Positions 1 to 64,000 are shown, counted from the stretch's first letter. The stretch is DNA of 64,000 bases from Muribaculaceae bacterium (GCA_045656705.1 JAZORR010000013.1:19401-83400); one strand, 5' to 3'. The notes: generated by a model from the sequence alone, not told the origin. A program made the numbers and translations.

Positions 1-2407
1 GAGTAGTCTTGTAAATCTTTTCACCAGCAAAGCCAGGGAAGTCGGTGTTAGACATTTCGCAATAAACATTGCCCATAGTAGTGTTGATGAAAGTAGTAAC
101 ACCATTCTTGATAGAATAGTCAACACCTTCTACGATAGTTTCGCCAGAAGCCTTCTTCCAAACGAAAGAAGTAGCATTGTTGCGGTTTAGGCTTGAAAGA
201 TCGACACCAGGGCCCTTAGTAGCAATCAAGAAATCGGCTTGAGGAGCATAGATGTAGTTTTCGTCCTTCAAGTTGCCATGAGCAGGCAAATTGGCAAGAG
301 TGAACAAGTTGTCGTTACAAGCGAAGTATTCGAGCTTGCTTTGTTCAGGCATTACTACTGAAGGAAGCTTATTGTGAGAAATATCAAGGTGCTTCAATTC
401 GTAGCAGTAAGTGAAGTCAAGTTCGTAGAACGCATTGTGTGAAAGGTCGATGTATTCAACATAGTCGCCATTGTAGAAGCTAATCATTTCGCTCAATTGG
501 TTGTGGCTCAAATCTAAGTGATGAACACAACGCATATCGTTGAGAGCAATAGTGCTGATTTGGTTGTGGCTCAAATCAATGTAAGAAAGTTCGTTCTTAG
601 AGTAAGAGTTATTATTACCGCTTAGGCTCACAGCAGAAAGGTTGTTGCCAGAAAGGTCGAGAGAACGCAAGCAACGGTTCCATACCAAGTCGATAGTGTA
701 GAAACCAGCGTTAACAAGAGCCAATTCACGCAAAGAAGGCATCTTAGTAACGTCTACGCTATACATAGGAATGTCCTTAGTAGCAATAGCCGTAACAGTA
801 ACTCCTTCAGGAGCATACAAAATCACTTGACCATAACCAGCCTTCTTACCTACAACGTTTGCAGCAGCAGGAGTAAGAGAAGTGGTAGCAGTGAAAGGCA
901 CTTGCACTTGGTCACCAAAGTCAACGAAGAATTGGATAGGATTTTGCTCGGTAGCACCTTCGATACCAACACTAAATGCAACATCATCACCTGGGTTCAA
1001 AGCAGAAGAGAAGTTGAATACATTAGTAGGCTTGCCGAATTCGGTAGCAGTCTTCACCATGAACTTAGAAGTAACAAGGTAGTTTTCGTTGAAAAGTGAG
1101 TTAGCGAAAACTACTTGAATAGAGTCGGTGTGAGTCTTCAACATCTTCAACTTACCATCGGCATAAGTGTAGTAGCTATCATCAAGAAGAGAAGAAACGC
1201 TATCGTTGTATTCAGAAATAGCATATACAGCTACGTCGGTAACAGTACCTTCACGAAGAACACGCTTGCTGAAGTCGAATTCGTGGCCTTGTGGATAAGA
1301 CTTATCCATCTTCATTGGGCGTTGGTTGTAGTAGTAAGTGTTCCAAGTACCTGGATTCACAGGCAAAGTAGCGTAATCCATGTAGTTATTGTTCAAATAC
1401 ACTTGATACAAAGTGTTCATACAGCTTGACAAGTCGATAGAAGTCAAGTAGTTGTCTTGAGCATCAAGGTATTGAAGTTTCTTGTTCTTAGAAAGATCAA
1501 GTTCAGTAAGTTTGTTACCACCACAGAATAGGTAGTAAAGGTTAGGGTTATTAGAAACATCAAGCTTTTCAAACTTATATTCGTTGTTGTAAGCACCGAT
1601 GTGAGTACAGTACAACTCTCTCAAATATTGGTTCTTACTTACGTCGATAGAAGTAACCTTAGTTTCAGAAACGTTAAGAATCAAAAGATTAGGGTTCTTA
1701 CTTACGTCTACACTTGACACATTAGTAACGTCGAGAGTAAGGCGTTGAAGGTAAGGACATCCTGTAGGGTCGATTTGAGTAAGGCTCACATTGTGGTAAC
1801 CGTCAAACGACATCATGTTAGGATAGTCTGAAAGGTTGAAGTTAGGATCCATGTGATCGATGATGCTCACTTCAAGGATATACAAATCAGGCTTGTTAGC
1901 ACCAATTACAAGAGGAGTTTCAGCAGTGAAAGTGTTGTCGCTCAAGTAAAGGGCACGAAGCTTAGTTTGCTTAGAAAGGTCGAGACGCTTCAATTCGTTG
2001 TGACTAAGGTCAAGGATATCAAGTTCCACGCCTTCACCAAATTCAATCCACTCGATATAACAACCACTTGCGTTCAAATAGTCGATTTCTGATGGATCAC
2101 CATAAATATTTACGATACCATCCTTAGAAACAGTACATTCGATATAAGTACCTGTGATGCTACCAGCACCTTCGTCGTAAGAAGCAGGCACAAGAACATA
2201 CTCAGAAGCACCAAAACCACAATCTACATCTACATAACAAGTATCCATAGAACCAAGCACAAGCGAGAACACATTACTTGCGCCATAAGTGTCGTAGATA
2301 TTTGTTTTGAAGGTGATTGCAGGCTTCATGTCGGTTTGTGCATTAGCAGCAAACGGCATAACTGCCATAATAATGGCAAGAGCCAATACATTAAAAATCT
2401 TCTTCAT
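1..2407 (-). CDS. Leucine-rich-repeat (BspA-like) secreted surface protein, 5' portion only; gene runs off the left edge
   Basis: Not in the ORF track because no stop lies in the window. The reverse complement from 2407 reads ATG AAG AAG ATT TTT AAT GTA TTG GCT = MKKIFNVLALAIIMAVMPFAANA (signal peptide). The frame stays open to base 1 (802 codons). LRR units YIDLSHNQISTI / HLDLSHNQLSEM / YIDLSHNAFYEL / HLDISHNKLPSV read from the rc of ~360-600. Confidence 0.75.
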   Translation of the reverse strand, partial: MKKIFNVLALAIIMAVMPFAANAQTDMKPAITFKTNIYDTYGASNVFSLVLGSMDTCYVDVDCGFGASEYVLVPASYDEGAGSITGTYIECTVSKDGIVNIYGDPSEIDYLNASGCYIEWIEFGEGVELDILDLSHNELKRLDLSKQTKLRALYLSDNTFTAETPLVIGANKPDLYILEVSIIDHMDPNFNLSDYPNMMSFDGYHNVSLTQIDPTGCPYLQRLTLDVTNVSSVDVSKNPNLLILNVSETKVTSIDVSKNQYLRELYCTHIGAYNNEYKFEKLDVSNNPNLYYLFCGGNKLTELDLSKNKKLQYLDAQDNYLTSIDLSSCMNTLYQVYLNNNYMDYATLPVNPGTWNTYYYNQRPMKMDKSYPQGHEFDFSKRVLREGTVTDVAVYAISEYNDSVSSLLDDSYYTYADGKLKMLKTHTDSIQVVFANSLFNENYLVTSKFMVKTATEFGKPTNVFNFSSALNPGDDVAFSVGIEGATEQNPIQFFVDFGDQVQVPFTATTSLTPAAANVVGKKAGYGQVILYAPEGVTVTAIATKDIPMYSVDVTKMPSLRELALVNAGFYTIDLVWNRCLRSLDLSGNNLSAVSLSGNNNSYSKNELSYIDLSHNQISTIALNDMRCVHHLDLSHNQLSEMISFYNGDYVEYIDLSHNAFYELDFTYCYELKHLDISHNKLPSVVMPEQSKLEYFACNDNLFTLANLPAHGNLKDENYIYAPQADFLIATKGPGVDLSSLNRNNATSFVWKKASGETIVEGVDYSIKNGVTTFINTTMGNVYCEMSNTDFPGFAGEKIYKTT

Positions 2408-2479
2408 ATTATTATTAGTAAAAAATCATTAGCCCAATAAGCCTATCAAGCTAATGATATAGTTAATTTTAGTATATTA

Positions 2480-4780
2480 TTACTTTACAGCAATTTTTTG
2501 GCTGTGAACGCCATTTACATTAAGTACATACACGCCAGCTTCAAGATTAGAAGCATCTACAGAGATTTCGTCGCCTTGAGCTTCTACAGCCTTAACCACT
2601 TGGCCTTGCATATTGTAAACCAATACATTTAGGCTTTCGGCACCACCCAAGAACACATTATAGATATTCTTACCAGAAACAGAAACCATTAGACGGTCGG
2701 CATTAGCAGCGATGTCCTTGATGCCAGAGTTGTTGGCACGGCGGATAACTTCCTTAAGACCAGCATAAGCGTCGAACTTACCAGCACCCCACTTCACAGG
2801 ATCGCCAGCGTAGCTTGTAACATATTTATCCTTAACAGCAGTAGCTTGGATAATTTCCAAAGCTTCAGTTACAGTAAGGTTAGGATTAGCTTCGAGCCAC
2901 AAAGCCATAGCACCAGTGACTACAGGAGTAGCCATAGAGGTACCAAGTTGTTGGTGCCAATAGTAAGTAGTACCGTTTTGGCTCAACTTAGCTTGAAGAG
3001 CTTCGTTAGGAAGCTTTTCGCTGTTCACATAAGAAGTGCTTACAGAAGAAATCACAGTAGAACCAGGAGCACAAATGTGAGGAAGGTTCTTACCATTGAT
3101 AGTAGTACCATAAGAAGAGTAGCTTGATACTTCACCCAAAGGATAAGAGTTTTGACCGTAAGTGTAGCTTACCTTGTCGAGTGACCACCACTTGTCGCGA
3201 GTGTTGTAAGAACCAACGATGATGATGTTGTCGCCAGTAGCAAGGTCGTTGATAGTACCATTAGTGCTACCATTGTCCCAACCAGAGAAGTTGTAGCTAT
3301 CGAAGCTTGTGTAGTAACCATCACAGAATGCATCGATGCGTTGACCTTCCTTACCATTGATTTCGAAACCAAGGATGTAGTTAGCAGTAGCATTAGAAGT
3401 AGGATTATCCCACAAGAAGTAATCGAGAAGAGTAACATAACGGCCAGTGTATTCATCGAACCAAGAACCGACACCACAATAACCCTTGAATGCTTGAGTG
3501 AAGCTCATGTGAGTGATATCACCAGATTGAGCTTGATCAGGCGATGCTACATAAGTAGGATATCCATTAGTGTTTCCTTCGATACCAAAAGAATAAGATT
3601 GCTTATTACGAGACTTGTTCCACACCTTGATGCTTGCCTTGAACTCAGTAGAGTCATTGCTATAGATGTAAACTTGACCGTAACGAAGGTTAGGATATTC
3701 TGGGAAGTAATTAGCATACATTGGGTAGATGAAAGACTTCATTGTGTTGCTGTTGTCGGCAGAAAGAGTCTTAGTGATAGCGATAGGAAGGTTACCTTCG
3801 TTACCAGCAGCCATACAGATGATAGCTTCTTCACCAGCAAGAGCCAAATATTGGTTCATCACGCCAGAACCGTCGTGAGGACCAACGTTAGTACCTACAG
3901 AAAGGTTGATAACAGCAGGCTTACCAGTCTTCCAAGAGTGGTCGAGGATACCTTCAATACCATAAGCGATAAGCATTTCGCTCAAATCACCACAAGAAGC
4001 AGCGATATCAGCTTCGTAGGCCATACCATAGTATGGGTTAGCCATTTCGCTTACATCACCCACAGCGATGTTATTGCCCTTTTGGTGAGCAGCGATAAGA
4101 TTACCCTTATAACCACCAGCCATAATACCAGTAGTGTGAGTACCGTGATATTCAACAGGATCGTCGGTAGTAAATTGATCTATTTTGCCGCTATAATTAT
4201 CTACAGTGAAGCCTTCGCTTGAGTTGTTGTCCATGTAGATGTGAGTAAGGTGTGTGAAGCGAGAAGTACCATCTTCCTTCTTGAAGTTGATGTGGTTTGG
4301 TTCGATACCACCATCCACAATACCCGCAATTACACCTTTACCAGTGTAGGCTTGAGGAAGACCTTCACCAGCGTGAATCTTAGCAGCCCCAGTGACACGG
4401 CGCACAGTGTCCATCTTAGCAGTCAATGGACGAGAAAGTTGTAGCTTATTTACAGCACGCAACGCAGAGATGCGTTCTACGTCGTTAATAGGCATAGACA
4501 CAAGAGCAATGTTGCCACGCACGCGAACTACATTTACGCCTTCAGCAGCAAGTTCGTCGGCAGAAGCACCATCGTTAAGCTTAATCAAACCAGTGATGTG
4601 ATTTGTAGGAATGCCATATTGCTTCAAAGCCTTAGCTTGAAGATTCTTTCCTGGCATTTCAATTTGTTGCATTGCTTTGTGGCGACGCAAGATAGCACGA
4701 TTATCCATGCTCAAGCTTGATTCTGCAGATATCGACATCGCAAAACCCGCCATAAGTACACTTAAAAGGATTTTTTTCAT
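2480..4780 (-). CDS. Subtilisin-family (S8) serine protease with signal peptide and T9SS C-terminal sorting domain
   Basis: 766-aa ORF. Catalytic motifs AGIVDGGIEPNH (Asp), YHGTHTTGIMAGG (His), GTSMATPVVTGAMALW (Ser). N-terminus MKKILLSVLMAGFAMSISA. C-terminus ...LNVLVYNMQGQVVKAV...GVYVLNVNGVHSQKIAVK resembles a Por/T9SS tail. Confidence 0.85.
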   Translation of the reverse strand: MKKILLSVLMAGFAMSISAESSLSMDNRAILRRHKAMQQIEMPGKNLQAKALKQYGIPTNHITGLIKLNDGASADELAAEGVNVVRVRGNIALVSMPINDVERISALRAVNKLQLSRPLTAKMDTVRRVTGAAKIHAGEGLPQAYTGKGVIAGIVDGGIEPNHINFKKEDGTSRFTHLTHIYMDNNSSEGFTVDNYSGKIDQFTTDDPVEYHGTHTTGIMAGGYKGNLIAAHQKGNNIAVGDVSEMANPYYGMAYEADIAASCGDLSEMLIAYGIEGILDHSWKTGKPAVINLSVGTNVGPHDGSGVMNQYLALAGEEAIICMAAGNEGNLPIAITKTLSADNSNTMKSFIYPMYANYFPEYPNLRYGQVYIYSNDSTEFKASIKVWNKSRNKQSYSFGIEGNTNGYPTYVASPDQAQSGDITHMSFTQAFKGYCGVGSWFDEYTGRYVTLLDYFLWDNPTSNATANYILGFEINGKEGQRIDAFCDGYYTSFDSYNFSGWDNGSTNGTINDLATGDNIIIVGSYNTRDKWWSLDKVSYTYGQNSYPLGEVSSYSSYGTTINGKNLPHICAPGSTVISSVSTSYVNSEKLPNEALQAKLSQNGTTYYWHQQLGTSMATPVVTGAMALWLEANPNLTVTEALEIIQATAVKDKYVTSYAGDPVKWGAGKFDAYAGLKEVIRRANNSGIKDIAANADRLMVSVSGKNIYNVFLGGAESLNVLVYNMQGQVVKAVEAQGDEISVDASNLEAGVYVLNVNGVHSQKIAVK

Positions 4781-4960
4781 CGTTTTTTTAAAATATGTTT
4801 AAACTGTTTCTAATTTTCATTACTAATCGGAGCAACAACTCCTTAAAGCAATTTATCTATCTACATATTGTCGGGTAACCCCCTTTATATTTCCGTAAAA
4901 ATGGAGGGAACACCGTAACGCACGATATTCCTTCCATTTAAGGGAAATTTTAGCTATAAA

Positions 4961-4990
4961 GTCCTTTAGGCCGATGATGACCTAAAGGAC
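4961..4990 (-). terminator. Hairpin downstream of the 5011..8190 gene
   Basis: gtcctttagg / cctaaaggac form a perfect 10-bp stem with a 10-nt loop, 20 nt past the stop. A T-rich run follows on both strands. Confidence 0.45.
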
Positions 4991-5010
4991 TCTCGTTTTT
5001 AAAGTATTAA

Positions 5011-8000
5011 TTAAAGAACTACCTTAGTAGCCTTGTTGCCTTGCTTCTTGATGAAGATACCCTTTTCAGGATTTTCAACCTTCACACCTTGCAAGTTGTA
5101 GTATTCAACTTCAGCTTCTTCAGCTTCTACCACTTCGATAGCAGTGCTTTCGTCAACAACGAATGCATACTTGCTTGCAGCCTTAGTAGTGAATGCTTCA
5201 GTGCGTGGAAGAGCGAAACCTCTTACAAGCTCACCTGAGTTACTTACAGCGTAGATGTTACCAGCCAAGTCCCAAGCAACGTCGTTGAAGTTTTGACCGA
5301 TACCATGGTTGATCTTAGCGATAGCAATCAAAAGAACATCACCATTTTCGTTGTGCTTGATATCGTAGATTGTGAAGTGACGATCGTTCTTAGCATATCC
5401 ACTTGATACAGCAAGTTGCTTGCCATCAGGAGATACGCGAACACCACCACCACCACGAGCAACTAAGTCTTTATATTTTTCTTCACCATTAGCATTGATG
5501 TAAACAAGACCTGGTTGAGCATCAGTTGGAGCTGCACGACCTTGGCTATACCAGATACCACCACGATCATCGTAAGATACGTTAGCACTTTGAGGAGCAA
5601 TAGTGTACTTACCTGTTAGAGCAGCGATTTGAGCAGGAACAGGAAGAGTAGCAGCAGTACCAAGAGAATATTCATCGCAGCTTACACCACTATATACAAA
5701 TGCCCAGTGGTTTGAGAAACTTGAGATAGAAAGAAGTTTCAAATCTTCGCCAGAACCCTTAACATCGAAACCAGTGTTAGCAGCACCCATATAAGCACCA
5801 TCAGTATTAGTATACTTATAAGTAGAAGCATCGAATGTCAAACCATCAAACAAAGAGTAAAGCTTATCGTTAACAGCAAGTTCTTCGAAGCTATTAGCAT
5901 ACAAGATGTAATCACCCTTATCGTTCAAACGAGTCAAGAAGATGCGACCATCTTCAGCTACGCGAACGCGGCAGAAGTCAGCAGCTTTTGTAGAACCAGC
6001 CTTTTCGTGCAATGACCAACCACCTGTGAATGCATACTTACCAGTAGCATTGTTCTTGATAGGATTGAATGCAGCGTCGAATGCATATAGACCAAGACCG
6101 CCACCATTACCACTCCAATAAGCAGAATTTGTTGTCAATTGTCCTTCAGTTACGTATACATTACCGAAAGAAGCACTTTCCATATTGTTATCAACATCAA
6201 CGCCACGTGGGTGCCAGAAGCTATAGTTACCGAAGTGCTCAATAGCAGTCTTTTCAGCACCAGCCACTTCTACAGCCCAAGTGTAAGTAGCGTAAGGAAG
6301 AGAAAGGATATCGATAGATACAGTTTGTTCGCCCTTAGCAGTAGCACCTTCAGCAGTAGCCACTTCTTCGCCAGCTTCGTTAAGAACCTTAACAGTAACA
6401 GCAGTAGCGTCAGCGTTCAAAGAGAAAGTAGCGTTCAACTTACCTTCTACCACTTCGCTCTTAAGAGCATAAGCGTATGGGTTAGCAGTACCTGCAGCAG
6501 GAGTGTAAACAGTAGTAGCAGGAGCCACGATTACAGTAGTGTTAGCGTCTACAGCAAATTCGCCAGTAGTAGCCTTACCATTTACATAAACAACACCAGT
6601 AGTTTCAACAGCTACCATAGTACCAGCAGCCACCTTAACAGCTTCAGCCAAATTAGCATATTCCTTACCTGCGATCTTAACAACAGTAGCATCAGCAATA
6701 GAAGCAGAGATGTCGAATGTTACGTTCACACCTGGATCATTGTTCATGTATACGTTGATAACATCACCATTAGCAAGAGTCCAAGTAGAGCTTGAATAGT
6801 TGGTTACATATACACCATTGTGGTAGATACCCATTGGAGCATTGTAATCAGTGGTCATAACATACATACGGAAGTTGTTTTCACCTTCATTGAACTTGAT
6901 GATGTTTTCGCCTTGAGTTAGGTAAACTGATTCGTAGTTGTGAAGGTAAGTAATTGAGCTATAGTTATAGCAAGGTTCGTCGATGATAACCTTAGCAGAG
7001 TAATCGTAAACGATTTCGTGAGCAGTGATCACGATCTTAGTGTCGTCAGCATTTAGGTAGATATTAGTACCATAAGGATCGTCATAACCATAGCTGCTTG
7101 CTTCTACACCATTTACCAATACTGAAGTGATCTTGCAACCTGCAGCCTTCTTCACCTTGATAGAAGCAGCCATTTCGCTCACTTCGATAGCGTTGTCACC
7201 AGCAACCAATGCGATAGGTTGACCATAGTAGTCAGAAACTTCTACACATTGTGGATTGTCGATAGTGATAGTAGCCTTCAAAGTACCATACTTGTGAGCA
7301 TCAAGATAGATATTAGCAGCTTCTTTCACTACGAAAGAGTATTCAGAAGAAGAAGAATAGTAATCATCTGGAGTAGTGCCGTTGATAGTGAATGCGTTGA
7401 TAGCATAGTTCATATTGTCAAGCACCAAAGTAACTTGCTTACCCATCTTCACTGTGATATTGCCTTCAGCATCAAGAGCAGCTTCGTTGCCATCAACAAG
7501 AATGCCAGTCAAAGCACCCTTAGCTTCTTCGCTTGCGAATGCTACATTAAGAGCAACGTCAACATCAGGATATTCAGTTTGGATATCAACCACGCTACCG
7601 TCGTTAACATAAAGATACCAAGTACCCCAGCTTTCAGCAACATCAACACCGTCAACAGCCACCTTATAATAAGTAACACCATAAGGAGCGCTTAGAACAA
7701 GTGGAGATTCCACTTCAGGAATGAACTTCACAGTATTAGCACCGTTTACAAGTTCGATTCTTTCGTAAGTAGAGCTTGTTTCAAGACCACCAATCTTTTC
7801 TACATTGTCAACGTTTACAGTACAAGAAGCTGTGCGAGAGTCAGCAAGAGATACTGAAGTTACAAAGTACTTCATTGAATAAGATTCGTCAGATGGGTAT
7901 TCATACAAGTAGTATGTACCATCCCAAGTGCTCGATGGAGTACCAGCTGCATTTGTAACCGACTTAATCAACGCACCAGTCTTAGGCGCAATATACACTG

Positions 8001-8190
8001 TGGTAGACTTGCCCACTTCCAATTCGAAAGTGTTGTCACCAGCAACAAGAGTTTGTTCTGACCAGTTCACTTGTACCATGACGCGTGAAGGGTCATCTAC
8101 ATTAATCGTAACAGAAGCAGCCTTTGCTGCAAATGACATTACTAATGCCATCACTGCTACCATGAAAATAGAGTACAGTTTTTTCATCAT
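5011..8190 (-). CDS. Large secreted surface protein: N-terminal repeated Ig-like modules, propeller-like C-terminal half, T9SS C-terminal sorting domain
   Basis: 1059-aa ORF. Signal peptide MMKKLYSIFMVAVMALVMSFAAKA. Recurring module starts (VTINVDDPSRV, ATITIDNPQCVEV, AKVIIDEPCYNY). C-terminal half has propeller-like strings (VRVSPDGKQLAVSS, WDLAGNIYAVSNSGELV). Tail VEYYNLQGVKVENPEKGIFIKKQGNKATKVVL is T9SS-like. Confidence 0.6.
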   Translation of the reverse strand: MMKKLYSIFMVAVMALVMSFAAKAASVTINVDDPSRVMVQVNWSEQTLVAGDNTFELEVGKSTTVYIAPKTGALIKSVTNAAGTPSSTWDGTYYLYEYPSDESYSMKYFVTSVSLADSRTASCTVNVDNVEKIGGLETSSTYERIELVNGANTVKFIPEVESPLVLSAPYGVTYYKVAVDGVDVAESWGTWYLYVNDGSVVDIQTEYPDVDVALNVAFASEEAKGALTGILVDGNEAALDAEGNITVKMGKQVTLVLDNMNYAINAFTINGTTPDDYYSSSSEYSFVVKEAANIYLDAHKYGTLKATITIDNPQCVEVSDYYGQPIALVAGDNAIEVSEMAASIKVKKAAGCKITSVLVNGVEASSYGYDDPYGTNIYLNADDTKIVITAHEIVYDYSAKVIIDEPCYNYSSITYLHNYESVYLTQGENIIKFNEGENNFRMYVMTTDYNAPMGIYHNGVYVTNYSSSTWTLANGDVINVYMNNDPGVNVTFDISASIADATVVKIAGKEYANLAEAVKVAAGTMVAVETTGVVYVNGKATTGEFAVDANTTVIVAPATTVYTPAAGTANPYAYALKSEVVEGKLNATFSLNADATAVTVKVLNEAGEEVATAEGATAKGEQTVSIDILSLPYATYTWAVEVAGAEKTAIEHFGNYSFWHPRGVDVDNNMESASFGNVYVTEGQLTTNSAYWSGNGGGLGLYAFDAAFNPIKNNATGKYAFTGGWSLHEKAGSTKAADFCRVRVAEDGRIFLTRLNDKGDYILYANSFEELAVNDKLYSLFDGLTFDASTYKYTNTDGAYMGAANTGFDVKGSGEDLKLLSISSFSNHWAFVYSGVSCDEYSLGTAATLPVPAQIAALTGKYTIAPQSANVSYDDRGGIWYSQGRAAPTDAQPGLVYINANGEEKYKDLVARGGGGVRVSPDGKQLAVSSGYAKNDRHFTIYDIKHNENGDVLLIAIAKINHGIGQNFNDVAWDLAGNIYAVSNSGELVRGFALPRTEAFTTKAASKYAFVVDESTAIEVVEAEEAEVEYYNLQGVKVENPEKGIFIKKQGNKATKVVL

Positions 8191-8493
8191 TTATATTATT
8201 TAAAAGTTAAAAAAATATCCGATAATATCTCTGCTTATGATTTTTGGCACTAATCAAATGATAATCACATCCGTATAGTTACGAAAAATCACGCAAATAT
8301 ACAAGAAAAATATAATACTATAATAATATTCATAAAAGTTTTTAGCAAAAAAGATGCTTTTTTCTTTGATTCTCTCTTTTTTGAGGTAGTTTAGCGACAA
8401 TTTATAAGTAAATACAACTTCATAGGGGTGTATAAATTACATTCTTTTGAGAGCTATGTGAAATGTTAATTTTGTCATCTCACGATAATTTAT

Positions 8494-8501
8494 TACTTTT
8501 G
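8494..8501 (+). promoter_or_regulatory. Bacteroidetes -7 box (TAnnTTTG) upstream of the EEP gene
   Basis: TACTTTTG lies 30 nt upstream of ATG 8531. A second match, TAATTTTG, is at 8467-8474. Confidence 0.4.
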
Positions 8502-8530
8502 ACACAAAATACTATTATCACTTATTATTT

Positions 8531-9574
8531 ATGAAAAAATTTAACATTATTGCGATTTTAGCTTTCATCCTTTTAGGACTGACAGCGAATGCTCAACAAA
8601 AAAAGTATCAAGTGTATGGAGCGGCTTTCTACAACCTTGAAAACCTCTTCGATACTATCAACAATAATGGCAAGTATGACCTTGAGTTCTCACCTGCAGG
8701 TGCTCGCCAATGGAATGCCGAGAAATATTGGGCAAAAATGGAGAATATGGCAAAGGCAATCAGCCATTTCACTACTCAAGCCACACCTAAAGGCCCTGCC
8801 GTGATAGGTGTGAGCGAAATAGAGAATATCACCGTGCTCGAAGACTTGGTGAAGCATCCTCTACTTAAAGATTGGAAACTACAAATCGTGCATCACGATA
8901 GTCCCGACCGAAGAGGTGTGGATGTGGCTATGCTTTACAATCCTCGCTTCTTTAAGGTGCTAAATGTGACTAATGCCACTGTGAAGGTGGAAGGAAAGGA
9001 TTACTTCCGCACTCGCGACCAGATGTGTGTGACCGGACTTATGGGTGGCGACAAGGTGAGTGTAATCATCAACCACTGGCCATCGCGTAGTGGTGGCGAA
9101 GAGGGCTCACGACCATTGCGTGCAGCAGCTGCTCATAGAGTGAAACTCACTGTGGATTCACTTCTTAACGACGATCCTAATCAAGGTATCATCATCATGG
9201 GCGACCTCAACGACGACCCATTCAACGAAAGTGTGGCTAAGGTGCTTGGAGCAAAGAAGAACAAGAAAAAGGTGGGCAAGGGCGAACTTTACAATCCTTG
9301 CTGGAATATGCTCGACAAAGGTATCGGTTCGCTTGCTTACAAAGGAAACTGGAACTTCTTCGACCAAATCATCATTTCAGATTATTTCTTAGATGATAAA
9401 GACTCTGGAAAACTATCTTATTTCAAGACAAGTGTGCTAAACTTTGATTTCCTTATCAATCAAAGTGGACAATATAAGGGCTATCCTCACCGCACATTCT
9501 CGGGTGGTGCATTCCTCAACGGATATAGCGACCACTTCCCTGTAGAATCATACTTCGTGAAGAAGGTGAAATAA
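8531..9574 (+). CDS. Secreted endonuclease/exonuclease/phosphatase (EEP) family protein
   Basis: 347 aa. Signal peptide MKKFNIIAILAFILLGLTANAQQ. EEP-type motifs VSEIEN, INHWPSRSGG, IMGDLNDDP, YSDHFPV. Confidence 0.75.
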   Translation: MKKFNIIAILAFILLGLTANAQQKKYQVYGAAFYNLENLFDTINNNGKYDLEFSPAGARQWNAEKYWAKMENMAKAISHFTTQATPKGPAVIGVSEIENITVLEDLVKHPLLKDWKLQIVHHDSPDRRGVDVAMLYNPRFFKVLNVTNATVKVEGKDYFRTRDQMCVTGLMGGDKVSVIINHWPSRSGGEEGSRPLRAAAAHRVKLTVDSLLNDDPNQGIIIMGDLNDDPFNESVAKVLGAKKNKKKVGKGELYNPCWNMLDKGIGSLAYKGNWNFFDQIIISDYFLDDKDSGKLSYFKTSVLNFDFLINQSGQYKGYPHRTFSGGAFLNGYSDHFPVESYFVKKVK

Positions 9575-9659
9575 TAGGTGAGATAAATATATAAATAAAA
9601 ACCGCTTGATTTACATTGATTTGTAGTATCAAGCGGTTTCTTGTTTGTATGCGTGGAGA

Positions 9660-10937
9660 TTACTTTATTTCGCGATGTTCGCCAAGATTTAGTTCCTCTA
9701 CATTTTTCCATAGGAACATCTTGTCGCTCGGACGTATCTTGTCGGCAATCTTGATAGAGAAGCGTTGTCCCTTTTTCGCCATTTCTACCGGCTGCAAGTC
9801 TACGCGAATCTCTTCGATTTTGGCAGGAACAGCACCAGTGGTAGGTCCTGTAATGAACACTTCGTCGCCCACATGGAGTTCGCCCGATTCCATTTGGAAT
9901 TCTGCTACGCCGATTTTTGAGAAATAACGAATGCCTTTGGCAATGTACACCTTGATTCTTGTAGCCGAAGATCCGTATTTTGAAGTCCATTCGCCAAGTC
10001 GTTGGCCAAGGTAATATCCGTCCCAGAAACCACGATTGAATATTGTGGTAAGTCGAGCATCCCAATCGGCCACTTTTTCATCGGTGAAAGTGCCCTCGAT
10101 GTAGGAATTGATAGCCTCATTGTAGCAGCTCACTGCAGTGCGCACATATTCTGGTCCACGCGCACGACCTTCAATCTTGAACACACGCACTCCGGCATCT
10201 ATCATCTTATTCATGAAGTGGATGGTCTTCAAGTCGTTAGGCGACATGATGTATTTGTTTTCGATATCGAGTTGTTCGCCAGTGTCGCGATCGGTAACGG
10301 TGTAGGCTCGACGACATATCTGTCCACAAGCACCACGATTGGCACTGCGATTCATTTCGTGCAAACTCATATAGCACTTACCCGACACAGCCATACATAA
10401 TGCTCCGTGGCAGAACATCTCAATACGCACCAATTCGCCGTGAGGTCCACGAATGTCATCGTTGATGATAGTTTGGTGAATGTTGTACACTTGCTCGAGA
10501 TTAAGTTCTCGCGCAAGCACCACTACATCGGCATATTGAGCATAGAAACGCACTGCTTCGCTATTTGAGATATTCACTTGAGTAGAAATGTGTACCTCTA
10601 CACCAATACTGCGTGCATAAAGTATCGCCGCCATATCACTTGCAATGATAGCCGACAATTTAGCCTCCTTAGCAGCATCGATGATTTTACGCATCATCTC
10701 AAGGTCGTTGTCGTAAATCACTGTGTTCACAGTAAGATAACTTTTCAAGCCATTTTCGTGGCAATACTCGGCAATCTTATGCAGGTCGTCGATAGTGAAG
10801 TTATTAGCCGAATTAGAACGCATATTCAGCCCCTCGATGCCGAAGTAAATGGCATCGGCACCACCTTGCACGGCAGCCACAAGCGACTCATACGAGCCCA
10901 CAGGCGCCATTATCTCAAAATCTTTTCTTTCCATCAT
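9660..10937 (-). CDS. Peptidase U32 family protein (PrtC/collagenase-like)
   Basis: 425 aa. U32 signature-like EMFCHGALCMAVSGKCYMS. N-terminus FEIMAPVGSYESLVAAVQGGADAIYFG. Confidence 0.8.
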   Translation of the reverse strand: MMERKDFEIMAPVGSYESLVAAVQGGADAIYFGIEGLNMRSNSANNFTIDDLHKIAEYCHENGLKSYLTVNTVIYDNDLEMMRKIIDAAKEAKLSAIIASDMAAILYARSIGVEVHISTQVNISNSEAVRFYAQYADVVVLARELNLEQVYNIHQTIINDDIRGPHGELVRIEMFCHGALCMAVSGKCYMSLHEMNRSANRGACGQICRRAYTVTDRDTGEQLDIENKYIMSPNDLKTIHFMNKMIDAGVRVFKIEGRARGPEYVRTAVSCYNEAINSYIEGTFTDEKVADWDARLTTIFNRGFWDGYYLGQRLGEWTSKYGSSATRIKVYIAKGIRYFSKIGVAEFQMESGELHVGDEVFITGPTTGAVPAKIEEIRVDLQPVEMAKKGQRFSIKIADKIRPSDKMFLWKNVEELNLGEHREIK

Positions 10938-10955
10938 TTATTAAATAATCCTCTG

Positions 10956-10963
10956 CAAAGATA
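10956..10963 (-). promoter_or_regulatory. -7 box (TATCTTTG on the minus strand) for the U32 gene
   Basis: Plus-strand caaagata gives rc TATCTTTG, ~20 nt upstream of ATG 10937. Confidence 0.45.
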
Positions 10964-10986
10964 CAACATATATCAGAAAGATTGCG

Positions 10987-10994
10987 TAATTTTG
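10987..10994 (+). promoter_or_regulatory. -7 box (TAATTTTG) for the nonulosonic-acid operon
   Basis: TAATTTTG lies 20 nt upstream of ATG 11014, divergent from the U32 promoter. Confidence 0.45.
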
Positions 10995-11013
10995 TAGAAA
11001 TTAGATATAGAAT

Positions 11014-11991
11014 ATGAAAAAGGTATTGGTTACAGGTGCCGATGGGTTCATCGGATCACATCTTGTGGAACTTCTTCTAAGCGAAGGATATGAAGTGCGT
11101 GCATTGAGCGTTTATAACTCGTTCAACTATTGGGGCTGGCTCGAAGGTATGCATCACCCTAATCTTGAGGTGGTGTGTGGCGATGTGCGCGATCCTAATT
11201 ATTGCCGTGAGATAATGCGTGGATGCGACACTGTGCTACACTTGGCTGCTCTTATTGCTATTCCTTATAGCTACGTGGCTCTTGATAGTTATGTAGACAC
11301 AAATATCAAAGGTACGCTCAATATCTGCCAAGCGGCTCGCGACCTTGGAGTGGAACGCGTGCTGGTGACTTCTACGAGCGAGGTGTATGGCACTGCTCAA
11401 TATGTGCCTATCGACGAAAAGCACCCTCGCCAACCACAATCGCCATACTCGGCTACCAAGATTGGTGCCGATGCCATAGCTATGAGTTTCTACAACGCTT
11501 TCAATCTGCCTGTGGTGATAGCTCGTCCGTTTAATACTTACGGACCTCGCCAATCGGCTCGCGCTATCATCCCTACCATTATCACGCAGATAGCTAATGG
11601 AGCGAGAGAGATAAAGGTGGGCGACCTCACCCCTACTCGCGATTTCAACTATGTAAAAGATACTTGCCGTGGTTTCCTTGCTCTTGCAAAGGCTCCAGGC
11701 ATTGAGGGCGAAGAAATAAATATTGCCACTAATTCAGAAATCTCAATGGAGGATACTCTGAAGACTATTGCTCGCTTGATGGATGCCGATGTGAATTGGG
11801 TGCAAGATCCCGATCGTATTCGTCCGTCGAAGAGTGAGGTGTTCCGTTTGTGGGGCGATAATACTAAAATCACTACGCTCACCGATTGGCGTCCGCAATA
11901 TAGCATAGAACAAGGTCTTGCCGAAACCATTGAGTGGTTTACCAAGAAGGAAAACTTGGCCAAATATAAGGCGAACATCTACAATAAGTGA
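11014..11991 (+). CDS. SDR-family NAD-dependent sugar-nucleotide 4,6-dehydratase (LegB-like)
   Basis: 325 aa. Rossmann motif VTGADGFIGSHL, catalytic SPYSATK (YxxxK), and strings YNSFNYWGWLE and RPFNTYGPRQSARAIIPTIITQI that I recall as typical of LegB-type dehydratases. It is the first gene of the neuB/C/A operon. Confidence 0.65.
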   Translation: MKKVLVTGADGFIGSHLVELLLSEGYEVRALSVYNSFNYWGWLEGMHHPNLEVVCGDVRDPNYCREIMRGCDTVLHLAALIAIPYSYVALDSYVDTNIKGTLNICQAARDLGVERVLVTSTSEVYGTAQYVPIDEKHPRQPQSPYSATKIGADAIAMSFYNAFNLPVVIARPFNTYGPRQSARAIIPTIITQIANGAREIKVGDLTPTRDFNYVKDTCRGFLALAKAPGIEGEEINIATNSEISMEDTLKTIARLMDADVNWVQDPDRIRPSKSEVFRLWGDNTKITTLTDWRPQYSIEQGLAETIEWFTKKENLAKYKANIYNK

Positions 11992-12004
11992 GAAATTAGG
12001 AGTT

Positions 12005-12643
12005 ATGAGTGAGAGGAGATTGATACTTGTGGGTGGTGGTGGTCACTGCAAAGCAGTGATAGATGTGGCTGTGTCGGCAGGTAGAAATGTTTACGGCATA
12101 CTCGACAACAATATAGCCATCGGCACTACAGTTCTTGGCGTGCCTGTGATAGGTGGTGACGACGATATAGCTTCTGTGGCTAATGAAAACACCGAGTTCG
12201 TCATCACTGTAGGACAAATCAAGAGTTCTTCCATTCGTCGCTCAATCGCCGATAGAATAAGACTTGCAGGTGGCAAATTAGCCTCACCTCTCATAGCAAG
12301 CACTGCTCACATAGCCATAGGTGCTGAGATAGGAAAAGGCTCTGTGGTGATGCACAATGCTGTAATAAACTCTGATGCTAAAATAGGCGAAAACTGCATA
12401 ATCAACACAGGTGGCATTGTGGAACACGACTGCACGGTGGGCGATTTCGTGCATATCTCTACTGGAGCTATCGTAAACGGAATGAGCCATATAGGCAACG
12501 ATTGCTTCGTGGGTAGTCACGCCACTGTGGCAAATGTGGTGAAGGTGGCACAGGGTTGCATAATAGGCACTGGTGCTGTGGTGATAAAAGATATTGCAGA
12601 ATTAGGCACATACTGCGGTGTTCCCGCCAAAAAAATGAAATAA
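12005..12643 (+). CDS. NeuD/PglD-family hexapeptide-repeat sugar acetyltransferase
   Basis: The ORF-track entry starts at 11918 but overlaps the preceding gene. The in-frame ATG at 12005 gives MSERRLILVGGGGHCKAVIDVA (NeuD/PglD-type N-domain) followed by left-handed beta-helix hexapeptide repeats (IGENCIINTGGIVEHDCTVGDFVHISTGAIVNG). Confidence 0.75.
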   Translation: MSERRLILVGGGGHCKAVIDVAVSAGRNVYGILDNNIAIGTTVLGVPVIGGDDDIASVANENTEFVITVGQIKSSSIRRSIADRIRLAGGKLASPLIASTAHIAIGAEIGKGSVVMHNAVINSDAKIGENCIINTGGIVEHDCTVGDFVHISTGAIVNGMSHIGNDCFVGSHATVANVVKVAQGCIIGTGAVVIKDIAELGTYCGVPAKKMK

Positions 12644-12647
12644 AGTT

Positions 12648-13193
12648 GTGGAAAAGAAATTTTTTAGATTAGTTACTAATGCTTATGATAATGTAGGTGG
12701 TTTATTGTATGCTCCCAAAGGAGTTTATAGATTAGCAGTTGACGGAGAACCTGTGAAAAATTGGGAAAATATAATCATGAAATTAAAGGATGGGTTATAT
12801 ACTGATTTTAGTTCTTGCGTAGGTGGTGCCAATCTCGTTAGTATTGAGTTTAAGGAAGTTGTTGAGAAATTTATACCAAATGATTATCCTCTTGAATTTC
12901 TTCCTGTAAAAGCAGAAAGTGAAAAATATGGTAATCGCACATATTACATAATGCATTTTAAGAAAATATTTGATGTAATTGACAAGAAACATACTGTATA
13001 TGTTGATGGAACCGATTGTGTAATAAAAGTGTGCTTAGATTATCAAAAATGTAAAGATTTACACATATTTAATACACAACCGGCAATAAACGATGTTATT
13101 GTGTCGGGAGAATTACGTCGAATGTTACGAAAATATAAACTTGATTTAGGCTTTATTTTTCATGAGTTACCATATTATGATTATGGAAAATAA
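12648..13193 (+). CDS. Hypothetical protein, tentatively Imm11/DUF1629-like polymorphic-toxin immunity protein
   Basis: 181 aa with a GTG start 4 nt after the upstream stop. The pattern ...LVSIEFKEVVEKFIPNDYPLEFLPVKA...YYIMHFKKIFDVIDKKHT...LHIFNTQ...DVIVSGELRRMLRKYKLDLGFIFHEL matches my recollection of the DUF1629 layout. No search was run. Confidence 0.45.
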   Translation: MEKKFFRLVTNAYDNVGGLLYAPKGVYRLAVDGEPVKNWENIIMKLKDGLYTDFSSCVGGANLVSIEFKEVVEKFIPNDYPLEFLPVKAESEKYGNRTYYIMHFKKIFDVIDKKHTVYVDGTDCVIKVCLDYQKCKDLHIFNTQPAINDVIVSGELRRMLRKYKLDLGFIFHELPYYDYGK

Positions 13194-13208
13194 CGATATT
13201 TTAAAATT

Positions 13209-13997
13209 ATGGCAAAACGAGTGATTATAAATAAGGGTGATATATTCTGTGTTGAAATAGAGGGAAAATACAAAAGTTATTTCCAATTTTTAGATAAAGA
13301 TGTCAATTTATTGAATAGTAACGTTATAAGAGTTTTTAAAACACGTTATCCATTAGATTATGAGCCTATTCTTGCTGAAATAGTACAAGATGATGTGCTT
13401 TTTTATACGCATACATTTATAAGGGTTGGATTAGATTATAACGCTTGGTATAAGATAGGTAGATTAAAACAGGAAGAACCTTATAATCTTACAAATGTAA
13501 AATTTGGAACTTTTTGTGAAACGAGATTAAAGCGAGATAATGGCATTTTAGAATTTATAACTGTCAGTCCTTTAGAGAATTGGACTACGTGGTATGTTAA
13601 CGGAGAATATGAATGTGATGTTGATTTAATGACTGAAGATATAGAGATATTGGAACTTGGTGGAGTTATGCCATATTCACATGTTCTGTATAGAATCGAA
13701 TATGGTTATTATCGTTCTTGGTCTAAAGAATATGACATTATCAAGCGACGTCCGATAGCGGGGGTGAATAGCTACACGAAGCGCGAAATTGACGGAAACG
13801 AGTGCTATTTTCATTTTATCGGTGAGGATATTTATTGCGAGATTATTGTAACGCCACAGGGTGTAATCAAGCTTACTCAGGAAGAGCCCGAAAAGGACGG
13901 TTGCACATTCCACGCCCGCAAGTTCTGGGAAATCAACTGGAAATACCGAGACCACATCACCGCAGAGGGCTTTGAAGAGATGTGGAATAAAAACTAA
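13209..13997 (+). CDS. Hypothetical protein, paralogue 1; N-terminal Imm26-like immunity domain (tentative) plus conserved C-terminal module
   Basis: 262 aa. N-terminus MAKRVIINKGDIFCVEIEGKYKSYFQF...VIRVF...WYKIG...ENWTTWYVNG...MPYSHVLYRIEYGYY follows the GD(I/V)F-x-V...Y..Q...W..iG...W layout I associate with Imm26-type proteins. It is a full-length paralogue of 15033..15821. Confidence 0.45.
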   Translation: MAKRVIINKGDIFCVEIEGKYKSYFQFLDKDVNLLNSNVIRVFKTRYPLDYEPILAEIVQDDVLFYTHTFIRVGLDYNAWYKIGRLKQEEPYNLTNVKFGTFCETRLKRDNGILEFITVSPLENWTTWYVNGEYECDVDLMTEDIEILELGGVMPYSHVLYRIEYGYYRSWSKEYDIIKRRPIAGVNSYTKREIDGNECYFHFIGEDIYCEIIVTPQGVIKLTQEEPEKDGCTFHARKFWEINWKYRDHITAEGFEEMWNKN

Positions 13998-14032
13998 AAA
14001 CTATCATTTATTTCTAAATTTTGTAAAATAAT

Positions 14033-14473
14033 ATGGAAGCGTATTTTGAAGATGATATGGAAGAAAAACTAATGGTGAAATTGTTAACTGACGTTTTCAA
14101 AAAATTACCGCCAGATTCGTATCTATGTGTAGATATTTTATTTGATTTCGTTTTTAAAGATGGTTTTCTTCCTAAACTGAATCAAGTAAAGGAAGAGATG
14201 ATAGGTCATCAAGGATTTTGTTGTTTTAAATTTAAGTTAACTCCTGATTGTGTTGACTATCTTATAGAATCGTTGGAAGAGGATAACTTATTAGTAAATT
14301 ATTTGTGCCATTATATGGTAATAAATGGGACTGAGGTGTTGCTAGACGCTTATGATCAAACGTTGATAACGGTTAGAGAAGATTTTAATATCTCACAAGA
14401 TTTTATCCAAGAATGTAGTAAATATGAAATCTACATATCTACAGAAGATAAAATCACTTCTACCTTTAATTAA
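14033..14473 (+). CDS. Hypothetical protein (146 aa), acidic, no recognisable motif
   Basis: ATG-initiated ORF on the same strand with AT-rich composition like its neighbours. No signal peptide. Confidence 0.4.
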   Translation: MEAYFEDDMEEKLMVKLLTDVFKKLPPDSYLCVDILFDFVFKDGFLPKLNQVKEEMIGHQGFCCFKFKLTPDCVDYLIESLEEDNLLVNYLCHYMVINGTEVLLDAYDQTLITVREDFNISQDFIQECSKYEIYISTEDKITSTFN

Positions 14474-14582
14474 TTTGTGTTTGACAATATCTGAATCAAG
14501 GCAATGTTGTATCACTATATACCTATTATACCGGGATTTTTTGAGAAGTTAAAAGGAAATTATTAATCTAAATATATTTAAT

Positions 14583-14987
14583 ATGAAAATTATAACTATA
14601 ATTTTAGCGTCATTGCTTTTGATATTCAGATATTGTACAATGGAACCGGAAGAATATTAATTTGTTACAATAAAAAATAATTCAAATATTCCTTTAGTAT
14701 GTATATTGGAGAATGAAGAACCATTAGAGGGCTTTAAATTTGTTGATAGAGAGTCAGAAACTGCACTAGGAGAATATGATGTCGGAAAAATGTTTCTAGC
14801 CCAGACAAGACAAGATGTTTTCAAAAAAAAGGATAATGTTGTTTTCTGGTTCTTCCCGATGGATGTCTTTATGAAACTAGAAGCTGGGGATAGTCTCATT
14901 AATTATCCTGAAGAGATTGTTTTAAAGATAGTTAAATGTAACAAGAGGGAGCTTGAGACATTGAATTGGACAATTACTTATCCATAA
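14583..14987 (+). pseudogene. Possible small secreted/lipoprotein gene interrupted by one in-frame TAA
   Basis: ATG 14583 encodes MKIITIILASLLLIFRYCTMEPEEY, then TAA at 14658-14660. The same frame continues open (FVTIKNNSNIPLVCILENEEPLEGFKF...) into the track ORF 14706..14987, which itself has only a TTG start. Confidence 0.3.
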
Positions 14988-15032
14988 GTGAATGGTATAA
15001 AAAAACATTGATGTACTTATTTAAATATTATT

Positions 15033-15821
15033 ATGGCAAAGAGAATAGTAACAAAGGTTGGAGATGTGTTTTGTGTAGAAATAGACAACGAGTATAAATG
15101 TTTTTTTCAATATATTGAGAAAGATTTAAGTCAACTAAATAGTTCCGTAATAAGAGTATTTAAACGACGTTACCCTATTGAATACAATCCTATAATTGAA
15201 GAAATAGTGAGTGATGATATTTTGTTCTATGCACATACTGTTCTAAGAGCTGGTATTGATTATAAAGCATGGTATAAAGTAGGTAAATCCAAAGAATTGG
15301 GATTAGATGGTTTAAGTAAAGTATTATGGGGGGTAGTACATATTCATAAATTATACATTATAGATCATGTACCCCAAATAGACAAGGCTAATCCATTAGA
15401 AAATTGGACTATTTGGTACTCTAATTATAAAACGATTGATATAGGAATTTTACCTAAAAAATATTATGAAATTATAGAAGAAGGAGCCGTAATACCTTAT
15501 TCTAGCATTGTAAAGAGGTTAAAATATGGCTATTATTTAAGTTATGACCCTATGTATGATATTATTAAGCGCCGCCCGATAGCGGGGGTGAATAGCTACA
15601 CGAAGCATGAGATTGATGGGAAAGTGTGCTATTTTCATTTTATCGGCGAGGATATATACCGCGAAATTATTGTAACACCACAGGATGTAATCAAACTCAC
15701 TCAGGAATACCCACAGAAAGAAGGTTACTCATTTCATGCTCGCAAGTTTTGGGAAATAAATTGGAATTACAAAGATCACATCACCGAAGATGATTTCCTA
15801 TCAATATGGAATAAAGCATAA
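15033..15821 (+). CDS. Hypothetical protein, paralogue 2 of 13209..13997 (Imm26-like N-terminal domain, tentative)
   Basis: 262 aa, the same length as paralogue 1. MAKRIVTKVGDVFCVEIDNEYKCFFQY... The last ~90 aa are nearly identical to paralogue 1 (DIIKRRPIAGVNSYTK.EIDG..CYFHFIGEDIY.EIIVTPQ.VIKLTQE...HARKFWEINW.Y.DHIT). Confidence 0.45.
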   Translation: MAKRIVTKVGDVFCVEIDNEYKCFFQYIEKDLSQLNSSVIRVFKRRYPIEYNPIIEEIVSDDILFYAHTVLRAGIDYKAWYKVGKSKELGLDGLSKVLWGVVHIHKLYIIDHVPQIDKANPLENWTIWYSNYKTIDIGILPKKYYEIIEEGAVIPYSSIVKRLKYGYYLSYDPMYDIIKRRPIAGVNSYTKHEIDGKVCYFHFIGEDIYREIIVTPQDVIKLTQEYPQKEGYSFHARKFWEINWNYKDHITEDDFLSIWNKA

Positions 15822-15840
15822 ATATTTTCAATTATTTTCT

Positions 15841-15848
15841 TAAATTTG
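15841..15848 (+). promoter_or_regulatory. -7 box-like TAAATTTG at the right edge of the insertion, just upstream of neuB
   Basis: TAAATTTG at 15841-15848. The neuB ATGs are at 15852 and 15858, so the spacing is very short and function is uncertain. Confidence 0.25.
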
Positions 15849-15851
15849 CAC

Positions 15852-16859
15852 ATGAATATGAATAAGACTATAATTATAGCTGAAGCGGGGGTGAATCATA
15901 ATGGCGATATGGGTATCGCTAAAGGTCTCATAGATGCTGCTGCCGATGCTGGGGTTGATTATGTGAAATTCCAGACTTTCAAGACCGAAAATTTGGTGTC
16001 GCACGATGCTCCTACTGCCGAATATCAGAAATCGGCAACTAATGAGTCGTCGCAATTTGCTATGCTCAAGCGTTTGGAGCTAAGCGAGGAACAGCATCTC
16101 ACTCTTATCGATTACTGCAATGAGAAGGGTGTAAAATTCCTTTCTACGGCATTCGACCTCGATAGTATCGATCTATTGAGCCGATTTGACCTTGATTTCT
16201 GGAAAGTGCCAAGTGGCGAAATCACCAACTACCCTTATTTGGCGAAAACAGCTCGCACAGGTAAGCCCGTGGTGATGTCGACGGGTATGTGCGACGAAAA
16301 TGACATACATAATGCCATTTATGCTTTATGCGAAAATGGTGCAAACAAAGATGACATTACCTTATTGCATTGCAACACGCAATACCCTACTCCAATGGCC
16401 GATGTGAATCTGCGAGCAATGGCGAGAATGGAGACCTCATTCGGCGTGCAAGTGGGCTATAGCGACCACACTCAGGGCATTGAAGTGCCGATAGCGGCTG
16501 TGGCTCTCGGGGCGAAGGTGATAGAGAAGCATTTCACGCTCGACCGTAATATGGAAGGCCCCGACCACAAGGCTTCGCTCGAACCTCACGAACTCAAGGC
16601 TATGGTTTCGGCTATTCGCCACATAGAGGAGGCTCTCGGGAATGGCGAAAAGCGTACATCGGCGAGCGAAACACCCAATAAGGCTGTGGCTCGCAAGAGT
16701 ATAGTGGCCAAATGCCACATTGAGGCTGGCGAACTGCTCTCCGAAGAGAATATCACAGTGAAACGCCCCGGAACGGGCATCTCACCAATGCGTTGGCGTG
16801 AGGTGTTAGGTACAAAAGCCATACACGACTTCACACCCGACCAACTGATAGAAATATAA
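15852..16859 (+). CDS. neuB: N-acylneuraminate (nonulosonate) synthase, NeuB/LegI family
   Basis: IIIAEAGVNHNGDMGIAKGLIDAAADAGVDYVKFQTF, and a C-terminal SAF-like region IVAKCHIEAGELLSEENITVKRPGTGISP. The track start 15846 is TTG. The first ATG is 15852, and 15858 is also possible. Confidence 0.85.
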   Translation: MNMNKTIIIAEAGVNHNGDMGIAKGLIDAAADAGVDYVKFQTFKTENLVSHDAPTAEYQKSATNESSQFAMLKRLELSEEQHLTLIDYCNEKGVKFLSTAFDLDSIDLLSRFDLDFWKVPSGEITNYPYLAKTARTGKPVVMSTGMCDENDIHNAIYALCENGANKDDITLLHCNTQYPTPMADVNLRAMARMETSFGVQVGYSDHTQGIEVPIAAVALGAKVIEKHFTLDRNMEGPDHKASLEPHELKAMVSAIRHIEEALGNGEKRTSASETPNKAVARKSIVAKCHIEAGELLSEENITVKRPGTGISPMRWREVLGTKAIHDFTPDQLIEI

Positions 16860-18031
16860 TGAACACGATGAAGCGAAAAATATGCATAGTGACGAGTACG
16901 CGTGCCGATTGGGGACTGCTGAGCGGTGTGGCTCAAGCTCTTAACAATCGTGCCGATGTGACTCTGCAAATCATTGCCACGAATATGCACCTCGATGAGC
17001 GATTTGGCAATACCTGGCAAGAGATTAAACGCGACGGATTGCACATAGATTATCGTGTGCCAATGTCTACCGATACCGACAGCCCTGACGGAACTGTGAA
17101 TGCTATGGGCGAATGTATGCAAGGCATGAGCAAGGCATTTGAGGCTCTACGCCCTGATTTGCTGCTAATTCTTGGCGACAGATATGAGATGCTTGCAGTG
17201 GCCGCTACAGCGCTTATTCATCGCATTCCTGTGGCTCATATGCATGGTGGAGAGGTGACGCAAGGTGCGTTCGACGAAAGCATTCGCCATTCTATCACCA
17301 AGATGAGTCACTTGCATTTCACTTCTACCGAAGAGGCTCGAAATCGTGTGATCCAACTCGGAGAGAACCCTGCCCATGTGTTCAATACTGGTGCTATTGG
17401 TGTGTACAACATATTGAATGCCAATCTTATGACTCGTGCCGAACTTGAAGACAACCTTGGCACAGAGATTCCTGAGAAATCGATTTTCGTAACCTTCCAC
17501 CCTTCTACTCTCGACGAAATGTCGCCTGCCGAACAATGCGAAAACCTACTGAAGGCTCTCGACGAGGTGAAGGATTACAAGATATTTTTCTCTTACCCTA
17601 ATAACGATCCTTCGGGACAGGCCATCATAGAGCTTATAGAGGCGTTTGTGGCACGAAACAGCGAGCGTTGCGTGGTATTCCCTTCGCTTGGCGCACGACG
17701 CTATCTTTCGGTGCTAAAATGCGTGTCTGCCGTAGTGGGTAACTCGTCGAGTGGCATTCTTGAGGTGCCATCGATGCACATCCCTACTCTGAACATAGGT
17801 ATCCGTCAGCAAGGTCGCCAACGAGCTAAGTCGGTGATAGACTGTGGAGTAAGCACCGAAGAAATAAGAGAAGGTCTCGCACATGTGTTGTCGCACGAAG
17901 TGAGAGAGATGGCTAAAACGGTGAGCAACCCTTACGAACAGCCCGATACGCTCGCCAAGATAGTGGAAACTGTGGCCACTTTCCCTCTCAACAACATAAT
18001 TCAAAAACCATTTCACGATATCACTCTATGA
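16859..18031 (+). CDS. neuC: UDP-N-acetylglucosamine 2-epimerase (hydrolysing), NeuC/LegG family
   Basis: 390 aa. KICIVTSTRADWGLL and GDRYEMLAVAATALIHRIPVAHMHGGE. The start overlaps the neuB stop (TAATG). Confidence 0.85.
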   Translation: MNTMKRKICIVTSTRADWGLLSGVAQALNNRADVTLQIIATNMHLDERFGNTWQEIKRDGLHIDYRVPMSTDTDSPDGTVNAMGECMQGMSKAFEALRPDLLLILGDRYEMLAVAATALIHRIPVAHMHGGEVTQGAFDESIRHSITKMSHLHFTSTEEARNRVIQLGENPAHVFNTGAIGVYNILNANLMTRAELEDNLGTEIPEKSIFVTFHPSTLDEMSPAEQCENLLKALDEVKDYKIFFSYPNNDPSGQAIIELIEAFVARNSERCVVFPSLGARRYLSVLKCVSAVVGNSSSGILEVPSMHIPTLNIGIRQQGRQRAKSVIDCGVSTEEIREGLAHVLSHEVREMAKTVSNPYEQPDTLAKIVETVATFPLNNIIQKPFHDITL

Positions 18032-18714
18032 AGACTCTATACATTATCCCTGCACGAGGTGGCAGCAAAGGAATTCCTGGTAAAAACATCAAATCTCTTG
18101 CAGGTAAACCACTTATCGGTTACTCTATAGATGTGGCTCGAGCTCTTGCCGACGACTGCGACATCTGCGTTAGCACCGACGATGCTAATATCATTGCTAC
18201 TGTGGAGGCTATGGGGCTGAAAGTGCCTTTCATACGCCCTGCCCACCTTGCTACCGACCAAAGTGGCACTTATGAGGTGCTTTTGCACGCTCTCGACTAC
18301 TACGAAGCTCAAGGCATTCACTATGAGTGTATGGTGCTTTTGCAACCTACTTCGCCTTTCCGCACTGCCGACGATGTGTGCCACTGCCTGAAACATTATA
18401 CACAAGATATTGATATGGTGGTGAGCGTGAAGCGTGCTTCAGCCAACCCTTACTACAATGCTTTCGAAACCGACGAAGATGGCTTCCTTCATATCTCTAA
18501 AGGCGAAGGCAACTACACTCGCCGCCAAGATGCTCCACCAGTGTGGGAATATAATGGTGCTGTGTATGTGATCAACACCTACTCCCTTCGCAAAATGCCA
18601 CTACACAAATTTCCGCGCCGCAAAATGTGCGAAATGAGCGACGAACATTCCATCGACCTCGACACACCTACCGATTGGCTCATCGCCGAAATGCTGTTGA
18701 CAGCGAAGAAGTGA
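18028..18714 (+). CDS. neuA: CMP-N-acylneuraminate cytidylyltransferase, NeuA/LegF family
   Basis: 228 aa. IIPARGGSKGIPGKNIK, LLQPTSPFR. ATGA overlap with the neuC stop. Confidence 0.85.
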   Translation: MKTLYIIPARGGSKGIPGKNIKSLAGKPLIGYSIDVARALADDCDICVSTDDANIIATVEAMGLKVPFIRPAHLATDQSGTYEVLLHALDYYEAQGIHYECMVLLQPTSPFRTADDVCHCLKHYTQDIDMVVSVKRASANPYYNAFETDEDGFLHISKGEGNYTRRQDAPPVWEYNGAVYVINTYSLRKMPLHKFPRRKMCEMSDEHSIDLDTPTDWLIAEMLLTAKK

Positions 18715-18855
18715 GGGGAGTGAGTGGGGAACGCCCGAAGGGTGTTTTTCTCTCTTCACTGATGAAAACGGACTAAAACCCAGTCACCTTAGATGAAGCC
18801 CTTCGGACTTACTTAAAATGTTTATGAGAAGTGCAATAGCCCGTAGGGCTACATT

Positions 18856-18914
18856 TAAGGTAACCCCGTACTTTAGTGCGGGGAAAGTTGGGTGTGTGCC
18901 GTTTAGGTACACCG
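18856..18914. repeat. REP-like hairpin pair (A and B) downstream of the RAYT gene
   Basis: A is TAAGGTAACCCCGTACTTTAGTGCGGGG (18856-18883, stem CCCCG/CGGGG). B is GGTGTGTGCCGTTTAGGTACACC (18891-18913, stem GGTGT/ACACC). Both recur inverted at 19388-19457. Confidence 0.7.
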
Positions 18915-18918
18915 TCTA

Positions 18919-19344
18919 TTATAGTTTATATCCACATTCTTCAAGTATTCGCAAAAACTCATCCTTTGAAGATTCTTTTTCGTGATGCTCTTTCTGCCCT
19001 ATAATATAATTCTTGATGTGATCAACTTCATAATAAGAAACTGTAAGTGATGCATACCCATTTGCCCATCCTCTGAACTTTGGAAAAGATGGATGACCAG
19101 AAAAGAAAGAACTTGTGCGTCCCTTTATAAGATGCATTACCTTATCGGGTAAAACTGTTCCAGGCAACTCTATTAAAATGTGAATATGGTCGAGATGTGA
19201 ATTAATTCTAATCAATTTCCATCCTTGACGCTTACAAATACCCAAAATATAACCAAACATTTCTCCTTTTGTTTCTTCGGGTATAGTCATCTCACTATTT
19301 TTAGTTCGGGTAATGATGTGAAATATATGTCGATGAAAACTCAT
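18919..19344 (-). CDS. IS200-like Y1 (HUH) transposase / REP-associated tyrosine transposase (RAYT)
   Basis: The track ORF extends to 19437, but that extension runs through the REP hairpins. The ATG at 19344 gives 141 aa: MSFHRHIFHIITRTKN..., HUH motif HLDHIHILIE, C-terminal GYASLTVSYYEVDHIKNYIIGQKEHH (Tyr plus YI..Q..HH). Confidence 0.7.
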   Translation of the reverse strand: MSFHRHIFHIITRTKNSEMTIPEETKGEMFGYILGICKRQGWKLIRINSHLDHIHILIELPGTVLPDKVMHLIKGRTSSFFSGHPSFPKFRGWANGYASLTVSYYEVDHIKNYIIGQKEHHEKESSKDEFLRILEECGYKL

Positions 19345-19387
19345 AACAATTTTTCTGTAAAGATAGCATATAGAAAGTAATAATACA

Positions 19388-19457
19388 AACGGCGTACCTG
19401 AACGGCACGCTTCATTTATGATGCATTTTCCGGGCACTAAAGTACCCGGTTACCTTA
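19388..19457. repeat. Inverted copies of REP hairpins B and A upstream of the RAYT gene
   Basis: The rc of 19430-19457 is TAAGGTAACCGGGTACTTTAGTGCCCGG. The rc of ~19391-19410 is GCGTGCCGTTCAGGTACGCC. Stems differ from the left copies by paired (compensatory) substitutions. Confidence 0.7.
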
Positions 19458-19508
19458 GATGAAGCCCTTCGGGCTTTCTTAAAGTTAGGAGTTAGTAGGT
19501 ATAGGTAT

Positions 19509-19549
19509 AAAAAAGGAGATGCTCATCTCCGGGTGGAGTGAGCATCTCT
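19509..19549 (-). terminator. Rho-independent terminator of the SusC/SusD/lipoprotein operon
   Basis: gagatgctca / tgagcatctc form a perfect 10-bp stem. On the minus strand it is followed by TTTTTT (plus-strand aaaaaa, 19509-19514). It lies 26 nt past the stop of 19575..20627. Confidence 0.7.
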
Positions 19550-19574
19550 GAGGTATAATCAAAAATGATATTGA

Positions 19575-20627
19575 TTACTTAGCACCGAAGCGAGTAAGAG
19601 TTTTCTTAACTGGCTTGCCGCTGTATGAACCACGATAGAAGTAGTGGTAGCTACGTCCCATATAAGTAGTCCAGTAGTCATTCTTCAAAAGAATTTCTTC
19701 CTTACCTTCTGGGTAAAGCTTAGAACCTACAGGCCATACCGCACGAATGTCTTGACGTACGTAGATGTAACCTGAAGCACCAAGGATTTGGTCTTCCCAA
19801 AGGATAGTAGTGAAATAGTCAGTAGCTTCACCGAATGCAAGACCTACACCATCTTCTGGATAAGTAGCATAGATTTCACCATTGCTCTTTCTGCGAACGT
19901 CGAAGAAAATACGAGCTTCAGTAGGTTCGCCTGGAGCATCGAACATATAGTTATACAAACGAGCAGAAGCGAAACGAGAGTTACCTGTTGAGTCTACTTC
20001 AGAGTAAAGAGTAGGAGTACCGAATTCGTGTACCTTAGGAGCAGCACCTTCTCTTTCTACAGCACCTTCAATTGCTTGATTATATTCATCTAACGAAATT
20101 TTAGCATCAGCAAAAGATTGAGTAGCTGTAGCGATATCCTCAACTTTATCTTCAGCATATACGCGATTATCCCAAACGATAACTTGAGAAACAACACCAG
20201 CCTTAAGATCTACTTCAGTAGTACCTACATAAACAGGCTTTCTAACGTAAACTGTAGAATCGGCAGTATTGTTCCAGTTTCTTACAACATTACCAGCTTC
20301 GTCCTTAACCTTTACAGAGGCTTCAGTTTCAAGCTTGATTGTACACTTACCAGGAGTAGTTTCGTAAGAAGAACCTACTACATAAGAAGGTGAGAAGTTG
20401 TAAGGTGAAATCATAGCTTGGTGATCGTAAGAATACTCAGTGCCATTGATAGTAATGTACTTAATATTATTATCTGATGTAGCAGTTACCAATGACATAT
20501 AGTACACTTGCACAAATGCCTTGCTGTAATCAGCATCTTCCCAGTTGAACTCTGGCTTATCTTGCGAACAAGAAGAACCCATCAAGCCAACAATCAAAGA
20601 AAGTACTAAATATTTAATATATTTCAT
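19575..20627 (-). CDS. Lipoprotein of unknown function encoded downstream of SusD (SusE/F-position accessory protein)
   Basis: 350 aa. Lipoprotein signal MKYIKYLVLSLIVGLMGSSCSQD. Same strand, 31 nt after the SusD-like gene. Confidence 0.55.
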   Translation of the reverse strand: MKYIKYLVLSLIVGLMGSSCSQDKPEFNWEDADYSKAFVQVYYMSLVTATSDNNIKYITINGTEYSYDHQAMISPYNFSPSYVVGSSYETTPGKCTIKLETEASVKVKDEAGNVVRNWNNTADSTVYVRKPVYVGTTEVDLKAGVVSQVIVWDNRVYAEDKVEDIATATQSFADAKISLDEYNQAIEGAVEREGAAPKVHEFGTPTLYSEVDSTGNSRFASARLYNYMFDAPGEPTEARIFFDVRRKSNGEIYATYPEDGVGLAFGEATDYFTTILWEDQILGASGYIYVRQDIRAVWPVGSKLYPEGKEEILLKNDYWTTYMGRSYHYFYRGSYSGKPVKKTLTRFGAK

Positions 20628-20658
20628 AATTGTCTTATTGTTTAATAGTTAAACATTA

Positions 20659-22605
20659 TTATTCTGCAACTTCGTCATAAGTTGGAGCACCTGGTTGAGG
20701 ACCTGGATAACAGAACCAAGGCATAGAGCAGTGGTAGTTAAGAGCGTCACCAGAGATTGGCTTCAATTGCTTCAATGAAGGCAAGTTCCACATATATTCA
20801 GAGTTGTAACGTGGACGGATGCGGTAGCAAGGAGAACCTTGGTTATCTTCATTAACCTTTGAAGTTGACATTTGAGAATAAGGAAGGAAGAAGCCCTTAT
20901 AAACCTTAGTAGGATCTGAATCGAACTTATTGAACATATCGTCCATATCCCAACCATCTTCGAATGAAGGAACACCATGTTCGTTACCTACGTAGTTAAG
21001 ATCGTAGTGGTTCTTACGCATATCCACCCAAACTTCTTGAGAACCCCAAGGGAATAGGTGAACATACTTTTGCATCATAATGTGTGACATTGAGAATTCA
21101 CTTTGTGGAAGTGCACCTACGAATGGACCAGCAAGGTATTCAGCAGCAGCAGCGTCGAATTGAGCCTTAGTGATCTTATCACCTACGTGGAATGTAATAT
21201 CTTCATACTTACCAGAAGCAGTCTTTTCGTTAGTGATGTTAGTGCTACCAGCAACAAGATACTTAGCAGTAAATTCCATATCGGCAGCAACAGCCTTCTT
21301 CCAAGCTTCGAAAGCAGCACCAGTGTTACCAACAGTCATTTCAGCTTCAGCAACGTTGAACATAAGCTCAGCGTAAGTAGTCAAAATGTAAGGAGCATCA
21401 TTGCGATACAACCAGCGACCATTACCGTTGCGAGCAGTAGAAGCACCATAATAATCGCTACCACTCATGAAGTAAGCAGCATCAGCATAGCGACCACCGT
21501 GGAACTTGAACGCCTTGATAGAATCGATTTCAGCGAAGTTTGCTACGTGAGAACCGTCAACAGTTTCAAGCTTAGCAACTGGACGTGGGTCCCAGTGACC
21601 AAGTTCGTTAACCAATGTATCGGTAATGATTTGCTTTTCAGCAAGTTCATACTTGTAAAGACCAACTTCCTTAAGACGAGTAGTGTCTGTGATTTCAACG
21701 AATTCTTCAGTTTCTTCGTTAACGGCACGAACCATACCAGTCATGATATCAACTGCATAGTTGTGAGCGTGACTTGAAGTCATATTGCCACGGTAAACAC
21801 CATAGTAGTTGTTGTAAGCAGCGTCTGGAGAGTCAGCACCACCACCATCTACCTTGATAGTAGCATCGTCAGCTACAGAAGTAAATGACTTGCTTGCAGC
21901 ATCCATAAGTTGAGGATAGTACTTTTCCTTGAAATCTTTCTTCTTAGTCAAAGACACAAGGTTGCGAACGATAATTGCATAACCAAACTTCTTCCACTTT
22001 TCTACATCACCACCATAGATTTGGTCGTAAGCATCAAGTTGAGGACGAAGAGAAGAGTTATCTTCCATTTCAAGATAAGCGATACCTTGCTTACACCATT
22101 CACGAATCTTCATGAAGATGTATTCTTGGTAGTCATAATCGTGCTTCAAAGAACCAGGAACATAAGCATCGTCAAGAGGCATTTCACCATTGTACTTACA
22201 GCTATAGTCCCAAGAGATAGCCTTAAGGATAAGACCTACACCAGCAGTGTGGTAATCCTTTTCAGCGATAGATTGGTTGATGATGTTTTCAAGGTTCATA
22301 CCATGTGACCAGTATGTCATACGCCACATACCACCACCTGTATCAGAAGCCTTAGAATAGTAGTGACTTGTGAAGTTACCACCATTGCTTGTCATCTGAG
22401 TAAGACCTTGTGTGTAGAAACCATCGGCATATACATTATAGAATGTATTTTGCACTTGAGGAAGGTAAAGATAAGCGTCAACGTATGCTGGACCGTCAAT
22501 ATTGTGATTGACGTCAAGATAGTCGTCGCAGCTTGTAGCTCCAAAGCCTACGGCAAGAGCACCTATAATTGATAAAATTGAATTCTTTTTCATCGTTTTC
22601 TTCAT
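20659..22605 (-). CDS. SusD/RagB-family outer-membrane nutrient-binding lipoprotein
   Basis: 648 aa. N-terminus ...GALAVGFGATSCDDYLDVN (lipobox plus the typical SusD start). Sits immediately downstream of the SusC-like gene. Confidence 0.85.
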   Translation of the reverse strand: MKKTMKKNSILSIIGALAVGFGATSCDDYLDVNHNIDGPAYVDAYLYLPQVQNTFYNVYADGFYTQGLTQMTSNGGNFTSHYYSKASDTGGGMWRMTYWSHGMNLENIINQSIAEKDYHTAGVGLILKAISWDYSCKYNGEMPLDDAYVPGSLKHDYDYQEYIFMKIREWCKQGIAYLEMEDNSSLRPQLDAYDQIYGGDVEKWKKFGYAIIVRNLVSLTKKKDFKEKYYPQLMDAASKSFTSVADDATIKVDGGGADSPDAAYNNYYGVYRGNMTSSHAHNYAVDIMTGMVRAVNEETEEFVEITDTTRLKEVGLYKYELAEKQIITDTLVNELGHWDPRPVAKLETVDGSHVANFAEIDSIKAFKFHGGRYADAAYFMSGSDYYGASTARNGNGRWLYRNDAPYILTTYAELMFNVAEAEMTVGNTGAAFEAWKKAVAADMEFTAKYLVAGSTNITNEKTASGKYEDITFHVGDKITKAQFDAAAAEYLAGPFVGALPQSEFSMSHIMMQKYVHLFPWGSQEVWVDMRKNHYDLNYVGNEHGVPSFEDGWDMDDMFNKFDSDPTKVYKGFFLPYSQMSTSKVNEDNQGSPCYRIRPRYNSEYMWNLPSLKQLKPISGDALNYHCSMPWFCYPGPQPGAPTYDEVAE

Positions 22606-22620
22606 TTTAAGTTCGAGTTA

Positions 22621-25600
22621 TTAGAATGTTACGCTCAAACCGCAAGTGTAAGTACGTGGAGAAGGAAGACCCCAGCAGTCAAAACCAAGACCACCAGTAC
22701 CACCAGCTGCAGCTGAAGAAGAGTTACCTACAGGGTTGATACCTGCATAGTTAGTGATAGTGAACAAGTCGTTACCAGAAACGAAGATGTTAGCTCTTGA
22801 GATAAGGCCATTTGTAGCCTTGTTCAAGAATTCGCTTGGTACGTTGTAGTTCAAACGAGCTTCTTGACAACGAAGGAAGTGTACATTCTTGTCAACCCAA
22901 GGTTCCATAGAAGTGTAAGAACCGTCAGAACCAATATAAGTAGTATTTGTCATAGCAGGGTTGTAAGCGATAGTAGACCATGTAGGATTGTCAGAATTTT
23001 CCTTACCGTCCTTCAATACACCCTTAAATACCTTCATAGCACCTTCGCGTTGTTCAACAGATTCCCAGCTTTGACCACGGTTCATCATGTTGTGTTCAGT
23101 GATGTTAACCACAGTTGCGTCAAGCATACCAGAGAATGCTGCAGAAAGAGAGAAGTCCTTGTAAGTGAATCTTGTAGTGATACCGTAACGCAATTCAGGT
23201 TCGCGGTCACCCATTACACGCCATTCAGAAACGTCTACGATAGGAAGACCCTTCAATGGGTGGATAAGGATATCGCCACGGTCGTTGCGTTCGAATGCAT
23301 AACCAGTAAGAGAAGTAATAGGAGCACCTACCTTAGTACCTGAACGCAAGTTACCTTCCAACCAAGTGTAAGCATCGTAGTATTCGCTCAAGTTTTCTGG
23401 AAGATAAGTTACTTCAGAAGCAGTGTGAGAACCAGTTACACCCAAGTTCCAAGTGAAGTCACGAGTCTTGATGATATCAAAGCCTAAGCGAGCTTCCCAA
23501 CCCCAAGTCTTGAACGAACCAACGTTCATGTTGTTAAGTACGAAACCAGTTGCATAAGACATACGGAAACCGTTAACGATTTGGTCTTCGCAATTAGTCC
23601 AGTAGTAAGTGAAGTCACCATCAAGACGGCTGTTGATAGCACGGAATTCGATACCAACTTCAGTAGAAGTATTCATTTCAGGAACCAACGCCTTGTTAGG
23701 ACCAGTGTAGCCATAAGCATAACCTTCGTTAGTTACCATTTGAGGTTCCAATTCAGGGTCGATAGCCAAAGGCTTAGCATCCTTACCTACTTGAGCCCAA
23801 GAAGCACGAACCTTTACATAATCCAACCAAGAAGAAGTAGCTTCGCGGATAGGAGCGATTTCAGTAACTACGAATGAACCTTCGATAGCAGGATAGAAGT
23901 AAGAGTTGTTAGCCTTAGGAAGAGTAGAAGACCAGTCGTTACGCATTGACAAAGTCAAGAACGCCATGTTGTTGTAACCAAGTTCGGCACGACCAGAAAC
24001 TGCTTGCAAACGACGCATAGTATCAGCCTTCTTAGAAACTACTGTAGCAGGGTCACAGTTGTTGATTGACATAAAGTTAGCAACCATGAATTCTGCACCG
24101 TAAGAAGAAAGACGAGTGTTACCGCGTTCCAATTGGTGGTAACCTACTTGAAGACCAAGGTTGAACTTCTTATTGAATTCCTTGTCGTAACGAGCGATGA
24201 TGTCCATAGATTGGTCGCTCAAGTTGTTCTTAGCGATGTTGTATTCACCACCCTTAGAAGTAGCTGTAGGGTAGTTTTGGTTGTTAGAACGATAGAATGG
24301 GTGAGTACCTGATTCGTAAGTAGAAGCACTGTAGTCCCAACCGAAACGACCGTTGATCATCAAACCTTCAATTGGAGTCAAGCTAACACCAAGAGATGCA
24401 GTGATGTGGTCAGATTCGTCGTAATTAAGGTTCTTGTACAAACCATACAATGGGTTCAACATATCGGTATCGTTGTACCATGTTGGGTAAGCCATGTGTA
24501 GACCGTCTGGAGCCATGTAGTTGCGCATGTCGTCAACGATTGGCCAAGTATAAGCACGGTAAACAGGACCGCTCTTACCCATACCTACCTTAGTATTTGT
24601 AGTGTGAGAGTATTGCATACTACCATCTACCTTAGCCCACTTAGTAAGTTGAGCTTGACCAGCAACAGAGATATTGTTACGACCGTAGTCAGTAGTCTTC
24701 ACAACACCTTGTTGGTCGGTGTAAGAGTAGCTTGCACGGAAAGATTTCTTATCGTCACCAGCTTCAAGAGAAAGGTTGTGGCGTTGAGAGAAACCTGTTT
24801 GAATTACAGCAGCAATGTTGTCGTAAGTTTTCCAACGACCAAGGTTCAAACCACCGTATTGAGCAGTGTAGTACCAGTTAGTTGCGCCATAGTTACCAAG
24901 CAAGTACTTGTCTTGCTTTTCTGGCCAGCCATAAGCTTGTGACCAAGAGAAAGAGTTGTTGTAAGTGATGCGAGCACGTCCCTTAGAACCCTTCTTAGTA
25001 GTGATGATGATAGCACCATTAGAAGCGTCAGAACCGTAAAGAGCGGCAGCAGCAGCACCCTTAAGGACAGTCATACTTTCGATGTCTTCTGGGTTGAAGT
25101 CAGAACCACGAGAAGAGAAGTCCATTTCATTCACCGATACAGCGTCAGCCACAGCGAAGCTGTTACCAGCGTTGAAAGTATCGTTGTTCATAGGCACACC
25201 GTCAACAACGTAAAGAGGTTGGTTAGAACCTGACAAAGAGGTTACAGAACGCAACACAACGTTATTAGATGCACCAGGAGCACCAGATGTAGAAGTTACT
25301 TGCATACCTGACACCTTACCTTGAAGGGCTGTCAAGAAGTCGGTACGACCAGACTCGATAACGTCGCTTGCCTTCACGTTTTGAACAGAAGAACCTACGG
25401 CGCGAGCTACACGCTTGATACCGAACTCAGCAGTTACTACTACTTCTTCAAGACTTTGAGAAGCGCTTTCAAGCACGATGCTTGCTGCGTTAGCAGCCTT
25501 CACTTCTTTAGTCTTAAAACCAACGTAAGATACTACAAGGGTTTTGCCAGTGGCATTACCAATAGTAAACTTACCATCTACGTCAGTGGAAACACCATTA

Positions 25601-25779
25601 GTAGTGCCTTTTACCATTACAGTAGCACCAATCAATGGGTCGCCATTTGTGTCTTTAACGACACCACTCACTTTTCCAGTTTGCGCTACAGCAGTGAAAC
25701 CAGTTGCTTCACTACCACTCCACAAAGGATTACCAAACGCAAGGAAAAGCGCTACAAACAATGCACATTGTTTCTTCAT
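22621..25779 (-). CDS. SusC/RagA-family TonB-dependent outer-membrane transporter
   Basis: 1052 aa. Carboxypeptidase-regulatory-like N-domain GKVSGVVKDTNGDPLIGATVMVKGTTNGVSTDVDGKFTI, plug region, and a C-terminal ...GLSVTF. Confidence 0.9.
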   Translation of the reverse strand: MKKQCALFVALFLAFGNPLWSGSEATGFTAVAQTGKVSGVVKDTNGDPLIGATVMVKGTTNGVSTDVDGKFTIGNATGKTLVVSYVGFKTKEVKAANAASIVLESASQSLEEVVVTAEFGIKRVARAVGSSVQNVKASDVIESGRTDFLTALQGKVSGMQVTSTSGAPGASNNVVLRSVTSLSGSNQPLYVVDGVPMNNDTFNAGNSFAVADAVSVNEMDFSSRGSDFNPEDIESMTVLKGAAAAALYGSDASNGAIIITTKKGSKGRARITYNNSFSWSQAYGWPEKQDKYLLGNYGATNWYYTAQYGGLNLGRWKTYDNIAAVIQTGFSQRHNLSLEAGDDKKSFRASYSYTDQQGVVKTTDYGRNNISVAGQAQLTKWAKVDGSMQYSHTTNTKVGMGKSGPVYRAYTWPIVDDMRNYMAPDGLHMAYPTWYNDTDMLNPLYGLYKNLNYDESDHITASLGVSLTPIEGLMINGRFGWDYSASTYESGTHPFYRSNNQNYPTATSKGGEYNIAKNNLSDQSMDIIARYDKEFNKKFNLGLQVGYHQLERGNTRLSSYGAEFMVANFMSINNCDPATVVSKKADTMRRLQAVSGRAELGYNNMAFLTLSMRNDWSSTLPKANNSYFYPAIEGSFVVTEIAPIREATSSWLDYVKVRASWAQVGKDAKPLAIDPELEPQMVTNEGYAYGYTGPNKALVPEMNTSTEVGIEFRAINSRLDGDFTYYWTNCEDQIVNGFRMSYATGFVLNNMNVGSFKTWGWEARLGFDIIKTRDFTWNLGVTGSHTASEVTYLPENLSEYYDAYTWLEGNLRSGTKVGAPITSLTGYAFERNDRGDILIHPLKGLPIVDVSEWRVMGDREPELRYGITTRFTYKDFSLSAAFSGMLDATVVNITEHNMMNRGQSWESVEQREGAMKVFKGVLKDGKENSDNPTWSTIAYNPAMTNTTYIGSDGSYTSMEPWVDKNVHFLRCQEARLNYNVPSEFLNKATNGLISRANIFVSGNDLFTITNYAGINPVGNSSSAAAGGTGGLGFDCWGLPSPRTYTCGLSVTF

Positions 25780-26554
25780 AAGCGTAATTATTTGGTAATT
25801 AATGATTAAAAGTTATTAGTAAATAATCTCATTTTCTCTCTAAATAATCAAATCGGGCACCTATCTACAATAAATTTTCTATGCGCCTAATCTAATCACA
25901 ATATTCAACGTGCAAATATGCTCCTTTTTTAGCAACTGTGCAAGTTTTTTTAAACATTTTTTTACCCTACGATATACATTTTAAATAAACAAGGGCAAAA
26001 AAGAGCAAAAAACATGTTTTAAAACATATTTTTAACAAGAAAAAGGGGCGAAGGAACAATTTTCATATAGAATCACGAGGCGTATAACGCCCGAAGGACG
26101 GATTTTAAGAATAGCCACAGGTTGTCAACCTACGGTAAGGCATCTTAGCGAACTAAAGGGAAAGTTATCCTATCGAACAAATAGGGTTATTGATTTAAAT
26201 AAAGTATATGTTAGCCGTTTTTAGGGAGAGGGTATATACAAAAAAATTGGTTATCTCACGACAACCAACCTTAATTAACCTTAAATCTAATACCATGAAA
26301 AACACAATGCAAAGTTACGAACGATTTCTAAAACCGCAAAGGAATTATCAGGAAAATGGAGTATATTAATATTCTTTAACAGAAATTCAGTGAATTATAC
26401 AATAAGAAAGTAGAGTTAAGATATGATATTTTAGATGGCGTACCTTATCGGCTCCGGCAAGTATATTCCATTGGGAGTATATATAATAGGAAAAGGGTGT
26501 GCCGAAGTTACTTTGACACACCCTCTTGATGAGATATTATATAATTAAGGTATA

Positions 26555-29374
26555 TTATTCTGCTGGTGGAAGCATTACGAATTGAATGCGGTTGCCTGCA
26601 GAAAGAATCTTCTTAGTGAAGTCTTGAATCTTAGCAGGAGTGAGACCGTTTACCAATTCGCGATAGCCTGCGTTGCGATCTACACCTGTCTTAAGGTATG
26701 CGTGCATAGCATTCAACCAATAGCGGTTTTCGTGTTCGTTTTGATCGATTGCCTTAAGCATATATTCCTTAATCTTGTTCAATTCTTCTTCTTTCACTGA
26801 AGTAGAAAGGTCGGTAAGCGCCTTAGTGGTGAGTTCGCACACGCGATCTTTCTTCTTAGAGTCGATACCGAATGTAGCTTGTACTACAAGTTCTGGTTCG
26901 AAAGAAAGGTCGAGTGAAGCCGATGCGTGAGGACTGTAAGCAGCACCTTCGTCTTCGCGCACGGTATTAGTTAGGTTTGTGCTCATCAATTGGCCCACGA
27001 TGCTTGCCATCACGCTATTTTCGGCAGTGTAAGCAATCTTGTTTGTGTGCCAGATACCAGCATACTTAGCTTGCTTGTTTTCGGTGTCGAAAATGAATTC
27101 GCCGTATACGTCGCCCTTCTTCACAGCAAGTTTATCATCGACAGCCTTTTCTTTCTTACCCTTCTTAGCAGGAAGAGAAGCGATGTATTGAGCCACATAT
27201 TGCTTCAATTGAGCTTCGTCGAAGTTACCAATGATGATGAAATTGAATTCAGCAGCATTACCGAAACGTTCTTTGTGGATTTGCACCATACGGTTGTAAT
27301 CGGCCTTAGCAAGAAGTTCAGGTCCCATGATTTGAGCCTTAGGATTGTTGTTATAGATGAAGCGAGTTAAAGTATCACCATAGATATAGTCAGGAGAGTT
27401 CACTTGGTTTTTAAGCGCTCCCGCCATCATATCCTTGATAACATTGTAGCCATCGATGTCGTTGCGAGGAGTGACGATACCAGCGTAAAGAAGTTGCATC
27501 ATTGTTTCAAGGTCCTTAGGAGTAGAGCTACCAGAGATAGTTTCCATGCTACCACCTACATTGAACGATACAGATGCTTGCTTACCGCTCATAAACTTAT
27601 TTAGGTCGTTGAACGAAAGCTTGTTCACACCATTCATACCCCAAATTTGGTTGTAAACCGAGATATTAGCGTGGTCTTTTGCACCATAAAGAGCTTCACC
27701 ACCCCAACTTGAAGCAGAAAGACGCACTTCGTCGTTCTTGAAATCGGTCTTCTTAACGTAAACCCTCGCACCATTAGAAAGAGTCCATTCAGTGTAGCCA
27801 AACTTAGAAGGAGTTTCCTTCACGATAGAGCCAGCCTTAGGAGTTTCGTCGAGAAGAGAAAGATTATTAGCTTCTTCGGCAGGTTTTTCGGTAGGAGTAG
27901 CTTGTACCTTTTGAGCCACAGCAAGCATTTGCTCTTCGTTCATAAGAGTAACGCCTTCCTTCACAGGACCAAGGTTAAGCACTACAAGATTCTTACCGTT
28001 TACGTCGATCATTTGCTTCATAGTTTGGTTGATAACCTCTACAGGAAGCATAGGAGCCATAGCCTTGATTTTTTCGTATTCGTAGGCGATGCCACTCATA
28101 GGAGTATTGTCGAGGAAGTGAGCGATGTAGGTTTGAGCATAGTTGTCGTGCTTTTGCTTGTCGCGATTAGTGTAAGCCTTTTCAAGACGGCTTAGGTATT
28201 CGTTGCGAGCGCGATCGTATTCGGCAGCAGTGAATCCGTGTTCGGCAATACGCTTGATTTCGGTAAGCACAGCTTCAAGAGCAACTTCGCCACCCTTATC
28301 GTTGACGTATGCTTGAAGAGCAAGAGCGCCCTTATAGGTAGCAAGAAGGTATTCACCGAAGCCACCACCTGCATTACCGAAAGGAGCGTTAGACTTCAAC
28401 GAGATTTCGTTCAAGCGTTCGTCGATCATAGCATTAGCCACACCATATATATATTCCATAAGGTATTGAGCGTCGGTGTTGCGAAGTTCGCGAGGAAGGA
28501 TGTCGTATTTCACGAAAGCCCACACAAGTTCGGCAGGCATTTCCTTATCGGCATAACTTACGAAGATAGGTTGCTCATTGTCAGGCACAGGGAAGTATTC
28601 AAGTGGAGCAGCATTGGCTGGCATTTCGATAGGACCGAAAAGGTTCTTGATTTTTTGTTCCATTTGATCCACGTCGATGTCACCTACCACAACGATACCT
28701 TGAAGGTCTGGGCGATACCATTTGTGATAGTAGTCGCGAAGTTCGCTATACTTGAAGTTGTCGATAACTTCGATAGTACCGATAGGAAGACGTTCGCCAT
28801 ACTTACTGCCTGGGTACATCTTAGCACCATGCTTTTCGATCATACGAGTAATAGCATTGCCAAGACGCCATTCTTCGTGGATAACGCCACGTTCCTTATC
28901 GATTTCGGCATCTTCGAGAAGAAGAGCACTTGCCCAATCGTGAAGGATAAGCAAACAAGAGTCTACTACAGCTTCCTTAGCAGTAGGCACGCTTGTGATG
29001 CGATACACAGTGCGGTCGGTAGAAGTGTAGGCATTTAGATCGGCACCAAACTTGATACCCTTAGATTCCAACCAAGTAACGATATTATTGCCTGGGAAAT
29101 TCTTAGTACCATTGAAACACATGTGTTCGAGGAAGTGAGCAAGGCCACGTTGAGCGTCTTCTTCTTGCACAGAACCCACTTTTTGAGCGATGTGGAAATC
29201 AACTTGATTTTTTGGGAACTCGTTGTGACGGATAAAGTAAGTAAGTCCGTTGGCAAGTTTACCCACTCTCACAGCCGAGTCGGCAGGAGCTGCAGGTGGC
29301 ATTTGCGCCATTACAGGCATAGAAAGCCCGATAAGAGCAATGACCACAAGTAGTGAATTAAAAAACTTTTTCAT
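26555..29374 (-). CDS. M16-family (pitrilysin/insulinase-like) zinc metallopeptidase, double-length, secreted
   Basis: 939 aa. Signal peptide MKKFFNSLLVVIALIGLSMPVMAQ. Inverted zinc motif HFLEHMCFNGT (HxxEH). Confidence 0.85.
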   Translation of the reverse strand: MKKFFNSLLVVIALIGLSMPVMAQMPPAAPADSAVRVGKLANGLTYFIRHNEFPKNQVDFHIAQKVGSVQEEDAQRGLAHFLEHMCFNGTKNFPGNNIVTWLESKGIKFGADLNAYTSTDRTVYRITSVPTAKEAVVDSCLLILHDWASALLLEDAEIDKERGVIHEEWRLGNAITRMIEKHGAKMYPGSKYGERLPIGTIEVIDNFKYSELRDYYHKWYRPDLQGIVVVGDIDVDQMEQKIKNLFGPIEMPANAAPLEYFPVPDNEQPIFVSYADKEMPAELVWAFVKYDILPRELRNTDAQYLMEYIYGVANAMIDERLNEISLKSNAPFGNAGGGFGEYLLATYKGALALQAYVNDKGGEVALEAVLTEIKRIAEHGFTAAEYDRARNEYLSRLEKAYTNRDKQKHDNYAQTYIAHFLDNTPMSGIAYEYEKIKAMAPMLPVEVINQTMKQMIDVNGKNLVVLNLGPVKEGVTLMNEEQMLAVAQKVQATPTEKPAEEANNLSLLDETPKAGSIVKETPSKFGYTEWTLSNGARVYVKKTDFKNDEVRLSASSWGGEALYGAKDHANISVYNQIWGMNGVNKLSFNDLNKFMSGKQASVSFNVGGSMETISGSSTPKDLETMMQLLYAGIVTPRNDIDGYNVIKDMMAGALKNQVNSPDYIYGDTLTRFIYNNNPKAQIMGPELLAKADYNRMVQIHKERFGNAAEFNFIIIGNFDEAQLKQYVAQYIASLPAKKGKKEKAVDDKLAVKKGDVYGEFIFDTENKQAKYAGIWHTNKIAYTAENSVMASIVGQLMSTNLTNTVREDEGAAYSPHASASLDLSFEPELVVQATFGIDSKKKDRVCELTTKALTDLSTSVKEEELNKIKEYMLKAIDQNEHENRYWLNAMHAYLKTGVDRNAGYRELVNGLTPAKIQDFTKKILSAGNRIQFVMLPPAE

Positions 29375-29626
29375 TGTTATATAAATTAATGTTCATTTTC
29401 TTGTTTATTTCGATCATAAAGTCACTCAATTATATTAGAGTGATTTAAATCATTTAGGTTTAATTGGCAAAATTATATAATTTCTATAAATATGATAATG
29501 TTTTATAGTTAAAAAAAGTTTTTATGTAGTGAATAGAAAGGAATTCTGCTGCAGAATCTATTGTAAGCGAGCAGTGCACAATAGCGAAACTCACCTCAGC
29601 CAGGCGTGAAGAGTGAGAAGCTGGGC

Positions 29627-29708
29627 GTGCATTTTAGCGAATTATTTTAACCTATTTTTGCCACTTTAGCGAATTAGAAATGCCAGCTTTGTGCATTTTA
29701 GCGAATTA
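29627..29708. repeat. Three phased direct repeats (32-bp period) with core TTTAGCGAATTA in the M16 upstream region
   Basis: Core at 29633-29644, 29665-29676 and 29697-29708. The outer copies share the exact 18-mer gtgcattttagcgaatta (29627 and 29691). Confidence 0.75.
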
Positions 29709-29748
29709 ACACACACTTATCTCACTAATAATTAACAAATTAGCCATT

Positions 29749-30585
29749 TTAGTCGATATCGTCGGCGATGAAGCGGGCCACTGAGTGGGTATAGTTGGGC
29801 TCGATGATAACGTGGGCGATGGCTTTCACCTCGTCTACGGCATTCTCAGGTGCTACAGCAAGGTCGGCTATCTGCATCATAGGTATATCGTTGCGATTGT
29901 CGCCAAATACTACCAAGCGTTCGGCATCCGTTTCGGCCATAAGGCGACGCACAGCTTCAGCCTTCGACACTCCACGAGCATAAGATTCCATAAGTCCGTC
30001 GCGAGCATCGTAAATATCGTGATAAAACACCGACGAACATTGCGTAGTAGCAAGTATCTCGGCATGAATGGGACTGAGACGAGCGTAATCGTTCATAGCA
30101 AACACGAGCAAAGCATCGCAATTATCGGTTTTATAATTCACATCGTCGAGAAAAAAACGCTTGTAGTCGAGACATCGGCGCATATTCACAAATTCCTCCT
30201 CTTGTGGAGAGAGTGTGCCACAACTACGCACCTCGAGACGATTACCATTGACTCGATACACCATAGGAGAAATTCCATACGACTCGAAAATATCACACAC
30301 ACGCACCAAATCATCTTTAGGAATGGGAATAGTATTAAGAAACTGCTTTGATGCATTACACCACATAGCAGCACCATTCATCACCACATAGGGCAATCGC
30401 GTGCGCACGCGTTCCATAATATTCACCACAGTGGCAGGAGTGCGAGCTGTGGCAATACTGAAATTCACGCCACGCTCCTCGATGAGGTGATTGAGGATAT
30501 CCACACTTTCATCGCTCAACAGCGAATCACGGCCAAGCAGAGTGCCATCAAGGTCGCTCACATATAGCGTATTTTTGGTCGTCAT
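29749..30585 (-). CDS. Cof-type HAD-IIB family hydrolase (sugar phosphatase-like)
   Basis: 278 aa. LYVSDLDGTLL (motif I), C-terminal FGDNRNDIPM (motif III). Confidence 0.8.
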   Translation of the reverse strand: MTTKNTLYVSDLDGTLLGRDSLLSDESVDILNHLIEERGVNFSIATARTPATVVNIMERVRTRLPYVVMNGAAMWCNASKQFLNTIPIPKDDLVRVCDIFESYGISPMVYRVNGNRLEVRSCGTLSPQEEEFVNMRRCLDYKRFFLDDVNYKTDNCDALLVFAMNDYARLSPIHAEILATTQCSSVFYHDIYDARDGLMESYARGVSKAEAVRRLMAETDAERLVVFGDNRNDIPMMQIADLAVAPENAVDEVKAIAHVIIEPNYTHSVARFIADDID

Positions 30586-30598
30586 AGAGATATTTTCT

Positions 30599-30616
30599 TA
30601 ATTTTGCACAAAATTA
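30599..30616. promoter_or_regulatory. Palindromic pair of divergent -7 boxes TAATTTTG-ca-CAAAATTA
   Basis: Plus-strand TAATTTTG at 30599-30606. Minus-strand TAATTTTG (plus caaaatta) at 30609-30616, 24 nt upstream of the HAD ATG (30585). Confidence 0.45.
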
Positions 30617-30784
30617 CAAAAAAGCAATATGCCACGAACAAAAAGACCGTATTATTGTTAGTTTTCCAAGAAAAATTATTGTAAAACCATCGGATAAAGG
30701 TTGTAAAACATAAATTTTAAGCAGTTTTTTGCCTAAAAAATCGTTTTTTACTCTCAATAAGTTGATTATTAAGCAAAATGTTTA

Positions 30785-30792
30785 TAACTTTG
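30785..30792 (+). promoter_or_regulatory. -7 box TAACTTTG upstream of yceD-rpmF
   Basis: cataACTTTGcac-type context, the same as the tRNA-Phe promoter at 56045. It lies inside the track's TTG-extended ORF 30729, which argues for a downstream start. Confidence 0.5.
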
Positions 30793-30815
30793 CACCGATT
30801 AACGAAAAAAATATT

Positions 30816-31391
30816 TTGGGAAAGTTTGAAGCATTTAAATTGCCATTGCGCAGTATGCAACGTGGAACTCATGAATTTGAGATGTTTTTAGACACCGAGT
30901 TTTTCAGAAATATGGAAAGCGAGGACATTCTTAATGGGAATGTGAAAGTAAATGCCACAGTGAATTGCAAGGGCGATTATTACGATTTTGATTTCGTAGC
31001 GAAAGGAACTATCGGCATAGTGTGCGACAGATGCCTCGACGAGATGCAACATGAAGTAGACACCACTTATCACCTATGTGTGAAATATGGCGAGTGCTAC
31101 AACGATGAAAGCGATGAGCTACTCATCATTCCCGAAAAAGATGCCTACTTGAACGTGGCTTATATGCTCTACGACACAGTGGCACTAACCATTCCTTTGA
31201 AGCACACGCATCCAGCAGGAAAGTGTAACAAGGGGATGACAAAATATTTGAGTAAACATAGCGCTTCAGAATATGATGAAGATGGAGACGAGTTTTTCAG
31301 CGAATCAGATTATGAAGACACCGAGATAGATAACAATGCTCAAGTGGACCCACGCTGGGAAGCCTTGAGAAAACTTACAGAAAATAATTAA
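30816..31391 (+). CDS. yceD: YceD/DUF177-family protein (rRNA-accumulation protein encoded upstream of rpmF)
   Basis: Conserved position directly upstream of rpmF. Cys pairs CDRCLDEM ... HPAGKC. The start is uncertain: TTG 30816 (giving GKFEAFKLPL..., similar to homologues as I recall them) or ATG 30855. The track start 30729 precedes the promoter box. Confidence 0.6.
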   Translation: MGKFEAFKLPLRSMQRGTHEFEMFLDTEFFRNMESEDILNGNVKVNATVNCKGDYYDFDFVAKGTIGIVCDRCLDEMQHEVDTTYHLCVKYGECYNDESDELLIIPEKDAYLNVAYMLYDTVALTIPLKHTHPAGKCNKGMTKYLSKHSASEYDEDGDEFFSESDYEDTEIDNNAQVDPRWEALRKLTENN

Positions 31392-31407
31392 AAATAAATA
31401 GAAAAAG

Positions 31408-31593
31408 ATGGCACATCCTAAAAGAAAACAATCTAAGACTCGTACAGCTAAGAGAAGAACTCACGATAAGGCTGTAGCTCCAACTTTGTCACTATGCTCA
31501 AACTGTGGTGCATGGCATGTATGCCACACAGTATGTCCTGAATGTGGTTACTACCGCGGTAGAATCGCTATCGAAAAGTCGGCAGCTGTTTAA
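31408..31593 (+). CDS. rpmF: 50S ribosomal protein L32
   Basis: 61 aa. MAHPKRKQSKTRTAKRRTHDK, plus the zinc-ribbon cysteines CSNCG...CPECG. Confidence 0.95.
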   Translation: MAHPKRKQSKTRTAKRRTHDKAVAPTLSLCSNCGAWHVCHTVCPECGYYRGRIAIEKSAAV

Positions 31594-31637
31594 TTTTAAG
31601 AAATTGTTATTTGAAATTTCTTAATAAGAAGTGATAT

Positions 31638-31677
31638 TATCCTAAATAATGACAAATGTTATTTAGGATAAATTTTT
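31638..31677 (+). terminator. AT-rich hairpin plus T-run between rpmF and fabH
   Basis: tatcctaaataa / ttatttaggata form a perfect 12-bp stem with a 9-nt loop, followed by aattttt. Confidence 0.45.
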
Positions 31678-31704
31678 CATATTCACACATTTGAGAAGAT
31701 ATTT

Positions 31705-32688
31705 ATGATTAATGCTAAGATAACAGGAATAGCTTCATTCGCACCAGAGTTTAAGCTCACAAACGACGACTTGGCTCAAATGGTGGACACCAATGACGAA
31801 TGGATTACTACCCGCGTAGGTATCAAAGAGCGTCGCATCTTGAAAGAACCTAACGCAGGCTCTTCGTATATGGGTATCCAGGCTGTGAACAAGCTACTTG
31901 CCGAAACAGGCACTCCAGCCGAAGACATCGACCTTGTAATCTGCGCTACTTCCAACCCCGACTACCGCTTCCCAAGCACTGCATCAATCATTGCACATGG
32001 TTGTGGATGCAAAAATTGCTACGGATACGACATTCAAGCAGCATGTGCTGGCTTCATCGTGGCACTACAATCGGGTAATGCCTACATCAAATCGGGCTTA
32101 TATAAGAAGGTAGTGGTAGTGGCAGCCGAAAAGATGTCGAGCATGACAGACTATCAAGACCGCAACACATGCCCTCTATTTGGTGATGCAGCTGCTGCTA
32201 TGCTTTTGGAACCAACCGAAGAAAACATCGGCATTATCGACGGCGTATATCGCGTAGATGGCATAGGACTTCCTCACCTACTCATGAAGGCAGGTGGTTC
32301 GGCAACGCCAGCATCGCACGAAACAGTAGATGCCCGTCATCACTATGTATACCAAGAAGGCCGCAATGTGTATAAGCACGCCGTGACCGATATGGTGGAA
32401 TCGTCGCAAGACGTAATGGCTCGCAACGGCCTTACAGTGAACGACATCGATTGGTTTATCCCTCACCAAGCCAACCTTCGCATCATCGAAGCAGTGGGTG
32501 GACGCTTGGGCATAGACGAAAGCAAGGTGCTTGTGAATATCCAACACTATGGTAATACAAGTGCTGCGTCAATACCTTTGTGCCTTGATGAGTACAAAGA
32601 CAAATTGAAGAAGGGCGATAAGTTGGTTCTCACCGCATTCGGTGCAGGATTTACTTGGGGCGCAATGTATATCGTGTGGGGATGTTAA
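31705..32688 (+). CDS. fabH: 3-oxoacyl-ACP synthase III
   Basis: 327 aa. Active-site Cys in [10 protein letters not shown], His in PHQANLRI, Asn in [10 protein letters not shown]. Confidence 0.9.
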
Positions 32689-32864
32689 TCCTCACACTCT
32701 CACGATAGCAGGCATTGGATAAGTGTGGACTATCGTGCAAAAATTGCATCATACTAATTGATGCTTTTTTTGTTTAAATACAGGGATTTTTTTGAGAAAT
32801 TCCACCGAAATATTAAGTATTAGTTGCAGGGAATATCCCTTAGAAACAAAAAAAATTCTATACT

Positions 32865-33746
32865 ATGCACAAAGCAGGATTCGTAAACATCGTGGGCAAT
32901 CCTAATGTGGGAAAGTCTACCATTATGAATGAACTCGTGGGCGAGCGCATCTCTATCATCACATCTAAGGCGCAAACCACGCGTCATCGCATCATGGGTA
33001 TCGTAAACACCGACGACTACCAAATCGTGTTTTCCGATACTCCAGGTGTACTCAAGCCTAAGTACAAACTTCAAGAAAGTATGCTTGAATACTCTAAGGG
33101 AGCACTCACCGATGCCGATATCATCGTGTATGTAACCGATGTGATAGAATCGCCTGAAAAAAACATCGACTTCATAGAGTCGGTGGCTAAGTGCAAAGTC
33201 CCTACCCTATTGGTAATCAACAAGATCGACCTACTAAAAGGACAAGACGATCTTGTTCAAAAGGTGGAACAATGGAAAAAACTTATTCCAGATGCCGAAA
33301 TCTACCCTACTTCGGCTAAAGAACATTTCAATGTAGACACGCTCATGAAACGCATCGTGAGCCTGCTACCCGATTCACCTCCATTCTTCGGTAAGGATGC
33401 TCTCACCGACAAGCCTGCACGCTTCTTTGTGACCGAAATTATTCGCGAAAAAATCCTTCTCGATTACGATCAAGAAATTCCATATGCAGTGCAAGCTGTG
33501 GTGGAAAAATTTGACGAAACCGACGATTCTATCCACATTATGGCCGTAATCTATGCCGAACGCGACAGCCAAAAGGCTATCATCATAGGCAAGGGCGGTA
33601 CCAAACTGAAGAGAGTGGGAATAGAGGCTCGCAAGGATATCGAAGCATTCTTCCAGAAGAGAGTCTACCTCGAAATGTTTGTGAAAGTAGAAAAAGATTG
33701 GAGAAATAGAGAAAACATACTGCGTTCGTTCGGTTACATCGAATAA
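32865..33746 (+). CDS. era: GTPase Era
   Basis: 293 aa. G1 GNPNVGKST, G3 DTPG, G4 NKID, C-terminal KH-type region. Confidence 0.9.
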   Translation: MHKAGFVNIVGNPNVGKSTIMNELVGERISIITSKAQTTRHRIMGIVNTDDYQIVFSDTPGVLKPKYKLQESMLEYSKGALTDADIIVYVTDVIESPEKNIDFIESVAKCKVPTLLVINKIDLLKGQDDLVQKVEQWKKLIPDAEIYPTSAKEHFNVDTLMKRIVSLLPDSPPFFGKDALTDKPARFFVTEIIREKILLDYDQEIPYAVQAVVEKFDETDDSIHIMAVIYAERDSQKAIIIGKGGTKLKRVGIEARKDIEAFFQKRVYLEMFVKVEKDWRNRENILRSFGYIE

Positions 33747-33752
33747 ACTGCG

Positions 33753-33760
33753 TATCTTTG
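33753..33760 (+). promoter_or_regulatory. -7 box TATCTTTG upstream of der
   Basis: TATCTTTG lies 50 nt upstream of ATG 33810. Confidence 0.4.
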
Positions 33761-33809
33761 CGTTATTAAATTATTGTAGAACTAAGAATATCAACGACAC
33801 AAGAATATT

Positions 33810-35126
33810 ATGGGAAACTTAGTAGCTATAGTGGGACGCCCAAATGTGGGAAAGTCGACACTTTTCAACCGATTGACACAAACTCGCAGTGCCATCGTAG
33901 ATGACACTTCGGGTACTACACGCGACCGCCAATATGGCAAATTTGACTGGTGTGGCCACGAATTCTCGGTAGTGGATACTGGGGGTTGGGTGGTAAACTC
34001 TGACGATATCTTCGAAGAAGAAATCAATAAGCAAGTATCTATCGCCATAGAAGAGGCCGATGTAATCTTGTTTATGGTGGATATCACCAATGGTGTTACC
34101 GACCTCGACGACCACGTGGCAGCTATCCTACGACGCGCCAAGAAACCCGTAATCCTTGTCACCAACAAAGCCGAAAAGGGCGACTCTATCTATGCCGAAG
34201 CCGAATTCTATTCGCTCGGTCTTGGCGATCCATACTCTATCTCGGCAATGACAGGAACAGGCACAGGCGATCTTCTCGACGAAATAGTGAAGCGTATGCC
34301 TGAAGAACGCAAAGAAGACGATCACCTTGAGCAATTGCCTCGCTTTGCTATCGTGGGCCGTCCAAATGCAGGTAAATCGTCGATTATCAACTCGTTTATC
34401 GGCGAAGAACGCAACATCGTGACCGAAATAGCAGGTACTACTCGCGATAGTATCTACACTCACTACAATAAGTTTGGCTTCGACTTCTACCTTGTGGATA
34501 CTGCTGGTATTCGCAAAAAAGGTAAGGTGAACGAAGATATCGAATACTACTCGGTGATTCGCAGTATCCGTGCCATCGAAAATAGTGATGTGTGTATCCT
34601 TATGATCGATGCTACACGCGGTATCGAAAGCCAAGATGTGAACATCTTCTCGCTCGTAAATCGCAACAAGAAGGGCCTTGTGGTGTGTGTGAATAAGTGG
34701 GACCTTGTGGAAGACAAGAGCCAAGTGGCTATCAAGCACTTCGAAGAAACTATTCGCAAGCGTCTTGCTCCATTTAGCGACTTCCCTATCGTATTTAGTT
34801 CGGCTCTTACCAAGCAACGCATTCACCGCGTGCTCGAAGAAGCTGTGAAGGTGTATGAAAATCGTCAACGCACAGTGCCTACTTCACGCCTCAACGAAGT
34901 GATGCAAGAAGTAATCGCGGCATACCCACCACCAGCCACTAAGGGCAAGTATGTGAAGATTAAATATATCACTATGCTTAAGGGTGCAGCAGTGCCTACA
35001 TTCATCTTCTTCTGCAACCTTCCTCAATGGGTGAAAGAACCATATCGTCGCTATCTCGAAAATAAGATACGCGAAAACTGGGAATTCTCGGGTACTCCTA
35101 TCAATATCTTTATGCGCGAAAAGTAA
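33810..35126 (+). CDS. der: Ribosome-biogenesis GTPase Der (EngA), tandem GTPase domains
   Basis: 438 aa. Two G-domains (GRPNVGKST...NKAE and GRPNAGKSS...NKWD) and a C-terminal KH-like domain. Confidence 0.9.
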
Positions 35127-35153
35127 TCATAACGATATATACTACACAAGTAA

Positions 35154-35190
35154 AGGACTAATCTCCAAAATGCGGGATTAGTCCTTTTTT
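35154..35190 (+). terminator. Rho-independent terminator after der
   Basis: aggactaatc / gattagtcct form a perfect 10-bp stem with a 12-nt loop, followed by TTTTTT. Confidence 0.75.
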
Positions 35191-35416
35191 GTTGATATTT
35201 TCAGTCAACTCTTATAGTTTTCGGGGGGAGAAAGCATTATTTCACCCTACTCTTAACACTTGTTAACTTTTCGGGGGGGGTGGAACGGATGTTTTTTACT
35301 AAATTTGTACGGATTATGTACTTACGGATAGTCTCCGATAAGTATATAATTGTGCATAGGATATTTTAAACATTACAATAACTTTTTTTTATTTACAATT
35401 TAAAAACTAAAGAAGT

Positions 35417-38131
35417 ATGAAGAAAGTATTATTTTCTTTGTTGAGCGCATCGGCATTGTTGTGTTCAACTTCTTGTGCCGACGAAGCAATCGCTCCTGCT
35501 GGCGAAGGCGAAGCAATGGTGAATTTCACCGTGCAATTGAATGATGGCAACGCAAGCCGTGCCATTAGTGATGGTCTTAAAGCTACACAACTTTTCTACG
35601 AAGTGTATGCTTACGACAAAGATGGTGCAAAACCTACTGCGATTGACAAGGTTACCACTATGGTAGAGAAAAATGGAAAATTAACTGCTGAAGTTGGTTT
35701 CCCTCTTGTAAAAGGTCAAAAGTATGACATTGTATTTTGGGCTCAAAAGGAAGGTGCTTATGTGACTGACGTGGCTGATAAATTGACAACAATCAACATG
35801 TTTAAGTCTGAGAATGGTGAGCAAATTCTTGCTAAAGCCAATGACGACGATCGCGATGCATTTACTGCTGTTTTCTCTATCGAAAAGGTACAAGGTGCTC
35901 AAAGCCATGTTGTAGAATTGACTCGTCCTTTTGCTCAAGTTAACTTCGCTACTACTACTACCGATATCGCTGAAGCTTTCAATGCAGGTCTTAACTTGGA
36001 AGGTAAGCAATCTAAAGTGTTGGTTAAGAATGTAGCTACACAATACAATGCTTTGACAAAGGCTGCTACAGGCAATCAAGATGTATACACTACATTTGAT
36101 TGGAATATAGTGCCAGCAAATGAAACTTTGTTGACAAAAACACAAGGCACAGAAACTGTTGAAGACGATGTAACTTATAATTATCTTGCTACTGCTTATG
36201 TGCTTGTTCCTGGAGATGATAAACAAAGTCTTGCTGACCTTGAAATGACTATCACTACTGGTCTTAACCAAGATATCACTGTTAAGGTTCCTGCTGCTCC
36301 AGTACAACGCAACTACCGTACTAATGTGCTTGGTAACCTATTGACTAACCAAACTGACTTCACTGTAGAAATCGATGCTGATTTCGATGGCGACCTTCCA
36401 AGTGCAGAAGTTGTTGCTACAGCAGAAAAATTCCTTGCAGCTGTTGAAAATGTAGAAGATGGTGGTATTATCAAACTTGATTCAGATATTTCATTCACAA
36501 CAACAGATCGTACCCACAATTCAGGAACATGGTATGACGGTTTGTACTATGTTGGCGATAAGAGCTTCACTATTGACTTAGGTGGCAAAACTATTGACAA
36601 CGCAAATGGTGCAGTAAATGACTATTTGCTTAACTTCAAGAATGACGGGGCTGAACCTAATACAATCACTATCAAGAATGGTACTCTTGATGCTGGTACT
36701 GCTGCATTCTGCGCTATTTGCACATCAAGTACAAGCACTCAAAAGATCACCATCAATTTGGAAAATGTAAATGTTATCAACAATATGAGCAATGGTTCTA
36801 CTATCAAGATGAGAGGTGAATCTGTGTTGAATGTAAAAGCTGGTACTAAGATTACAGGTAAGAATAGTTACTTAGGTATCGAAAACTGGAAATCAACTGT
36901 TAATATCTACGAAGGTGCTGAGATTTATATGAATGGTACTTCAAGCTACAACGGTTGTTTAGTAGGTGTTGGTGGAAATGGTACTGTCAATGTATATGGT
37001 GGCTATGGTGAAGGTGTGAAAGGTGGTTTCATCGCTATGACATCAGGTGGTACTATCAATGTATCAGGTGGTAAATGGATTGCTAATACTGATGGCACTG
37101 TTGGTAACAATAGTAACCTATATGTTCTGACAGCTCAAAACAATAAATATGAAAGTGGATATGCAGGTGCATCTATCATTAATGTAACTGGTGGTACATT
37201 CCGTGGTGGTATGGATGCTTGGATTTTGAATGATGTAAAAGTAGAAAAAGCTGAACTTAACATCAGCGGTGGTAACTTCAACGCAAATCCATCTTCTTAT
37301 GTTGAAGAAGGCTATGCTGCAGTAGAAGCTAATGGCATTTGGACTGTAGCTGAAGTAACAACTGCTAATAACGCAGAAGAATTAGCAACAGCAATTGCTA
37401 ATGGTGGTCTAATTTCTTTAGCTAACGATATTAATATCAGCGAAGTTATTAATATTCCTGCTGGTACAACTGCTAATATCATTCTTAATGGCAATATCAC
37501 TGCTAAAGAAACCGATGGTTTTGTCGTAAATGCTGGTGGTAATTTAACTATTAGCGGTAACGGTAAGGTTACTTCAAATGGTGCTCCTATTCGTGCTATC
37601 GGTGGTAAAATAGTAGTAGAAGGTGGTGAATTCACTCAAACTGGCGCTTTTAATACCACTATATCAACATATCGTTATAGTTTAGATAGCCGCGAAGGTG
37701 GTGAAATCATTGTAAAAGGTGGTACATTCAAGACCAATAATGGTATGATTAATGTATCAGCTAATTCATCAGTTGTTATCGAAGGTGGTAATTTTTTGTT
37801 TGACAATAATACAACAGGTACTCGTCACTTCGCATACATTTCAGGAACTCTTACCATCAAAGATGGAGAATTCAAAGGCATTGCAGATGGAGATGCTGGT
37901 GGTGAATTTTTCTGTGGAGCAGGAGCAAATGGTAAGGTTATCGTAGATGGTGGTAAATTTACAAGTTTGTGGACATCTGGAGCTAAGAACAATATTTGGT
38001 CTTCATACGCATCTGGTTCTTCTATCGAAATTAATGGTGGTATTTTCAATCACAACGGAGGTATTTCAGCTCAAGTAAAAGAAAATACTGATGCAGCAAC
38101 AAAGGATGCTTATCCTTATATGGCAAAGTAA
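35417..38131 (+). CDS. Lipoprotein with fimbrillin (type V pilin, FimA/Mfa-like) N-terminal region fused to a ~600-aa parallel beta-helix repeat region
   Basis: 904 aa. Lipobox ALLCSTSC. Arg48 (GNASR/A) sits where type V pilins are matured. Pilin-like strings ANDDDRDAF, VELTRPFAQVNF. The C-terminal part has a recurring GG-x-F turn motif (VSGGKW, VTGGTFRGG, ISGGNFNAN, VEGGEFTQTG, VKGGTFKTNNG, IEGGNFLF, VDGGKFTS, INGGIFNHNGG). No T9SS tail. Confidence 0.55.
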   Translation: MKKVLFSLLSASALLCSTSCADEAIAPAGEGEAMVNFTVQLNDGNASRAISDGLKATQLFYEVYAYDKDGAKPTAIDKVTTMVEKNGKLTAEVGFPLVKGQKYDIVFWAQKEGAYVTDVADKLTTINMFKSENGEQILAKANDDDRDAFTAVFSIEKVQGAQSHVVELTRPFAQVNFATTTTDIAEAFNAGLNLEGKQSKVLVKNVATQYNALTKAATGNQDVYTTFDWNIVPANETLLTKTQGTETVEDDVTYNYLATAYVLVPGDDKQSLADLEMTITTGLNQDITVKVPAAPVQRNYRTNVLGNLLTNQTDFTVEIDADFDGDLPSAEVVATAEKFLAAVENVEDGGIIKLDSDISFTTTDRTHNSGTWYDGLYYVGDKSFTIDLGGKTIDNANGAVNDYLLNFKNDGAEPNTITIKNGTLDAGTAAFCAICTSSTSTQKITINLENVNVINNMSNGSTIKMRGESVLNVKAGTKITGKNSYLGIENWKSTVNIYEGAEIYMNGTSSYNGCLVGVGGNGTVNVYGGYGEGVKGGFIAMTSGGTINVSGGKWIANTDGTVGNNSNLYVLTAQNNKYESGYAGASIINVTGGTFRGGMDAWILNDVKVEKAELNISGGNFNANPSSYVEEGYAAVEANGIWTVAEVTTANNAEELATAIANGGLISLANDINISEVINIPAGTTANIILNGNITAKETDGFVVNAGGNLTISGNGKVTSNGAPIRAIGGKIVVEGGEFTQTGAFNTTISTYRYSLDSREGGEIIVKGGTFKTNNGMINVSANSSVVIEGGNFLFDNNTTGTRHFAYISGTLTIKDGEFKGIADGDAGGEFFCGAGANGKVIVDGGKFTSLWTSGAKNNIWSSYASGSSIEINGGIFNHNGGISAQVKENTDAATKDAYPYMAK

Positions 38132-38254
38132 TTTAATCGAAACCATTTAGGCTGAATGAATAATTATAGGCTTAGGGGGCTTGGTTGTCCCCTAAGCCAC
38201 CAAAATCTTCCAATTGGGAGTATTTGCGTGAAGGTTGTTTAAAAAAAGTTGTTT

Positions 38255-38287
38255 GGGCTGTTCCATTTTTATGGTTCAGCCCTTTTT
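38255..38287 (+). terminator. Candidate terminator after the pilin-like gene
   Basis: gggctg...cagccc stem (interrupted) followed by TTTTT. A second perfect hairpin, ggcttagggg/cccctaagcc, is at 38169-38198. Confidence 0.45.
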
Positions 38288-38669
38288 GTGTGTAGACAAA
38301 CCTCGCAGAGGTTTTTCAGTGGAAGCCCTATGATGAGCGAGAGCGAATCTTAGGGAAGGATAAAGATTTATACCATACATCAACCTCGACGAGGTTGCAC
38401 TCAATGTATTTTATGCTGGGCTTACAGCACGACTTCTATAGGTGGTATCGCTACCCGGCGTGATGCTTCGCTCTGCACCGGACTATTTTAGTTCTCGCCT
38501 TCGGCGAGTGTTTCGGTACAGAAGAACATTTTTAAATTTAGAACACAAAGACATCAGATACATAAGTTTTTTTGACCGTGCGAATGGTATAAGATAATAA
38601 GATAATAAAAAGGACACACTGCATAGTGCGTCCATTGATGAAATAATACCTTTCACTGTCTGCTAAATG

Positions 38670-39626
38670 CTATTCGAGGCCTTCCAAGATGCGTTTCAGC
38701 ACTACTTGTGCCGAGATTTCACGATTGGCAGCCTCGGGGATTACGATAGATTGTGGGCTTTCTATCACATCGTCGCTCACAATCATATTGCGGCGCACTG
38801 GCAAGCAGTGCATAAAGAATGCGTTGTTGGTGAGTGCCATCTTCTCGGTGGTGATGGTCCACGACATATCTTTGCTGAGGATTTCGCCGTAGTGAGGATC
38901 GGCGTAGGCACTCCAGTTTTTCGCATACACGAAGTCGGCACCTTCGAGAGCCTTATCTTGGTCGTATTCTATGCGTGCTTTGCCTGCAAACTTCTCGTCG
39001 AGTTCGTATCCCTTAGGGTGAGTAATCACGAAATCGTAGTCGGTGGCATTCATCCATTGTGCGAAAGAATTTGGCACAGCCTGTGGCAGAGCCTTAGGGT
39101 GAGGAGCCCAAGTGAGCACCACCTTAGGGCGTTCCACCTTCTTAAATTCTTCGATAGTGATGAGGTCGGCAAACGATTGGAGTGGATGCACAGTGGCAGT
39201 TTCCATAGCAAACACTGGTTTACCCGAATATTGAATGAATTGCTGAAGGATTTTCTCTTCGTAATCGTCGAGTTTGTTCTCGAAACGAGCAAACGAACGC
39301 ACGCCTATCACATCGCAATAGCTACCCATCACAGGGATGGCTTCGAGCAAGTGTTCGCTCTTGTCGCTATCCATTATCACGCCGCGTTCGGTTTCGAGTT
39401 TCCAGGCACCTTGATTCACATCGAGCACTATCACATTCATACCAAGGTTCATAGCAGCCTTTTGAGTGCTTAGGCGAGTGCGTAGCGATGAGTTGAAAAA
39501 CACCATCAAGAGAGTTTTGTTTTCACCCAAATGTTTATACGCAAATCGATTAGCCTTCACTTCGAGGGCTTCTTTCACAGCGGCTTTCAAGTCGCCTATA
39601 TCTTCTACATTTACAAATGTTCTCAT
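38670..39626 (-). CDS. argF: N-acyl-ornithine (N-succinyl/N-acetyl) carbamoyltransferase, Bacteroidetes argF-prime type
   Basis: 318 aa. Carbamoyl-phosphate motif SLRTRLS and C-terminal HCLPVRRN. The overall layout matches the acyl-ornithine transcarbamylases described in Bacteroides and Xanthomonas. Substrate specificity is not determinable by eye. Confidence 0.7.
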   Translation of the reverse strand: MRTFVNVEDIGDLKAAVKEALEVKANRFAYKHLGENKTLLMVFFNSSLRTRLSTQKAAMNLGMNVIVLDVNQGAWKLETERGVIMDSDKSEHLLEAIPVMGSYCDVIGVRSFARFENKLDDYEEKILQQFIQYSGKPVFAMETATVHPLQSFADLITIEEFKKVERPKVVLTWAPHPKALPQAVPNSFAQWMNATDYDFVITHPKGYELDEKFAGKARIEYDQDKALEGADFVYAKNWSAYADPHYGEILSKDMSWTITTEKMALTNNAFFMHCLPVRRNMIVSDDVIESPQSIVIPEAANREISAQVVLKRILEGLE

Positions 39627-39819
39627 TGTATGATTCTATCTTTAAAAATTTTGAAAGTACCAAGTTACAATATTTTCTTGTAATATCATCTATTTCTGCG
39701 TAAAAATTCAACAAAATGGCAAATTTTCACCTTTTTATTCTATAATAATACAAAAAGATTGGTTGTGGCAAATGAATGACACAACCATTAGATTTCATTT
39801 TCAGTAAGTAGGTGTTTTT

Positions 39820-39966
39820 TTACTTAAAAGTCCACTTTACGGCAACTGTTGGGTTCCAATACCAACCATTATTGAGTGCGAAATTAGAAGAGATTTCCCA
39901 TTCAGTACCCACGCTTAGGTTGAAATCCTTATCAATGCCATTGAAGGATGCGGAAGCAGTGAGCAT
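39820..39966 (-). pseudogene. Possible 3' remnant of an outer-membrane beta-barrel gene (48 codons)
   Basis: The rc reads MLTASASFNGIDKDFNLSVGTEWEISSNFALNNGWYWNPTVAVKWTFK-stop. Alternating beta-strand pattern with an aromatic-rich C-terminus. Isolated in a 410-bp gap. Confidence 0.25.
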
Positions 39967-40038
39967 AAAATAAGGGAATTATATACCTACCGAAAATGTG
40001 TATATAATTCCCTTAAACTTTATCGATTACTTATCGGA

Positions 40039-41016
40039 TTACTTCTGGAACATCTCCTTGATAGAGCCGATAGAGCTAAGCACGCCTGTGGCTTCGTAAG
40101 GGATGTAGACAGTCTTGCCGTCCTTGCCCGATGTCATCTCATTGAGAGTCTCGATATACTTCATAGCAAGCATATAGGTAGCAGGATCGGTTTTTGATTC
40201 CTTGATGGCCTCAGCCACGCGACGGATGGCTTCGGCTTCAGCCTCGGCTTGTAACACCTTTGCACGCGATTCACCTTCGGCCTTTAGGATTTGTGATTGC
40301 TTTTCGGCCTCTGCTTGGTTGATTTGCGATTGCTTTTCACCTTCCGAACGAAGAATGAGCGACTTCTTTTCACCTTCAGCATTCAAGATTTCGGCACGAC
40401 GATTACGCTCGGCTTGCATTTGCTTTTCCATAGCCTCACGCACACTTTCGGGAGGAGTGATGTCTTGCAATTCCACACGATTCACCTTTACACCCCACTT
40501 ATTTGTAGCCTCGTCGAGGATGGCCTGAAGTTTAGAATTGATAGTATCGCGAGAAGTGAGAGTTTCGTCGAGTTCGAGTTCGCCAATCACATTACGAAGC
40601 GAAGTTTGAGTAAGTTTCTCGATAGCGTTAGGAAGGTTATCGATTTCGTATACCGACTTCTTTGGGTCCACGATTTGGAAATAAAGAAGAGCATTGATTT
40701 CGGTAGTAACGTTGTCTTTAGTAATCACTTGTTGTGAAGGGAAATCATATACTTGTTCGCGCAAATCGATTACCGAAGTAGATACGATGCTTGCCACAGG
40801 ACGGCGACCAGCGAAATTATCCACACGGCGAGTATAAATCATCTTTGGCTTATCGATAAAAGGCCAAATGATATTCAATCCTGGAGGCAACACACTATGA
40901 AATCGTCCAAGGCGTTCTATCACACGAGTTTCACTTTGTGGCACTACTTTCACACCTGCCACCACCAATACCACTGCTATCAACACTAAGATAGCCAACA
41001 ATACGAATGTGTCCAT
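40039..41016 (-). CDS. SPFH/band-7 (stomatin/slipin-like) membrane protein
   Basis: 325 aa. N-terminal TM helix, SPFH core, and a C-terminal Ala/Glu-rich coiled coil (QINQAEAEKQSQILKAEGESRAKVLQAEAEAEA). Confidence 0.85.
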   Translation of the reverse strand: MDTFVLLAILVLIAVVLVVAGVKVVPQSETRVIERLGRFHSVLPPGLNIIWPFIDKPKMIYTRRVDNFAGRRPVASIVSTSVIDLREQVYDFPSQQVITKDNVTTEINALLYFQIVDPKKSVYEIDNLPNAIEKLTQTSLRNVIGELELDETLTSRDTINSKLQAILDEATNKWGVKVNRVELQDITPPESVREAMEKQMQAERNRRAEILNAEGEKKSLILRSEGEKQSQINQAEAEKQSQILKAEGESRAKVLQAEAEAEAIRRVAEAIKESKTDPATYMLAMKYIETLNEMTSGKDGKTVYIPYEATGVLSSIGSIKEMFQK

Positions 41017-41039
41017 TTTTCAAAAATTATTTAAGGGTT

Positions 41040-41483
41040 TTACAATTGTTCTACTTCAAGAATGATACTATCATATCCTACTATACGCACACGCTCACCA
41101 GCAAATACTTCAGAGCCATCGGTGGTGCGTGCCTGCCAACGGTCGCCATCTACACGCACTCGGCCTGTGCCATGTGCAGGAATGCTTTCAATCACTTCCA
41201 CCACACGACCTTTGAGTGCATCCATATTGCTGAGTGCTGCATCGCCACCTTTTTCGGATCTACGCTTTTGCCAACGCTTCACAGCCGGTGCAAATAGCAC
41301 AAAAGCCACCACAGTGCCCACAGCAAGGGCAAGTAACTGCATTTCGATGCTTGCACCACATAGTGTAGCCACCATAGCACACAAACTTCCTACTGCCATA
41401 CAAAATGTAGCCACGATGAATGTGAAGAGTTCCACCACCACGAGCAGGGCTGTAATAATGAGCCAAATCAACCAGTTTTCCAT
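41040..41483 (-). CDS. NfeD-family membrane protein (partner of the SPFH protein)
   Basis: 147 aa. Three N-terminal TM helices and a C-terminal OB-like domain GRVVEVIESIPAHGTGRVRVDGDRWQART. Lies directly upstream of the SPFH gene. Confidence 0.8.
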   Translation of the reverse strand: MENWLIWLIITALLVVVELFTFIVATFCMAVGSLCAMVATLCGASIEMQLLALAVGTVVAFVLFAPAVKRWQKRRSEKGGDAALSNMDALKGRVVEVIESIPAHGTGRVRVDGDRWQARTTDGSEVFAGERVRIVGYDSIILEVEQL

Positions 41484-41704
41484 AATTTTTTCCTTTCTGT
41501 CTTAAATTCTCTATAAGAATATTGTTTCGTTTGAAATAGTTTTGTACTTTCGTCACCACTTTGCGTGTGCGAAATGTAATGTGTAAGTTTTCAATACAAA
41601 TATAACTATTTTTAAGCAAAAATCAAACCTACAAATAAGATTTCGTAGCATTTAAGTAAATTTTACCCAACTCACAGAATTTTTCACCAAAATCACCTAT
41701 TATT

Positions 41705-41860
41705 ATGGCAGATAACTACCTCGAAAATCAATATGAAGAATATCTAAAGCAGAAAGCAGCAAAAGAAAACGCCAAGCGCATAGCCTGGCGTAAACGATTG
41801 CAAGCCTACAAAGAAAAGCTTGCTAAAGAGAAAGAAAACCAAACCGAAAAGAAAGATTAG
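41705..41860 (+). CDS. Small Lys/Glu-rich hypothetical protein (51 aa)
   Basis: Below the track's size cut-off. ATG 41705 gives MADNYLENQYEEYLKQKAAKENAKRIAWRKRLQAYKEKLAKEKENQTEKKD, then TAG at 41858-41860. A strong hairpin follows. Confidence 0.4.
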   Translation: MADNYLENQYEEYLKQKAAKENAKRIAWRKRLQAYKEKLAKEKENQTEKKD

Positions 41861-41884
41861 CGTTAAACTACCTTCTCAATATAA

Positions 41885-41922
41885 AATGAGGGTTGTGCAT
41901 TTTGTTTTGCACAACCCTCATT
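41885..41922. terminator. Bidirectional terminator between the convergent 41705 ORF and the giant protease gene
   Basis: aatgagggttgtgca / tgcacaaccctcatt form a perfect 15-bp stem with loop ttttgttt. Confidence 0.75.
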
Positions 41923-41964
41923 CATTAGGGAGTAATAAGTAACATCACGCTACTCATCAAAGTA

Positions 41965-44900
41965 TTACTTCTTAACTACGTGGAATGTAGCCACACCATC
42001 TTCAGTAACCACTTGCAAGATGTAAACACCTTCAGCAAGTTCAGCCACGTTGATAGCCTTAGCTACACCTTGAGTAGATGCTTCAAGTGAGCTATAAACC
42101 TTAGCACCATTAGCCGCATAGATTGTGTAAGATGTTTCCTTAGCAGAGAAGTCGCAAGTTACAAACAATGTTTCGGCTACTGGATTAGGATATACCTCAA
42201 CCTTTGCATTCAAGCTATTTTCGTCGATACCTGTAGAAGTTGTAGATACAATCACCTTGAATGTGTTGCTTGAAGAAGCACCATTGCTATCAGTAGCCAC
42301 TACAGTCACTTCCACTTCGCCCACTGCAGTACCGACGAAAATCACACCGTTTGCAGTAGTAAACGCAGTGACTACGCCTGAATTAGATAGAGACATAGAG
42401 TAAGTCATCTTATCGCCATCAGGATCAGCAAACAAGTTTTCGTAAGAAATTATAGGAGAAGCAGCGTCAAGAGACAATTCAATGTCCTTCATAGCCACCG
42501 CTTCAGGAGCACGATTCACGTGTTCTACTTCGTAGTTGACAAGAGCTTGAGCTTCATTGTTGTATACGTCGATAGCACTCAAAGAGAAAGCATACTTGCC
42601 AGCATCGCCATAAGCAGGAGCAATAGCCACTTCCACATTCACACCAGCAGGAGCATTCTTCACTGTGATAGTACCATCTTCGGCAGTAGTCACCTCAGCA
42701 GTAGCATCGATAGCAGTAACCGCCTTCACACTTGCCAATTGAGCAGGAGAACTAAATATCAAAGTAAAGTCGTCGGCATCCTCATCCACAACAGCGATGT
42801 TCACGCTTGTGGTTTCAGCTTCCTTAGCATAAACAGTTTCAGCAGGAGCATTGATAGTAGGAGCACCATTCTTATCAAGGTAGATAGGGAAGTTGATAAT
42901 AGGTTGAGTAGGATCGCTTGTCTTGATTACAAGAACAGCCTTGTTACCCTTCACAAGAGGAGCAGCTGCTGCATTAATTTGCACCTTCAATTCCACTGAA
43001 CTTGCAGGAGCATCGTTAGTGCTCAACGGACCAACAACAGCACCGCCGCCTACGCCTGGATCACCACCTTGGTTTTCACCTCCTTCGGCAGGAGCTTCAA
43101 GCACACCAATCTTTTCTTCGTTCAATAGTCTCACCCAAGCATCACCTGCCACTGTTTCAAGACAAGATAGAATGTGACCTAAAGAACCATATTGGTCTTT
43201 GAACAAAGCAGCAAGGTCGAACCATCCGTAACCTTCGACATAAGCCATATAACGGTTAGAAACAACCGATTCTTCCTTATAACATACAAATCCAGGATAT
43301 TCTACACCTACAGGATAAGAAACGATTACATGGAATTCTTCGTTAGGATTCATATACACAGCCTTGTCAAGAGGTACAATAATAAATCGTCCACCTTCCA
43401 TTTCGTCGATGTGGAATGTTCCCTTACCCACAACAACACCTGTAGTTGGGTCGGCAGAATCACCACCTCTCACCACTTCTACTACGATATCCACATTCTT
43501 AAGATCAGCCACATAAGCAGCAGTGTAGATATGTGAAATATTGAAACCTTCGGCAGGAGCTACGAAAGCAGTTGCAATCTTATACTCGTTGTAAGTATTA
43601 CCTGCACCATATTGGTGAGCAGTAGTGTTACCTGGCATTGCAGGATAGAACAAAGCATTGTTATGTTCAAAGTCTTGAGGAGTATCATAAGTGTTGGTGC
43701 TTGTAGCCATTGGCTCGATTTCGCTCTTAATCTTAGCACGAAGCAAAGATGTATTAGCTACCGACATAGGATTGATAGCAACCTTCTTGTCCATTGGAGC
43801 GATACCACCACCTTGATCTTCACTACCTTGTTCGCCAACACCGGTTGGATCCATACGAAGTTCGTAAGTCATCTTATACTGACCAGCATTGCTCAATGTC
43901 ACAGTTTCGATGCTTGAGTGGTTTTCGGCAGCATTTTCCACACGAATTTCCGACTTATCAAGCACTGCATAAGGAGCTTGAGTGACAATGAAACGCACAT
44001 TCACCACAGCTACATCACTTTCGTTGTAGTAGAAAGTCAAAGGCACATCGTAAGTGCCAGGAGTGTAGGCAGTAGTATAGTCAATCATTGGAATAGTGAA
44101 ATAAGTACCATTATTATCCACTGTCACAGGAGTGTAATCAAAGTATTGACTCCAAGCATAATTGCCTGTAGGTTCACCTGTGATCCAATCCAATTCAGGA
44201 GCATAATAATAAGTGCTAAATATAGGTGTGTACATATCAAACCATTCGTCGTAGATAGAAGGACCACCATTCACCACATTAGTAATAGTAAATGCAGCAG
44301 TACCATGGTTTTCAATCTTGATAGCAGCTTCGTACATAGCACCCATACCTGTCACACCACCATTAGGAAGGTCTTCACGGTATCCGTCGTACGAACCGAT
44401 AATACGTTCCACTACGATAGTGTCGGTTGGGAACACAGGCTTAGCCACACCCACGATATTCAATTCGATAGGTATTTCCACCTTTTCCTTGCTTGGTACA
44501 TTAGAATTGATAGTGATATTGCTATTGTAAACACCAGCAAGTTTGTCGGTCTTCACATCGATATCGATAGTGCGATTAGCACCAGCAGGAACAGTAACAT
44601 CCACCACAGGAGTGAATTCTACAGCGTTACCAAATTGTACATATCGTTCAGGTATCTTCACGCCCACAGAGCCATTTTCGTTAGAAATACCTGCAAGACC
44701 GAAGATGCTAAAAATCACAGCATACTCGCCGTAAGACTTATATTGGAACTTGAACGAACCGTCCTTGCTCATAATCAATTGATAGCAAACACCCATATTC
44801 ATAGTGTTACCATATTCCATCCAAGAGATGATAGCTTGGTCGTCGGTAACATAGTGATAAGTACCAGCAGTCTTGCTTTGGTCCATAGTGTGCAATCCCC

Positions 44901-47900
44901 AATAAGGAGCAATCACATTGGTGTATACAGTACCACCAGGGAATGTTGCAGGAGGTTCTGGCCAAATCTTATCGTCATTGCGTTCGGTGAACGAAACGAA
45001 ACCTGTGTTGTAGATATACATCTTGCTGTACTTCTTGCCATAGAATGGGAATTCGAATGGAAGATCCACAGCCACAAAGTCGTGAGAATTGTAGTAAGAG
45101 AAATTGTTTTGCTCACCAAGGCCTGTAGTTTCGATATCTACCCAATTATACTTCACGCCTGAGCCATCGATAGAAGCAGCATAAGAGTAAGATACTTCGG
45201 CACCTTCGGCAAACTCTTCGGCAAATGTAATGTATTCAGGATTTGGATTGATAGAGTAAACAAGAGCCTCGTTACCGTTGTTGGTAATAGTAAGAGGAGC
45301 CTTCAATTCTTCACCACTATTAAGAGTCTTCTTGATTTCGGTATAACTCAAGTCAAGAGTAGGCACACCGATCACCTCACCTTGAAGGTCGATATTAAGT
45401 TCGCCTGCAGAAGTAGTGATGGTAATCTTATCGCTCACTGCACCTTCGGTTTCGGTAGGCAATGTTACAATCACATCCTTAGCCATACCTGGTTCGATAA
45501 CGAATGGAGTAGCCACATCCACCTTAAAGGCACCATTAGCCACAGCAATTGCAGAAACTTCAAGAGCCGACTTACCGTTATTCTTCACTGTTACAGCCTT
45601 TTGAGCCAAAGAAGTGCGGAATACCTTACCAAAATCAACCTTTTCCTCCTCAACCACTGCATTTGGAAGCAAGTTATCGCCCACAATGTTTGCAGTAAAT
45701 TTCACTAATGCAGTACCAGCATTAGGATCGTTGCTTAAGATAACAATATTATTGAAGTTTTCACCAGCATACATAGTATCATCAGCCTTAAGAGTGGCTT
45801 CGATAATTGCACTTTCACCTGGATTCACCACACCCGAAGTAGAACTTAGAGCAGCCACCATATTAGGCTTAGGAGCAACAAACTTCACTGAAGATTGATT
45901 AGTGAATTGTTTGTAAACATAAGCAGCAGGGTCGGTGCTTGATTCCCAATAATCAGCGATATCAGCCGATGTAATAGTCAATGCATCTTCGCGAGCAGGA
46001 TCGAGGATACCGCAATACAATGTACTACCACTTTGGAACAAGTTCATCGACATTGGATCGTAGCTGTCGTAGAACACTTCTACGTCGCCATTAGAAGACA
46101 ACGCAATACGGAACGAAATAGGAGTATATTCTTGGTCGTAAACAAGAGCCAATACATTGTGATACTTCACCACAAACTTACCATCTTGCTTTGCATATTC
46201 CACCTTAGATTCAGGACCAAATTGAAGTTGGTGAGCATAAGCAGAGATATAACCTACATTTTCAGTACCATAAGCAGATTCAGAAACAGGAGCACGCAAA
46301 GCGTATTCAGCAATAGCAAATTGCAAACCACCGAAACTGTTGATATATACCGATTCGTACTTCTTGCCATAGAATGGGAATGCAAAACCAAGAGAGATAG
46401 GCTTAGAGTAATAATTATCATCGCTGAATGATGAAGTGATATCAGTAGCACCTATCAGTTCTGGATTACCATCGTAGGCAAAAGCTTCAGAACCATTCAA
46501 GTTAGTCATAGCTGTGTAACCAAACTTATGAGCCTTAGAAGTGCTACCTTCGATAGTTTCATTAGAGAACTTAGGGAATACATATTCAAGAGGATATTTA
46601 CCTTCGTTCTTAATGCTGAAAGTAGTTTTCACTGCTTCTCCACCCACAGCAAGGTCGCCTACATTGATTTCAGCAGGATCTACCACAATCTTAGCAGGTT
46701 CGGTAGCAACACCTTGAAGTGTTATGCTATAAGTAGCACCAGCACCATTGCTGAAAGTAAGCACACCTGTCAAGCTACCAGCTTCTTTTGGAGCAAAAGT
46801 AACATCAAATGTAGAAATAGCACGAGAAGGGAAACCACCATTGATATAAGTAGGAGCCACAAAGTTGCTTGACGAACAAGTAATCTTGTTACCGCTCAAA
46901 GCACCATAGTAGCTAAATGGACCATAACCTTCGTTATATACCTCTACAGTAAGAGTCTTTTCTTGACCGATAAGCAGATTACCAAAATCTACAATCTTAG
47001 GACCCTTCATTACAGGAGTATTACCCTTAACACTCAACGTTACAGGAAGAGCAAGTTTATTGCCTTCTGATTCGTTGGTATTGAAGCGAAGATTAAACTT
47101 ATATGTGCCATTTACGATAGGTTGTCCATTTGTACCCAACACCACTTCTTGAGTTTCGCCATACTTCACAGAACCTTCAGAAGGATTAAGCACAAGCACA
47201 TCGCTCCAGTCTGGGTTTTGGCTCATAGCAGTGATAGCCCAAGACACATTGTTACCAAGAGCTTCATAAGGACTACCCTTCAACGCATCGGTAAGTTTAA
47301 CCCAAGTCTTACCCATATCGTTACTCATATAGCTGTAACCTGCATATTGTTCATCCTTAGCAGTAGCAAGGCCAAGAGTATAAGTATTGGTTTGAGCAGG
47401 GAAGTGATATACTACCCAGAACGATTCACCTGGAGCAAAATAGATTTGTTCGGTGAGACTGATCACCATATCAGAATAGAAATAAGAAGGAGTGATCTCT
47501 TGCACCAAGTTTGCTTGAGTAAGATTAGTGCCTTTGTAGATTTGCACCAAAGCAGTTTCACCGTAGTAAGAAGTCTTCTTCACTGCAGTCAAGTTGAAAC
47601 CTTCTGGATATTGTTCAGCATCTACATAGAACCATTGTGCAGCCGAATTTGACACAGAATTATCAGATTCACCCACACTTGCAAAATATTCATCGAAATA
47701 AGCTAAATTCTTTGGATAATCGTCTTGATTGTAACCTTCACCCTTCACCACAGCATAAGTAGTAGCTTTCTTTGAAGAAATCTTACCGCTAAATGGCTTC
47801 AAAGAAGTAACAAGAGGCTTTTTACCTACCGAATATTTAGCCACAGTAGATTGAGTGGTGCGAGCAAGACCATTCCACTTCAACAAACCTTCGTCTTCAT

Positions 47901-49812
47901 TGCCTATGTTAAACTTAACAGTAGGATTTGGATTGGCAGCAGTAATATTCAAAGATAGTGACTTCTTGTCGATAGTCATCTTAGGACCAGCATTGGTAGT
48001 AGCAGTCACCACAGGCGACAATTCAGAAGCATTACCCCAACGATTGACAGCCTTCAAAGCAAGGTAATAAGTAGTAAGAGATTCAAGACCTGTCAATTCA
48101 TAAGTAGTGCTATCGCCAGATACAAGGAACTTAGTATCAATAACCTTAGTAGATACAGCAGTCAAATCGCTATTAGCATCGAACGCAGTCTTGCTATAGT
48201 ACAAAATGTGGTTATTCACATTGTTGTCGCTTGATGCAGGAATAGTCCATCCGATAGTGATATTATCTTGGCCAGGATAAGCACTCAATGAAGCCACAGC
48301 CTCAGGAGCAGTTCCATCGCCCATAGCAAGAGCCTTAGCAGCATCCACATATCCACTACCAAACAAACCTTCAGCAGCAGGATTTGCAGTATAGAAGTCA
48401 TTGACCGAAGTTATGATTTGTTGGCGAAGAGTTTCGTTAATCAATTCAGCCTTACCATGCTTCGACAAGAATAGAGCCGCAATACCCGACACGTGAGGAG
48501 TTGCCATAGATGTACCTTCGCTGAAACCATAAGAGTTGTCTGGGAGAGTACTTAAAATACCATGAGCATCGCCATAGTCCAAAAGACCACCAGGTGCCAC
48601 CACGTCAACCCATTCACCATAGTTAGAATAACTTGCAGGAGCAAGGTCGTCGGTCATAGCAGCCACAGCCAACACAGGTTCGTAGCATCCAGGATACCAA
48701 TTGCCAGTAGAAGCATCGTTACCTGCAGCAAAGATACATAGACCACCATTCATATTCTCGCTACGAGCAGTCTTAGTGAAATAGTCGATAGCATCAAGCA
48801 CAGATTGTTCTTTATAGTCGGCAGTAGCCCAACCCCAAGAACATTGTGCAATTGTAGCACCACGTTCGGCAGCATACACAAGGGCAGCAGCAAAATCGGC
48901 ATCACCCGAACCCGAACGAGAGTCGAATACTTGCACCGAAATCATCTTCACACCGCTATCGGCATCACCGTTACCACCAGCTACACCAGCCACACCTTTA
49001 CCATTGTTGTTGACAGCAGCCACTGTACCGGCTACGTGAGTACCATGGTCGTGAGGATAGATTTCGGCAGAATTAGTACAAAAGTTCCAACCATAGATAT
49101 CGTCGACATATCCATTGCCATCATCGTCTACACCTTTTTTACCGTTCAACTCAGCCTTATTTACAGCCACATTTGCAGCAAGGTCTTCGTGATTTATATC
49201 GATACCACCATCGATGATAGCAACGGTAACGTTAGGATTACCTGTAGTCACCTTCCATGCTTCAAACAAGTTGATATCGGCACCTGCCTTACTTTGTGCC
49301 AAACTACCATCGTTGAAATAGTGCCATTGAGACGACAAACGAGGGTCGTTGAAAGGCATTGCCACACTTGCAGCCTTAGGCGCTAATGACGCTTTGCGGA
49401 AACGTGCATTTTCTTTTAGTTCCATTGGTACCACGCAATGTGCGTCTTGCACTCCGGCTGTGCGCTTAAGCACGCTTAATGCCTGTGCATTTGTTACACC
49501 TTCGTCGAAGGTTATTTCATACCAGCGATCCAAGCCAAACTTAGCTCTTTGAGCTTCAAAATTGGGCGCATAAGGAAACACTCTGCGAATACTGTAGGCC
49601 TTGATAGCCTTAGCCGATGCATCGAGTGGCTGAATACCAGTCTTCAACACACCTGCAGTGTGCATACGAGGAGCATTACCCACTTGAAGTGCAACTTCTG
49701 GTTGCAACTTCACTCGGATAACACCCTTCTTAGCATCATCAGCATACGCAAAAATACTGCCACTCATCACCATAATGAGCAACAATAACAGTCTTAATGT
49801 TAAATTTTGCAT
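41965..49812 (-). CDS. Giant (2615-aa) multidomain S8 subtilase with Ig/FN3/cadherin-like modules and T9SS C-terminal sorting domain
   Basis: Signal peptide. S8 triad motifs VAIIDGGIDINHEDL, DHGTHVAGTVAA, GTSMATPHVSGIAALF. A long array of beta-sandwich-like segments, and a cadherin-like segment (NRAPEAV...FADPDGDKMTYS). Tail VEVYPNPVAETLFV...GVYILQVVTEDGVATFHVVKK. Confidence 0.85.
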   Translation of the reverse strand: MQNLTLRLLLLLIMVMSGSIFAYADDAKKGVIRVKLQPEVALQVGNAPRMHTAGVLKTGIQPLDASAKAIKAYSIRRVFPYAPNFEAQRAKFGLDRWYEITFDEGVTNAQALSVLKRTAGVQDAHCVVPMELKENARFRKASLAPKAASVAMPFNDPRLSSQWHYFNDGSLAQSKAGADINLFEAWKVTTGNPNVTVAIIDGGIDINHEDLAANVAVNKAELNGKKGVDDDGNGYVDDIYGWNFCTNSAEIYPHDHGTHVAGTVAAVNNNGKGVAGVAGGNGDADSGVKMISVQVFDSRSGSGDADFAAALVYAAERGATIAQCSWGWATADYKEQSVLDAIDYFTKTARSENMNGGLCIFAAGNDASTGNWYPGCYEPVLAVAAMTDDLAPASYSNYGEWVDVVAPGGLLDYGDAHGILSTLPDNSYGFSEGTSMATPHVSGIAALFLSKHGKAELINETLRQQIITSVNDFYTANPAAEGLFGSGYVDAAKALAMGDGTAPEAVASLSAYPGQDNITIGWTIPASSDNNVNNHILYYSKTAFDANSDLTAVSTKVIDTKFLVSGDSTTYELTGLESLTTYYLALKAVNRWGNASELSPVVTATTNAGPKMTIDKKSLSLNITAANPNPTVKFNIGNEDEGLLKWNGLARTTQSTVAKYSVGKKPLVTSLKPFSGKISSKKATTYAVVKGEGYNQDDYPKNLAYFDEYFASVGESDNSVSNSAAQWFYVDAEQYPEGFNLTAVKKTSYYGETALVQIYKGTNLTQANLVQEITPSYFYSDMVISLTEQIYFAPGESFWVVYHFPAQTNTYTLGLATAKDEQYAGYSYMSNDMGKTWVKLTDALKGSPYEALGNNVSWAITAMSQNPDWSDVLVLNPSEGSVKYGETQEVVLGTNGQPIVNGTYKFNLRFNTNESEGNKLALPVTLSVKGNTPVMKGPKIVDFGNLLIGQEKTLTVEVYNEGYGPFSYYGALSGNKITCSSSNFVAPTYINGGFPSRAISTFDVTFAPKEAGSLTGVLTFSNGAGATYSITLQGVATEPAKIVVDPAEINVGDLAVGGEAVKTTFSIKNEGKYPLEYVFPKFSNETIEGSTSKAHKFGYTAMTNLNGSEAFAYDGNPELIGATDITSSFSDDNYYSKPISLGFAFPFYGKKYESVYINSFGGLQFAIAEYALRAPVSESAYGTENVGYISAYAHQLQFGPESKVEYAKQDGKFVVKYHNVLALVYDQEYTPISFRIALSSNGDVEVFYDSYDPMSMNLFQSGSTLYCGILDPAREDALTITSADIADYWESSTDPAAYVYKQFTNQSSVKFVAPKPNMVAALSSTSGVVNPGESAIIEATLKADDTMYAGENFNNIVILSNDPNAGTALVKFTANIVGDNLLPNAVVEEEKVDFGKVFRTSLAQKAVTVKNNGKSALEVSAIAVANGAFKVDVATPFVIEPGMAKDVIVTLPTETEGAVSDKITITTSAGELNIDLQGEVIGVPTLDLSYTEIKKTLNSGEELKAPLTITNNGNEALVYSINPNPEYITFAEEFAEGAEVSYSYAASIDGSGVKYNWVDIETTGLGEQNNFSYYNSHDFVAVDLPFEFPFYGKKYSKMYIYNTGFVSFTERNDDKIWPEPPATFPGGTVYTNVIAPYWGLHTMDQSKTAGTYHYVTDDQAIISWMEYGNTMNMGVCYQLIMSKDGSFKFQYKSYGEYAVIFSIFGLAGISNENGSVGVKIPERYVQFGNAVEFTPVVDVTVPAGANRTIDIDVKTDKLAGVYNSNITINSNVPSKEKVEIPIELNIVGVAKPVFPTDTIVVERIIGSYDGYREDLPNGGVTGMGAMYEAAIKIENHGTAAFTITNVVNGGPSIYDEWFDMYTPIFSTYYYAPELDWITGEPTGNYAWSQYFDYTPVTVDNNGTYFTIPMIDYTTAYTPGTYDVPLTFYYNESDVAVVNVRFIVTQAPYAVLDKSEIRVENAAENHSSIETVTLSNAGQYKMTYELRMDPTGVGEQGSEDQGGGIAPMDKKVAINPMSVANTSLLRAKIKSEIEPMATSTNTYDTPQDFEHNNALFYPAMPGNTTAHQYGAGNTYNEYKIATAFVAPAEGFNISHIYTAAYVADLKNVDIVVEVVRGGDSADPTTGVVVGKGTFHIDEMEGGRFIIVPLDKAVYMNPNEEFHVIVSYPVGVEYPGFVCYKEESVVSNRYMAYVEGYGWFDLAALFKDQYGSLGHILSCLETVAGDAWVRLLNEEKIGVLEAPAEGGENQGGDPGVGGGAVVGPLSTNDAPASSVELKVQINAAAAPLVKGNKAVLVIKTSDPTQPIINFPIYLDKNGAPTINAPAETVYAKEAETTSVNIAVVDEDADDFTLIFSSPAQLASVKAVTAIDATAEVTTAEDGTITVKNAPAGVNVEVAIAPAYGDAGKYAFSLSAIDVYNNEAQALVNYEVEHVNRAPEAVAMKDIELSLDAASPIISYENLFADPDGDKMTYSMSLSNSGVVTAFTTANGVIFVGTAVGEVEVTVVATDSNGASSSNTFKVIVSTTSTGIDENSLNAKVEVYPNPVAETLFVTCDFSAKETSYTIYAANGAKVYSSLEASTQGVAKAINVAELAEGVYILQVVTEDGVATFHVVKK

Positions 49813-49878
49813 AATGAATGATTTAGAAATTAATAATTATAGATTGTTGAATTTTATTTTATCTTTGATAAAATTGTG

Positions 49879-49886
49879 CAAATATA
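49879..49886 (-). promoter_or_regulatory. -7 box (TATATTTG on the minus strand) for the giant protease gene
   Basis: Plus-strand caaatata gives rc TATATTTG, ~67 nt upstream of ATG 49812. Confidence 0.4.
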
Positions 49887-50103
49887 GTAAAATTCTCTAT
49901 CTCATAGGGGGTAAATACAAATTATTTTTAGTAAAAGGTAATTTTCAAGCATTTAAGGGAATTCCCCATAATATTTTCATAGCAAAAGCAACAAAAGAAA
50001 ACGCCAAGCAGCATAGCTACTCGGTGTAATTAGGTGAGTATTTTCGCTCTATCAAAGAATACAGAAAAGGCTAATTGCTCAAATTCTTCAATTATTAGTA
50101 CTA

Positions 50104-50346
50104 TTAATTCAAAGATTTAACAATCCATTTACCACCCTTAGTAGGACCTATACGCTCAATGACTCCATCAGCTTTCAAACGAGCAAGATGTTTCTCTACA
50201 GCTTTGGATGTAATTCCCAACTTTTGAGATAAAGCCACAGCAGTCAAACTACCATCTTCAGATAGAAATGCAATGATTTTCTCCCTACTTTTTTCGGTTT
50301 CTTCCCTACCTTTTACTGAGAGATTTACAAAATTCTTGAAATTCCC
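50104..50346 (-). pseudogene. 3' remnant encoding a winged-helix DNA-binding C-terminal domain (no start codon)
   Basis: The rc frame GNFKNFVNLSVKGREETEKSREKIIAFLSEDGSLTAVALSQKLGITSKAVEKHLARLKADGVIERIGPTKGGKWIVKSLN-stop opens directly after a TAA and has no in-frame ATG. The wHTH pattern resembles the tail of AlbA_2/RecG-like putative regulators. Confidence 0.45.
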
Positions 50347-50353
50347 TTAATCA

Positions 50354-53143
50354 TCAATGTGCTTCGAGCCAGTTATGGGCTACTCCAGCCGATGGTATCA
50401 TCTCCACTCGTCCGTGATATGCACCTCGCATCTCGGCAAGCACAATTTCCTTCACACGCTCAAGTTCTTCGGGTACTACATCAAAGTTTAATTCATCGTG
50501 TACCTGCATAATCATCTTCGAGCGTAGGTTTTCCTCCTTAAAACGGCGATAAATGCGTACCATAGCTATTTTTATAATGTCGGCAGCAGTGCCTTGTATA
50601 GGTGCATTGATAGCATTGCGTTCAGAGAATCCACGCACTATAGCGTTACGCGAATTGATATCGGGCAGCATACGACGGCGACCAAATTTAGTGGTCACAT
50701 ATTCCAATTCCTTACCCTTGGCAATGGCTGCATCCATATATTCTTTTACCTTCGGGAACATCTCAAAATATCCATCAATCAACATCTTAGCCTCGGCACG
50801 AGGGATTTCAAGGCGTTGAGAAAGGCCGAATGCCGATATACCATACAAAATACCGAAGTTTGCAGTCTTCGCCTTGCGTCGTTGGTCGGGCGTTACATCT
50901 TCTATTGCTTCGTGATAGATACGAGAAGCCGTGAGAGTGTGGATATCGGCACCTTCGTTGAATGCTTGCACCATAGTTTCGTCGCCACTAAGGTCGGCCA
51001 CAAGACGCAATTCTATCTGCGAATAGTCGGCCGAGAAGAACACATTACCCTCAGCAGGAATAAAAGCACGGCGTATCTCACGGCCATCGTCGGTGCGTAC
51101 TGGTATGTTCTGCATATTCGGATTGGCCGATGAGAGTCTTCCTGTAGCCGTTACAGTTTGGTTATAGGTGGTGTGGATGCGTCCTGTAGTAGGATTTACC
51201 AATTGTGGCAACGCCTCAACATAGGTTGACAATAGTTTACGCAATCCACGCACATCAAGAATTTTCTCCACTATCGGACTTTTCGACTTCAGATTCATAA
51301 GCACATCTTCCGAAGTAGAATAGCGTCCACTCTTGGTCTTTTTTACCTTATCGTCGAGTTTGAGTCGCTCAAATAAGATTTCTCCCACTTGCACTGGAGA
51401 TGAAATATTAAACTCGACTCCTGCGAGAGAATAGATTTCTTGTTCGATACACTTCATTCGCTCCTCAAGCACACAACGGTAGTCGGTAAGCACCGATTCA
51501 TTGAGTCTCACACCGGTCATCTCCATCTCGGCAAGCACTGCTACAAGAGGAAGTTCCACATCGTTGAGCAACGATTCCATCTCAAGTGCCACTATCTTAT
51601 CGTGAAGCACTTTCTTGAGTTGCAAGGTTATATCGGCAAGTTCGCACACATAATCGCAAAGTAAAGCCTCAGGCACATCACACACAGTGCGCTTGGCGCG
51701 AGTTTTTCCCTCCACTTCGATAAGCGTATCCCACGCTATGGTTTCATATCCCAATAGAGTGGAACTGAGTCGTGGCACATCGTGAGCCAATTCAGGCTGA
51801 ATGAGGTAATGAGCCAACGAAATATCGTAGTATGGAGATGTAATTTCGATGCCATCGTTGGCAAGAGCCAAGATATCAGCCTTCACATCGGCACTTATAA
51901 GGGTGGCTTGTGGATTGGTGAAGATTTTCTTGAGCGAATCTATCATCGCCACTCTCTCTTCTCCATCTTGTGGCACAGGAATATAGGCAGCCACGCCCTT
52001 CATAGCCGACACACCTACTCCAAGCACGCAACGCGACACATTGTTCTCGCCCACAGCCAGCACACTCACTGCATATTCTTTCACCGATGAAAGTTTAGAG
52101 GCAAGTTTAGCCACAAGCACAGGGCTGTCTATCACATCGTAACGATGCTCCTCAGTATTGATGTTCACTATCTTCACTTCAGCCACTTCATCGTCTTGAG
52201 GAATATCAAACAATGATCCTTGCACCGACTCTGCAGGCTTAGACACTTGCTGCTCTGCTGCAACCACCTTATTGCCTATGATGCGAGTGATAAGAGTGCG
52301 AAATTCAAGTTCGTTAAACACCTCATATAGTGCTGCATAATCAGGTTCCACCCTACGCATCAACTCTTCATTGAATTCTACTGGCACATCCACCTTGATA
52401 GTGGCAAGGAACTTAGAGAATTTTATCTGTTCCACATTCTCCTCCACCTTGGTGCGTATAGCACCCTTCAATTCGTCGATGCGGTCGATCATTGCTTCCA
52501 CCGAACCAAATTGCTTGACGAGTTTGATGGCGGTAATCTTGCCCACGCCTGGACAACCAGGAATATTATCCACCTTGTCGCCCATCAATGCAAGGATATC
52601 AATCACTTGCAGAGGACTTTCAAATTCGTAACTCTCGCAGATCTCCTTCACGCCAAGCACCTCAAATTCATTACCATGCTTGCCTGGTCGGTATTGGAAT
52701 ATATGTTCGTCTACCACCTGTCCGAAGTCCTTATCGGGAGTCATCATATAGGCATCAAAGCCTCTACTCTGTGCCATTTTGGCAAGAGTACCTATCACAT
52801 CATCGGCTTCATATCCCAAGCACTCTATCACAGGAATGCGATAAGCCTCGAGTATACGCTTGATGTATGGAATAGCTAAACGAATATCTTCGGGTTGAGG
52901 CGGACGCTCAGCCTTATAACCCTCAAATGCCTCGTGACGGAATGTGGGACCCGGAGGATCGAAACACACGGCCATATGTGTGGGATTTTCTCGCTTCAGC
53001 ACATCCTGAAGCGTGTTGACAAAACCATATATCGCCGAAGTATTGAAACCTTTCGACGACATTCGTGGAGCGTTGATGAGCGCATAATAGGCTCTATATA
53101 TAAATGCATACGCATCAAGCAAAAATAGACGATTTCGATTCAT
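50354..53143 (-). CDS. polA: DNA polymerase I
   Basis: 929 aa. 5' nuclease N-domain, motif A ADYSQIELRLVA, motif C MQVHDEL. Confidence 0.95.
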   Translation of the reverse strand: MNRNRLFLLDAYAFIYRAYYALINAPRMSSKGFNTSAIYGFVNTLQDVLKRENPTHMAVCFDPPGPTFRHEAFEGYKAERPPQPEDIRLAIPYIKRILEAYRIPVIECLGYEADDVIGTLAKMAQSRGFDAYMMTPDKDFGQVVDEHIFQYRPGKHGNEFEVLGVKEICESYEFESPLQVIDILALMGDKVDNIPGCPGVGKITAIKLVKQFGSVEAMIDRIDELKGAIRTKVEENVEQIKFSKFLATIKVDVPVEFNEELMRRVEPDYAALYEVFNELEFRTLITRIIGNKVVAAEQQVSKPAESVQGSLFDIPQDDEVAEVKIVNINTEEHRYDVIDSPVLVAKLASKLSSVKEYAVSVLAVGENNVSRCVLGVGVSAMKGVAAYIPVPQDGEERVAMIDSLKKIFTNPQATLISADVKADILALANDGIEITSPYYDISLAHYLIQPELAHDVPRLSSTLLGYETIAWDTLIEVEGKTRAKRTVCDVPEALLCDYVCELADITLQLKKVLHDKIVALEMESLLNDVELPLVAVLAEMEMTGVRLNESVLTDYRCVLEERMKCIEQEIYSLAGVEFNISSPVQVGEILFERLKLDDKVKKTKSGRYSTSEDVLMNLKSKSPIVEKILDVRGLRKLLSTYVEALPQLVNPTTGRIHTTYNQTVTATGRLSSANPNMQNIPVRTDDGREIRRAFIPAEGNVFFSADYSQIELRLVADLSGDETMVQAFNEGADIHTLTASRIYHEAIEDVTPDQRRKAKTANFGILYGISAFGLSQRLEIPRAEAKMLIDGYFEMFPKVKEYMDAAIAKGKELEYVTTKFGRRRMLPDINSRNAIVRGFSERNAINAPIQGTAADIIKIAMVRIYRRFKEENLRSKMIMQVHDELNFDVVPEELERVKEIVLAEMRGAYHGRVEMIPSAGVAHNWLEAH

Positions 53144-53222
53144 TACAGCAAGTTTTTCATTTCTTTATTGCGAATTTACGATTATTTTCTCAAAAGAATA
53201 TCCAAAAACGCAGATTTATTGC

Positions 53223-53230
53223 TATTTTTG
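53223..53230 (+). promoter_or_regulatory. -7 box TATTTTTG upstream of the polyprenyl synthase gene
   Basis: Lies inside the TTG-extended track ORF (53168), 19 nt upstream of ATG 53249. Confidence 0.45.
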
Positions 53231-53248
53231 CATTTTAATCATCAAAAA

Positions 53249-54226
53249 ATGATGGGTGGAGTAAAAACAATACAAGAAAATATAGCCAACGACTTGGCGA
53301 TGCTTAATAGCATCATCAAGAATGCACTTGAGAGCGATTCTGCTCTTATGAACCAAATTGTGTCTAATTTTTTAGAGAGTAAGGGCAAGCAAATACGCCC
53401 TATACTGGTGATTTTGAGTGGACGATTTTTCGGCAAAGTGGATTCTAATGTGCTTAATGCAGGTGCTGCTATCGAACTTCTTCACAACGCATCTCTTATT
53501 CACGACGATGTAATTGATGAATCGAAAGAACGACGAGGACAACCCACCATCAATCGCATTTGGGACAATCACATCTCGGTGCTTGTGGGCGACTTCTTCG
53601 TGAGTGCTGCACTACATTGTGCCGTGCAGACCGAGAACCATCGCGTCACTGCAGTGCTTTCAAAACTCGGTAGAGAACTTTCTCTTGGCGAAATCAAGCA
53701 GATTGACAATGCTCGCCAACACAATATCGACGAAAAGGCTTATTTCGAAATCATTCGCAACAAGACGGCTTCTCTATTCAAGTGTTGTGTAGAAATGAGT
53801 GGACATGTGAACAATGCCAATCAAGAAGAACTTGACGACCTTATGCTCTTCACCGACTACCTCGGATTGTGTTTCCAAATCAAAGACGATATTTTCGACT
53901 ATTTCGAGGATAAAAACATAGGTAAACCTACGGGCAACGACCTTCGCGAAGGTAAACTCACACTGCCTCTCATCTATGCTCTCACCAAAGAAGGTGCTGC
54001 ACAACAAAGTGAAATGGTGGAAATGGCTAAGAAAAACCAACTCTCTGCCGAAGAAATAGCCACCCTCATAGAATATGCAAAAACCGAAGGTGGTATCGAA
54101 TATGCTTATGCTACTATGGAGCGTCTACGCGACGAGGCCTTCACTATTCTCGATAAATATGCCGATCGTCCTGTGGTGGAAGATTTCAAGACGCTATTCA
54201 ATTACATCATAGCTCGCAACAAATAA
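53249..54226 (+). CDS. Polyprenyl diphosphate synthase (IspB-like, long-chain)
   Basis: The in-frame ATG at 53249 gives MMGGVKTIQ... First DDxxD motif in [16 protein letters not shown], second in [10 protein letters not shown]. Confidence 0.85.
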
Positions 54227-54227
54227 T

Positions 54228-54824
54228 ATGCTTGAACCATATCTCATCGAGGGACGCATTGAGGCTGGATGCGACGAGGCTGGGCGTGGATGCCTGGCAG
54301 GGCCTGTGACTGCCGCAGCAGTGATTCTTCCTCCCGACTTTCACAACGAATTGCTCAACGACTCGAAGCAACTCACCGAGCGTCAGCGCGAACTCTTACG
54401 CCCCATCATCGAGCGAGAAGCTCTCGCTTGGGCTGTAGCTTTCGTTTCGCCTCAAGAAATTGATGAAATCAATATTCTCAAGGCTTCGTTCACGGCTATG
54501 CATCGTGCCATCGACCAACTAAAAATACGCCCAGAGGCTCTTCTCATTGATGGCAACCGATTTATTCAATATCAAGACCTTCCCCACACTTGCATTGTGA
54601 AAGGCGACGGCAAAATGATGAGCATAGCAGCAGCATCAATACTCGCAAAAACTCATCGCGACGAATATATGACTCGCATAGCACAAGATTTTCCACAATA
54701 TGCTTGGGACAAGAACAAAGGTTACCCCACACGCGATCATCGTGCAGCTATCGAGGCTTACGGAGCCACACCACATCACCGTATGTCGTTCCAGCTCATC
54801 AATCCTCAACTAAGTTTATTCTAA
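54228..54824 (+). CDS. rnhB: Ribonuclease HII
   Basis: 198 aa. [14 protein letters not shown] and the RNase HII-type C-terminus. Confidence 0.9.
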
Positions 54825-54853
54825 ACAATACACATCATAAACTGTTCATTGTT

Positions 54854-55867
54854 ATGGCTAAGAAAATATTAATCACCGGTGCCGGTGGATTCGTGGGTGG
54901 TTTTATCGTGGAAGCAGCACTCCGAGAAGGTTACGAAACTTGGGCTGCAGTGCGTGCCACCACTTCACTCGAATATCTCACCGACCCTCGCATCAATATA
55001 ATTGAACTCGACTTTGCCAATCCCGATACACTAAAGCAACAAATTTCGCTCTTCGTGGAGGAAAATGGTAAATGGGACTATATAATTCACAATCTCGGTG
55101 CTACAAAGTGTGCAAACTTTCGCGATTTCAATCGTATCAACTGCGAATATCTGAAAACTTTCGCCAATCTGCTTTGCACCCTCGATGCAGTTCCAGAGAA
55201 ATTCCTGCTAATGAGTAGTCTCAGCGTGATGGGACAAGGCGACGACACCAATTACACTCCGTTTACAGCCAACAACACCCCATCGCCAAATACACAATAC
55301 GGCGTGTCGAAACTAATGGGCGAACAGGCCATCAAATACATCCCCGATTTCCCTTATGTGATTTTCCGTGCTACAGGCGTGTACGGACCTCACGAAAAGG
55401 ATTACTTCCTTATGATGAAGAGCATCGCACAAGGATTTGACTTCAGCGTAGGCTTCAAAAAACAAATGCTCACTTTCATCTACGTTAAAGACCTCGTGGA
55501 TGCAATGATGGATGCTCTGAAATCGCCCGATGCACTACGCAAAACCTATTTCATCGCCGAAAAGCGAGGATACACACAAAAGGAATTCCGCGAAATCGTA
55601 GCCATAGAACTCGGCAAGAAGTTTGTGCTTCCTATTTGCGCCCCTATATGGCTCACAGGCATCATCTGCTGGATTGCCGAACAAATAGGCGTTATACGCA
55701 TGAAACCAAGCACCCTCAATCGCGACAAATTCAAAATCATAAAGCAACGCAATTGGCTATGTGATGTGAGCGAAGCTGAGAAAGATTTCGGTTTCAACCC
55801 AAAATACGACCTCACCCGAGGTGTAAAAGAAGCCATCAAATGGTATAAAGAAGCAAAATGGCTATAA
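54854..55867 (+). CDS. NAD-dependent epimerase/dehydratase (extended SDR) family protein
   Basis: The track ORF 54590 overlaps rnhB. The in-frame ATG at 54854 gives MAKKILITGAGGFVGGF (Rossmann motif). YGVSK is the YxxxK catalytic motif. Confidence 0.75.
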   Translation: MAKKILITGAGGFVGGFIVEAALREGYETWAAVRATTSLEYLTDPRINIIELDFANPDTLKQQISLFVEENGKWDYIIHNLGATKCANFRDFNRINCEYLKTFANLLCTLDAVPEKFLLMSSLSVMGQGDDTNYTPFTANNTPSPNTQYGVSKLMGEQAIKYIPDFPYVIFRATGVYGPHEKDYFLMMKSIAQGFDFSVGFKKQMLTFIYVKDLVDAMMDALKSPDALRKTYFIAEKRGYTQKEFREIVAIELGKKFVLPICAPIWLTGIICWIAEQIGVIRMKPSTLNRDKFKIIKQRNWLCDVSEAEKDFGFNPKYDLTRGVKEAIKWYKEAKWL

Positions 55868-56044
55868 TTTTTTGAAAAAATCTTATTGGGGCTCACATCT
55901 TTTGCGAGTCCCATTTTTATATTTAAAGCACTATTATCTCTGATTTCACCCTACTTTTTAAGATAAAAACTGCTTTTTACGAAGAAAATGATGATTTTTT
56001 TGCATTTTTTCTCGAAAATATTTGCACAGAAGAAAAAAAGTTCA

Positions 56045-56052
56045 TAACTTTG
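56045..56052 (+). promoter_or_regulatory. -7 box TAACTTTG for tRNA-Phe
   Basis: TAACTTTG lies 19 nt upstream of the tRNA 5' end. Confidence 0.55.
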
Positions 56053-56070
56053 CACTCGCAAAACAACGAT

Positions 56071-56143
56071 GGTGCCATAGCTCAGTTGGTAGAGCAAAGG
56101 ACTGAAAATCCTTGTGTCCCCGGTTCGATTCCTGGTGGCACCA
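56071..56143 (+). tRNA. tRNA-Phe (anticodon GAA)
   Basis: Hand-folded cloverleaf. Acceptor GGTGCCA/TGGCACC. D arm GCTC-AGTTGGTA-GAGC. Anticodon arm AAGGA-CTGAAAA-TCCTT. Variable loop GTGTC. T arm CCCGG-TTCGATT-CCTGG (one C:T mismatch at 51:63). Discriminator A. CCA is not encoded. Confidence 0.9.
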
Positions 56144-56280
56144 CTTGAACCAAAGGTTAAAATCAACAAAACGCTGCAAATCAATGATTTGCGGCGTTTT
56201 TCTTTTGTCAAAAATCGGCACTTTTGGTGCAAAATGAAGCAGTTTAGTGTGTTATTCATGGACATTTTTTGGATCCCTCA

Positions 56281-56547
56281 AAAATGTACACTAATTGCAT
56301 CATATTTCACTATTTTTCAATATCTTACAGCGATTTCAACTATCCATTACCCGGCAATTTTGTCGGGTATTTTTGTCTATTAGTGTACATATAAATAATA
56401 TGTCCATAAATAGCTCACTAATCGTGTTGTATTTCGCTATTCTTCAATATATTACGGCATTTTCAACTATCCATTACCCGGCACTTTTTGTCGGGTATTT
56501 TCGTCTATTCGTGTACATTCCGATAATATGGTCATAAAAATGTACAC
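56281..56547. repeat. ~128-bp tandem duplication (two units plus the start of a third) between tRNA-Phe and the integrase
   Basis: Unit 1 (~56301-56410) and unit 2 (~56429-56540) align over ~110 bp, e.g. ttcaactatccattacccggca.ttttgtcgggtatttt.gtctatt.gtgtacat. Each contains the hairpin tacccg...cgggta. The 8-mers ATGTACAC (56284, 56540) and GTGTACAT (56383, 56511) form inverted pairs. Confidence 0.8.
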
Positions 56548-56639
56548 GATTTTTCTTTTCCCCATAACCCCTATTCACCAATCAGCACTATTCTTACAAC
56601 GAGCCCCGATATTGAGGCGCAATTAAAACTTATAATATT

Positions 56640-57764
56640 ATGCAAAAGAGCACTTTCTCAGTAAACTTCTTCATTCGCCGCACTCGACTTGGCAAGAGTG
56701 GCGAAACACCTATTATGATGCGTATCTCCGTAGATGGCAGATACACCGAACTCAGCACACAGCGACGAGTGCCTGTTGAGCAGTGGAGTCAGAGTCGCTG
56801 TTGCGCCACGGGCAAGACCGCTGTGGCGTTGGAGATAAATCGCCACCTCGACAATTTGCGAAGCAAGGCGAGCGAGGCACATCAGAATTTCCTTGCCGAA
56901 GATGGCTATGTAGATCCATTTATTATTAAGGAGTTCCTGCTGGGCAAGCACCGCCGTCAGCGATTCTTCTTTGAGGTCTTCGAGGAGCACAACGCACGCA
57001 TTGCTTCGCTGATCGGCAAAGATTACGACCGCACGACCTATCACCGCTATATGTTGTGTCTGCGTTACTTTCGTGAGATGATGACCAAACAGACAAAGGC
57101 GGAAGATTTTCCAATCAGAAATCTCAGCCACGAGATGGTGCGAGATTTTGAGCATTTCCTCAAAACCAAAAAGCGAGTGGCACAGAACACGATGATTCGC
57201 TATATGAAGTGTTTGAAGAAGGTCGTAAACCTCTCACTTGCCAATGGTTGGATGACCGTCAATCCTTTTGCCGGCATAAAGTATGCCGAGAAGAAGGTCA
57301 TACGAGAGTATCTGACTATGCCCGAGGTAAACCGCTTACGAGAAAAAGAATTTTCGATTCAGCGACTTGAAATGGTGCGAGATATATTCTTGTTCTGCTG
57401 TTACACGGGGTTGGCGTATATCGATGTTCACAACCTCCGCCCCGAGAATATCACCGAGGATGCCCACGGGCGCAAGTGGATACGCAAGCAGCGAGAAAAG
57501 ACCGATGTGGAGTTCTATGTGCCCCTGCTCGAATATCCGTTGCAGATACTCGAAAAGTACAATAATCACCCACTGTGCAAGGAACGAGGCACACTACTGC
57601 CCGTCTATGCCAACCAGAAGATGAACTCCTATCTAAAAGAGATTGCCGACTTCTGCGGGATAAAGAAACAACTGACGATGCATTGCTTAAGACATAGTCA
57701 TTTGTCTTTGTTGCTGAAAACAAATGATTTACAGAATTTAAATTTGCTACAGGTAACGATTTAG
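56640..57764 (+). pseudogene. Bacteroidetes-type tyrosine recombinase/integrase, 3'-truncated (catalytic Tyr region missing)
   Basis: 374 aa. N-terminal arm-binding-type MQKSTFSVNFFIRRTRLGKSGETPIMMRISVDGR, SAM-like core, box II HCLRHS at 57681-57698. After this the frame runs 22 AT-rich codons (HLSLLLKTNDLQNLNLLQVTI) to a stop, without the LGH...Y segment. Confidence 0.65.
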
Positions 57765-57898
57765 AAACGAGCGAAGTTTCCTTATCTGTCTTATTCTGCA
57801 TTATTGAAAAGAACGCTTTATCTTAATGCAAAGATAGTATTAATTTTGTAAACATTAAAATAACAATCTATATTTTATCTTTACGAATAAGCCATTCT

Positions 57899-58978
57899 TT
57901 ACCATTCACAGGAAACTACAAGCTCAGGTTTTAATAGTTTAAGTTCTTCAAATATCTCTTTAGCTGTTAATCCTGCGTAAAATGGGACTACCTGTGGAAT
58001 CATATTGATTTGGTCACAAAGAGATTGAATTTGCTCTTCTACGGACTTCCCCTTATCAACTATAACAGTATTAGTAGTTGTTTTCCTTTCAAGATGCTCA
58101 GTTACCATTCCTACAAAATAACCTTTATCCGAAAATATTGGACCACCACTATTTCCTGGTCGTACAACGGAAGAGTATATTAAACATTTATCACCATTAT
58201 AGTTTGTTGAAATAGCATTAATTTCACCTTTTTGTACGATTAGAGGAGTTTCCCTAATTCTGGAAATAGGCGGATATCCAAAAGTGAGAATTGTGTCCAA
58301 GACATGTCCGCCACTAAATACTACATCATTTTCAGGATTTAAAGAGCAGTCCAAAATTTCAATAATAGCAATATCCTTTGATCCCGATTTATATATATCT
58401 TTAACAGCGTATTGCGCCTCTTTAATCAACACCTCCTTAATTTCCACTCCATCAACAACATGCAAGCATGTTAATATATGATTTGTTGATATGAGCAGAC
58501 CGCTACCAATATGGTTATCTCCTTTATCATCACAAACAACTATAATGGCGGTATAAGGAGAAATCCTTTCTCTGATATAATCAAGGCCTAAATATTCTGC
58601 ATAAGATGTAATTTTTAGCCATTCCTCCTCTGATGAAGGCATATTAAGAGATACGTACATATCACCTAATATTGGTAAGCCACCTAAAGACGAGACTTTA
58701 TTTACAACTGACTTTTCAACTAACTTTTGTAACAAGTGGTTTATATGATACAAATAAGTAAATGCACTTTTACCTAAGCTATTTTTCTTTGTATTATAAT
58801 CTATAAAATCTTGTACAGAAAGTCCTATTGTATTAGCCTTCTCATCAGATAAGTTATGGAGTTCCTTTTTAATTTGGGCAGCATTTATCAAGGAGAAATC
58901 CTCTATAATCCGTCTTATGAGTAATTCTAATTCTATAAACGTGATGGGAGCATCCGTTGCAGTTTCAAGTTCTGCCAT
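57899..58978 (-). CDS. Trypsin-like (S1/Trypsin_2-type) serine protease with ~140-aa helical N-terminal domain; third gene of the nuclease-ATPase-protease operon
   Basis: Catalytic triad context: HILTCLHVV (His), SKDIAIIEI (Asp), VRPGNSGGPIF (Ser). No signal peptide. The track start 58990 is TTG (8-nt overlap with the upstream gene). The first ATG, 58978, lies 4 nt after the upstream stop. Confidence 0.75.
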   Translation of the reverse strand: MAELETATDAPITFIELELLIRRIIEDFSLINAAQIKKELHNLSDEKANTIGLSVQDFIDYNTKKNSLGKSAFTYLYHINHLLQKLVEKSVVNKVSSLGGLPILGDMYVSLNMPSSEEEWLKITSYAEYLGLDYIRERISPYTAIIVVCDDKGDNHIGSGLLISTNHILTCLHVVDGVEIKEVLIKEAQYAVKDIYKSGSKDIAIIEILDCSLNPENDVVFSGGHVLDTILTFGYPPISRIRETPLIVQKGEINAISTNYNGDKCLIYSSVVRPGNSGGPIFSDKGYFVGMVTEHLERKTTTNTVIVDKGKSVEEQIQSLCDQINMIPQVVPFYAGLTAKEIFEELKLLKPELVVSCEW

Positions 58979-58982
58979 AACA

Positions 58983-60428
58983 TTATTCAATTAATCTATC
59001 TACAATACTTATTTTATTAACATCTGTCAAACTATATTCATATATTGATGCAATGATAATTTGGTTATTTGCAAAATCTCTTTTTAATATTTCAACCATT
59101 GCTTCTATATTTTGCTTATCAATCTCTTTCCCACTTGGAGAATCAAGAATTATCGGGAATTTAATGTTCAAATGCTTTTCAACCTCTAACAAGCAAGCAA
59201 GCCTAAAAGCAAAAACCGTTTTATGCAAAATGGCTCCTGACAATTCTTTTAGATTTGAGGTAAATAAATACTTTTCGGTATTATGACTTTCATCAATTCC
59301 TAATTCTTGAAGATATTTTTTAGTGGTATTAAATATCGAAGAGATTACAGTATTAGCACTTCGTGTTAATTCTCTAATTTTTAGATTAATGTCCGCTATT
59401 TCTTTTTCTAATTTCGCAATTCCTTTTTTGACAGCAACTTCATTTATAGGTATACTTGAAATTCTTTTATCAAAAATCTCGGAAATCGTTTCAACATTGT
59501 CAAAGAAGGACAACTGTTGCTCTTCTGTTTTACGCTCTTTCTCAAGCTCAGCAATTTCTGACTGTATTTGATTATATTGTGAAGCTATCAGTTTGCGTTT
59601 TGCTACGAGAAAATCAATAGTGTCATTAAGACCTATAATATTATCCTCTGTAACGGCAAAGATTTCTTTATTAGGAGCTTGAACTAATAGTCCTATTTCT
59701 GCTATGAAATTTCTAAAATGTTTATTTTCCTTTAGGACCTTGTCTATTCTGCATAATTCTTTCTTTAACATATTATGCTGTATCTTACATTGATTGATTT
59801 TGCTATCAATCAAAGAATTGTATGATTCTCCTGCAAGATTGTTAGATTCGGCATCAATAGTTTCTTGGTACTTAGAAACACTAAACATCTGTTTGTATTT
59901 CAATAAATCTTGTCTCTTCGCTTCCTTTTGTCTGTATAATTCAGAACAATCAATCTCTGCGATTCCCCTGATTAGTTCCTCAATATTAAAACGAATACTT
60001 CCAATGACAATCCCTCGATTAAGTAAGGTCCAACCCTTCTCCTGATCAAAATAGAATATTCCTAAAAGATTATTTATCAGTTCAGGGTAGTTGGCTTTAA
60101 AAATAATTTTATGAAGAGCTGCTTCATCGCTTGGCAAGACATAAGTCGTTACAGAATCATTCTGTTTCAATTCAATATAATCCCTCGATTCTCGGCATAA
60201 TAATAGAATCTCTCCATTATCAAGAGTTATTTTACTTTCGACCTTGCAGTTCTCAAATTTGATATGCTTAGTATTGGGAACGCTATATCCGATTGAATAT
60301 AACATAAGTCTTAGTAAAGTAGTTTTGCCCTTACTGTTTGCAAGACTATGTATAAGGTTGTTTCCATCAGAGAAAACAATCAAGCGTTTATTACCAGCCT
60401 CTTCGATATAGATTGAATTGAAAATCAT
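58983..60428 (-). CDS. Coiled-coil ABC/SMC-like ATPase (Rad50/LmuB/ABC-3C-like), middle gene of the operon
   Basis: 481 aa. Walker A-like SLANSKGKTTLL, Q-loop-like IFYFDQEKG, ~250-aa heptad-rich insert, signature-like KELSGAILHK, Walker B FPIILDSPSGKEID. ATGA overlap with the upstream gene. Confidence 0.65.
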   Translation of the reverse strand: MIFNSIYIEEAGNKRLIVFSDGNNLIHSLANSKGKTTLLRLMLYSIGYSVPNTKHIKFENCKVESKITLDNGEILLLCRESRDYIELKQNDSVTTYVLPSDEAALHKIIFKANYPELINNLLGIFYFDQEKGWTLLNRGIVIGSIRFNIEELIRGIAEIDCSELYRQKEAKRQDLLKYKQMFSVSKYQETIDAESNNLAGESYNSLIDSKINQCKIQHNMLKKELCRIDKVLKENKHFRNFIAEIGLLVQAPNKEIFAVTEDNIIGLNDTIDFLVAKRKLIASQYNQIQSEIAELEKERKTEEQQLSFFDNVETISEIFDKRISSIPINEVAVKKGIAKLEKEIADINLKIRELTRSANTVISSIFNTTKKYLQELGIDESHNTEKYLFTSNLKELSGAILHKTVFAFRLACLLEVEKHLNIKFPIILDSPSGKEIDKQNIEAMVEILKRDFANNQIIIASIYEYSLTDVNKISIVDRLIE

Positions 60429-61423
60429 AGGTTCACAGCATTCTTAATATTGTCTATTTGAATACGTTTGTTCAAAATATTGCGAACAATAATTTGTAGA
60501 AGTTTTTCTTGTAAAGTACTAGGCAAAAACACTCTCTCTCCTTCAAAAATATATGCGAATTTACAACTCTCTGTTTCTATAAATTTTCGTTTTCTTTCAC
60601 CTTGTTTTGCTTCTTTATAGAAACTATTATATGCACATAGCACCTTAGTTACAAATTCGTATTTTTCCGAGCAGGTATTTATAATTGTTTCGTAACTTCT
60701 CGATAGTTCATATATCTCAGAGTCATCAAAGTCATCTTCATCATAATTTTCATTTTGAGTTACAAGAACTATTAAAGGCCATATAATATCCTTTTTAGTT
60801 AGTTTTATGTCAGATGTCCTTTTCGTTCCACTTCTAAAAATATCTTTTATCCAAATTCCATGTAAATTGTCTTTAGCTATAGATATATTTCCTAATTTGG
60901 GAATGAAATCACCAATAGCATTCATTACACATTTATATCTTTCATTGTCGTTTTCTGTTTCAAAAGGTAAAATCTGTATTTTGAACTTACTCGTGTCAAG
61001 AGGATCTTCAATCTCAGAAATAATCTTATTAATTTTATCTTTTAAAGGTTCTGGCAATGAACTGTAATCTCTTTGAGCAACACCATAGAATATCGGATTC
61101 AATTGTTTCTCTTTGAATGGGTTTGGAGTATTTGTTATATATATAAGTTCTTTAACTTTTCCAGATTTATGCTCTGCTTCTGACAATGATGTTATAGACT
61201 TCTTAAGATTCGATAGTACATTAGAAAAATCTGTACTGCTATTTACAACAGCTTTTGCTTGTGCCAATAAACAACTTCCATCATTTAGATTGATTTCTAT
61301 ATCTTCAGCTCCTTCTAAACGAATACTGGTCATATCTTTAATATTCTCAAGCATCAACACTATTGCTGCGTTTGCTTGAAAATCAAATCCAAATAACACT
61401 GATGTTGCCGTTCTATTCGCCAT
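60425..61423 (-). CDS. DUF4297/Cap4-like PD-(D/E)xK nuclease-domain protein with uncharacterised C-terminal domain; first gene of the operon
   Basis: 332 aa. The N-terminus SVLFGFDFQANAAIVLML...RLEGAEDIEINLNDGSCLLAQAKAV matches the G-F-x-(F/Y)-Q ... E-x-x-E-D ... Q-x-K layout I recall for DUF4297. The rest (~240 aa) is helical-looking and unassigned. Confidence 0.55.
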   Translation of the reverse strand: MANRTATSVLFGFDFQANAAIVLMLENIKDMTSIRLEGAEDIEINLNDGSCLLAQAKAVVNSSTDFSNVLSNLKKSITSLSEAEHKSGKVKELIYITNTPNPFKEKQLNPIFYGVAQRDYSSLPEPLKDKINKIISEIEDPLDTSKFKIQILPFETENDNERYKCVMNAIGDFIPKLGNISIAKDNLHGIWIKDIFRSGTKRTSDIKLTKKDIIWPLIVLVTQNENYDEDDFDDSEIYELSRSYETIINTCSEKYEFVTKVLCAYNSFYKEAKQGERKRKFIETESCKFAYIFEGERVFLPSTLQEKLLQIIVRNILNKRIQIDNIKNAVNL

Positions 61424-61452
61424 TATAATACCCTATTTTACGAATTCTTTTG

Positions 61453-61460
61453 CAAAATTA
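61453..61460 (-). promoter_or_regulatory. -7 box (TAATTTTG on the minus strand) for the three-gene operon
   Basis: Plus-strand caaaatta, 30 nt upstream of ATG 61423. Confidence 0.5.
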
Positions 61461-61502
61461 GTGATTATTTGTCAACTACTTCGCTACCAAGTAATAAAAT
61501 TG

Positions 61503-61510
61503 TAATTTTG
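61503..61510 (+). promoter_or_regulatory. -7 box TAATTTTG for the divergent ATPase gene
   Basis: Lies 27 nt upstream of ATG 61537. Confidence 0.5.
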
Positions 61511-61536
61511 TATCGTTTAATCAATGTTTGAAGGTT

Positions 61537-62892
61537 ATGAAGATAAGAAAGGTTAAATGGGCAAATCACCCGATATTAGGCAACTTAGAATTAAATTTTG
61601 TAAATCCAGTTACTAATAAGCCATATTCTACTATTGTTTTAGCTGGCGAGAATGGTACGGGAAAGACTACTATATTGGAAACACTGAATACTTTCTTGAG
61701 TATTGGAAGTTTTGAGCCTTTTGATGGAATTGAGTATGAAGTTGAAGATAAACGATACATTTTGACTCCATCAAACATACCTGGTTCGCTTAAAACATTT
61801 TTCACAAGATATGATGTGGAAAATGATACTTCAGAAAACATTCATAGTGACCGGAATAATAATTCAAGTTCTATTCAATCAGATAATAAAGACCCTAGAT
61901 CTTATGGAAGTGTGTTTTCAAGACCAAGGGCAGATTATAAAACCAACAAAATAGAATCTGTAAAAACAAATGAACTTGATAATAACAAGTATGACTCGGA
62001 TAATGATGATAATTTCACATCATTAAAGCAACTAATTGTAGATGTTCAGAACCAAGATAATGAGCAATATCGCGATATAAATGATAATAGGAGTCAGCAA
62101 GGCCTATCACCAATGTCAACTGCCGATTTTGAACCAATATCAAAAATCTATAGATTTAAAAGTGCTTTTAATGGATTTTTTGAAACCATTAAATACAAGA
62201 AGGTCGGTAATGCTTCAGGGGAAAAGGTCGTGATTTTTGAAAAGCATGGCATAGAAATTCCTATAGATGTTTTAAGTACCGGGGAAAAACAAGTCGTTTT
62301 TAGAGGGGCATATTTGCTTAGAAACATCAATGTTCTTCAAAACTCGACAATAATGATTGATGAGCCTGAATTAAGCATGCATCCACTATGGCAGAAAAAG
62401 ATATTACAATATTACAAGAATTTATTCACTGATGCCAATTCTAATCAAACAGCACAACTGTTTTTTGCAAGCCATTCAGAAGCGGTCATAAGCGAAGCTC
62501 TAAAAGATTTAGATAAAACAAAGGTAATAGTATTGAAAAGAGATGGCAATGGACAAGTTTCAGCTAATTGTATAGGTATTCCTGCCGTACTTCCATATAC
62601 TATGGCTGCCGAGGTAAATTATCAAGCTTTTGAATTAGTATCAACAGATTACCATAATGCTTTATATGGTTATATTGAAGCTGAGGGTTGGAAGAATAAT
62701 TTTGATGCTCAATATCCCACAGTGAGCTATAATAGAGAAAGAAATGGCACTGTAATAACACAACGGATTACACTAACTGAAAAAATACGCCATATAATTC
62801 ATCACCCGGAGAATCGTAATAATAGTTACACAGAGGGAGATTTAAAAGAATCTATAGAACGAATGAGAAGTTTCATCATGGCACAACCATAA
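61537..62892 (+). CDS. Stand-alone ABC-type (AAA_15/AAA_21-like) ATPase with Asn/Asp-rich insert and ~110-aa C-terminal extension
   Basis: Walker A LAGENGTGKTTILE, signature LSTGEKQV, Walker B TIMIDEPELSMHP, H-loop FFASHSE. The track start 61528 is TTG. ATG 61537 gives MKIRKVKWANHPILGNLELNF. Confidence 0.7.
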   Translation: MKIRKVKWANHPILGNLELNFVNPVTNKPYSTIVLAGENGTGKTTILETLNTFLSIGSFEPFDGIEYEVEDKRYILTPSNIPGSLKTFFTRYDVENDTSENIHSDRNNNSSSIQSDNKDPRSYGSVFSRPRADYKTNKIESVKTNELDNNKYDSDNDDNFTSLKQLIVDVQNQDNEQYRDINDNRSQQGLSPMSTADFEPISKIYRFKSAFNGFFETIKYKKVGNASGEKVVIFEKHGIEIPIDVLSTGEKQVVFRGAYLLRNINVLQNSTIMIDEPELSMHPLWQKKILQYYKNLFTDANSNQTAQLFFASHSEAVISEALKDLDKTKVIVLKRDGNGQVSANCIGIPAVLPYTMAAEVNYQAFELVSTDYHNALYGYIEAEGWKNNFDAQYPTVSYNRERNGTVITQRITLTEKIRHIIHHPENRNNSYTEGDLKESIERMRSFIMAQP

Positions 62893-62934
62893 TAATTTCG
62901 GCGTTCACCTTCAACAAGTGAACGCCGAAATTAT
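62892..62934. terminator. Bidirectional terminator between the ATPase gene and the Res gene
   Basis: ataatttcggcgttcac / gtgaacgccgaaattat form a perfect 17-bp stem with a 9-nt loop. Confidence 0.75.
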
Positions 62935-62935
62935 A

Positions 62936-64000
62936 TCAGCTTATCGCATTCATACCATCTATCAAGTCTTGATAGGTAGCCACTTTGTGGTACTTTACAT
63001 TGGCGGTGGAGATGGAATTGAACAATTTTTCTGCACAGTCAATTTTGGCTCGTTCGATGGCAGACAAATCCATTGACGACATTGAGCCTTTAGTTTCGGC
63101 TACGAAGAATATGTGCTTTACATCGTTTTTCTTCATGGCGATAGCCCAATCGGGAGCATAGTTGCCTACGGGGGTAGGAATCTGGAAAGTGCGTGGGAGT
63201 TTGGCATAAACCACTACTTCGTTGGCTTCGTCAAGGTCGTGTGCAAATTGGCGTTCGCCCTTGCTGTCGCTGAATACATAATCGGTGATATGTTTTTGGG
63301 CTTCATAGGCTCGATCAAAATCCATTTTACTTTTGACTGTGAAAATGTCGCTATCGTATTTACCCTCGGTAATGTTGTAGTGGATAGCCTCTACAATCAT
63401 CGTTGATTTCTGTTCTTTGATAATGCTTATCACCTTACGGATAAACTCTTCCGGATTGTTCTTAAACAAGTAGAGTTTACTTTGCTTTATACCTTGCAGT
63501 ATCTTCACTACGGTGCGGCGAGTGAGGTTTGCACCTTTGGCAATATCGCCAACAAGGTCGTATTTGACAGTCGAAGTACATACATCAGTAAGCTCACGAG
63601 ATTGTGAACGGGTATCGCCAAATTCAGTTACTTGGCTTTCATCCTGTGTTCCCTCTACCATCACATAGCGAAGCTGTTTAACCTCCAAATCTTTGTTGAT
63701 GTATAGAATTGCCTTGTCAATAAGTTCATTGCTATCGTAACTTACCTGATAGACATATTGATGGTTAATTTCATTCCATAAGGCTTGGAACTCTGCTTTA
63801 TTGAAATTTTCATTCAGCTTATTATCGGGTGTAGTAGTCTTTTCCTCAACCACCATATCGTCCAATGCCTTCGGATCAAAGATAGAGTTAATCAATCGAG
63901 TAACACCCTCTGCTATCGGCTGTAGTTTTTGTGGTAATGGAGCAACTGTACCATTGGTCACCGCTTCACGATATTCTGGAGTGATATTCTTTTGATCGTC
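62936..64000 (-). CDS. Type III restriction enzyme Res subunit, C-terminal part (gene continues beyond the right edge)
   Basis: The frame stays open upstream of the track's GTG (63961) to base 64000. The C-terminal nuclease region KLPRTFQIPTPVGNYAPDWAIAMKKNDVKHIFFVAETKG (PD...E-x-K) followed by ...ERAKIDCAEKLF is typical of type III Res tails as I recall them. Confidence 0.65.
   Translation of the reverse strand, partial: DDQKNITPEYREAVTNGTVAPLPQKLQPIAEGVTRLINSIFDPKALDDMVVEEKTTTPDNKLNENFNKAEFQALWNEINHQYVYQVSYDSNELIDKAILYINKDLEVKQLRYVMVEGTQDESQVTEFGDTRSQSRELTDVCTSTVKYDLVGDIAKGANLTRRTVVKILQGIKQSKLYLFKNNPEEFIRKVISIIKEQKSTMIVEAIHYNITEGKYDSDIFTVKSKMDFDRAYEAQKHITDYVFSDSKGERQFAHDLDEANEVVVYAKLPRTFQIPTPVGNYAPDWAIAMKKNDVKHIFFVAETKGSMSSMDLSAIERAKIDCAEKLFNSISTANVKYHKVATYQDLIDGMNAIS

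Follow-up and report, generated by a model that had tools for sequence, protein, structure and literature searches.

A probable toxin-less polyimmunity array of Rhs-type cassettes within a nonulosonic-acid operon of a Muribaculaceae bacterium

We analysed a 64-kb stretch of DNA from a Muribaculaceae bacterium (the window), in which a 3.2-kb AT-rich island (12644-15851) separates neuD from neuB in a nonulosonic-acid operon (Table 1). The island is most probably a toxin-less polyimmunity array, consisting of orphan immunity genes, one pseudogene, and the relic of a toxin gene, that belongs to an Rhs (YD-shell) cassette pool of Muribaculaceae-like Bacteroidales. The word orphan applies to the 64 kb of genome that is visible, because an Rhs toxin encoded elsewhere would make some of these genes non-orphan. 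Related loci are given L numbers.

Table 1. Coordinates of the island features and of the flanking operon genes in the window
Feature	Position	Strand	Details
legB-like NAD-dependent sugar 4,6-dehydratase	11014-11991	+	TIGR04180 494 bits, cutoff 475; first gene of nonulosonic-acid cluster
neuD/PglB-family sugar acetyltransferase	12005-12643	+	TIGR03570 196 bits, cutoff 160.8
ORF A, predicted Imm11-family immunity protein	12648-13193	+	181 aa, GTG start; Pfam Imm11
ORF B, Imm26-like paralog 1	13209-13997	+	262 aa; variable N-terminal, conserved C-terminal part
Direct repeat copy 1 (B 3' end + spacer)	13731-14013	+	283 nt; 31-mer at 13752-13782
B-C spacer, toxin-gene relic	13998-14032	+	35 nt; reads N Y H L F L N F V K *
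ORF C, immunity candidate, small unnamed family	14033-14473	+	146 aa; homologs directly after Rhs toxins
ORF D, small-lipoprotein pseudogene	14583-14987	+	signal peptide MKIITIILASLLLIFRYC; in-frame TAA 14658-14660
ORF E, Imm26-like paralog 2	15033-15821	+	262 aa; Pfam Imm26
Direct repeat copy 2 (E 3' end + spacer)	15555-15837	+	283 nt; 31-mer at 15576-15606
E-neuB spacer	15822-15851	+	TAAATTTG (Bacteroidetes -7-box consensus) at 15841-15848
neuB	15852-16859	+	TIGR03569 502 bits; intact
neuC	16859-18031	+	TIGR03568 460 bits; intact
neuA-like cytidylyltransferase	18028-18714	+	CTP_transf_3; intact

The island holds four intact ORFs (A, B, C, and E) and one pseudogene (D). A sequence-only reading of this DNA had described five small ORFs on the operon strand with gaps of 4, 15, 35, 109, 45, and 30 nt; this layout is exact, but the count of intact ORFs falls to four because D is a pseudogene. 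The abrupt shift in composition described at both edges was confirmed, with a GC content of 31% in the island (0.312) and 47-49% in the flanks (0.470 in legB-neuD and 0.487 in neuBCA), so that the island is 16 points lower than the operon; the mean across the window is 0.413 (sd 0.033, 3.2-kb windows). Only one other stretch of the window, an unrelated defence island near 59 kb, is as rich in AT. The left edge of the island is the end of the neuD stop codon, and ORF A starts 4 nt beyond it. The same joint (TAA AGTT + start codon) follows neuD in the window, L083, L099, and L084.

No conjugation or transposition genes were found within the island. The statement that no recombinase or transposase accompanies the ORFs is correct in that none is adjacent, but it needs qualification for the surroundings, where an IS200-like Y1 transposase gene lies 205 nt past neuA (18919-19437, - strand) and the only integrase of the window, a tyrosine integrase that belongs to another island, lies 41 kb away (56640-57764). 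There is also a separate phage-defence island at 56.6-64 kb. Its presence, and the fact that the ORFs are AT-rich, horizontally acquired small genes, would fit an anti-phage defence or toxin-antitoxin module. This is very unlikely given that none of the five ORFs had a PADLOC match at E < 0.01, that no toxin partner occurs inside the island, and that family and context evidence favours polymorphic-toxin immunity.

Across legB to neuA there is no terminator-like hairpin on the + strand, the first one being at 18894, and a -7-like box (TAATTTTG) is located ahead of legB at 10987-10994. The short gaps and the lack of hairpins suggest co-transcription with the operon; the island genes would be transcribed with legB-neuA or from AT-rich internal promoters. 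The TAAATTTG motif of the E-neuB spacer shows no overall enrichment, occurring 70 times in the window against 61 expected, so its function as a promoter is only a possibility.

Interruption of the usual neu gene order, as the sequence-only reading proposed, is clear from comparison with other loci. Among 80 neuB loci taken from the genomes of GTDB species, 61 have neuD ending within 120 nt of neuB, and homologs of any island ORF occur in none of the 80. In the close relatives L086, L087, and L100 the neuD-neuB distance is 4-10 nt and the junction is empty, which provides the empty site that had been sought. The island flanks are syntenic with the empty-site loci L086 and L100 (FlgD_ig protein, Exo_endo_phos, Peptidase_U32, legB, neuD, neuB, neuC, neuA), and the amino acid identity of legB is 96-97% in L084, L086, and L100. 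These data bear on the idea that the ORFs are an integral part of the nonulosonic-acid pathway, with accessory roles such as sugar modification, transport, or regulation; the only indications of this are operon position, shared strand, and short gaps. Besides being missing from all 80 loci and from the three empty-site relatives, the ORFs give way to an Rhs toxin locus in L084, have homologs at unrelated sites beside toxins, differ from the operon in GC content, and contain no Pfam or NCBIfam enzyme domains or enzyme-like folds. A pathway role is effectively refuted and we regard it as scarcely credible. The ORFs are thus not conserved operon members, and they do show similarity to immunity families, as detailed below.

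ORF A scored 24.0 bits against Pfam Imm11 (PF07791 / DUF1629; cutoff 22.1), and Imm11 matches were obtained in 39 of its 41 homologs (best E 1.6e-14); for both Imm11 and Imm26, the proteins encoded in the window clear the cutoffs by only 1-2 bits. In L095, an 83% homolog of A begins 19 nt after an AHH-tipped Rhs toxin (Pfam AHH). Gene order in L095/L096 is a Por_Secre_tail gene, the AHH-tip Rhs toxin, the A homolog, an Imm26-like gene, a 73% homolog of C, and Macro, and the order of the immunity genes is that of the window. The L002 Rhs locus has a 96% homolog of A in a frameshifted copy. Genes for Imm11 neighbour Tox-AHH, Tox-HNH, or Tox-SHH toxins (PMC3482391), and Imm11 is a documented partner of Tox-AHH (PMC3482391; PMC12077181). 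ORF A is a true Imm11 family member, in agreement with the earlier guess of an Imm11/DUF1629-like product. Its family and context suggest that it would bind and block the AHH (HNH/EndoVII) type of nuclease toxin tip.

ORFs B and E share 57% amino acid identity. ORF E scored 24.1 bits against Pfam Imm26 (PF15428; cutoff 23.3), over residues 8-86 only, and Imm26 matches occur in 18 of the 63 family members (best E 3.8e-7). The suggestion that this pair is Imm26-like draws support from the E match; B had no Pfam match of its own in the profile search and is connected to the family by its identity to E. Together they look like a diverged Imm26 branch with an extra C-terminal part of ~170 aa. ORF E has 357 homologs, mainly in Muribaculaceae, which some sources name "immunity 26/phosphotriesterase HocA family". 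Its AF2 model has a pLDDT of 94, and the sole structural match is local and myosin-VI-CBD-like. Imm26 is associated with Tox-URI1 nuclease toxins (PMC3482391). None of the toxins in the loci examined had a URI tip. In relatives, Imm26-like homologs are directly downstream of Rhs/YD-shell toxins, and B and E may block other tips, perhaps URI-type nucleases.

ORF C belongs to a family of only 10 proteins and had no Pfam match and no PDB structural match (AF2 pLDDT 87). A 73-74% homolog starts 2 nt after the toxin gene in L084/L085, and a 32% homolog directly follows the toxin in L002, the tip of which is visibly similar to the L084 tip across the last ~100 aa. The B-C spacer matches the 3' end of the L084 toxin CDS (...KNYHLFLNFIE*) at about 88% (30/34 positions, counted by eye), and this match is contiguous with the block of C homology (window 13983-14459 vs L084 12729-13205). 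The L002 toxin ends in NYHLFLNKK*. The spacer is evidently what remains of the final ~11 codons of an Rhs toxin gene. From its position, C is a candidate immunity gene for the "NYHLF"-type Rhs toxin tip, and family and context suggest that it would block this unnamed tip. Homologs of A, C, and the Imm26-like ORFs are all found directly downstream of Rhs/YD-shell toxins in relatives, and this context supports the immunity reading independently of the profile matches.

The reading frame of ORF D from ATG 14583 is broken by a TAA codon. ORF D aligns over its full length to an intact 131-aa gene in L084 that has GAA (Glu) at the position of the stop, so D is a lipoprotein pseudogene that arose by nonsense mutation. 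No structural match was obtained for it. Homologs of D are also found in the arrays of L001 and L091, and this presence, with its position, is consistent with D having been an immunity gene.

To place the island in context, we compared what occupies the neuD-neuB junction in relatives. A sister lineage (L084/L085) has a full Rhs locus there, comprising a small T9SS-CTD protein (Por_Secre_tail), a 2052-aa SpvB/FG-GAP/RHS toxin, and immunity genes, and L098 has the start of such a locus. Other immunity-only sets occupy the junction in L083, L099, and L097; in L099, where neuD is 100% identical to that of the window, A is followed by a different gene. The junction is, on these comparisons, a recurrent insertion site lying exactly between the neuD stop and the neuB start. 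With the L084 and L002 toxins as tblastn queries, no match to an Rhs toxin was found in the 64-kb window. The earlier claim that no toxin is present accordingly stands for the window, but not for the same junction in the sister lineage.

The locus L083, which has 96-98% DNA identity to the window, contains A and a single B/E chimera and is 1824 bp shorter. The direct repeats formed by the 3' ends of B and E are 80% identical, are spaced 1824 nt apart, and share an identical 31-mer that has no third occurrence in the window. The sequence of L083 matches B exactly as far as this 31-mer and matches E exactly beyond it, so that the crossover was within the repeat. Because L083 is an exact B/E chimera, cassette gain or loss can be attributed to homologous recombination between the 283-nt repeats, for which a recombinase is not needed. 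More generally, the comparisons show that cassettes have been added, lost, and exchanged by homologous recombination through Imm26-like 3' parts and toxin-tail spacers, with no dedicated recombinase, and that they pass between lineages.

Such transfer raises a possible alternative, which we hold to be the less likely one though worth taking seriously, that no toxin ever stood at this site in this lineage and that recombination brought in a block of immunity genes alone from a different Rhs locus or polyimmunity array, with no deletion of a resident Por_Secre_tail and rhs pair. The A-B-relic-C joint is also found downstream of a toxin at another site in L002, beside HU and rhomboid genes, where window 12642-14076 is collinear with L002 9434-10845 at 80% DNA identity. 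Toxin-less C-Imm26 arrays occur at the HU site in L088/L089, and cassettes can be far closer between lineages than their flanks, as with the D'-E segment, for which the window and L097 show 96.5% identity compared with 76% for the adjacent legB-neuD flank. Against import, the window and the toxin-bearing L084 have the same left spacer, and in both an Imm26 3' end (a relic in L084) and a homologous toxin-tail-like spacer lie directly upstream of neuB. These shared features suggest that a single insertion took place in an ancestor and was remodelled afterwards.

Selection was estimated from dN/dS, which ranged from 0.02 to 0.29 across the intact ORFs (A, 0.02-0.07, with 0.02 for the near-identical pair window/L099; B, 0.29 vs L002; C, 0.14-0.21, with 0.14 for window/L088; E, 0.12-0.21) and was similar, at 0.11-0.13, for neuD and neuB, all of these being rough values because dS above 1 is saturated. 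The values point to functional proteins. Part of the array is nonetheless decaying, as indicated by the D pseudogene and by frameshifted copies in relatives (A in L002; Imm26 and Macro in L095). These same observations, the toxin relic left as a spacer, and the loss of 1.8 kb of array in L083 could mean that the whole island is a functionless remnant, kept because deletions into neuD or neuB are harmful. We think this unlikely, since four ORFs are intact, start codons and short spacers are kept, and purifying selection is seen in the families, including A in window/L099 and C in window/L088.

If the island is a polyimmunity array, the cell would survive the Rhs toxins of related strains without the cost of its own toxin. 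A bolder proposal is that the placement has a function and did not come about by accident. The neuD-neuB junction might then serve as a dedicated docking site that needs no recombinase and lets Rhs cassettes ride operon transcription, the toxins of this clade, each of which comes with a small T9SS C-terminal-domain protein bearing a YD-like motif, might represent undescribed T9SS-linked Rhs delivery with display or targeting tied to the sialic-acid-like glycan, and the window might carry the "defence-only" allele of a maintained polymorphism. This is speculative and, in our estimate, improbable.

We found the interbacterial weapons of Muribaculaceae-like gut bacteria to be essentially undescribed. 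A single junction with empty, armed (toxin + immunity), and disarmed (immunity-only) alleles offers a natural series for the trade between attack and defence, and the L083 recombinant catches cassette turnover without a recombinase in the act. Toxin-immunity pairs that can be tested are the AHH tip with ORF A and the unnamed "NYHLF" tip with ORF C. When glycan operons are annotated, small AT-rich ORFs within them should not be presumed to be sugar-modifying genes.

The sequence-only reading was aware of no described array that rides inside a glycan operon without a recombinase. The case for novelty is weaker than it supposed: polyimmunity loci that have no recombinase beside them have been described, as have remnants of Rhs loci that lack a toxin (PMC3482391), although the insertion site is unusual and recurrent. 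Imm11 and Imm26 are both listed in polyimmunity loci (Zhang et al. 2012, PMC3482391). Like those loci, the island strings together immunity genes from unrelated families, which share one orientation, lie close to each other, and are not separated by an intact toxin gene; its gene content also varies among close strains (L083 and L099 vs the window). Unlike them, it is small (four intact genes), sits inside a biosynthetic operon, and carries a toxin relic, and a sister lineage has a full Rhs toxin locus as the alternative allele at this junction. Compared with an Rhs polymorphic-toxin locus, the window lacks the large RHS/YD-repeat protein with a variable tip that is present at this junction in L084/L085, and it lacks an immunity gene right after a toxin tip, an arrangement that L084 and L095 do have.

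The island also resembles rAID-1 and AID-1/2 (Ross et al. 2019, bioRxiv 10.1101/471110), which are co-directional orphan immunity arrays of Bacteroidales with a repeated spacer element. For rAID-1, at least two co-directional downstream genes and a GC content of at most 41% are specified; the island has five ORFs and 31%. It differs from rAID-1 in having no 5' XerD-like recombinase, the upstream gene being neuD, and from AID-1 and AID-2 in not being on an ICE or transposon. In addition, its immunities relate to Rhs toxins rather than T6SS effectors, and its cassettes turn over through homologous recombination between repeats that lie within genes.

Displaced or orphan toxin-tip/immunity modules occur in Rhs loci of Enterobacteria, and Vibrio T6SS clusters contain orphan immunity genes after effector loss. 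Orphan immunities to an Rhs NADase in Serratia (PMC10539506) and an Rhs module with a poly-immunity cluster in Stenotrophomonas (bioRxiv 10.64898/2026.07.13.738213) are reportedly similar. These systems and the island have in common that immunity genes pile up after rhs, that tips swapped by recombination leave fragments, and that immunity outlives the toxin. The island differs in that the main rhs gene is missing, in its location inside a nonulosonic-acid operon, and in that the toxins of its relatives are SpvB/FG-GAP/RHS proteins with a T9SS-CTD protein and not PAAR/VgrG-linked T6SS effectors. Finally, AHH-Imm11 toxin-immunity pairs are known from the T6SS and SitA5 systems of Myxococcus xanthus (PMC12077181). 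As in those pairs, the family of ORF A directly follows an AHH-tipped toxin in L095; by contrast, the Imm11 gene in the window stands without its AHH toxin.

The five ORFs between neuD and neuB are separated from each other and from their flanks by 4, 15, 35, 109, 45 and 30 nt (12644-15851, + strand), exactly as in the sequence-only reading. The abrupt shift in composition that it described at both edges is also seen, with a GC content of 0.312 in the island compared to 0.470 in legB-neuD and 0.487 in neuB-neuC-neuA. Across the whole window, GC in windows of the island's size has a mean of 0.413 (sd 0.033). All five ORFs are located where they had been placed, but D is not intact. Its frame, read from the ATG at 14583, is broken by an in-frame TAA (14658-14660), and the matching codon is GAA (Glu) in the intact 131-aa homolog of a related locus, L084. 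D is therefore a small-lipoprotein pseudogene resulting from a nonsense mutation. D-type lipoproteins are recurrent in such arrays (L001, L084 and L091 among the loci of relatives).

Features of the window, with rough Nei-Gojobori dN/dS values, many of which have saturated dS
Feature	Position	Strand	dN/dS	Remarks
Subtilase, 766 aa	2480-4780	-		Por_Secre_tail
FlgD_ig protein, 1059 aa	5011-8190	-		large, secreted
LegB-type 4,6-dehydratase				left flank; TIGR04180, above cutoff
neuD	12005-12643		0.11	left flank, adjoining island; NeuD/PglB-family acetyltransferase
ORF A	12648-13193	+	0.02-0.07
ORF B	13209-13997	+	0.29
ORF C	14033-14473	+	0.14-0.21
ORF D	14583-14987	+		pseudogene
ORF E	15033-15821	+	0.12-0.21
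neuB	15852-16859		0.13	right flank, first
NeuC				right flank, second
NeuA-like cytidylyltransferase				right flank, third
IS200-like Y1 transposase	18919-19437	-		Pfam Y1_Tnp, 67 bits; 205 nt after neuA
Subtilase, 2615 aa	41965-49812	-		Ig-like repeats, Por_Secre_tail
Tyrosine integrase	56640-57764			phage-defence island
Trypsin_2 protease	57899-58990	-		phage-defence island
PDC-M46B (LmuB-like)	58983-60428	-		phage-defence island; 634 bits
PDC-M46A (LmuA-like)	60425-61423	-		phage-defence island; 420 bits
PtuA/AriA-like ATPase	61528-62892			phage-defence island
Type III restriction endonuclease fragment	62936-63961	-		phage-defence island

The suggestion that ORF A is Imm11/DUF1629-like was borne out by a Pfam Imm11 match just above the gathering score. 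In an exhaustive representative search, 39 of 41 ORF A homologs matched Imm11, down to an E-value of 1.6e-14. An 83% identical homolog of ORF A in L095/L096 begins 19 nt after an Rhs toxin with a Pfam AHH nuclease tip, and AHH-Imm11 is a documented toxin-immunity pairing (PMC3482391; PMC12077181). The Imm26-like assignment proposed for B and E applies directly to E, where the match is just above threshold and covers residues 8-86 only; B is a paralog that is 57% identical to E. Imm26 matches were found in 18 of the 63 members of this family, and some E homologs in Muribaculaceae are named 'immunity 26/phosphotriesterase HocA family'. Identity between B and E is only 46% over the N-terminal ~174 aa and rises to 78% (83% in DNA) over the C-terminal ~88 aa, where GC content is also higher. 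This split could reflect either a conserved C-terminal scaffold combined with N-terminal specificity or gene conversion homogenising the 3' ends.

The family of ORF C is tiny, with 10 proteins, and C has no Pfam, PDB-sequence or fold match. A C homolog directly follows the toxin of L084/L085, and another (32% identity) directly follows the toxin of L002. The C-terminal tips of the L084 and L002 toxins are visibly alike and both end in NYHLFLN; a Pfam search of this 'NYHLF' tip returned no family. Because C homologs directly follow two toxins with similar tips, C is likely the cognate immunity protein for this tip. Structure prediction, also proposed earlier, gave confident AF2 models of E and C, and Foldseek returned no significant global match for either. 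The model of E (pLDDT 94) resembles the myosin VI cargo-binding domain, but only locally; this fold is listed among immunity folds by Zhang et al. (PMC3482391). This match fits an immunity-type fold but does not prove it. When A, C, E and the tip of the L084 toxin were used as PDB sequence queries, only chance-level matches were returned, and neither NCBIfam nor PADLOC had a credible match for any of A-E. Profile searches found no enzyme domain in A-E, which argues against the alternative that these ORFs are sugar-modifying enzymes.

We compared the neuD-neuB junction with that of relatives. In a NeuB scan of GTDB species genomes, the end of neuD was no more than 120 nt from neuB in 61 of 80 neuB loci and homologs of the island ORFs were found in none of the 80; since these relatives are all at or below 68% identity, the scan served to establish gene order and not a close empty site. 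Exact-sequence look-ups of the window NeuD and ORF E gave no match and were replaced by homolog searches. The closer comparators were metagenome-assembly loci found via NeuD homologs. These supplied the empty-site comparison called for in the sequence-only reading: in L086, L087 and L100, neuD and neuB are 4-10 nt apart, NeuD is 67-70% and LegB 97% identical to that of the window, and upstream synteny is shared. In L084 and L085 (NeuD 80% identical), the junction holds an Rhs toxin locus. A Por_Secre_tail protein (134 aa) precedes the SpvB/FG-GAP/RHS toxin (2052 aa), which is followed by the C homolog (146 aa, 73-74%); the locus also encodes a Macro-domain protein and an intact version of D, and what is left of an Imm26-like 3' end (~35 nt) lies directly before neuB. 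The beginning of a similar Rhs locus is at the junction in a third lineage (L098). Different immunity-only sets occupy it in L083 (96-98% identical to the window in DNA), L099 (NeuD 100% identical) and L097. The junction is thus a recurrent site, with empty, armed (toxin-bearing) and disarmed (immunity-only) alleles. The island itself is an insertion.

The spacer between B and C (35 nt, 13998-14032) translates as N-Y-H-L-F-L-N-F-V-K-stop, is ~88% identical (manual count) to the codons that close the L084 toxin gene, and is contiguous with the block of C homology in L084. An 'NYHLF'-type toxin tip therefore once preceded ORF C. The same joint is found in L002, L088 and L090. A direct repeat of 283 nt is also common to B and E (13731-14013 and 15555-15837); its copies are 80% identical, are spaced 1824 nt apart and both contain an identical 31-mer (13752-13782 and 15576-15606). 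The single Imm26-like gene of L083 is identical to B up to this 31-mer and to E from the 31-mer into neuB. One homologous recombination event therefore separates L083 from the window, with the loss or gain of 1824 bp comprising the 3' end of B, C, D and the 5' end of E. Such recombination explains cassette turnover without a recombinase. Between the window and L097, identity reaches 96.5% in the D'-E DNA compared with only 76% in the adjoining legB-neuD flank, so cassettes also travel between lineages. In the window and the relatives compared, the left edge of the island is always the neuD stop codon; selection against deletions into neuD could account for this. No convincing terminal inverted repeats or target-site duplications came out of a repeat search at the two ends of the island, and on this basis we rejected an origin as a transposon or integron-like element.

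The earlier statement that no recombinase or transposase is present holds for the island but not for the window, which contains a Y1 transposase and an integrase, neither of them visibly linked to the island. The Y1 transposase gene is at the same place in L083 and absent from the empty-site locus L086. A second Y1_Tnp gene is near the immunity array of L001. The tyrosine integrase was rejected as a partner of the island because it is 41 kb away and heads a separate, AT-rich phage-defence island (56640-63961). The absence of a toxin was upheld by tblastn with both Rhs toxins (L084 and L002), which found no match in the 64-kb window. The window's large proteins are T9SS-secreted subtilases and others of a similar kind. 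Because both subtilases carry a T9SS sorting domain, the organism has T9SS cargo, in keeping with Bacteroidota.

In the relatives, every SpvB/FG-GAP/RHS toxin seen is preceded by a ~135-aa protein (L002:2522-9021, L084:6208-12777, L095:1989-8622, L098:10644-11045) that combines a signal peptide with a YD-repeat-like motif (e.g. YSYDACGNRINREI) and a C-terminal T9SS sorting domain (Por_Secre_tail). This protein may serve Rhs toxins as an adaptor linked to the T9SS. The literature searched held no description of it and nothing on Muribaculaceae polymorphic toxins or T9SS-linked Rhs toxins. A second polymorphic site lies downstream of rhomboid-rhomboid-HU genes (L088:9576-10911, L089 vs L002:2155-10780). 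The L002 version comprises an Rhs toxin together with a Por_Secre_tail gene and immunity genes. In L088 and L089 the site holds nothing but C (98% to window C) and an Imm26-like gene, with an Imm26 3' relic ahead of the pair.

The low dN/dS values show purifying selection on the A, B, C and E families, although they are rough, with many dS saturated. No terminator-like hairpins were found on the + strand from legB to neuA, and co-transcription of the island with the nonulosonic-acid operon is plausible. A TAAATTTG box is located 4 nt upstream of the neuB ATG. With 70 occurrences against 61 expected, the window shows no enrichment of the Bacteroidetes -7 box (TAnnTTTG), and we therefore make no claim that the copy before neuB is a promoter. 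A sigma-70 scan is uninformative for Bacteroidota. The nonulosonic-acid cluster (11014-12643 and 15852-18714) has no LegC/DegT-type aminotransferase gene between the LegB-type dehydratase and the NeuD/PglB acetyltransferase, an arrangement also seen in L084, L086, L100 and L019; distant relatives such as L005 have a ~1.1-kb gap at this position. Either the aminotransferase for a legionaminic-acid-like pathway has to come from a gene elsewhere, or the product is a different sugar. Functional coupling of the Rhs/T9SS-CTD toxin cassettes to the glycan operon, an idea based on their co-location, seems improbable.

Together, these results support the reading of the island as an orphan immunity array in a glycan operon and refine it with Imm11, Imm26 and kinship to Rhs loci. 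Orphan immunity genes that persist after toxin loss have enterobacterial and Vibrio examples, and part of the literature already describes the phenomenon in other bacteria. The position of the array inside a nonulosonic-acid operon is unusual and recurrent, and the locus clearly displays a recombination mechanism by which cassettes turn over. As a comparison, the array has the descriptive features of heterogeneous polyimmunity loci (PMC3482391). It differs from rAID-1, which is defined by a recombinase, and from AID-1/2, which are on a mobile element (bioRxiv 10.1101/471110). Because it has no rhs gene it is not an Rhs locus, yet it is allelic and homologous to the Rhs loci of sister lineages. 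The array is thus best described as a putative orphan polyimmunity array of a known type, related to Rhs loci.

Follow-up and report, generated by a model that had tools for sequence, protein, structure and literature searches.

A catalogued LmuC-less Lamassu-type gene pair, PDC-M46, and a probable separately mobile protease cassette in a Muribaculaceae defence island

Three adjoining genes in a 64,000-nt stretch of Muribaculaceae DNA (hereafter the window), which we call A, B and C, are probably best explained jointly as a compact Lamassu-type pair, A-B, and a separately mobile single-gene cassette, C, that sits in a variable slot. Judged by sequence, A-B corresponds to PDC-M46, a candidate already listed in PADLOC that is related to Lamassu but has no LmuC. 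C is separately mobile and accompanies this pair in a single, narrow family of Bacteroidales defence islands only. A preliminary description of the locus had presented the three genes as an undescribed dual-effector architecture; this proposal did not survive, as A-B is called at full length as a known system and C is separable from it.

The three genes are AT-rich and co-oriented in the ORF listing of the window, all on the minus strand (A, 60425-61423, 332 aa; B, 58983-60428, 481 aa; C, 57899-58978, 359 aa when counted from the ATG at 58978). The ATG of B overlaps the TGA of A by 4 nt, as ATGA. ORF C is listed from a TTG at 58990, and its in-frame ATG at 58978 is placed 4 nt past the B stop codon (TAA, 58985-58983). 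Using a pattern search, we located a Bacteroidetes-type -7 box, TAATTTTG, on the minus strand at 61453-61460, ~30 nt upstream of the A start, and a second -7 box on the plus strand at 61503-61510, presumably for a divergent gene, D. The TAATTTTG motif is not enriched window-wide (70 found versus 61 expected), and the block AATCACTAAnnTTG around the box of A is conserved in five diverged islands; this box is a putative promoter. Neither a -7 box nor a terminator-like site was found between A, B and C when the window was searched, and A-B-C is presumably read from one promoter as a transcription unit. The earlier account of three coupled genes with a -7 promoter box was correct in its coordinates, its overlapping and 4-nt-spaced stop and start codons and the presence of the box.

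The GC content is 30-34% over 58-63 kb, compared with 41-47% in the flanks. A tRNA-Phe gene (56071-56144) adjoins the island tyrosine integrase (56640-57764, plus strand; Pfam Arm-DNA-bind_5, Phage_int_SAM_5 and Phage_integrase), which marks the island end next to gene C. The order D-A-B-C-integrase recurs in the islands L089-L092, and the genes past the integrase vary between those contigs. D is an orphan PtuA/AAA_21-type ATPase (61528-62892, plus strand; Pfam AAA_21, E 2e-17; PADLOC PtuA, E 3.6e-32) that is transcribed divergently from A. In a genome scan it adjoined A-B only in loci of the island lineage (L006, L007 and L009-L011), an AAA_21/AAA_15 gene holds its position in the metagenome islands L088-L092, and we place D outside the A-B system. 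Beyond D lies the C-terminal part of a type III restriction endonuclease, Res (62936-64000, minus strand; Pfam RE_endonuc, E 8e-33; PADLOC REase_III, E 4.6e-70), whose reading frame stays open to the window end; a complete Mod-Res module is present in L091 and L092. With the tRNA-Phe, the integrase, the PtuA-like ATPase and the type III Res all seen, the earlier view of the region as a tRNA-linked defence island stands.

The sequence of B is that of a very short LmuB-like ABC ATPase of the SMC/Rad50 type, with a predicted coiled coil. Residues 1-481 align with positions 1-477 of 483 in the PADLOC PDC-M46B profile (E 3.7e-191), PADLOC LmuB models match more weakly (up to E 1.4e-24), and a profile of B matches PDB entry 9ux7_A, "Lamassu protein LmuB" (E 6.7e-6); the LmuB and PDB matches bear out the Rad50/SMC-type fold that had been suggested for B. 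In the family alignment, the Walker A residues G34-K35-T36-T37, residue Q129 inside FDQEKGW, the signature LSGA at 396-399 and the Walker B PIILD429-S (hhhhD-S) are invariant. The motifs that had been described in A and C are likewise present and invariant in their family alignments. A Pfam search did not detect DUF3732, and the sequence of B contains no CxxC zinc hook; the single invariant cysteine, C161, lies outside any such motif. Short LmuB proteins are characterised by a Walker B of the form hhhhD[Q/S/T/E] and by zero to two zinc hooks (PMC12663957). The hhhhD-S of B falls in this Walker B class, and although BcLmuB carries a CQYC zinc hook and B has none, the missing hook does not exclude membership among short Lamassu systems, since short LmuB proteins may have zero hooks. 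At 481 aa, B falls ~80-120 aa below the length of characterised short LmuB proteins; the 9ux7 chain has 562 aa, and short LmuB proteins average ~600 aa.

A is predicted to be a Cap4/LmuA-type nuclease effector. Its residues 1-332 align with positions 1-335 of 335 in the PADLOC PDC-M46A profile (E 1.5e-126), and residues 5-270 match PADLOC LmuA more weakly (E 4e-12). The protein comprises an N-terminal Cap4/DUF4297-type PD-(D/E)xK nuclease domain (~1-160), with D41, Q55 and K57 invariant in the family alignment, and a helical C-terminal domain (~165-332). The best Foldseek matches in the PDB to its AlphaFold model (pLDDT 82.7) are Lamassu LmuA chains 9hr5_A and 9nxx_D, followed by HerA-DUF4297, HamA and Cap4; both domains align with the LmuA chains, at TM-scores of 0.42-0.45 and with high rmsd. 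Pfam Cap4_nuclease matches weakly (E 8.6e-4, 20 bits), below the 26.2-bit cut-off, so that the grounds for calling A a nuclease are the PADLOC models and the predicted fold. The DUF4297/Cap4-like identity first given to A is thus upheld by PADLOC and the model and not by Pfam.

Both proteins match the two PDC-M46 profiles at full length and share that system's overlapping two-gene arrangement. PDC-M46 is a computational candidate system with no third-gene model, which makes C an extra here. In one case it was reported to be the same protein set as the Lamassu call of DefenseFinder (PMC11811056); that paper is the sole mention retrieved in our literature search, which found no experimental test of PDC-M46. 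The pair also resembles type I (LmuC-less, "clade S") short Lamassu systems such as Bacillus cellulasensis LmuAB, in which a Cap4-nuclease LmuA with a C-terminal domain is followed by an SMC-like LmuB and there is no LmuC, although sequence similarity between these systems and A-B is weak. Short Lamassu is further marked by anti-phage activity that depends on the Walker A and nuclease lysines, whose counterparts here would be K35 of B and K57 of A. Type II Lamassu and ABC-3C systems (DdmABC; LmuA-LmuC-LmuB) employ effectors and ATPases of these same kinds, presumably with a shared logic of effector release on DNA sensing, but they have an LmuC or middle component and the A-B-C locus has no such gene. 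There is no ORF between A and B in the window listing, hence no lmuC there, and the absence of a separate LmuC gene noted in the preliminary description holds.

Overlapping A-B pairs occurred in 80 species from several phyla in the genome scan, with hosts among Bacteroidales, Clostridia, Fibrobacter, Akkermansia and MAGs labelled Spirochaetales and Alphaproteobacteria. At nearly every one of these 80 loci B immediately follows A, in most cases with its start codon overlapping the A stop, and no third conserved gene accompanies the pair across them. No family is conserved among the genes after B, 142 of those sampled there being unrelated to genes at all the other loci, and the slot past B is otherwise variable in the 80 loci and usually holds another defence gene. 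Of ten sampled A-B neighbours, nine are recognised by PADLOC models for different defence or candidate systems (PDC-S05, PDC-M34B, PDC-S66, HEC-05, bSEFIR, TIR-NLR, PDC-S32, PDC-S19 and a type I restriction enzyme). A word-filtered homologue search returned at least 1956 clusters for B and 505 for A versus 43 for C.

These data bear on the reading of the trio as a canonical ABC-3C or type II Lamassu system with its middle component (LmuC) fused to the protease. Such a system would account for three genes around an LmuB-like ATPase, and LmuC has been reported as HTH-like while the N-terminal domain of C is small and helical. We nevertheless regard it as highly improbable, given that the A-B clade has no third conserved gene in 80 species, that the gene order is A-B-C rather than the LmuACB of type II Lamassu, that the C family exists apart from LmuB, and that no middle-component or LmuC model matches C.

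We propose that the locus consists of two separable modules read from one promoter, the first being A-B as a complete, compact Lamassu-type defence pair without LmuC. The mechanism that we suggest for this pair is transferred from Lamassu relatives that are only weakly similar in sequence. By analogy with these relatives, a dimer of B would hold one inactive monomer of A through the A C-terminal domain. On meeting DNA ends or replication intermediates of an invader, B may undergo an ATP-dependent rearrangement that releases A. Freed A would then oligomerise, and its Cap4-type nuclease (D41, Q55, K57) would cut DNA indiscriminately and abort the infection. The pair would function without need of C.

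The second proposed module, C, is predicted from its sequence and model to be an intact cytoplasmic trypsin-like (PA clan, S1) serine protease. It matches Pfam Trypsin_2 (E 8.7e-16, 59 bits; cut-off 27.6 bits) and also NCBIfam MarP, and its triad of H173, D202 and S277 (in GNSGGP) is invariant in the family alignment; the complete triad and cytoplasmic location described at the outset both stand. In the AlphaFold model (pLDDT 87.4), a helical, family-specific N-terminal domain (~1-145) precedes a trypsin-fold protease domain (~150-310) and a short C-terminal helix-strand tail. The top Foldseek matches, among them 3k6y, 3cs0 and 8f0a (E ~1e-11), are Rv3671c/MarP, DegP and DegS, with a Foldseek probability of 1.0 for the DegP and MarP folds. 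Although the protease domain shares its fold with HtrA/DegP/DegS and MarP (Rv3671c), C differs from HtrA and MarP in having no obvious N-terminal signal peptide or membrane anchor in its sequence and no PDZ match, and in carrying its own cytoplasmic N-terminal domain of ~145 aa. That domain is found in ~200 clusters at 50% identity, and nearly all full-length members of the C family are 320-365 aa long with the domain at the N-terminus, a uniformity of size and position that points to a fixed, self-contained architecture. No whole-protein PADLOC v2 model matches the C family; matches arise from the protease domain alone.

Trypsin-fold serine proteases are also tied to defence systems in the trypsin-MBL effector module and in the Lamassu-Protease subtypes. 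In trypsin-MBL modules, a component of the system generally bears the trypsin domain as an N-terminal fusion, and a gene for an MBL-type hydrolase is adjacent (bioRxiv 10.1101/2025.09.03.673762). In contrast, the protease of C forms the C-terminal domain of a protein of its own, and neither the ORFs nor the Pfam search revealed an MBL-fold gene between the integrase and the window end.

Conservation of the trio as a unit, on which the preliminary description had staked its proposal, was for the most part not observed. The C HMM finds C in two of the 80 A-B species loci, both from the same island family and at least 93% identical to the window. The trio loci examined include L007 and L088-L092, the L088 copy being 77% identical to the window in C and 86% in B. 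The closest islands without C, L009 and L010, are 91% identical in A and 87% in B; their DNA homology to the window ends at the B stop codon, gives way to PDC-S19 and resumes near the integrase end. Neither A nor B lies beside the C homologues at 70, 61, 58, 40, 34 and 31% identity or beside two that are more distant. These homologues include one after a nucleotidyltransferase-HEPN pair, one at 58% (P0022) directly after the primase, TraQ and lysozyme genes of a Bacteroidales conjugative transposon, one by IS66 and an amidase, one (P0027) in a Clostridia conjugative-pilus locus with TnpV, and one (P0284) near HipA and DUF3846. The 4-nt B-C spacing is kept in every trio locus examined (L007 and L088-L092), whereas C homologues elsewhere have upstream intergenic regions of 66-400 nt. 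Between the window and L088, dS is 0.94 for A, 1.39 for B and 1.54 for C, and dN/dS is low for all three (0.05-0.15). The similar dS and low dN/dS indicate that the trio is stably co-inherited under selection, which a functional link would fit too.

A lineage-specific third component of the Lamassu-like system, in which C is a protein-directed effector or a regulator activated by B or processing A, would make the locus a dual-output, LmuC-less variant. We hold this to be unlikely, with an appreciable minor chance of being right. The conserved B-C spacing, the lack of a promoter box of C's own, the co-divergence of C with A-B under purifying selection and the persistence of the trio down to the identities seen in L088 are all consistent with it. 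So is the use of protease effectors by Lamassu families, and LmuC models resemble HTH-type transcription factors (PMC12663957); the modelled N-terminal helices of C at 55-64 and 72-88, followed by two strands, could be a winged helix. Against it, 78 of the 80 species loci have A-B without C, the nearest sister islands hold the unrelated PDC-S19 in C's slot, and full-length C-family proteins occur in at least eight unrelated contexts with no LmuB-like neighbour. The known Lamassu proteases are N-terminal LmuA fusions accompanied by an MBL-type hydrolase gene, and neither feature is found here. Searches of PADLOC, Pfam and NCBIfam gave no match of C to a model of LmuC, of a middle component or of the LmuA C-terminal domain, the N-terminal domain of C by itself matches no middle-component or LmuC model in Pfam at E values up to 10, and a profile of that domain matches no LmuC chain among PDB sequences. 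The suggestion that this domain is a fused middle component therefore gained no support from the Pfam, NCBIfam, PADLOC or PDB-sequence searches. A more specific version, to which we give a rather small chance, has the protease captured as a true third subunit, with a winged-helix-like N-terminal domain replacing LmuC on the LmuB coiled coil so that DNA-end sensing frees both nuclease and protease.

The contexts of the C homologues could alternatively indicate non-defence cargo that serves mobile elements through conjugative maintenance, processing of element proteins or countering of host defence, and that lies near the integrase by chance. P0022, P0027 and P0284, with the neighbours given above, would fit such a role, as would the fact that C abuts the island integrase. 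However, conjugative elements commonly carry defence genes, so these contexts do not discriminate. In addition, C is presumably transcribed with a defence pair in the window island, the sister-island slot holds the defence candidate PDC-S19, and one C homologue follows the nucleotidyltransferase-HEPN pair; we consider a non-defence role quite improbable.

We favour the reading of C as a separately mobile module, which would come from an autonomous family of ~340-aa proteins and travel alone, as a cassette of one gene, among mobile elements and defence hot spots. C would occupy the variable cargo position that separates the island integrase from the B stop codon, and its place after the B stop would lead to co-transcription with A-B. 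Most likely, C is a stand-alone conflict protein whose N-terminal domain senses or restrains and whose protease executes.

The locus adds little alone, being one more instance of a catalogued two-gene system, related to Lamassu, in a defence island of gut Bacteroidales. PDC-M46 can be viewed as a Lamassu of unusually small size, with a 481-aa LmuB, no zinc hook and no LmuC, that occurs widely in gut anaerobes; this would make it a convenient minimal system in which to study the retention and release of LmuA by LmuB. Cassettes are exchanged exactly at the stop codon of B, where some islands carry the protease and others PDC-S19. Genes can thus come to be spaced as tightly as in an operon without depending on one another in function, which calls for caution in guilt-by-association calls. 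The C family, with ~200 clusters, an uncharacterised ~145-aa N-terminal domain and recurrence in mobile-element cargo, may tentatively be considered a candidate new single-gene conflict protein. If C were instead a third subunit, the locus would be a dual-effector Lamassu born from the capture of a free-living protease cassette.

The three genes under study lie in a tightly packed block on the minus strand of the window: gene A (60425-61423, 332 aa), encoding an LmuA-like nuclease; gene B (58983-60428, 481 aa), encoding an LmuB-like ABC ATPase; and gene C (57899-58978, 359 aa counted from an in-frame ATG at 58978), encoding a trypsin-like serine protease. The ORF of C as listed spans 57899-58990 from a TTG start, and the ATG at 58978 is the more plausible initiation codon. 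The stop codon of A and the start codon of B share an ATGA overlap, the TAA stop of B is followed after 4 nt by the ATG of C, and GC content is 30-34% across the block and 41-47% in both flanks. A TAATTTTG box that fits the Bacteroidetes -7 consensus TAnnTTTG is located ~30 nt upstream of A (61453-61460, minus strand). The -7 motif is not enriched across the whole window (70 found vs 61 expected); the copy upstream of A falls inside a block kept in five diverged islands. A pattern search found no coding-strand -7 box ahead of C, no terminator-like sites were found between the three genes in a scan that detected no intrinsic terminators, and a sigma-70 promoter scan gave no useful signal in such AT-rich sequence (25 found vs 20.6 expected).

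Near the block lie a tRNA-Phe gene (56071-56144), a tyrosine integrase (56640-57764), a PtuA/AAA_21-type ATPase gene transcribed divergently from A (gene D; 61528-62892, plus strand; PADLOC PtuA, E 3.6e-32) and the C-terminal part of a type III restriction enzyme (62936-64000, in a frame open to the window end). These analyses confirm the preliminary description of three co-oriented, closely spaced AT-rich genes with an upstream -7 box, situated in a tRNA-linked island with defence-type neighbours. D has its own TAATTTTG box (61503-61510) and a C-terminal tail of ~100 aa, and it lacks a PtuB/HNH partner. We ruled out D as a component of the A-B system, as it accompanies A-B only within the island lineage, the narrow family of Bacteroidales defence islands to which that of the window belongs. 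In two related contigs (L091 and L092, positions 1-6040; compare window 62936-64000), a SNF2-family helicase, DUF4391 and a type III Mod-Res module lie upstream of D. Because these systems are also carried, the wider element is a multi-system defence island adjoining a tyrosine integrase. Elsewhere in the window, a further AT-rich segment (12648-15821, 29-34% GC) sits as an insertion within a sugar locus of the capsule or sialic-acid type, immediately ahead of the NeuB-like (15846-16859) and NeuC-like (16859-18031) genes; the segment contains two paralogous 262-aa ORFs (13209-13997 and 15033-15821) and small ORFs.

A and B gave full-length PADLOC-DB matches to PDC-M46A (E 1.5e-126) and PDC-M46B (E 3.7e-191), the components of a two-gene phage defence candidate, with secondary matches of A to LmuA (E 4e-12) and of B to several LmuB models (up to E 1.4e-24). 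Pfam returned only a sub-threshold Cap4_nuclease match for A and nothing meaningful for B, and NCBIfam had no name for either protein. A profile built from 17 B homologues matched the solved chain of "Lamassu protein LmuB" (9ux7_A, E 6.7e-6). The AlphaFold model of A (pLDDT 82.7) was closest to LmuA structures (9hr5_A, 9nxx_D and 9hqx_A), followed by HerA-associated DUF4297, Hachiman HamA and CBASS Cap4; this structural link to LmuA is by fold search alone, the sequence profile of A having found no match among PDB sequences. Residues D41, Q55 and K57 of A are invariant, as are G34-K35-T36-T37, Q129, LSGA (396-399) and PIILD429-S of B, a pattern that fits an active system. The essential catalytic lysine of V. 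cholerae LmuA is also numbered K57 (PMC12663957).

Short LmuB proteins have a Walker B of the form hhhhD[Q/S/T/E] and are reported with zero to two zinc hooks (PMC12663957). The D-S Walker B of B agrees with this form. B lacks any CxxC zinc hook such as the CQYC of BcLmuB and, at 481 aa, is clearly shorter than both the 9ux7 chain (562 aa) and the average short LmuB (~600 aa). In one Bacillus cereus-group case, PADLOC PDC-M46 and DefenseFinder Lamassu called the same proteins (PMC11811056). A-B shows the features of both PDC-M46 and an LmuC-less short Lamassu, the optional zinc hook excepted. From the PADLOC matches, the 9ux7_A match, the LmuA fold, the invariant motifs and the Bacillus precedent, we conclude that A-B is a member of the already catalogued candidate system PDC-M46, for which the most apt description is an LmuC-less (type I-like) Lamassu of very compact form.

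The three proteins differ in how widely they are spread. A word-filtered search gave at least 1956 homologue clusters for B, 505 for A and 43 for C. A B-profile scan that took one genome per species returned 80 loci from Bacteroidales, many Clostridia, Selenomonadales, Fibrobacter, Akkermansia, Victivallales and MAGs labelled Spirochaetales and Alphaproteobacteria. A lies directly upstream of B in nearly all of them, mostly with overlapping stop and start codons. C was found at two of the 80 (L006 and L007), and a C HMM run against all ORFs of these loci gave the same two. L006 carries the element that the window carries; L007, from Phocaeicola faecicola, encodes a C that is 93% identical. No shared family lies downstream of B: 142 of the genes sampled there have no relative at any other locus. 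Of ten neighbours checked, nine hit PADLOC models for different defence or candidate systems (PDC-S05, PDC-M34B, PDC-S66, HEC-05, bSEFIR, TIR-NLR, PDC-S32, PDC-S19 and a type I restriction enzyme). The proposal of an undescribed three-gene system, with the trio expected to co-occur across genomes, did not hold: A-B is PDC-M46, and the three genes do not make up a new system. The L006 contig (JAZNYZ010000052.1, 7.2 kb) is 98.6% identical to window 57690-63155 and is binned as Acutalibacteraceae (Firmicutes), the island being otherwise Bacteroidales; this reflects either mis-binning or very recent transfer.

The AlphaFold model of C was confident (pLDDT 87.4). Residues ~150-310 form a chymotrypsin fold whose best structural matches are MarP/Rv3671c, DegP, DegQ, DegS and staphylococcal Spl/V8 proteases, and the triad H173, D202 and S277 (within GNSGGP) is invariant. 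The N-terminus does not resemble a signal peptide as read from sequence, and residues 1-145 are modelled as helical with two short strands. This N-terminal domain found nothing above noise in Pfam (including per-member scans), PDB sequences, PHROGs or PADLOC, and whole-model Foldseek searches of PDB and BFVD returned proteases only. C was rejected as an LmuA-type protease effector: PADLOC gave no LmuA match, and the matches that it did give, to unrelated systems (RT-Protease_XI, PDC-M35A and HamA1), reached no further than the protease domain. C also differs in domain order from the trypsin-MBL and Lamassu-Protease modules and lacks an MBL gene, which excludes a trypsin-MBL module.

We traced C homologues with the complete two-domain architecture to their contigs. 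One (P0014, 70% identical) comes after a nucleotidyltransferase-HEPN pair, another (P0018, 61%) is surrounded by unrelated genes, and a third (P0022, 58%) directly follows the primase, TraQ and lysozyme genes of a Bacteroidales conjugative transposon (L005, 2-3096). Others lie beside IS66 and an amidase, with neighbours unrelated to A or B (P0026, 40%), within a conjugative-pilus locus of Clostridia (P0027, 34%) or alone (P0032, 31%). Two more distant members lie near HipA and DUF3846 and near DUF4304 and DUF4291, respectively. A disrupted A/B pair beside the 40%-identical homologue (L001, L002) was rejected, as BLASTP of the neighbouring 328-aa and 462-aa proteins against A and B found nothing. 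None of these homologues has an LmuB-like neighbour or a recurring partner gene. A profile of the first 146 residues of C, searched against 1.84 billion representatives, found ~200 clusters with essentially only the same ~340-aa protease architecture. Full-length members almost all measure 320-365 aa and carry the domain at their N-terminus, so the family architecture is fixed and self-contained. The preliminary description had suggested that the N-domain of C might be a fused middle component, and we considered a canonical ABC-3C or type II Lamassu with such a fusion. Those systems have a middle component, whereas the region lacks one; LmuC and ABC-3C middle-component models did not match C in four libraries, and the C family occurs independently of LmuB, so we rejected this assignment.

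The nearest islands without C (L009-L011, from Bacteroides faecichinchillae and relatives) encode A and B at 91% and 87% identity and conserve D; the L011 contig stops inside B. DNA homology of L009 and L010 to the window ends at 58982, one base beyond the B stop codon, the alignment diverging immediately past it, and restarts at 57816-57749, near the integrase end. The gap, equivalent to window 57817-58981, holds a DUF3644 plus EC042_2821 (REase-like domain) gene, PDC-S19 (7560-8606 in both contigs). As downstream genes vary and homology breaks right after the B stop, C is a cassette that occupies a cargo slot of variable content.

Within the island lineage, the order D-A-B-C-integrase recurs in L089-L092, with differing genes beyond the integrase (e.g., cytochrome bd, an adhesin or an MBL-fold gene). 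The trio order is still seen in L088, where identity has fallen to 77% in C and 86% in B, and the 4-nt B-C spacing is kept throughout trio loci. Within each comparison, A, B and C have diverged to a similar degree at synonymous sites (window vs L088: dS 0.94, 1.39 and 1.54), and dN/dS is 0.05-0.15 for all three genes. From this order, spacing, similar dS and low dN/dS, we conclude that C is an old, selected resident of the island and not a recent accident. This is compatible both with the genes residing stably together in one mobile island and with a functional tie specific to the lineage; we consider it unlikely that C is a recruited third subunit making a dual-effector Lamassu.

In Lamassu, an LmuB dimer holds one inactive LmuA via the LmuA C-terminal domain (bioRxiv 10.1101/2025.06.23.660979). 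This complex attaches to DNA ends, and in vivo it detects the replication origins of phages; LmuA release is thought to be ATP-dependent, and the freed LmuA assembles into a tetramer that cleaves DNA through its Cap4 domains (PMC12663957). Lamassu-family systems act by abortive infection (bioRxiv 10.1101/2022.05.11.491447). The motifs required for this mechanism are conserved in A-B, and by analogy we infer that the pair would follow the same steps of LmuB-held nuclease, DNA-end sensing, release and Cap4 cleavage. For C, the most economical reading, drawn from its distribution, is a stand-alone conflict protein in which the N-terminal domain would gate an intact protease. The conjugative-transposon context of P0022 suggests that this protease family is common cargo at the ends of transfer operons.
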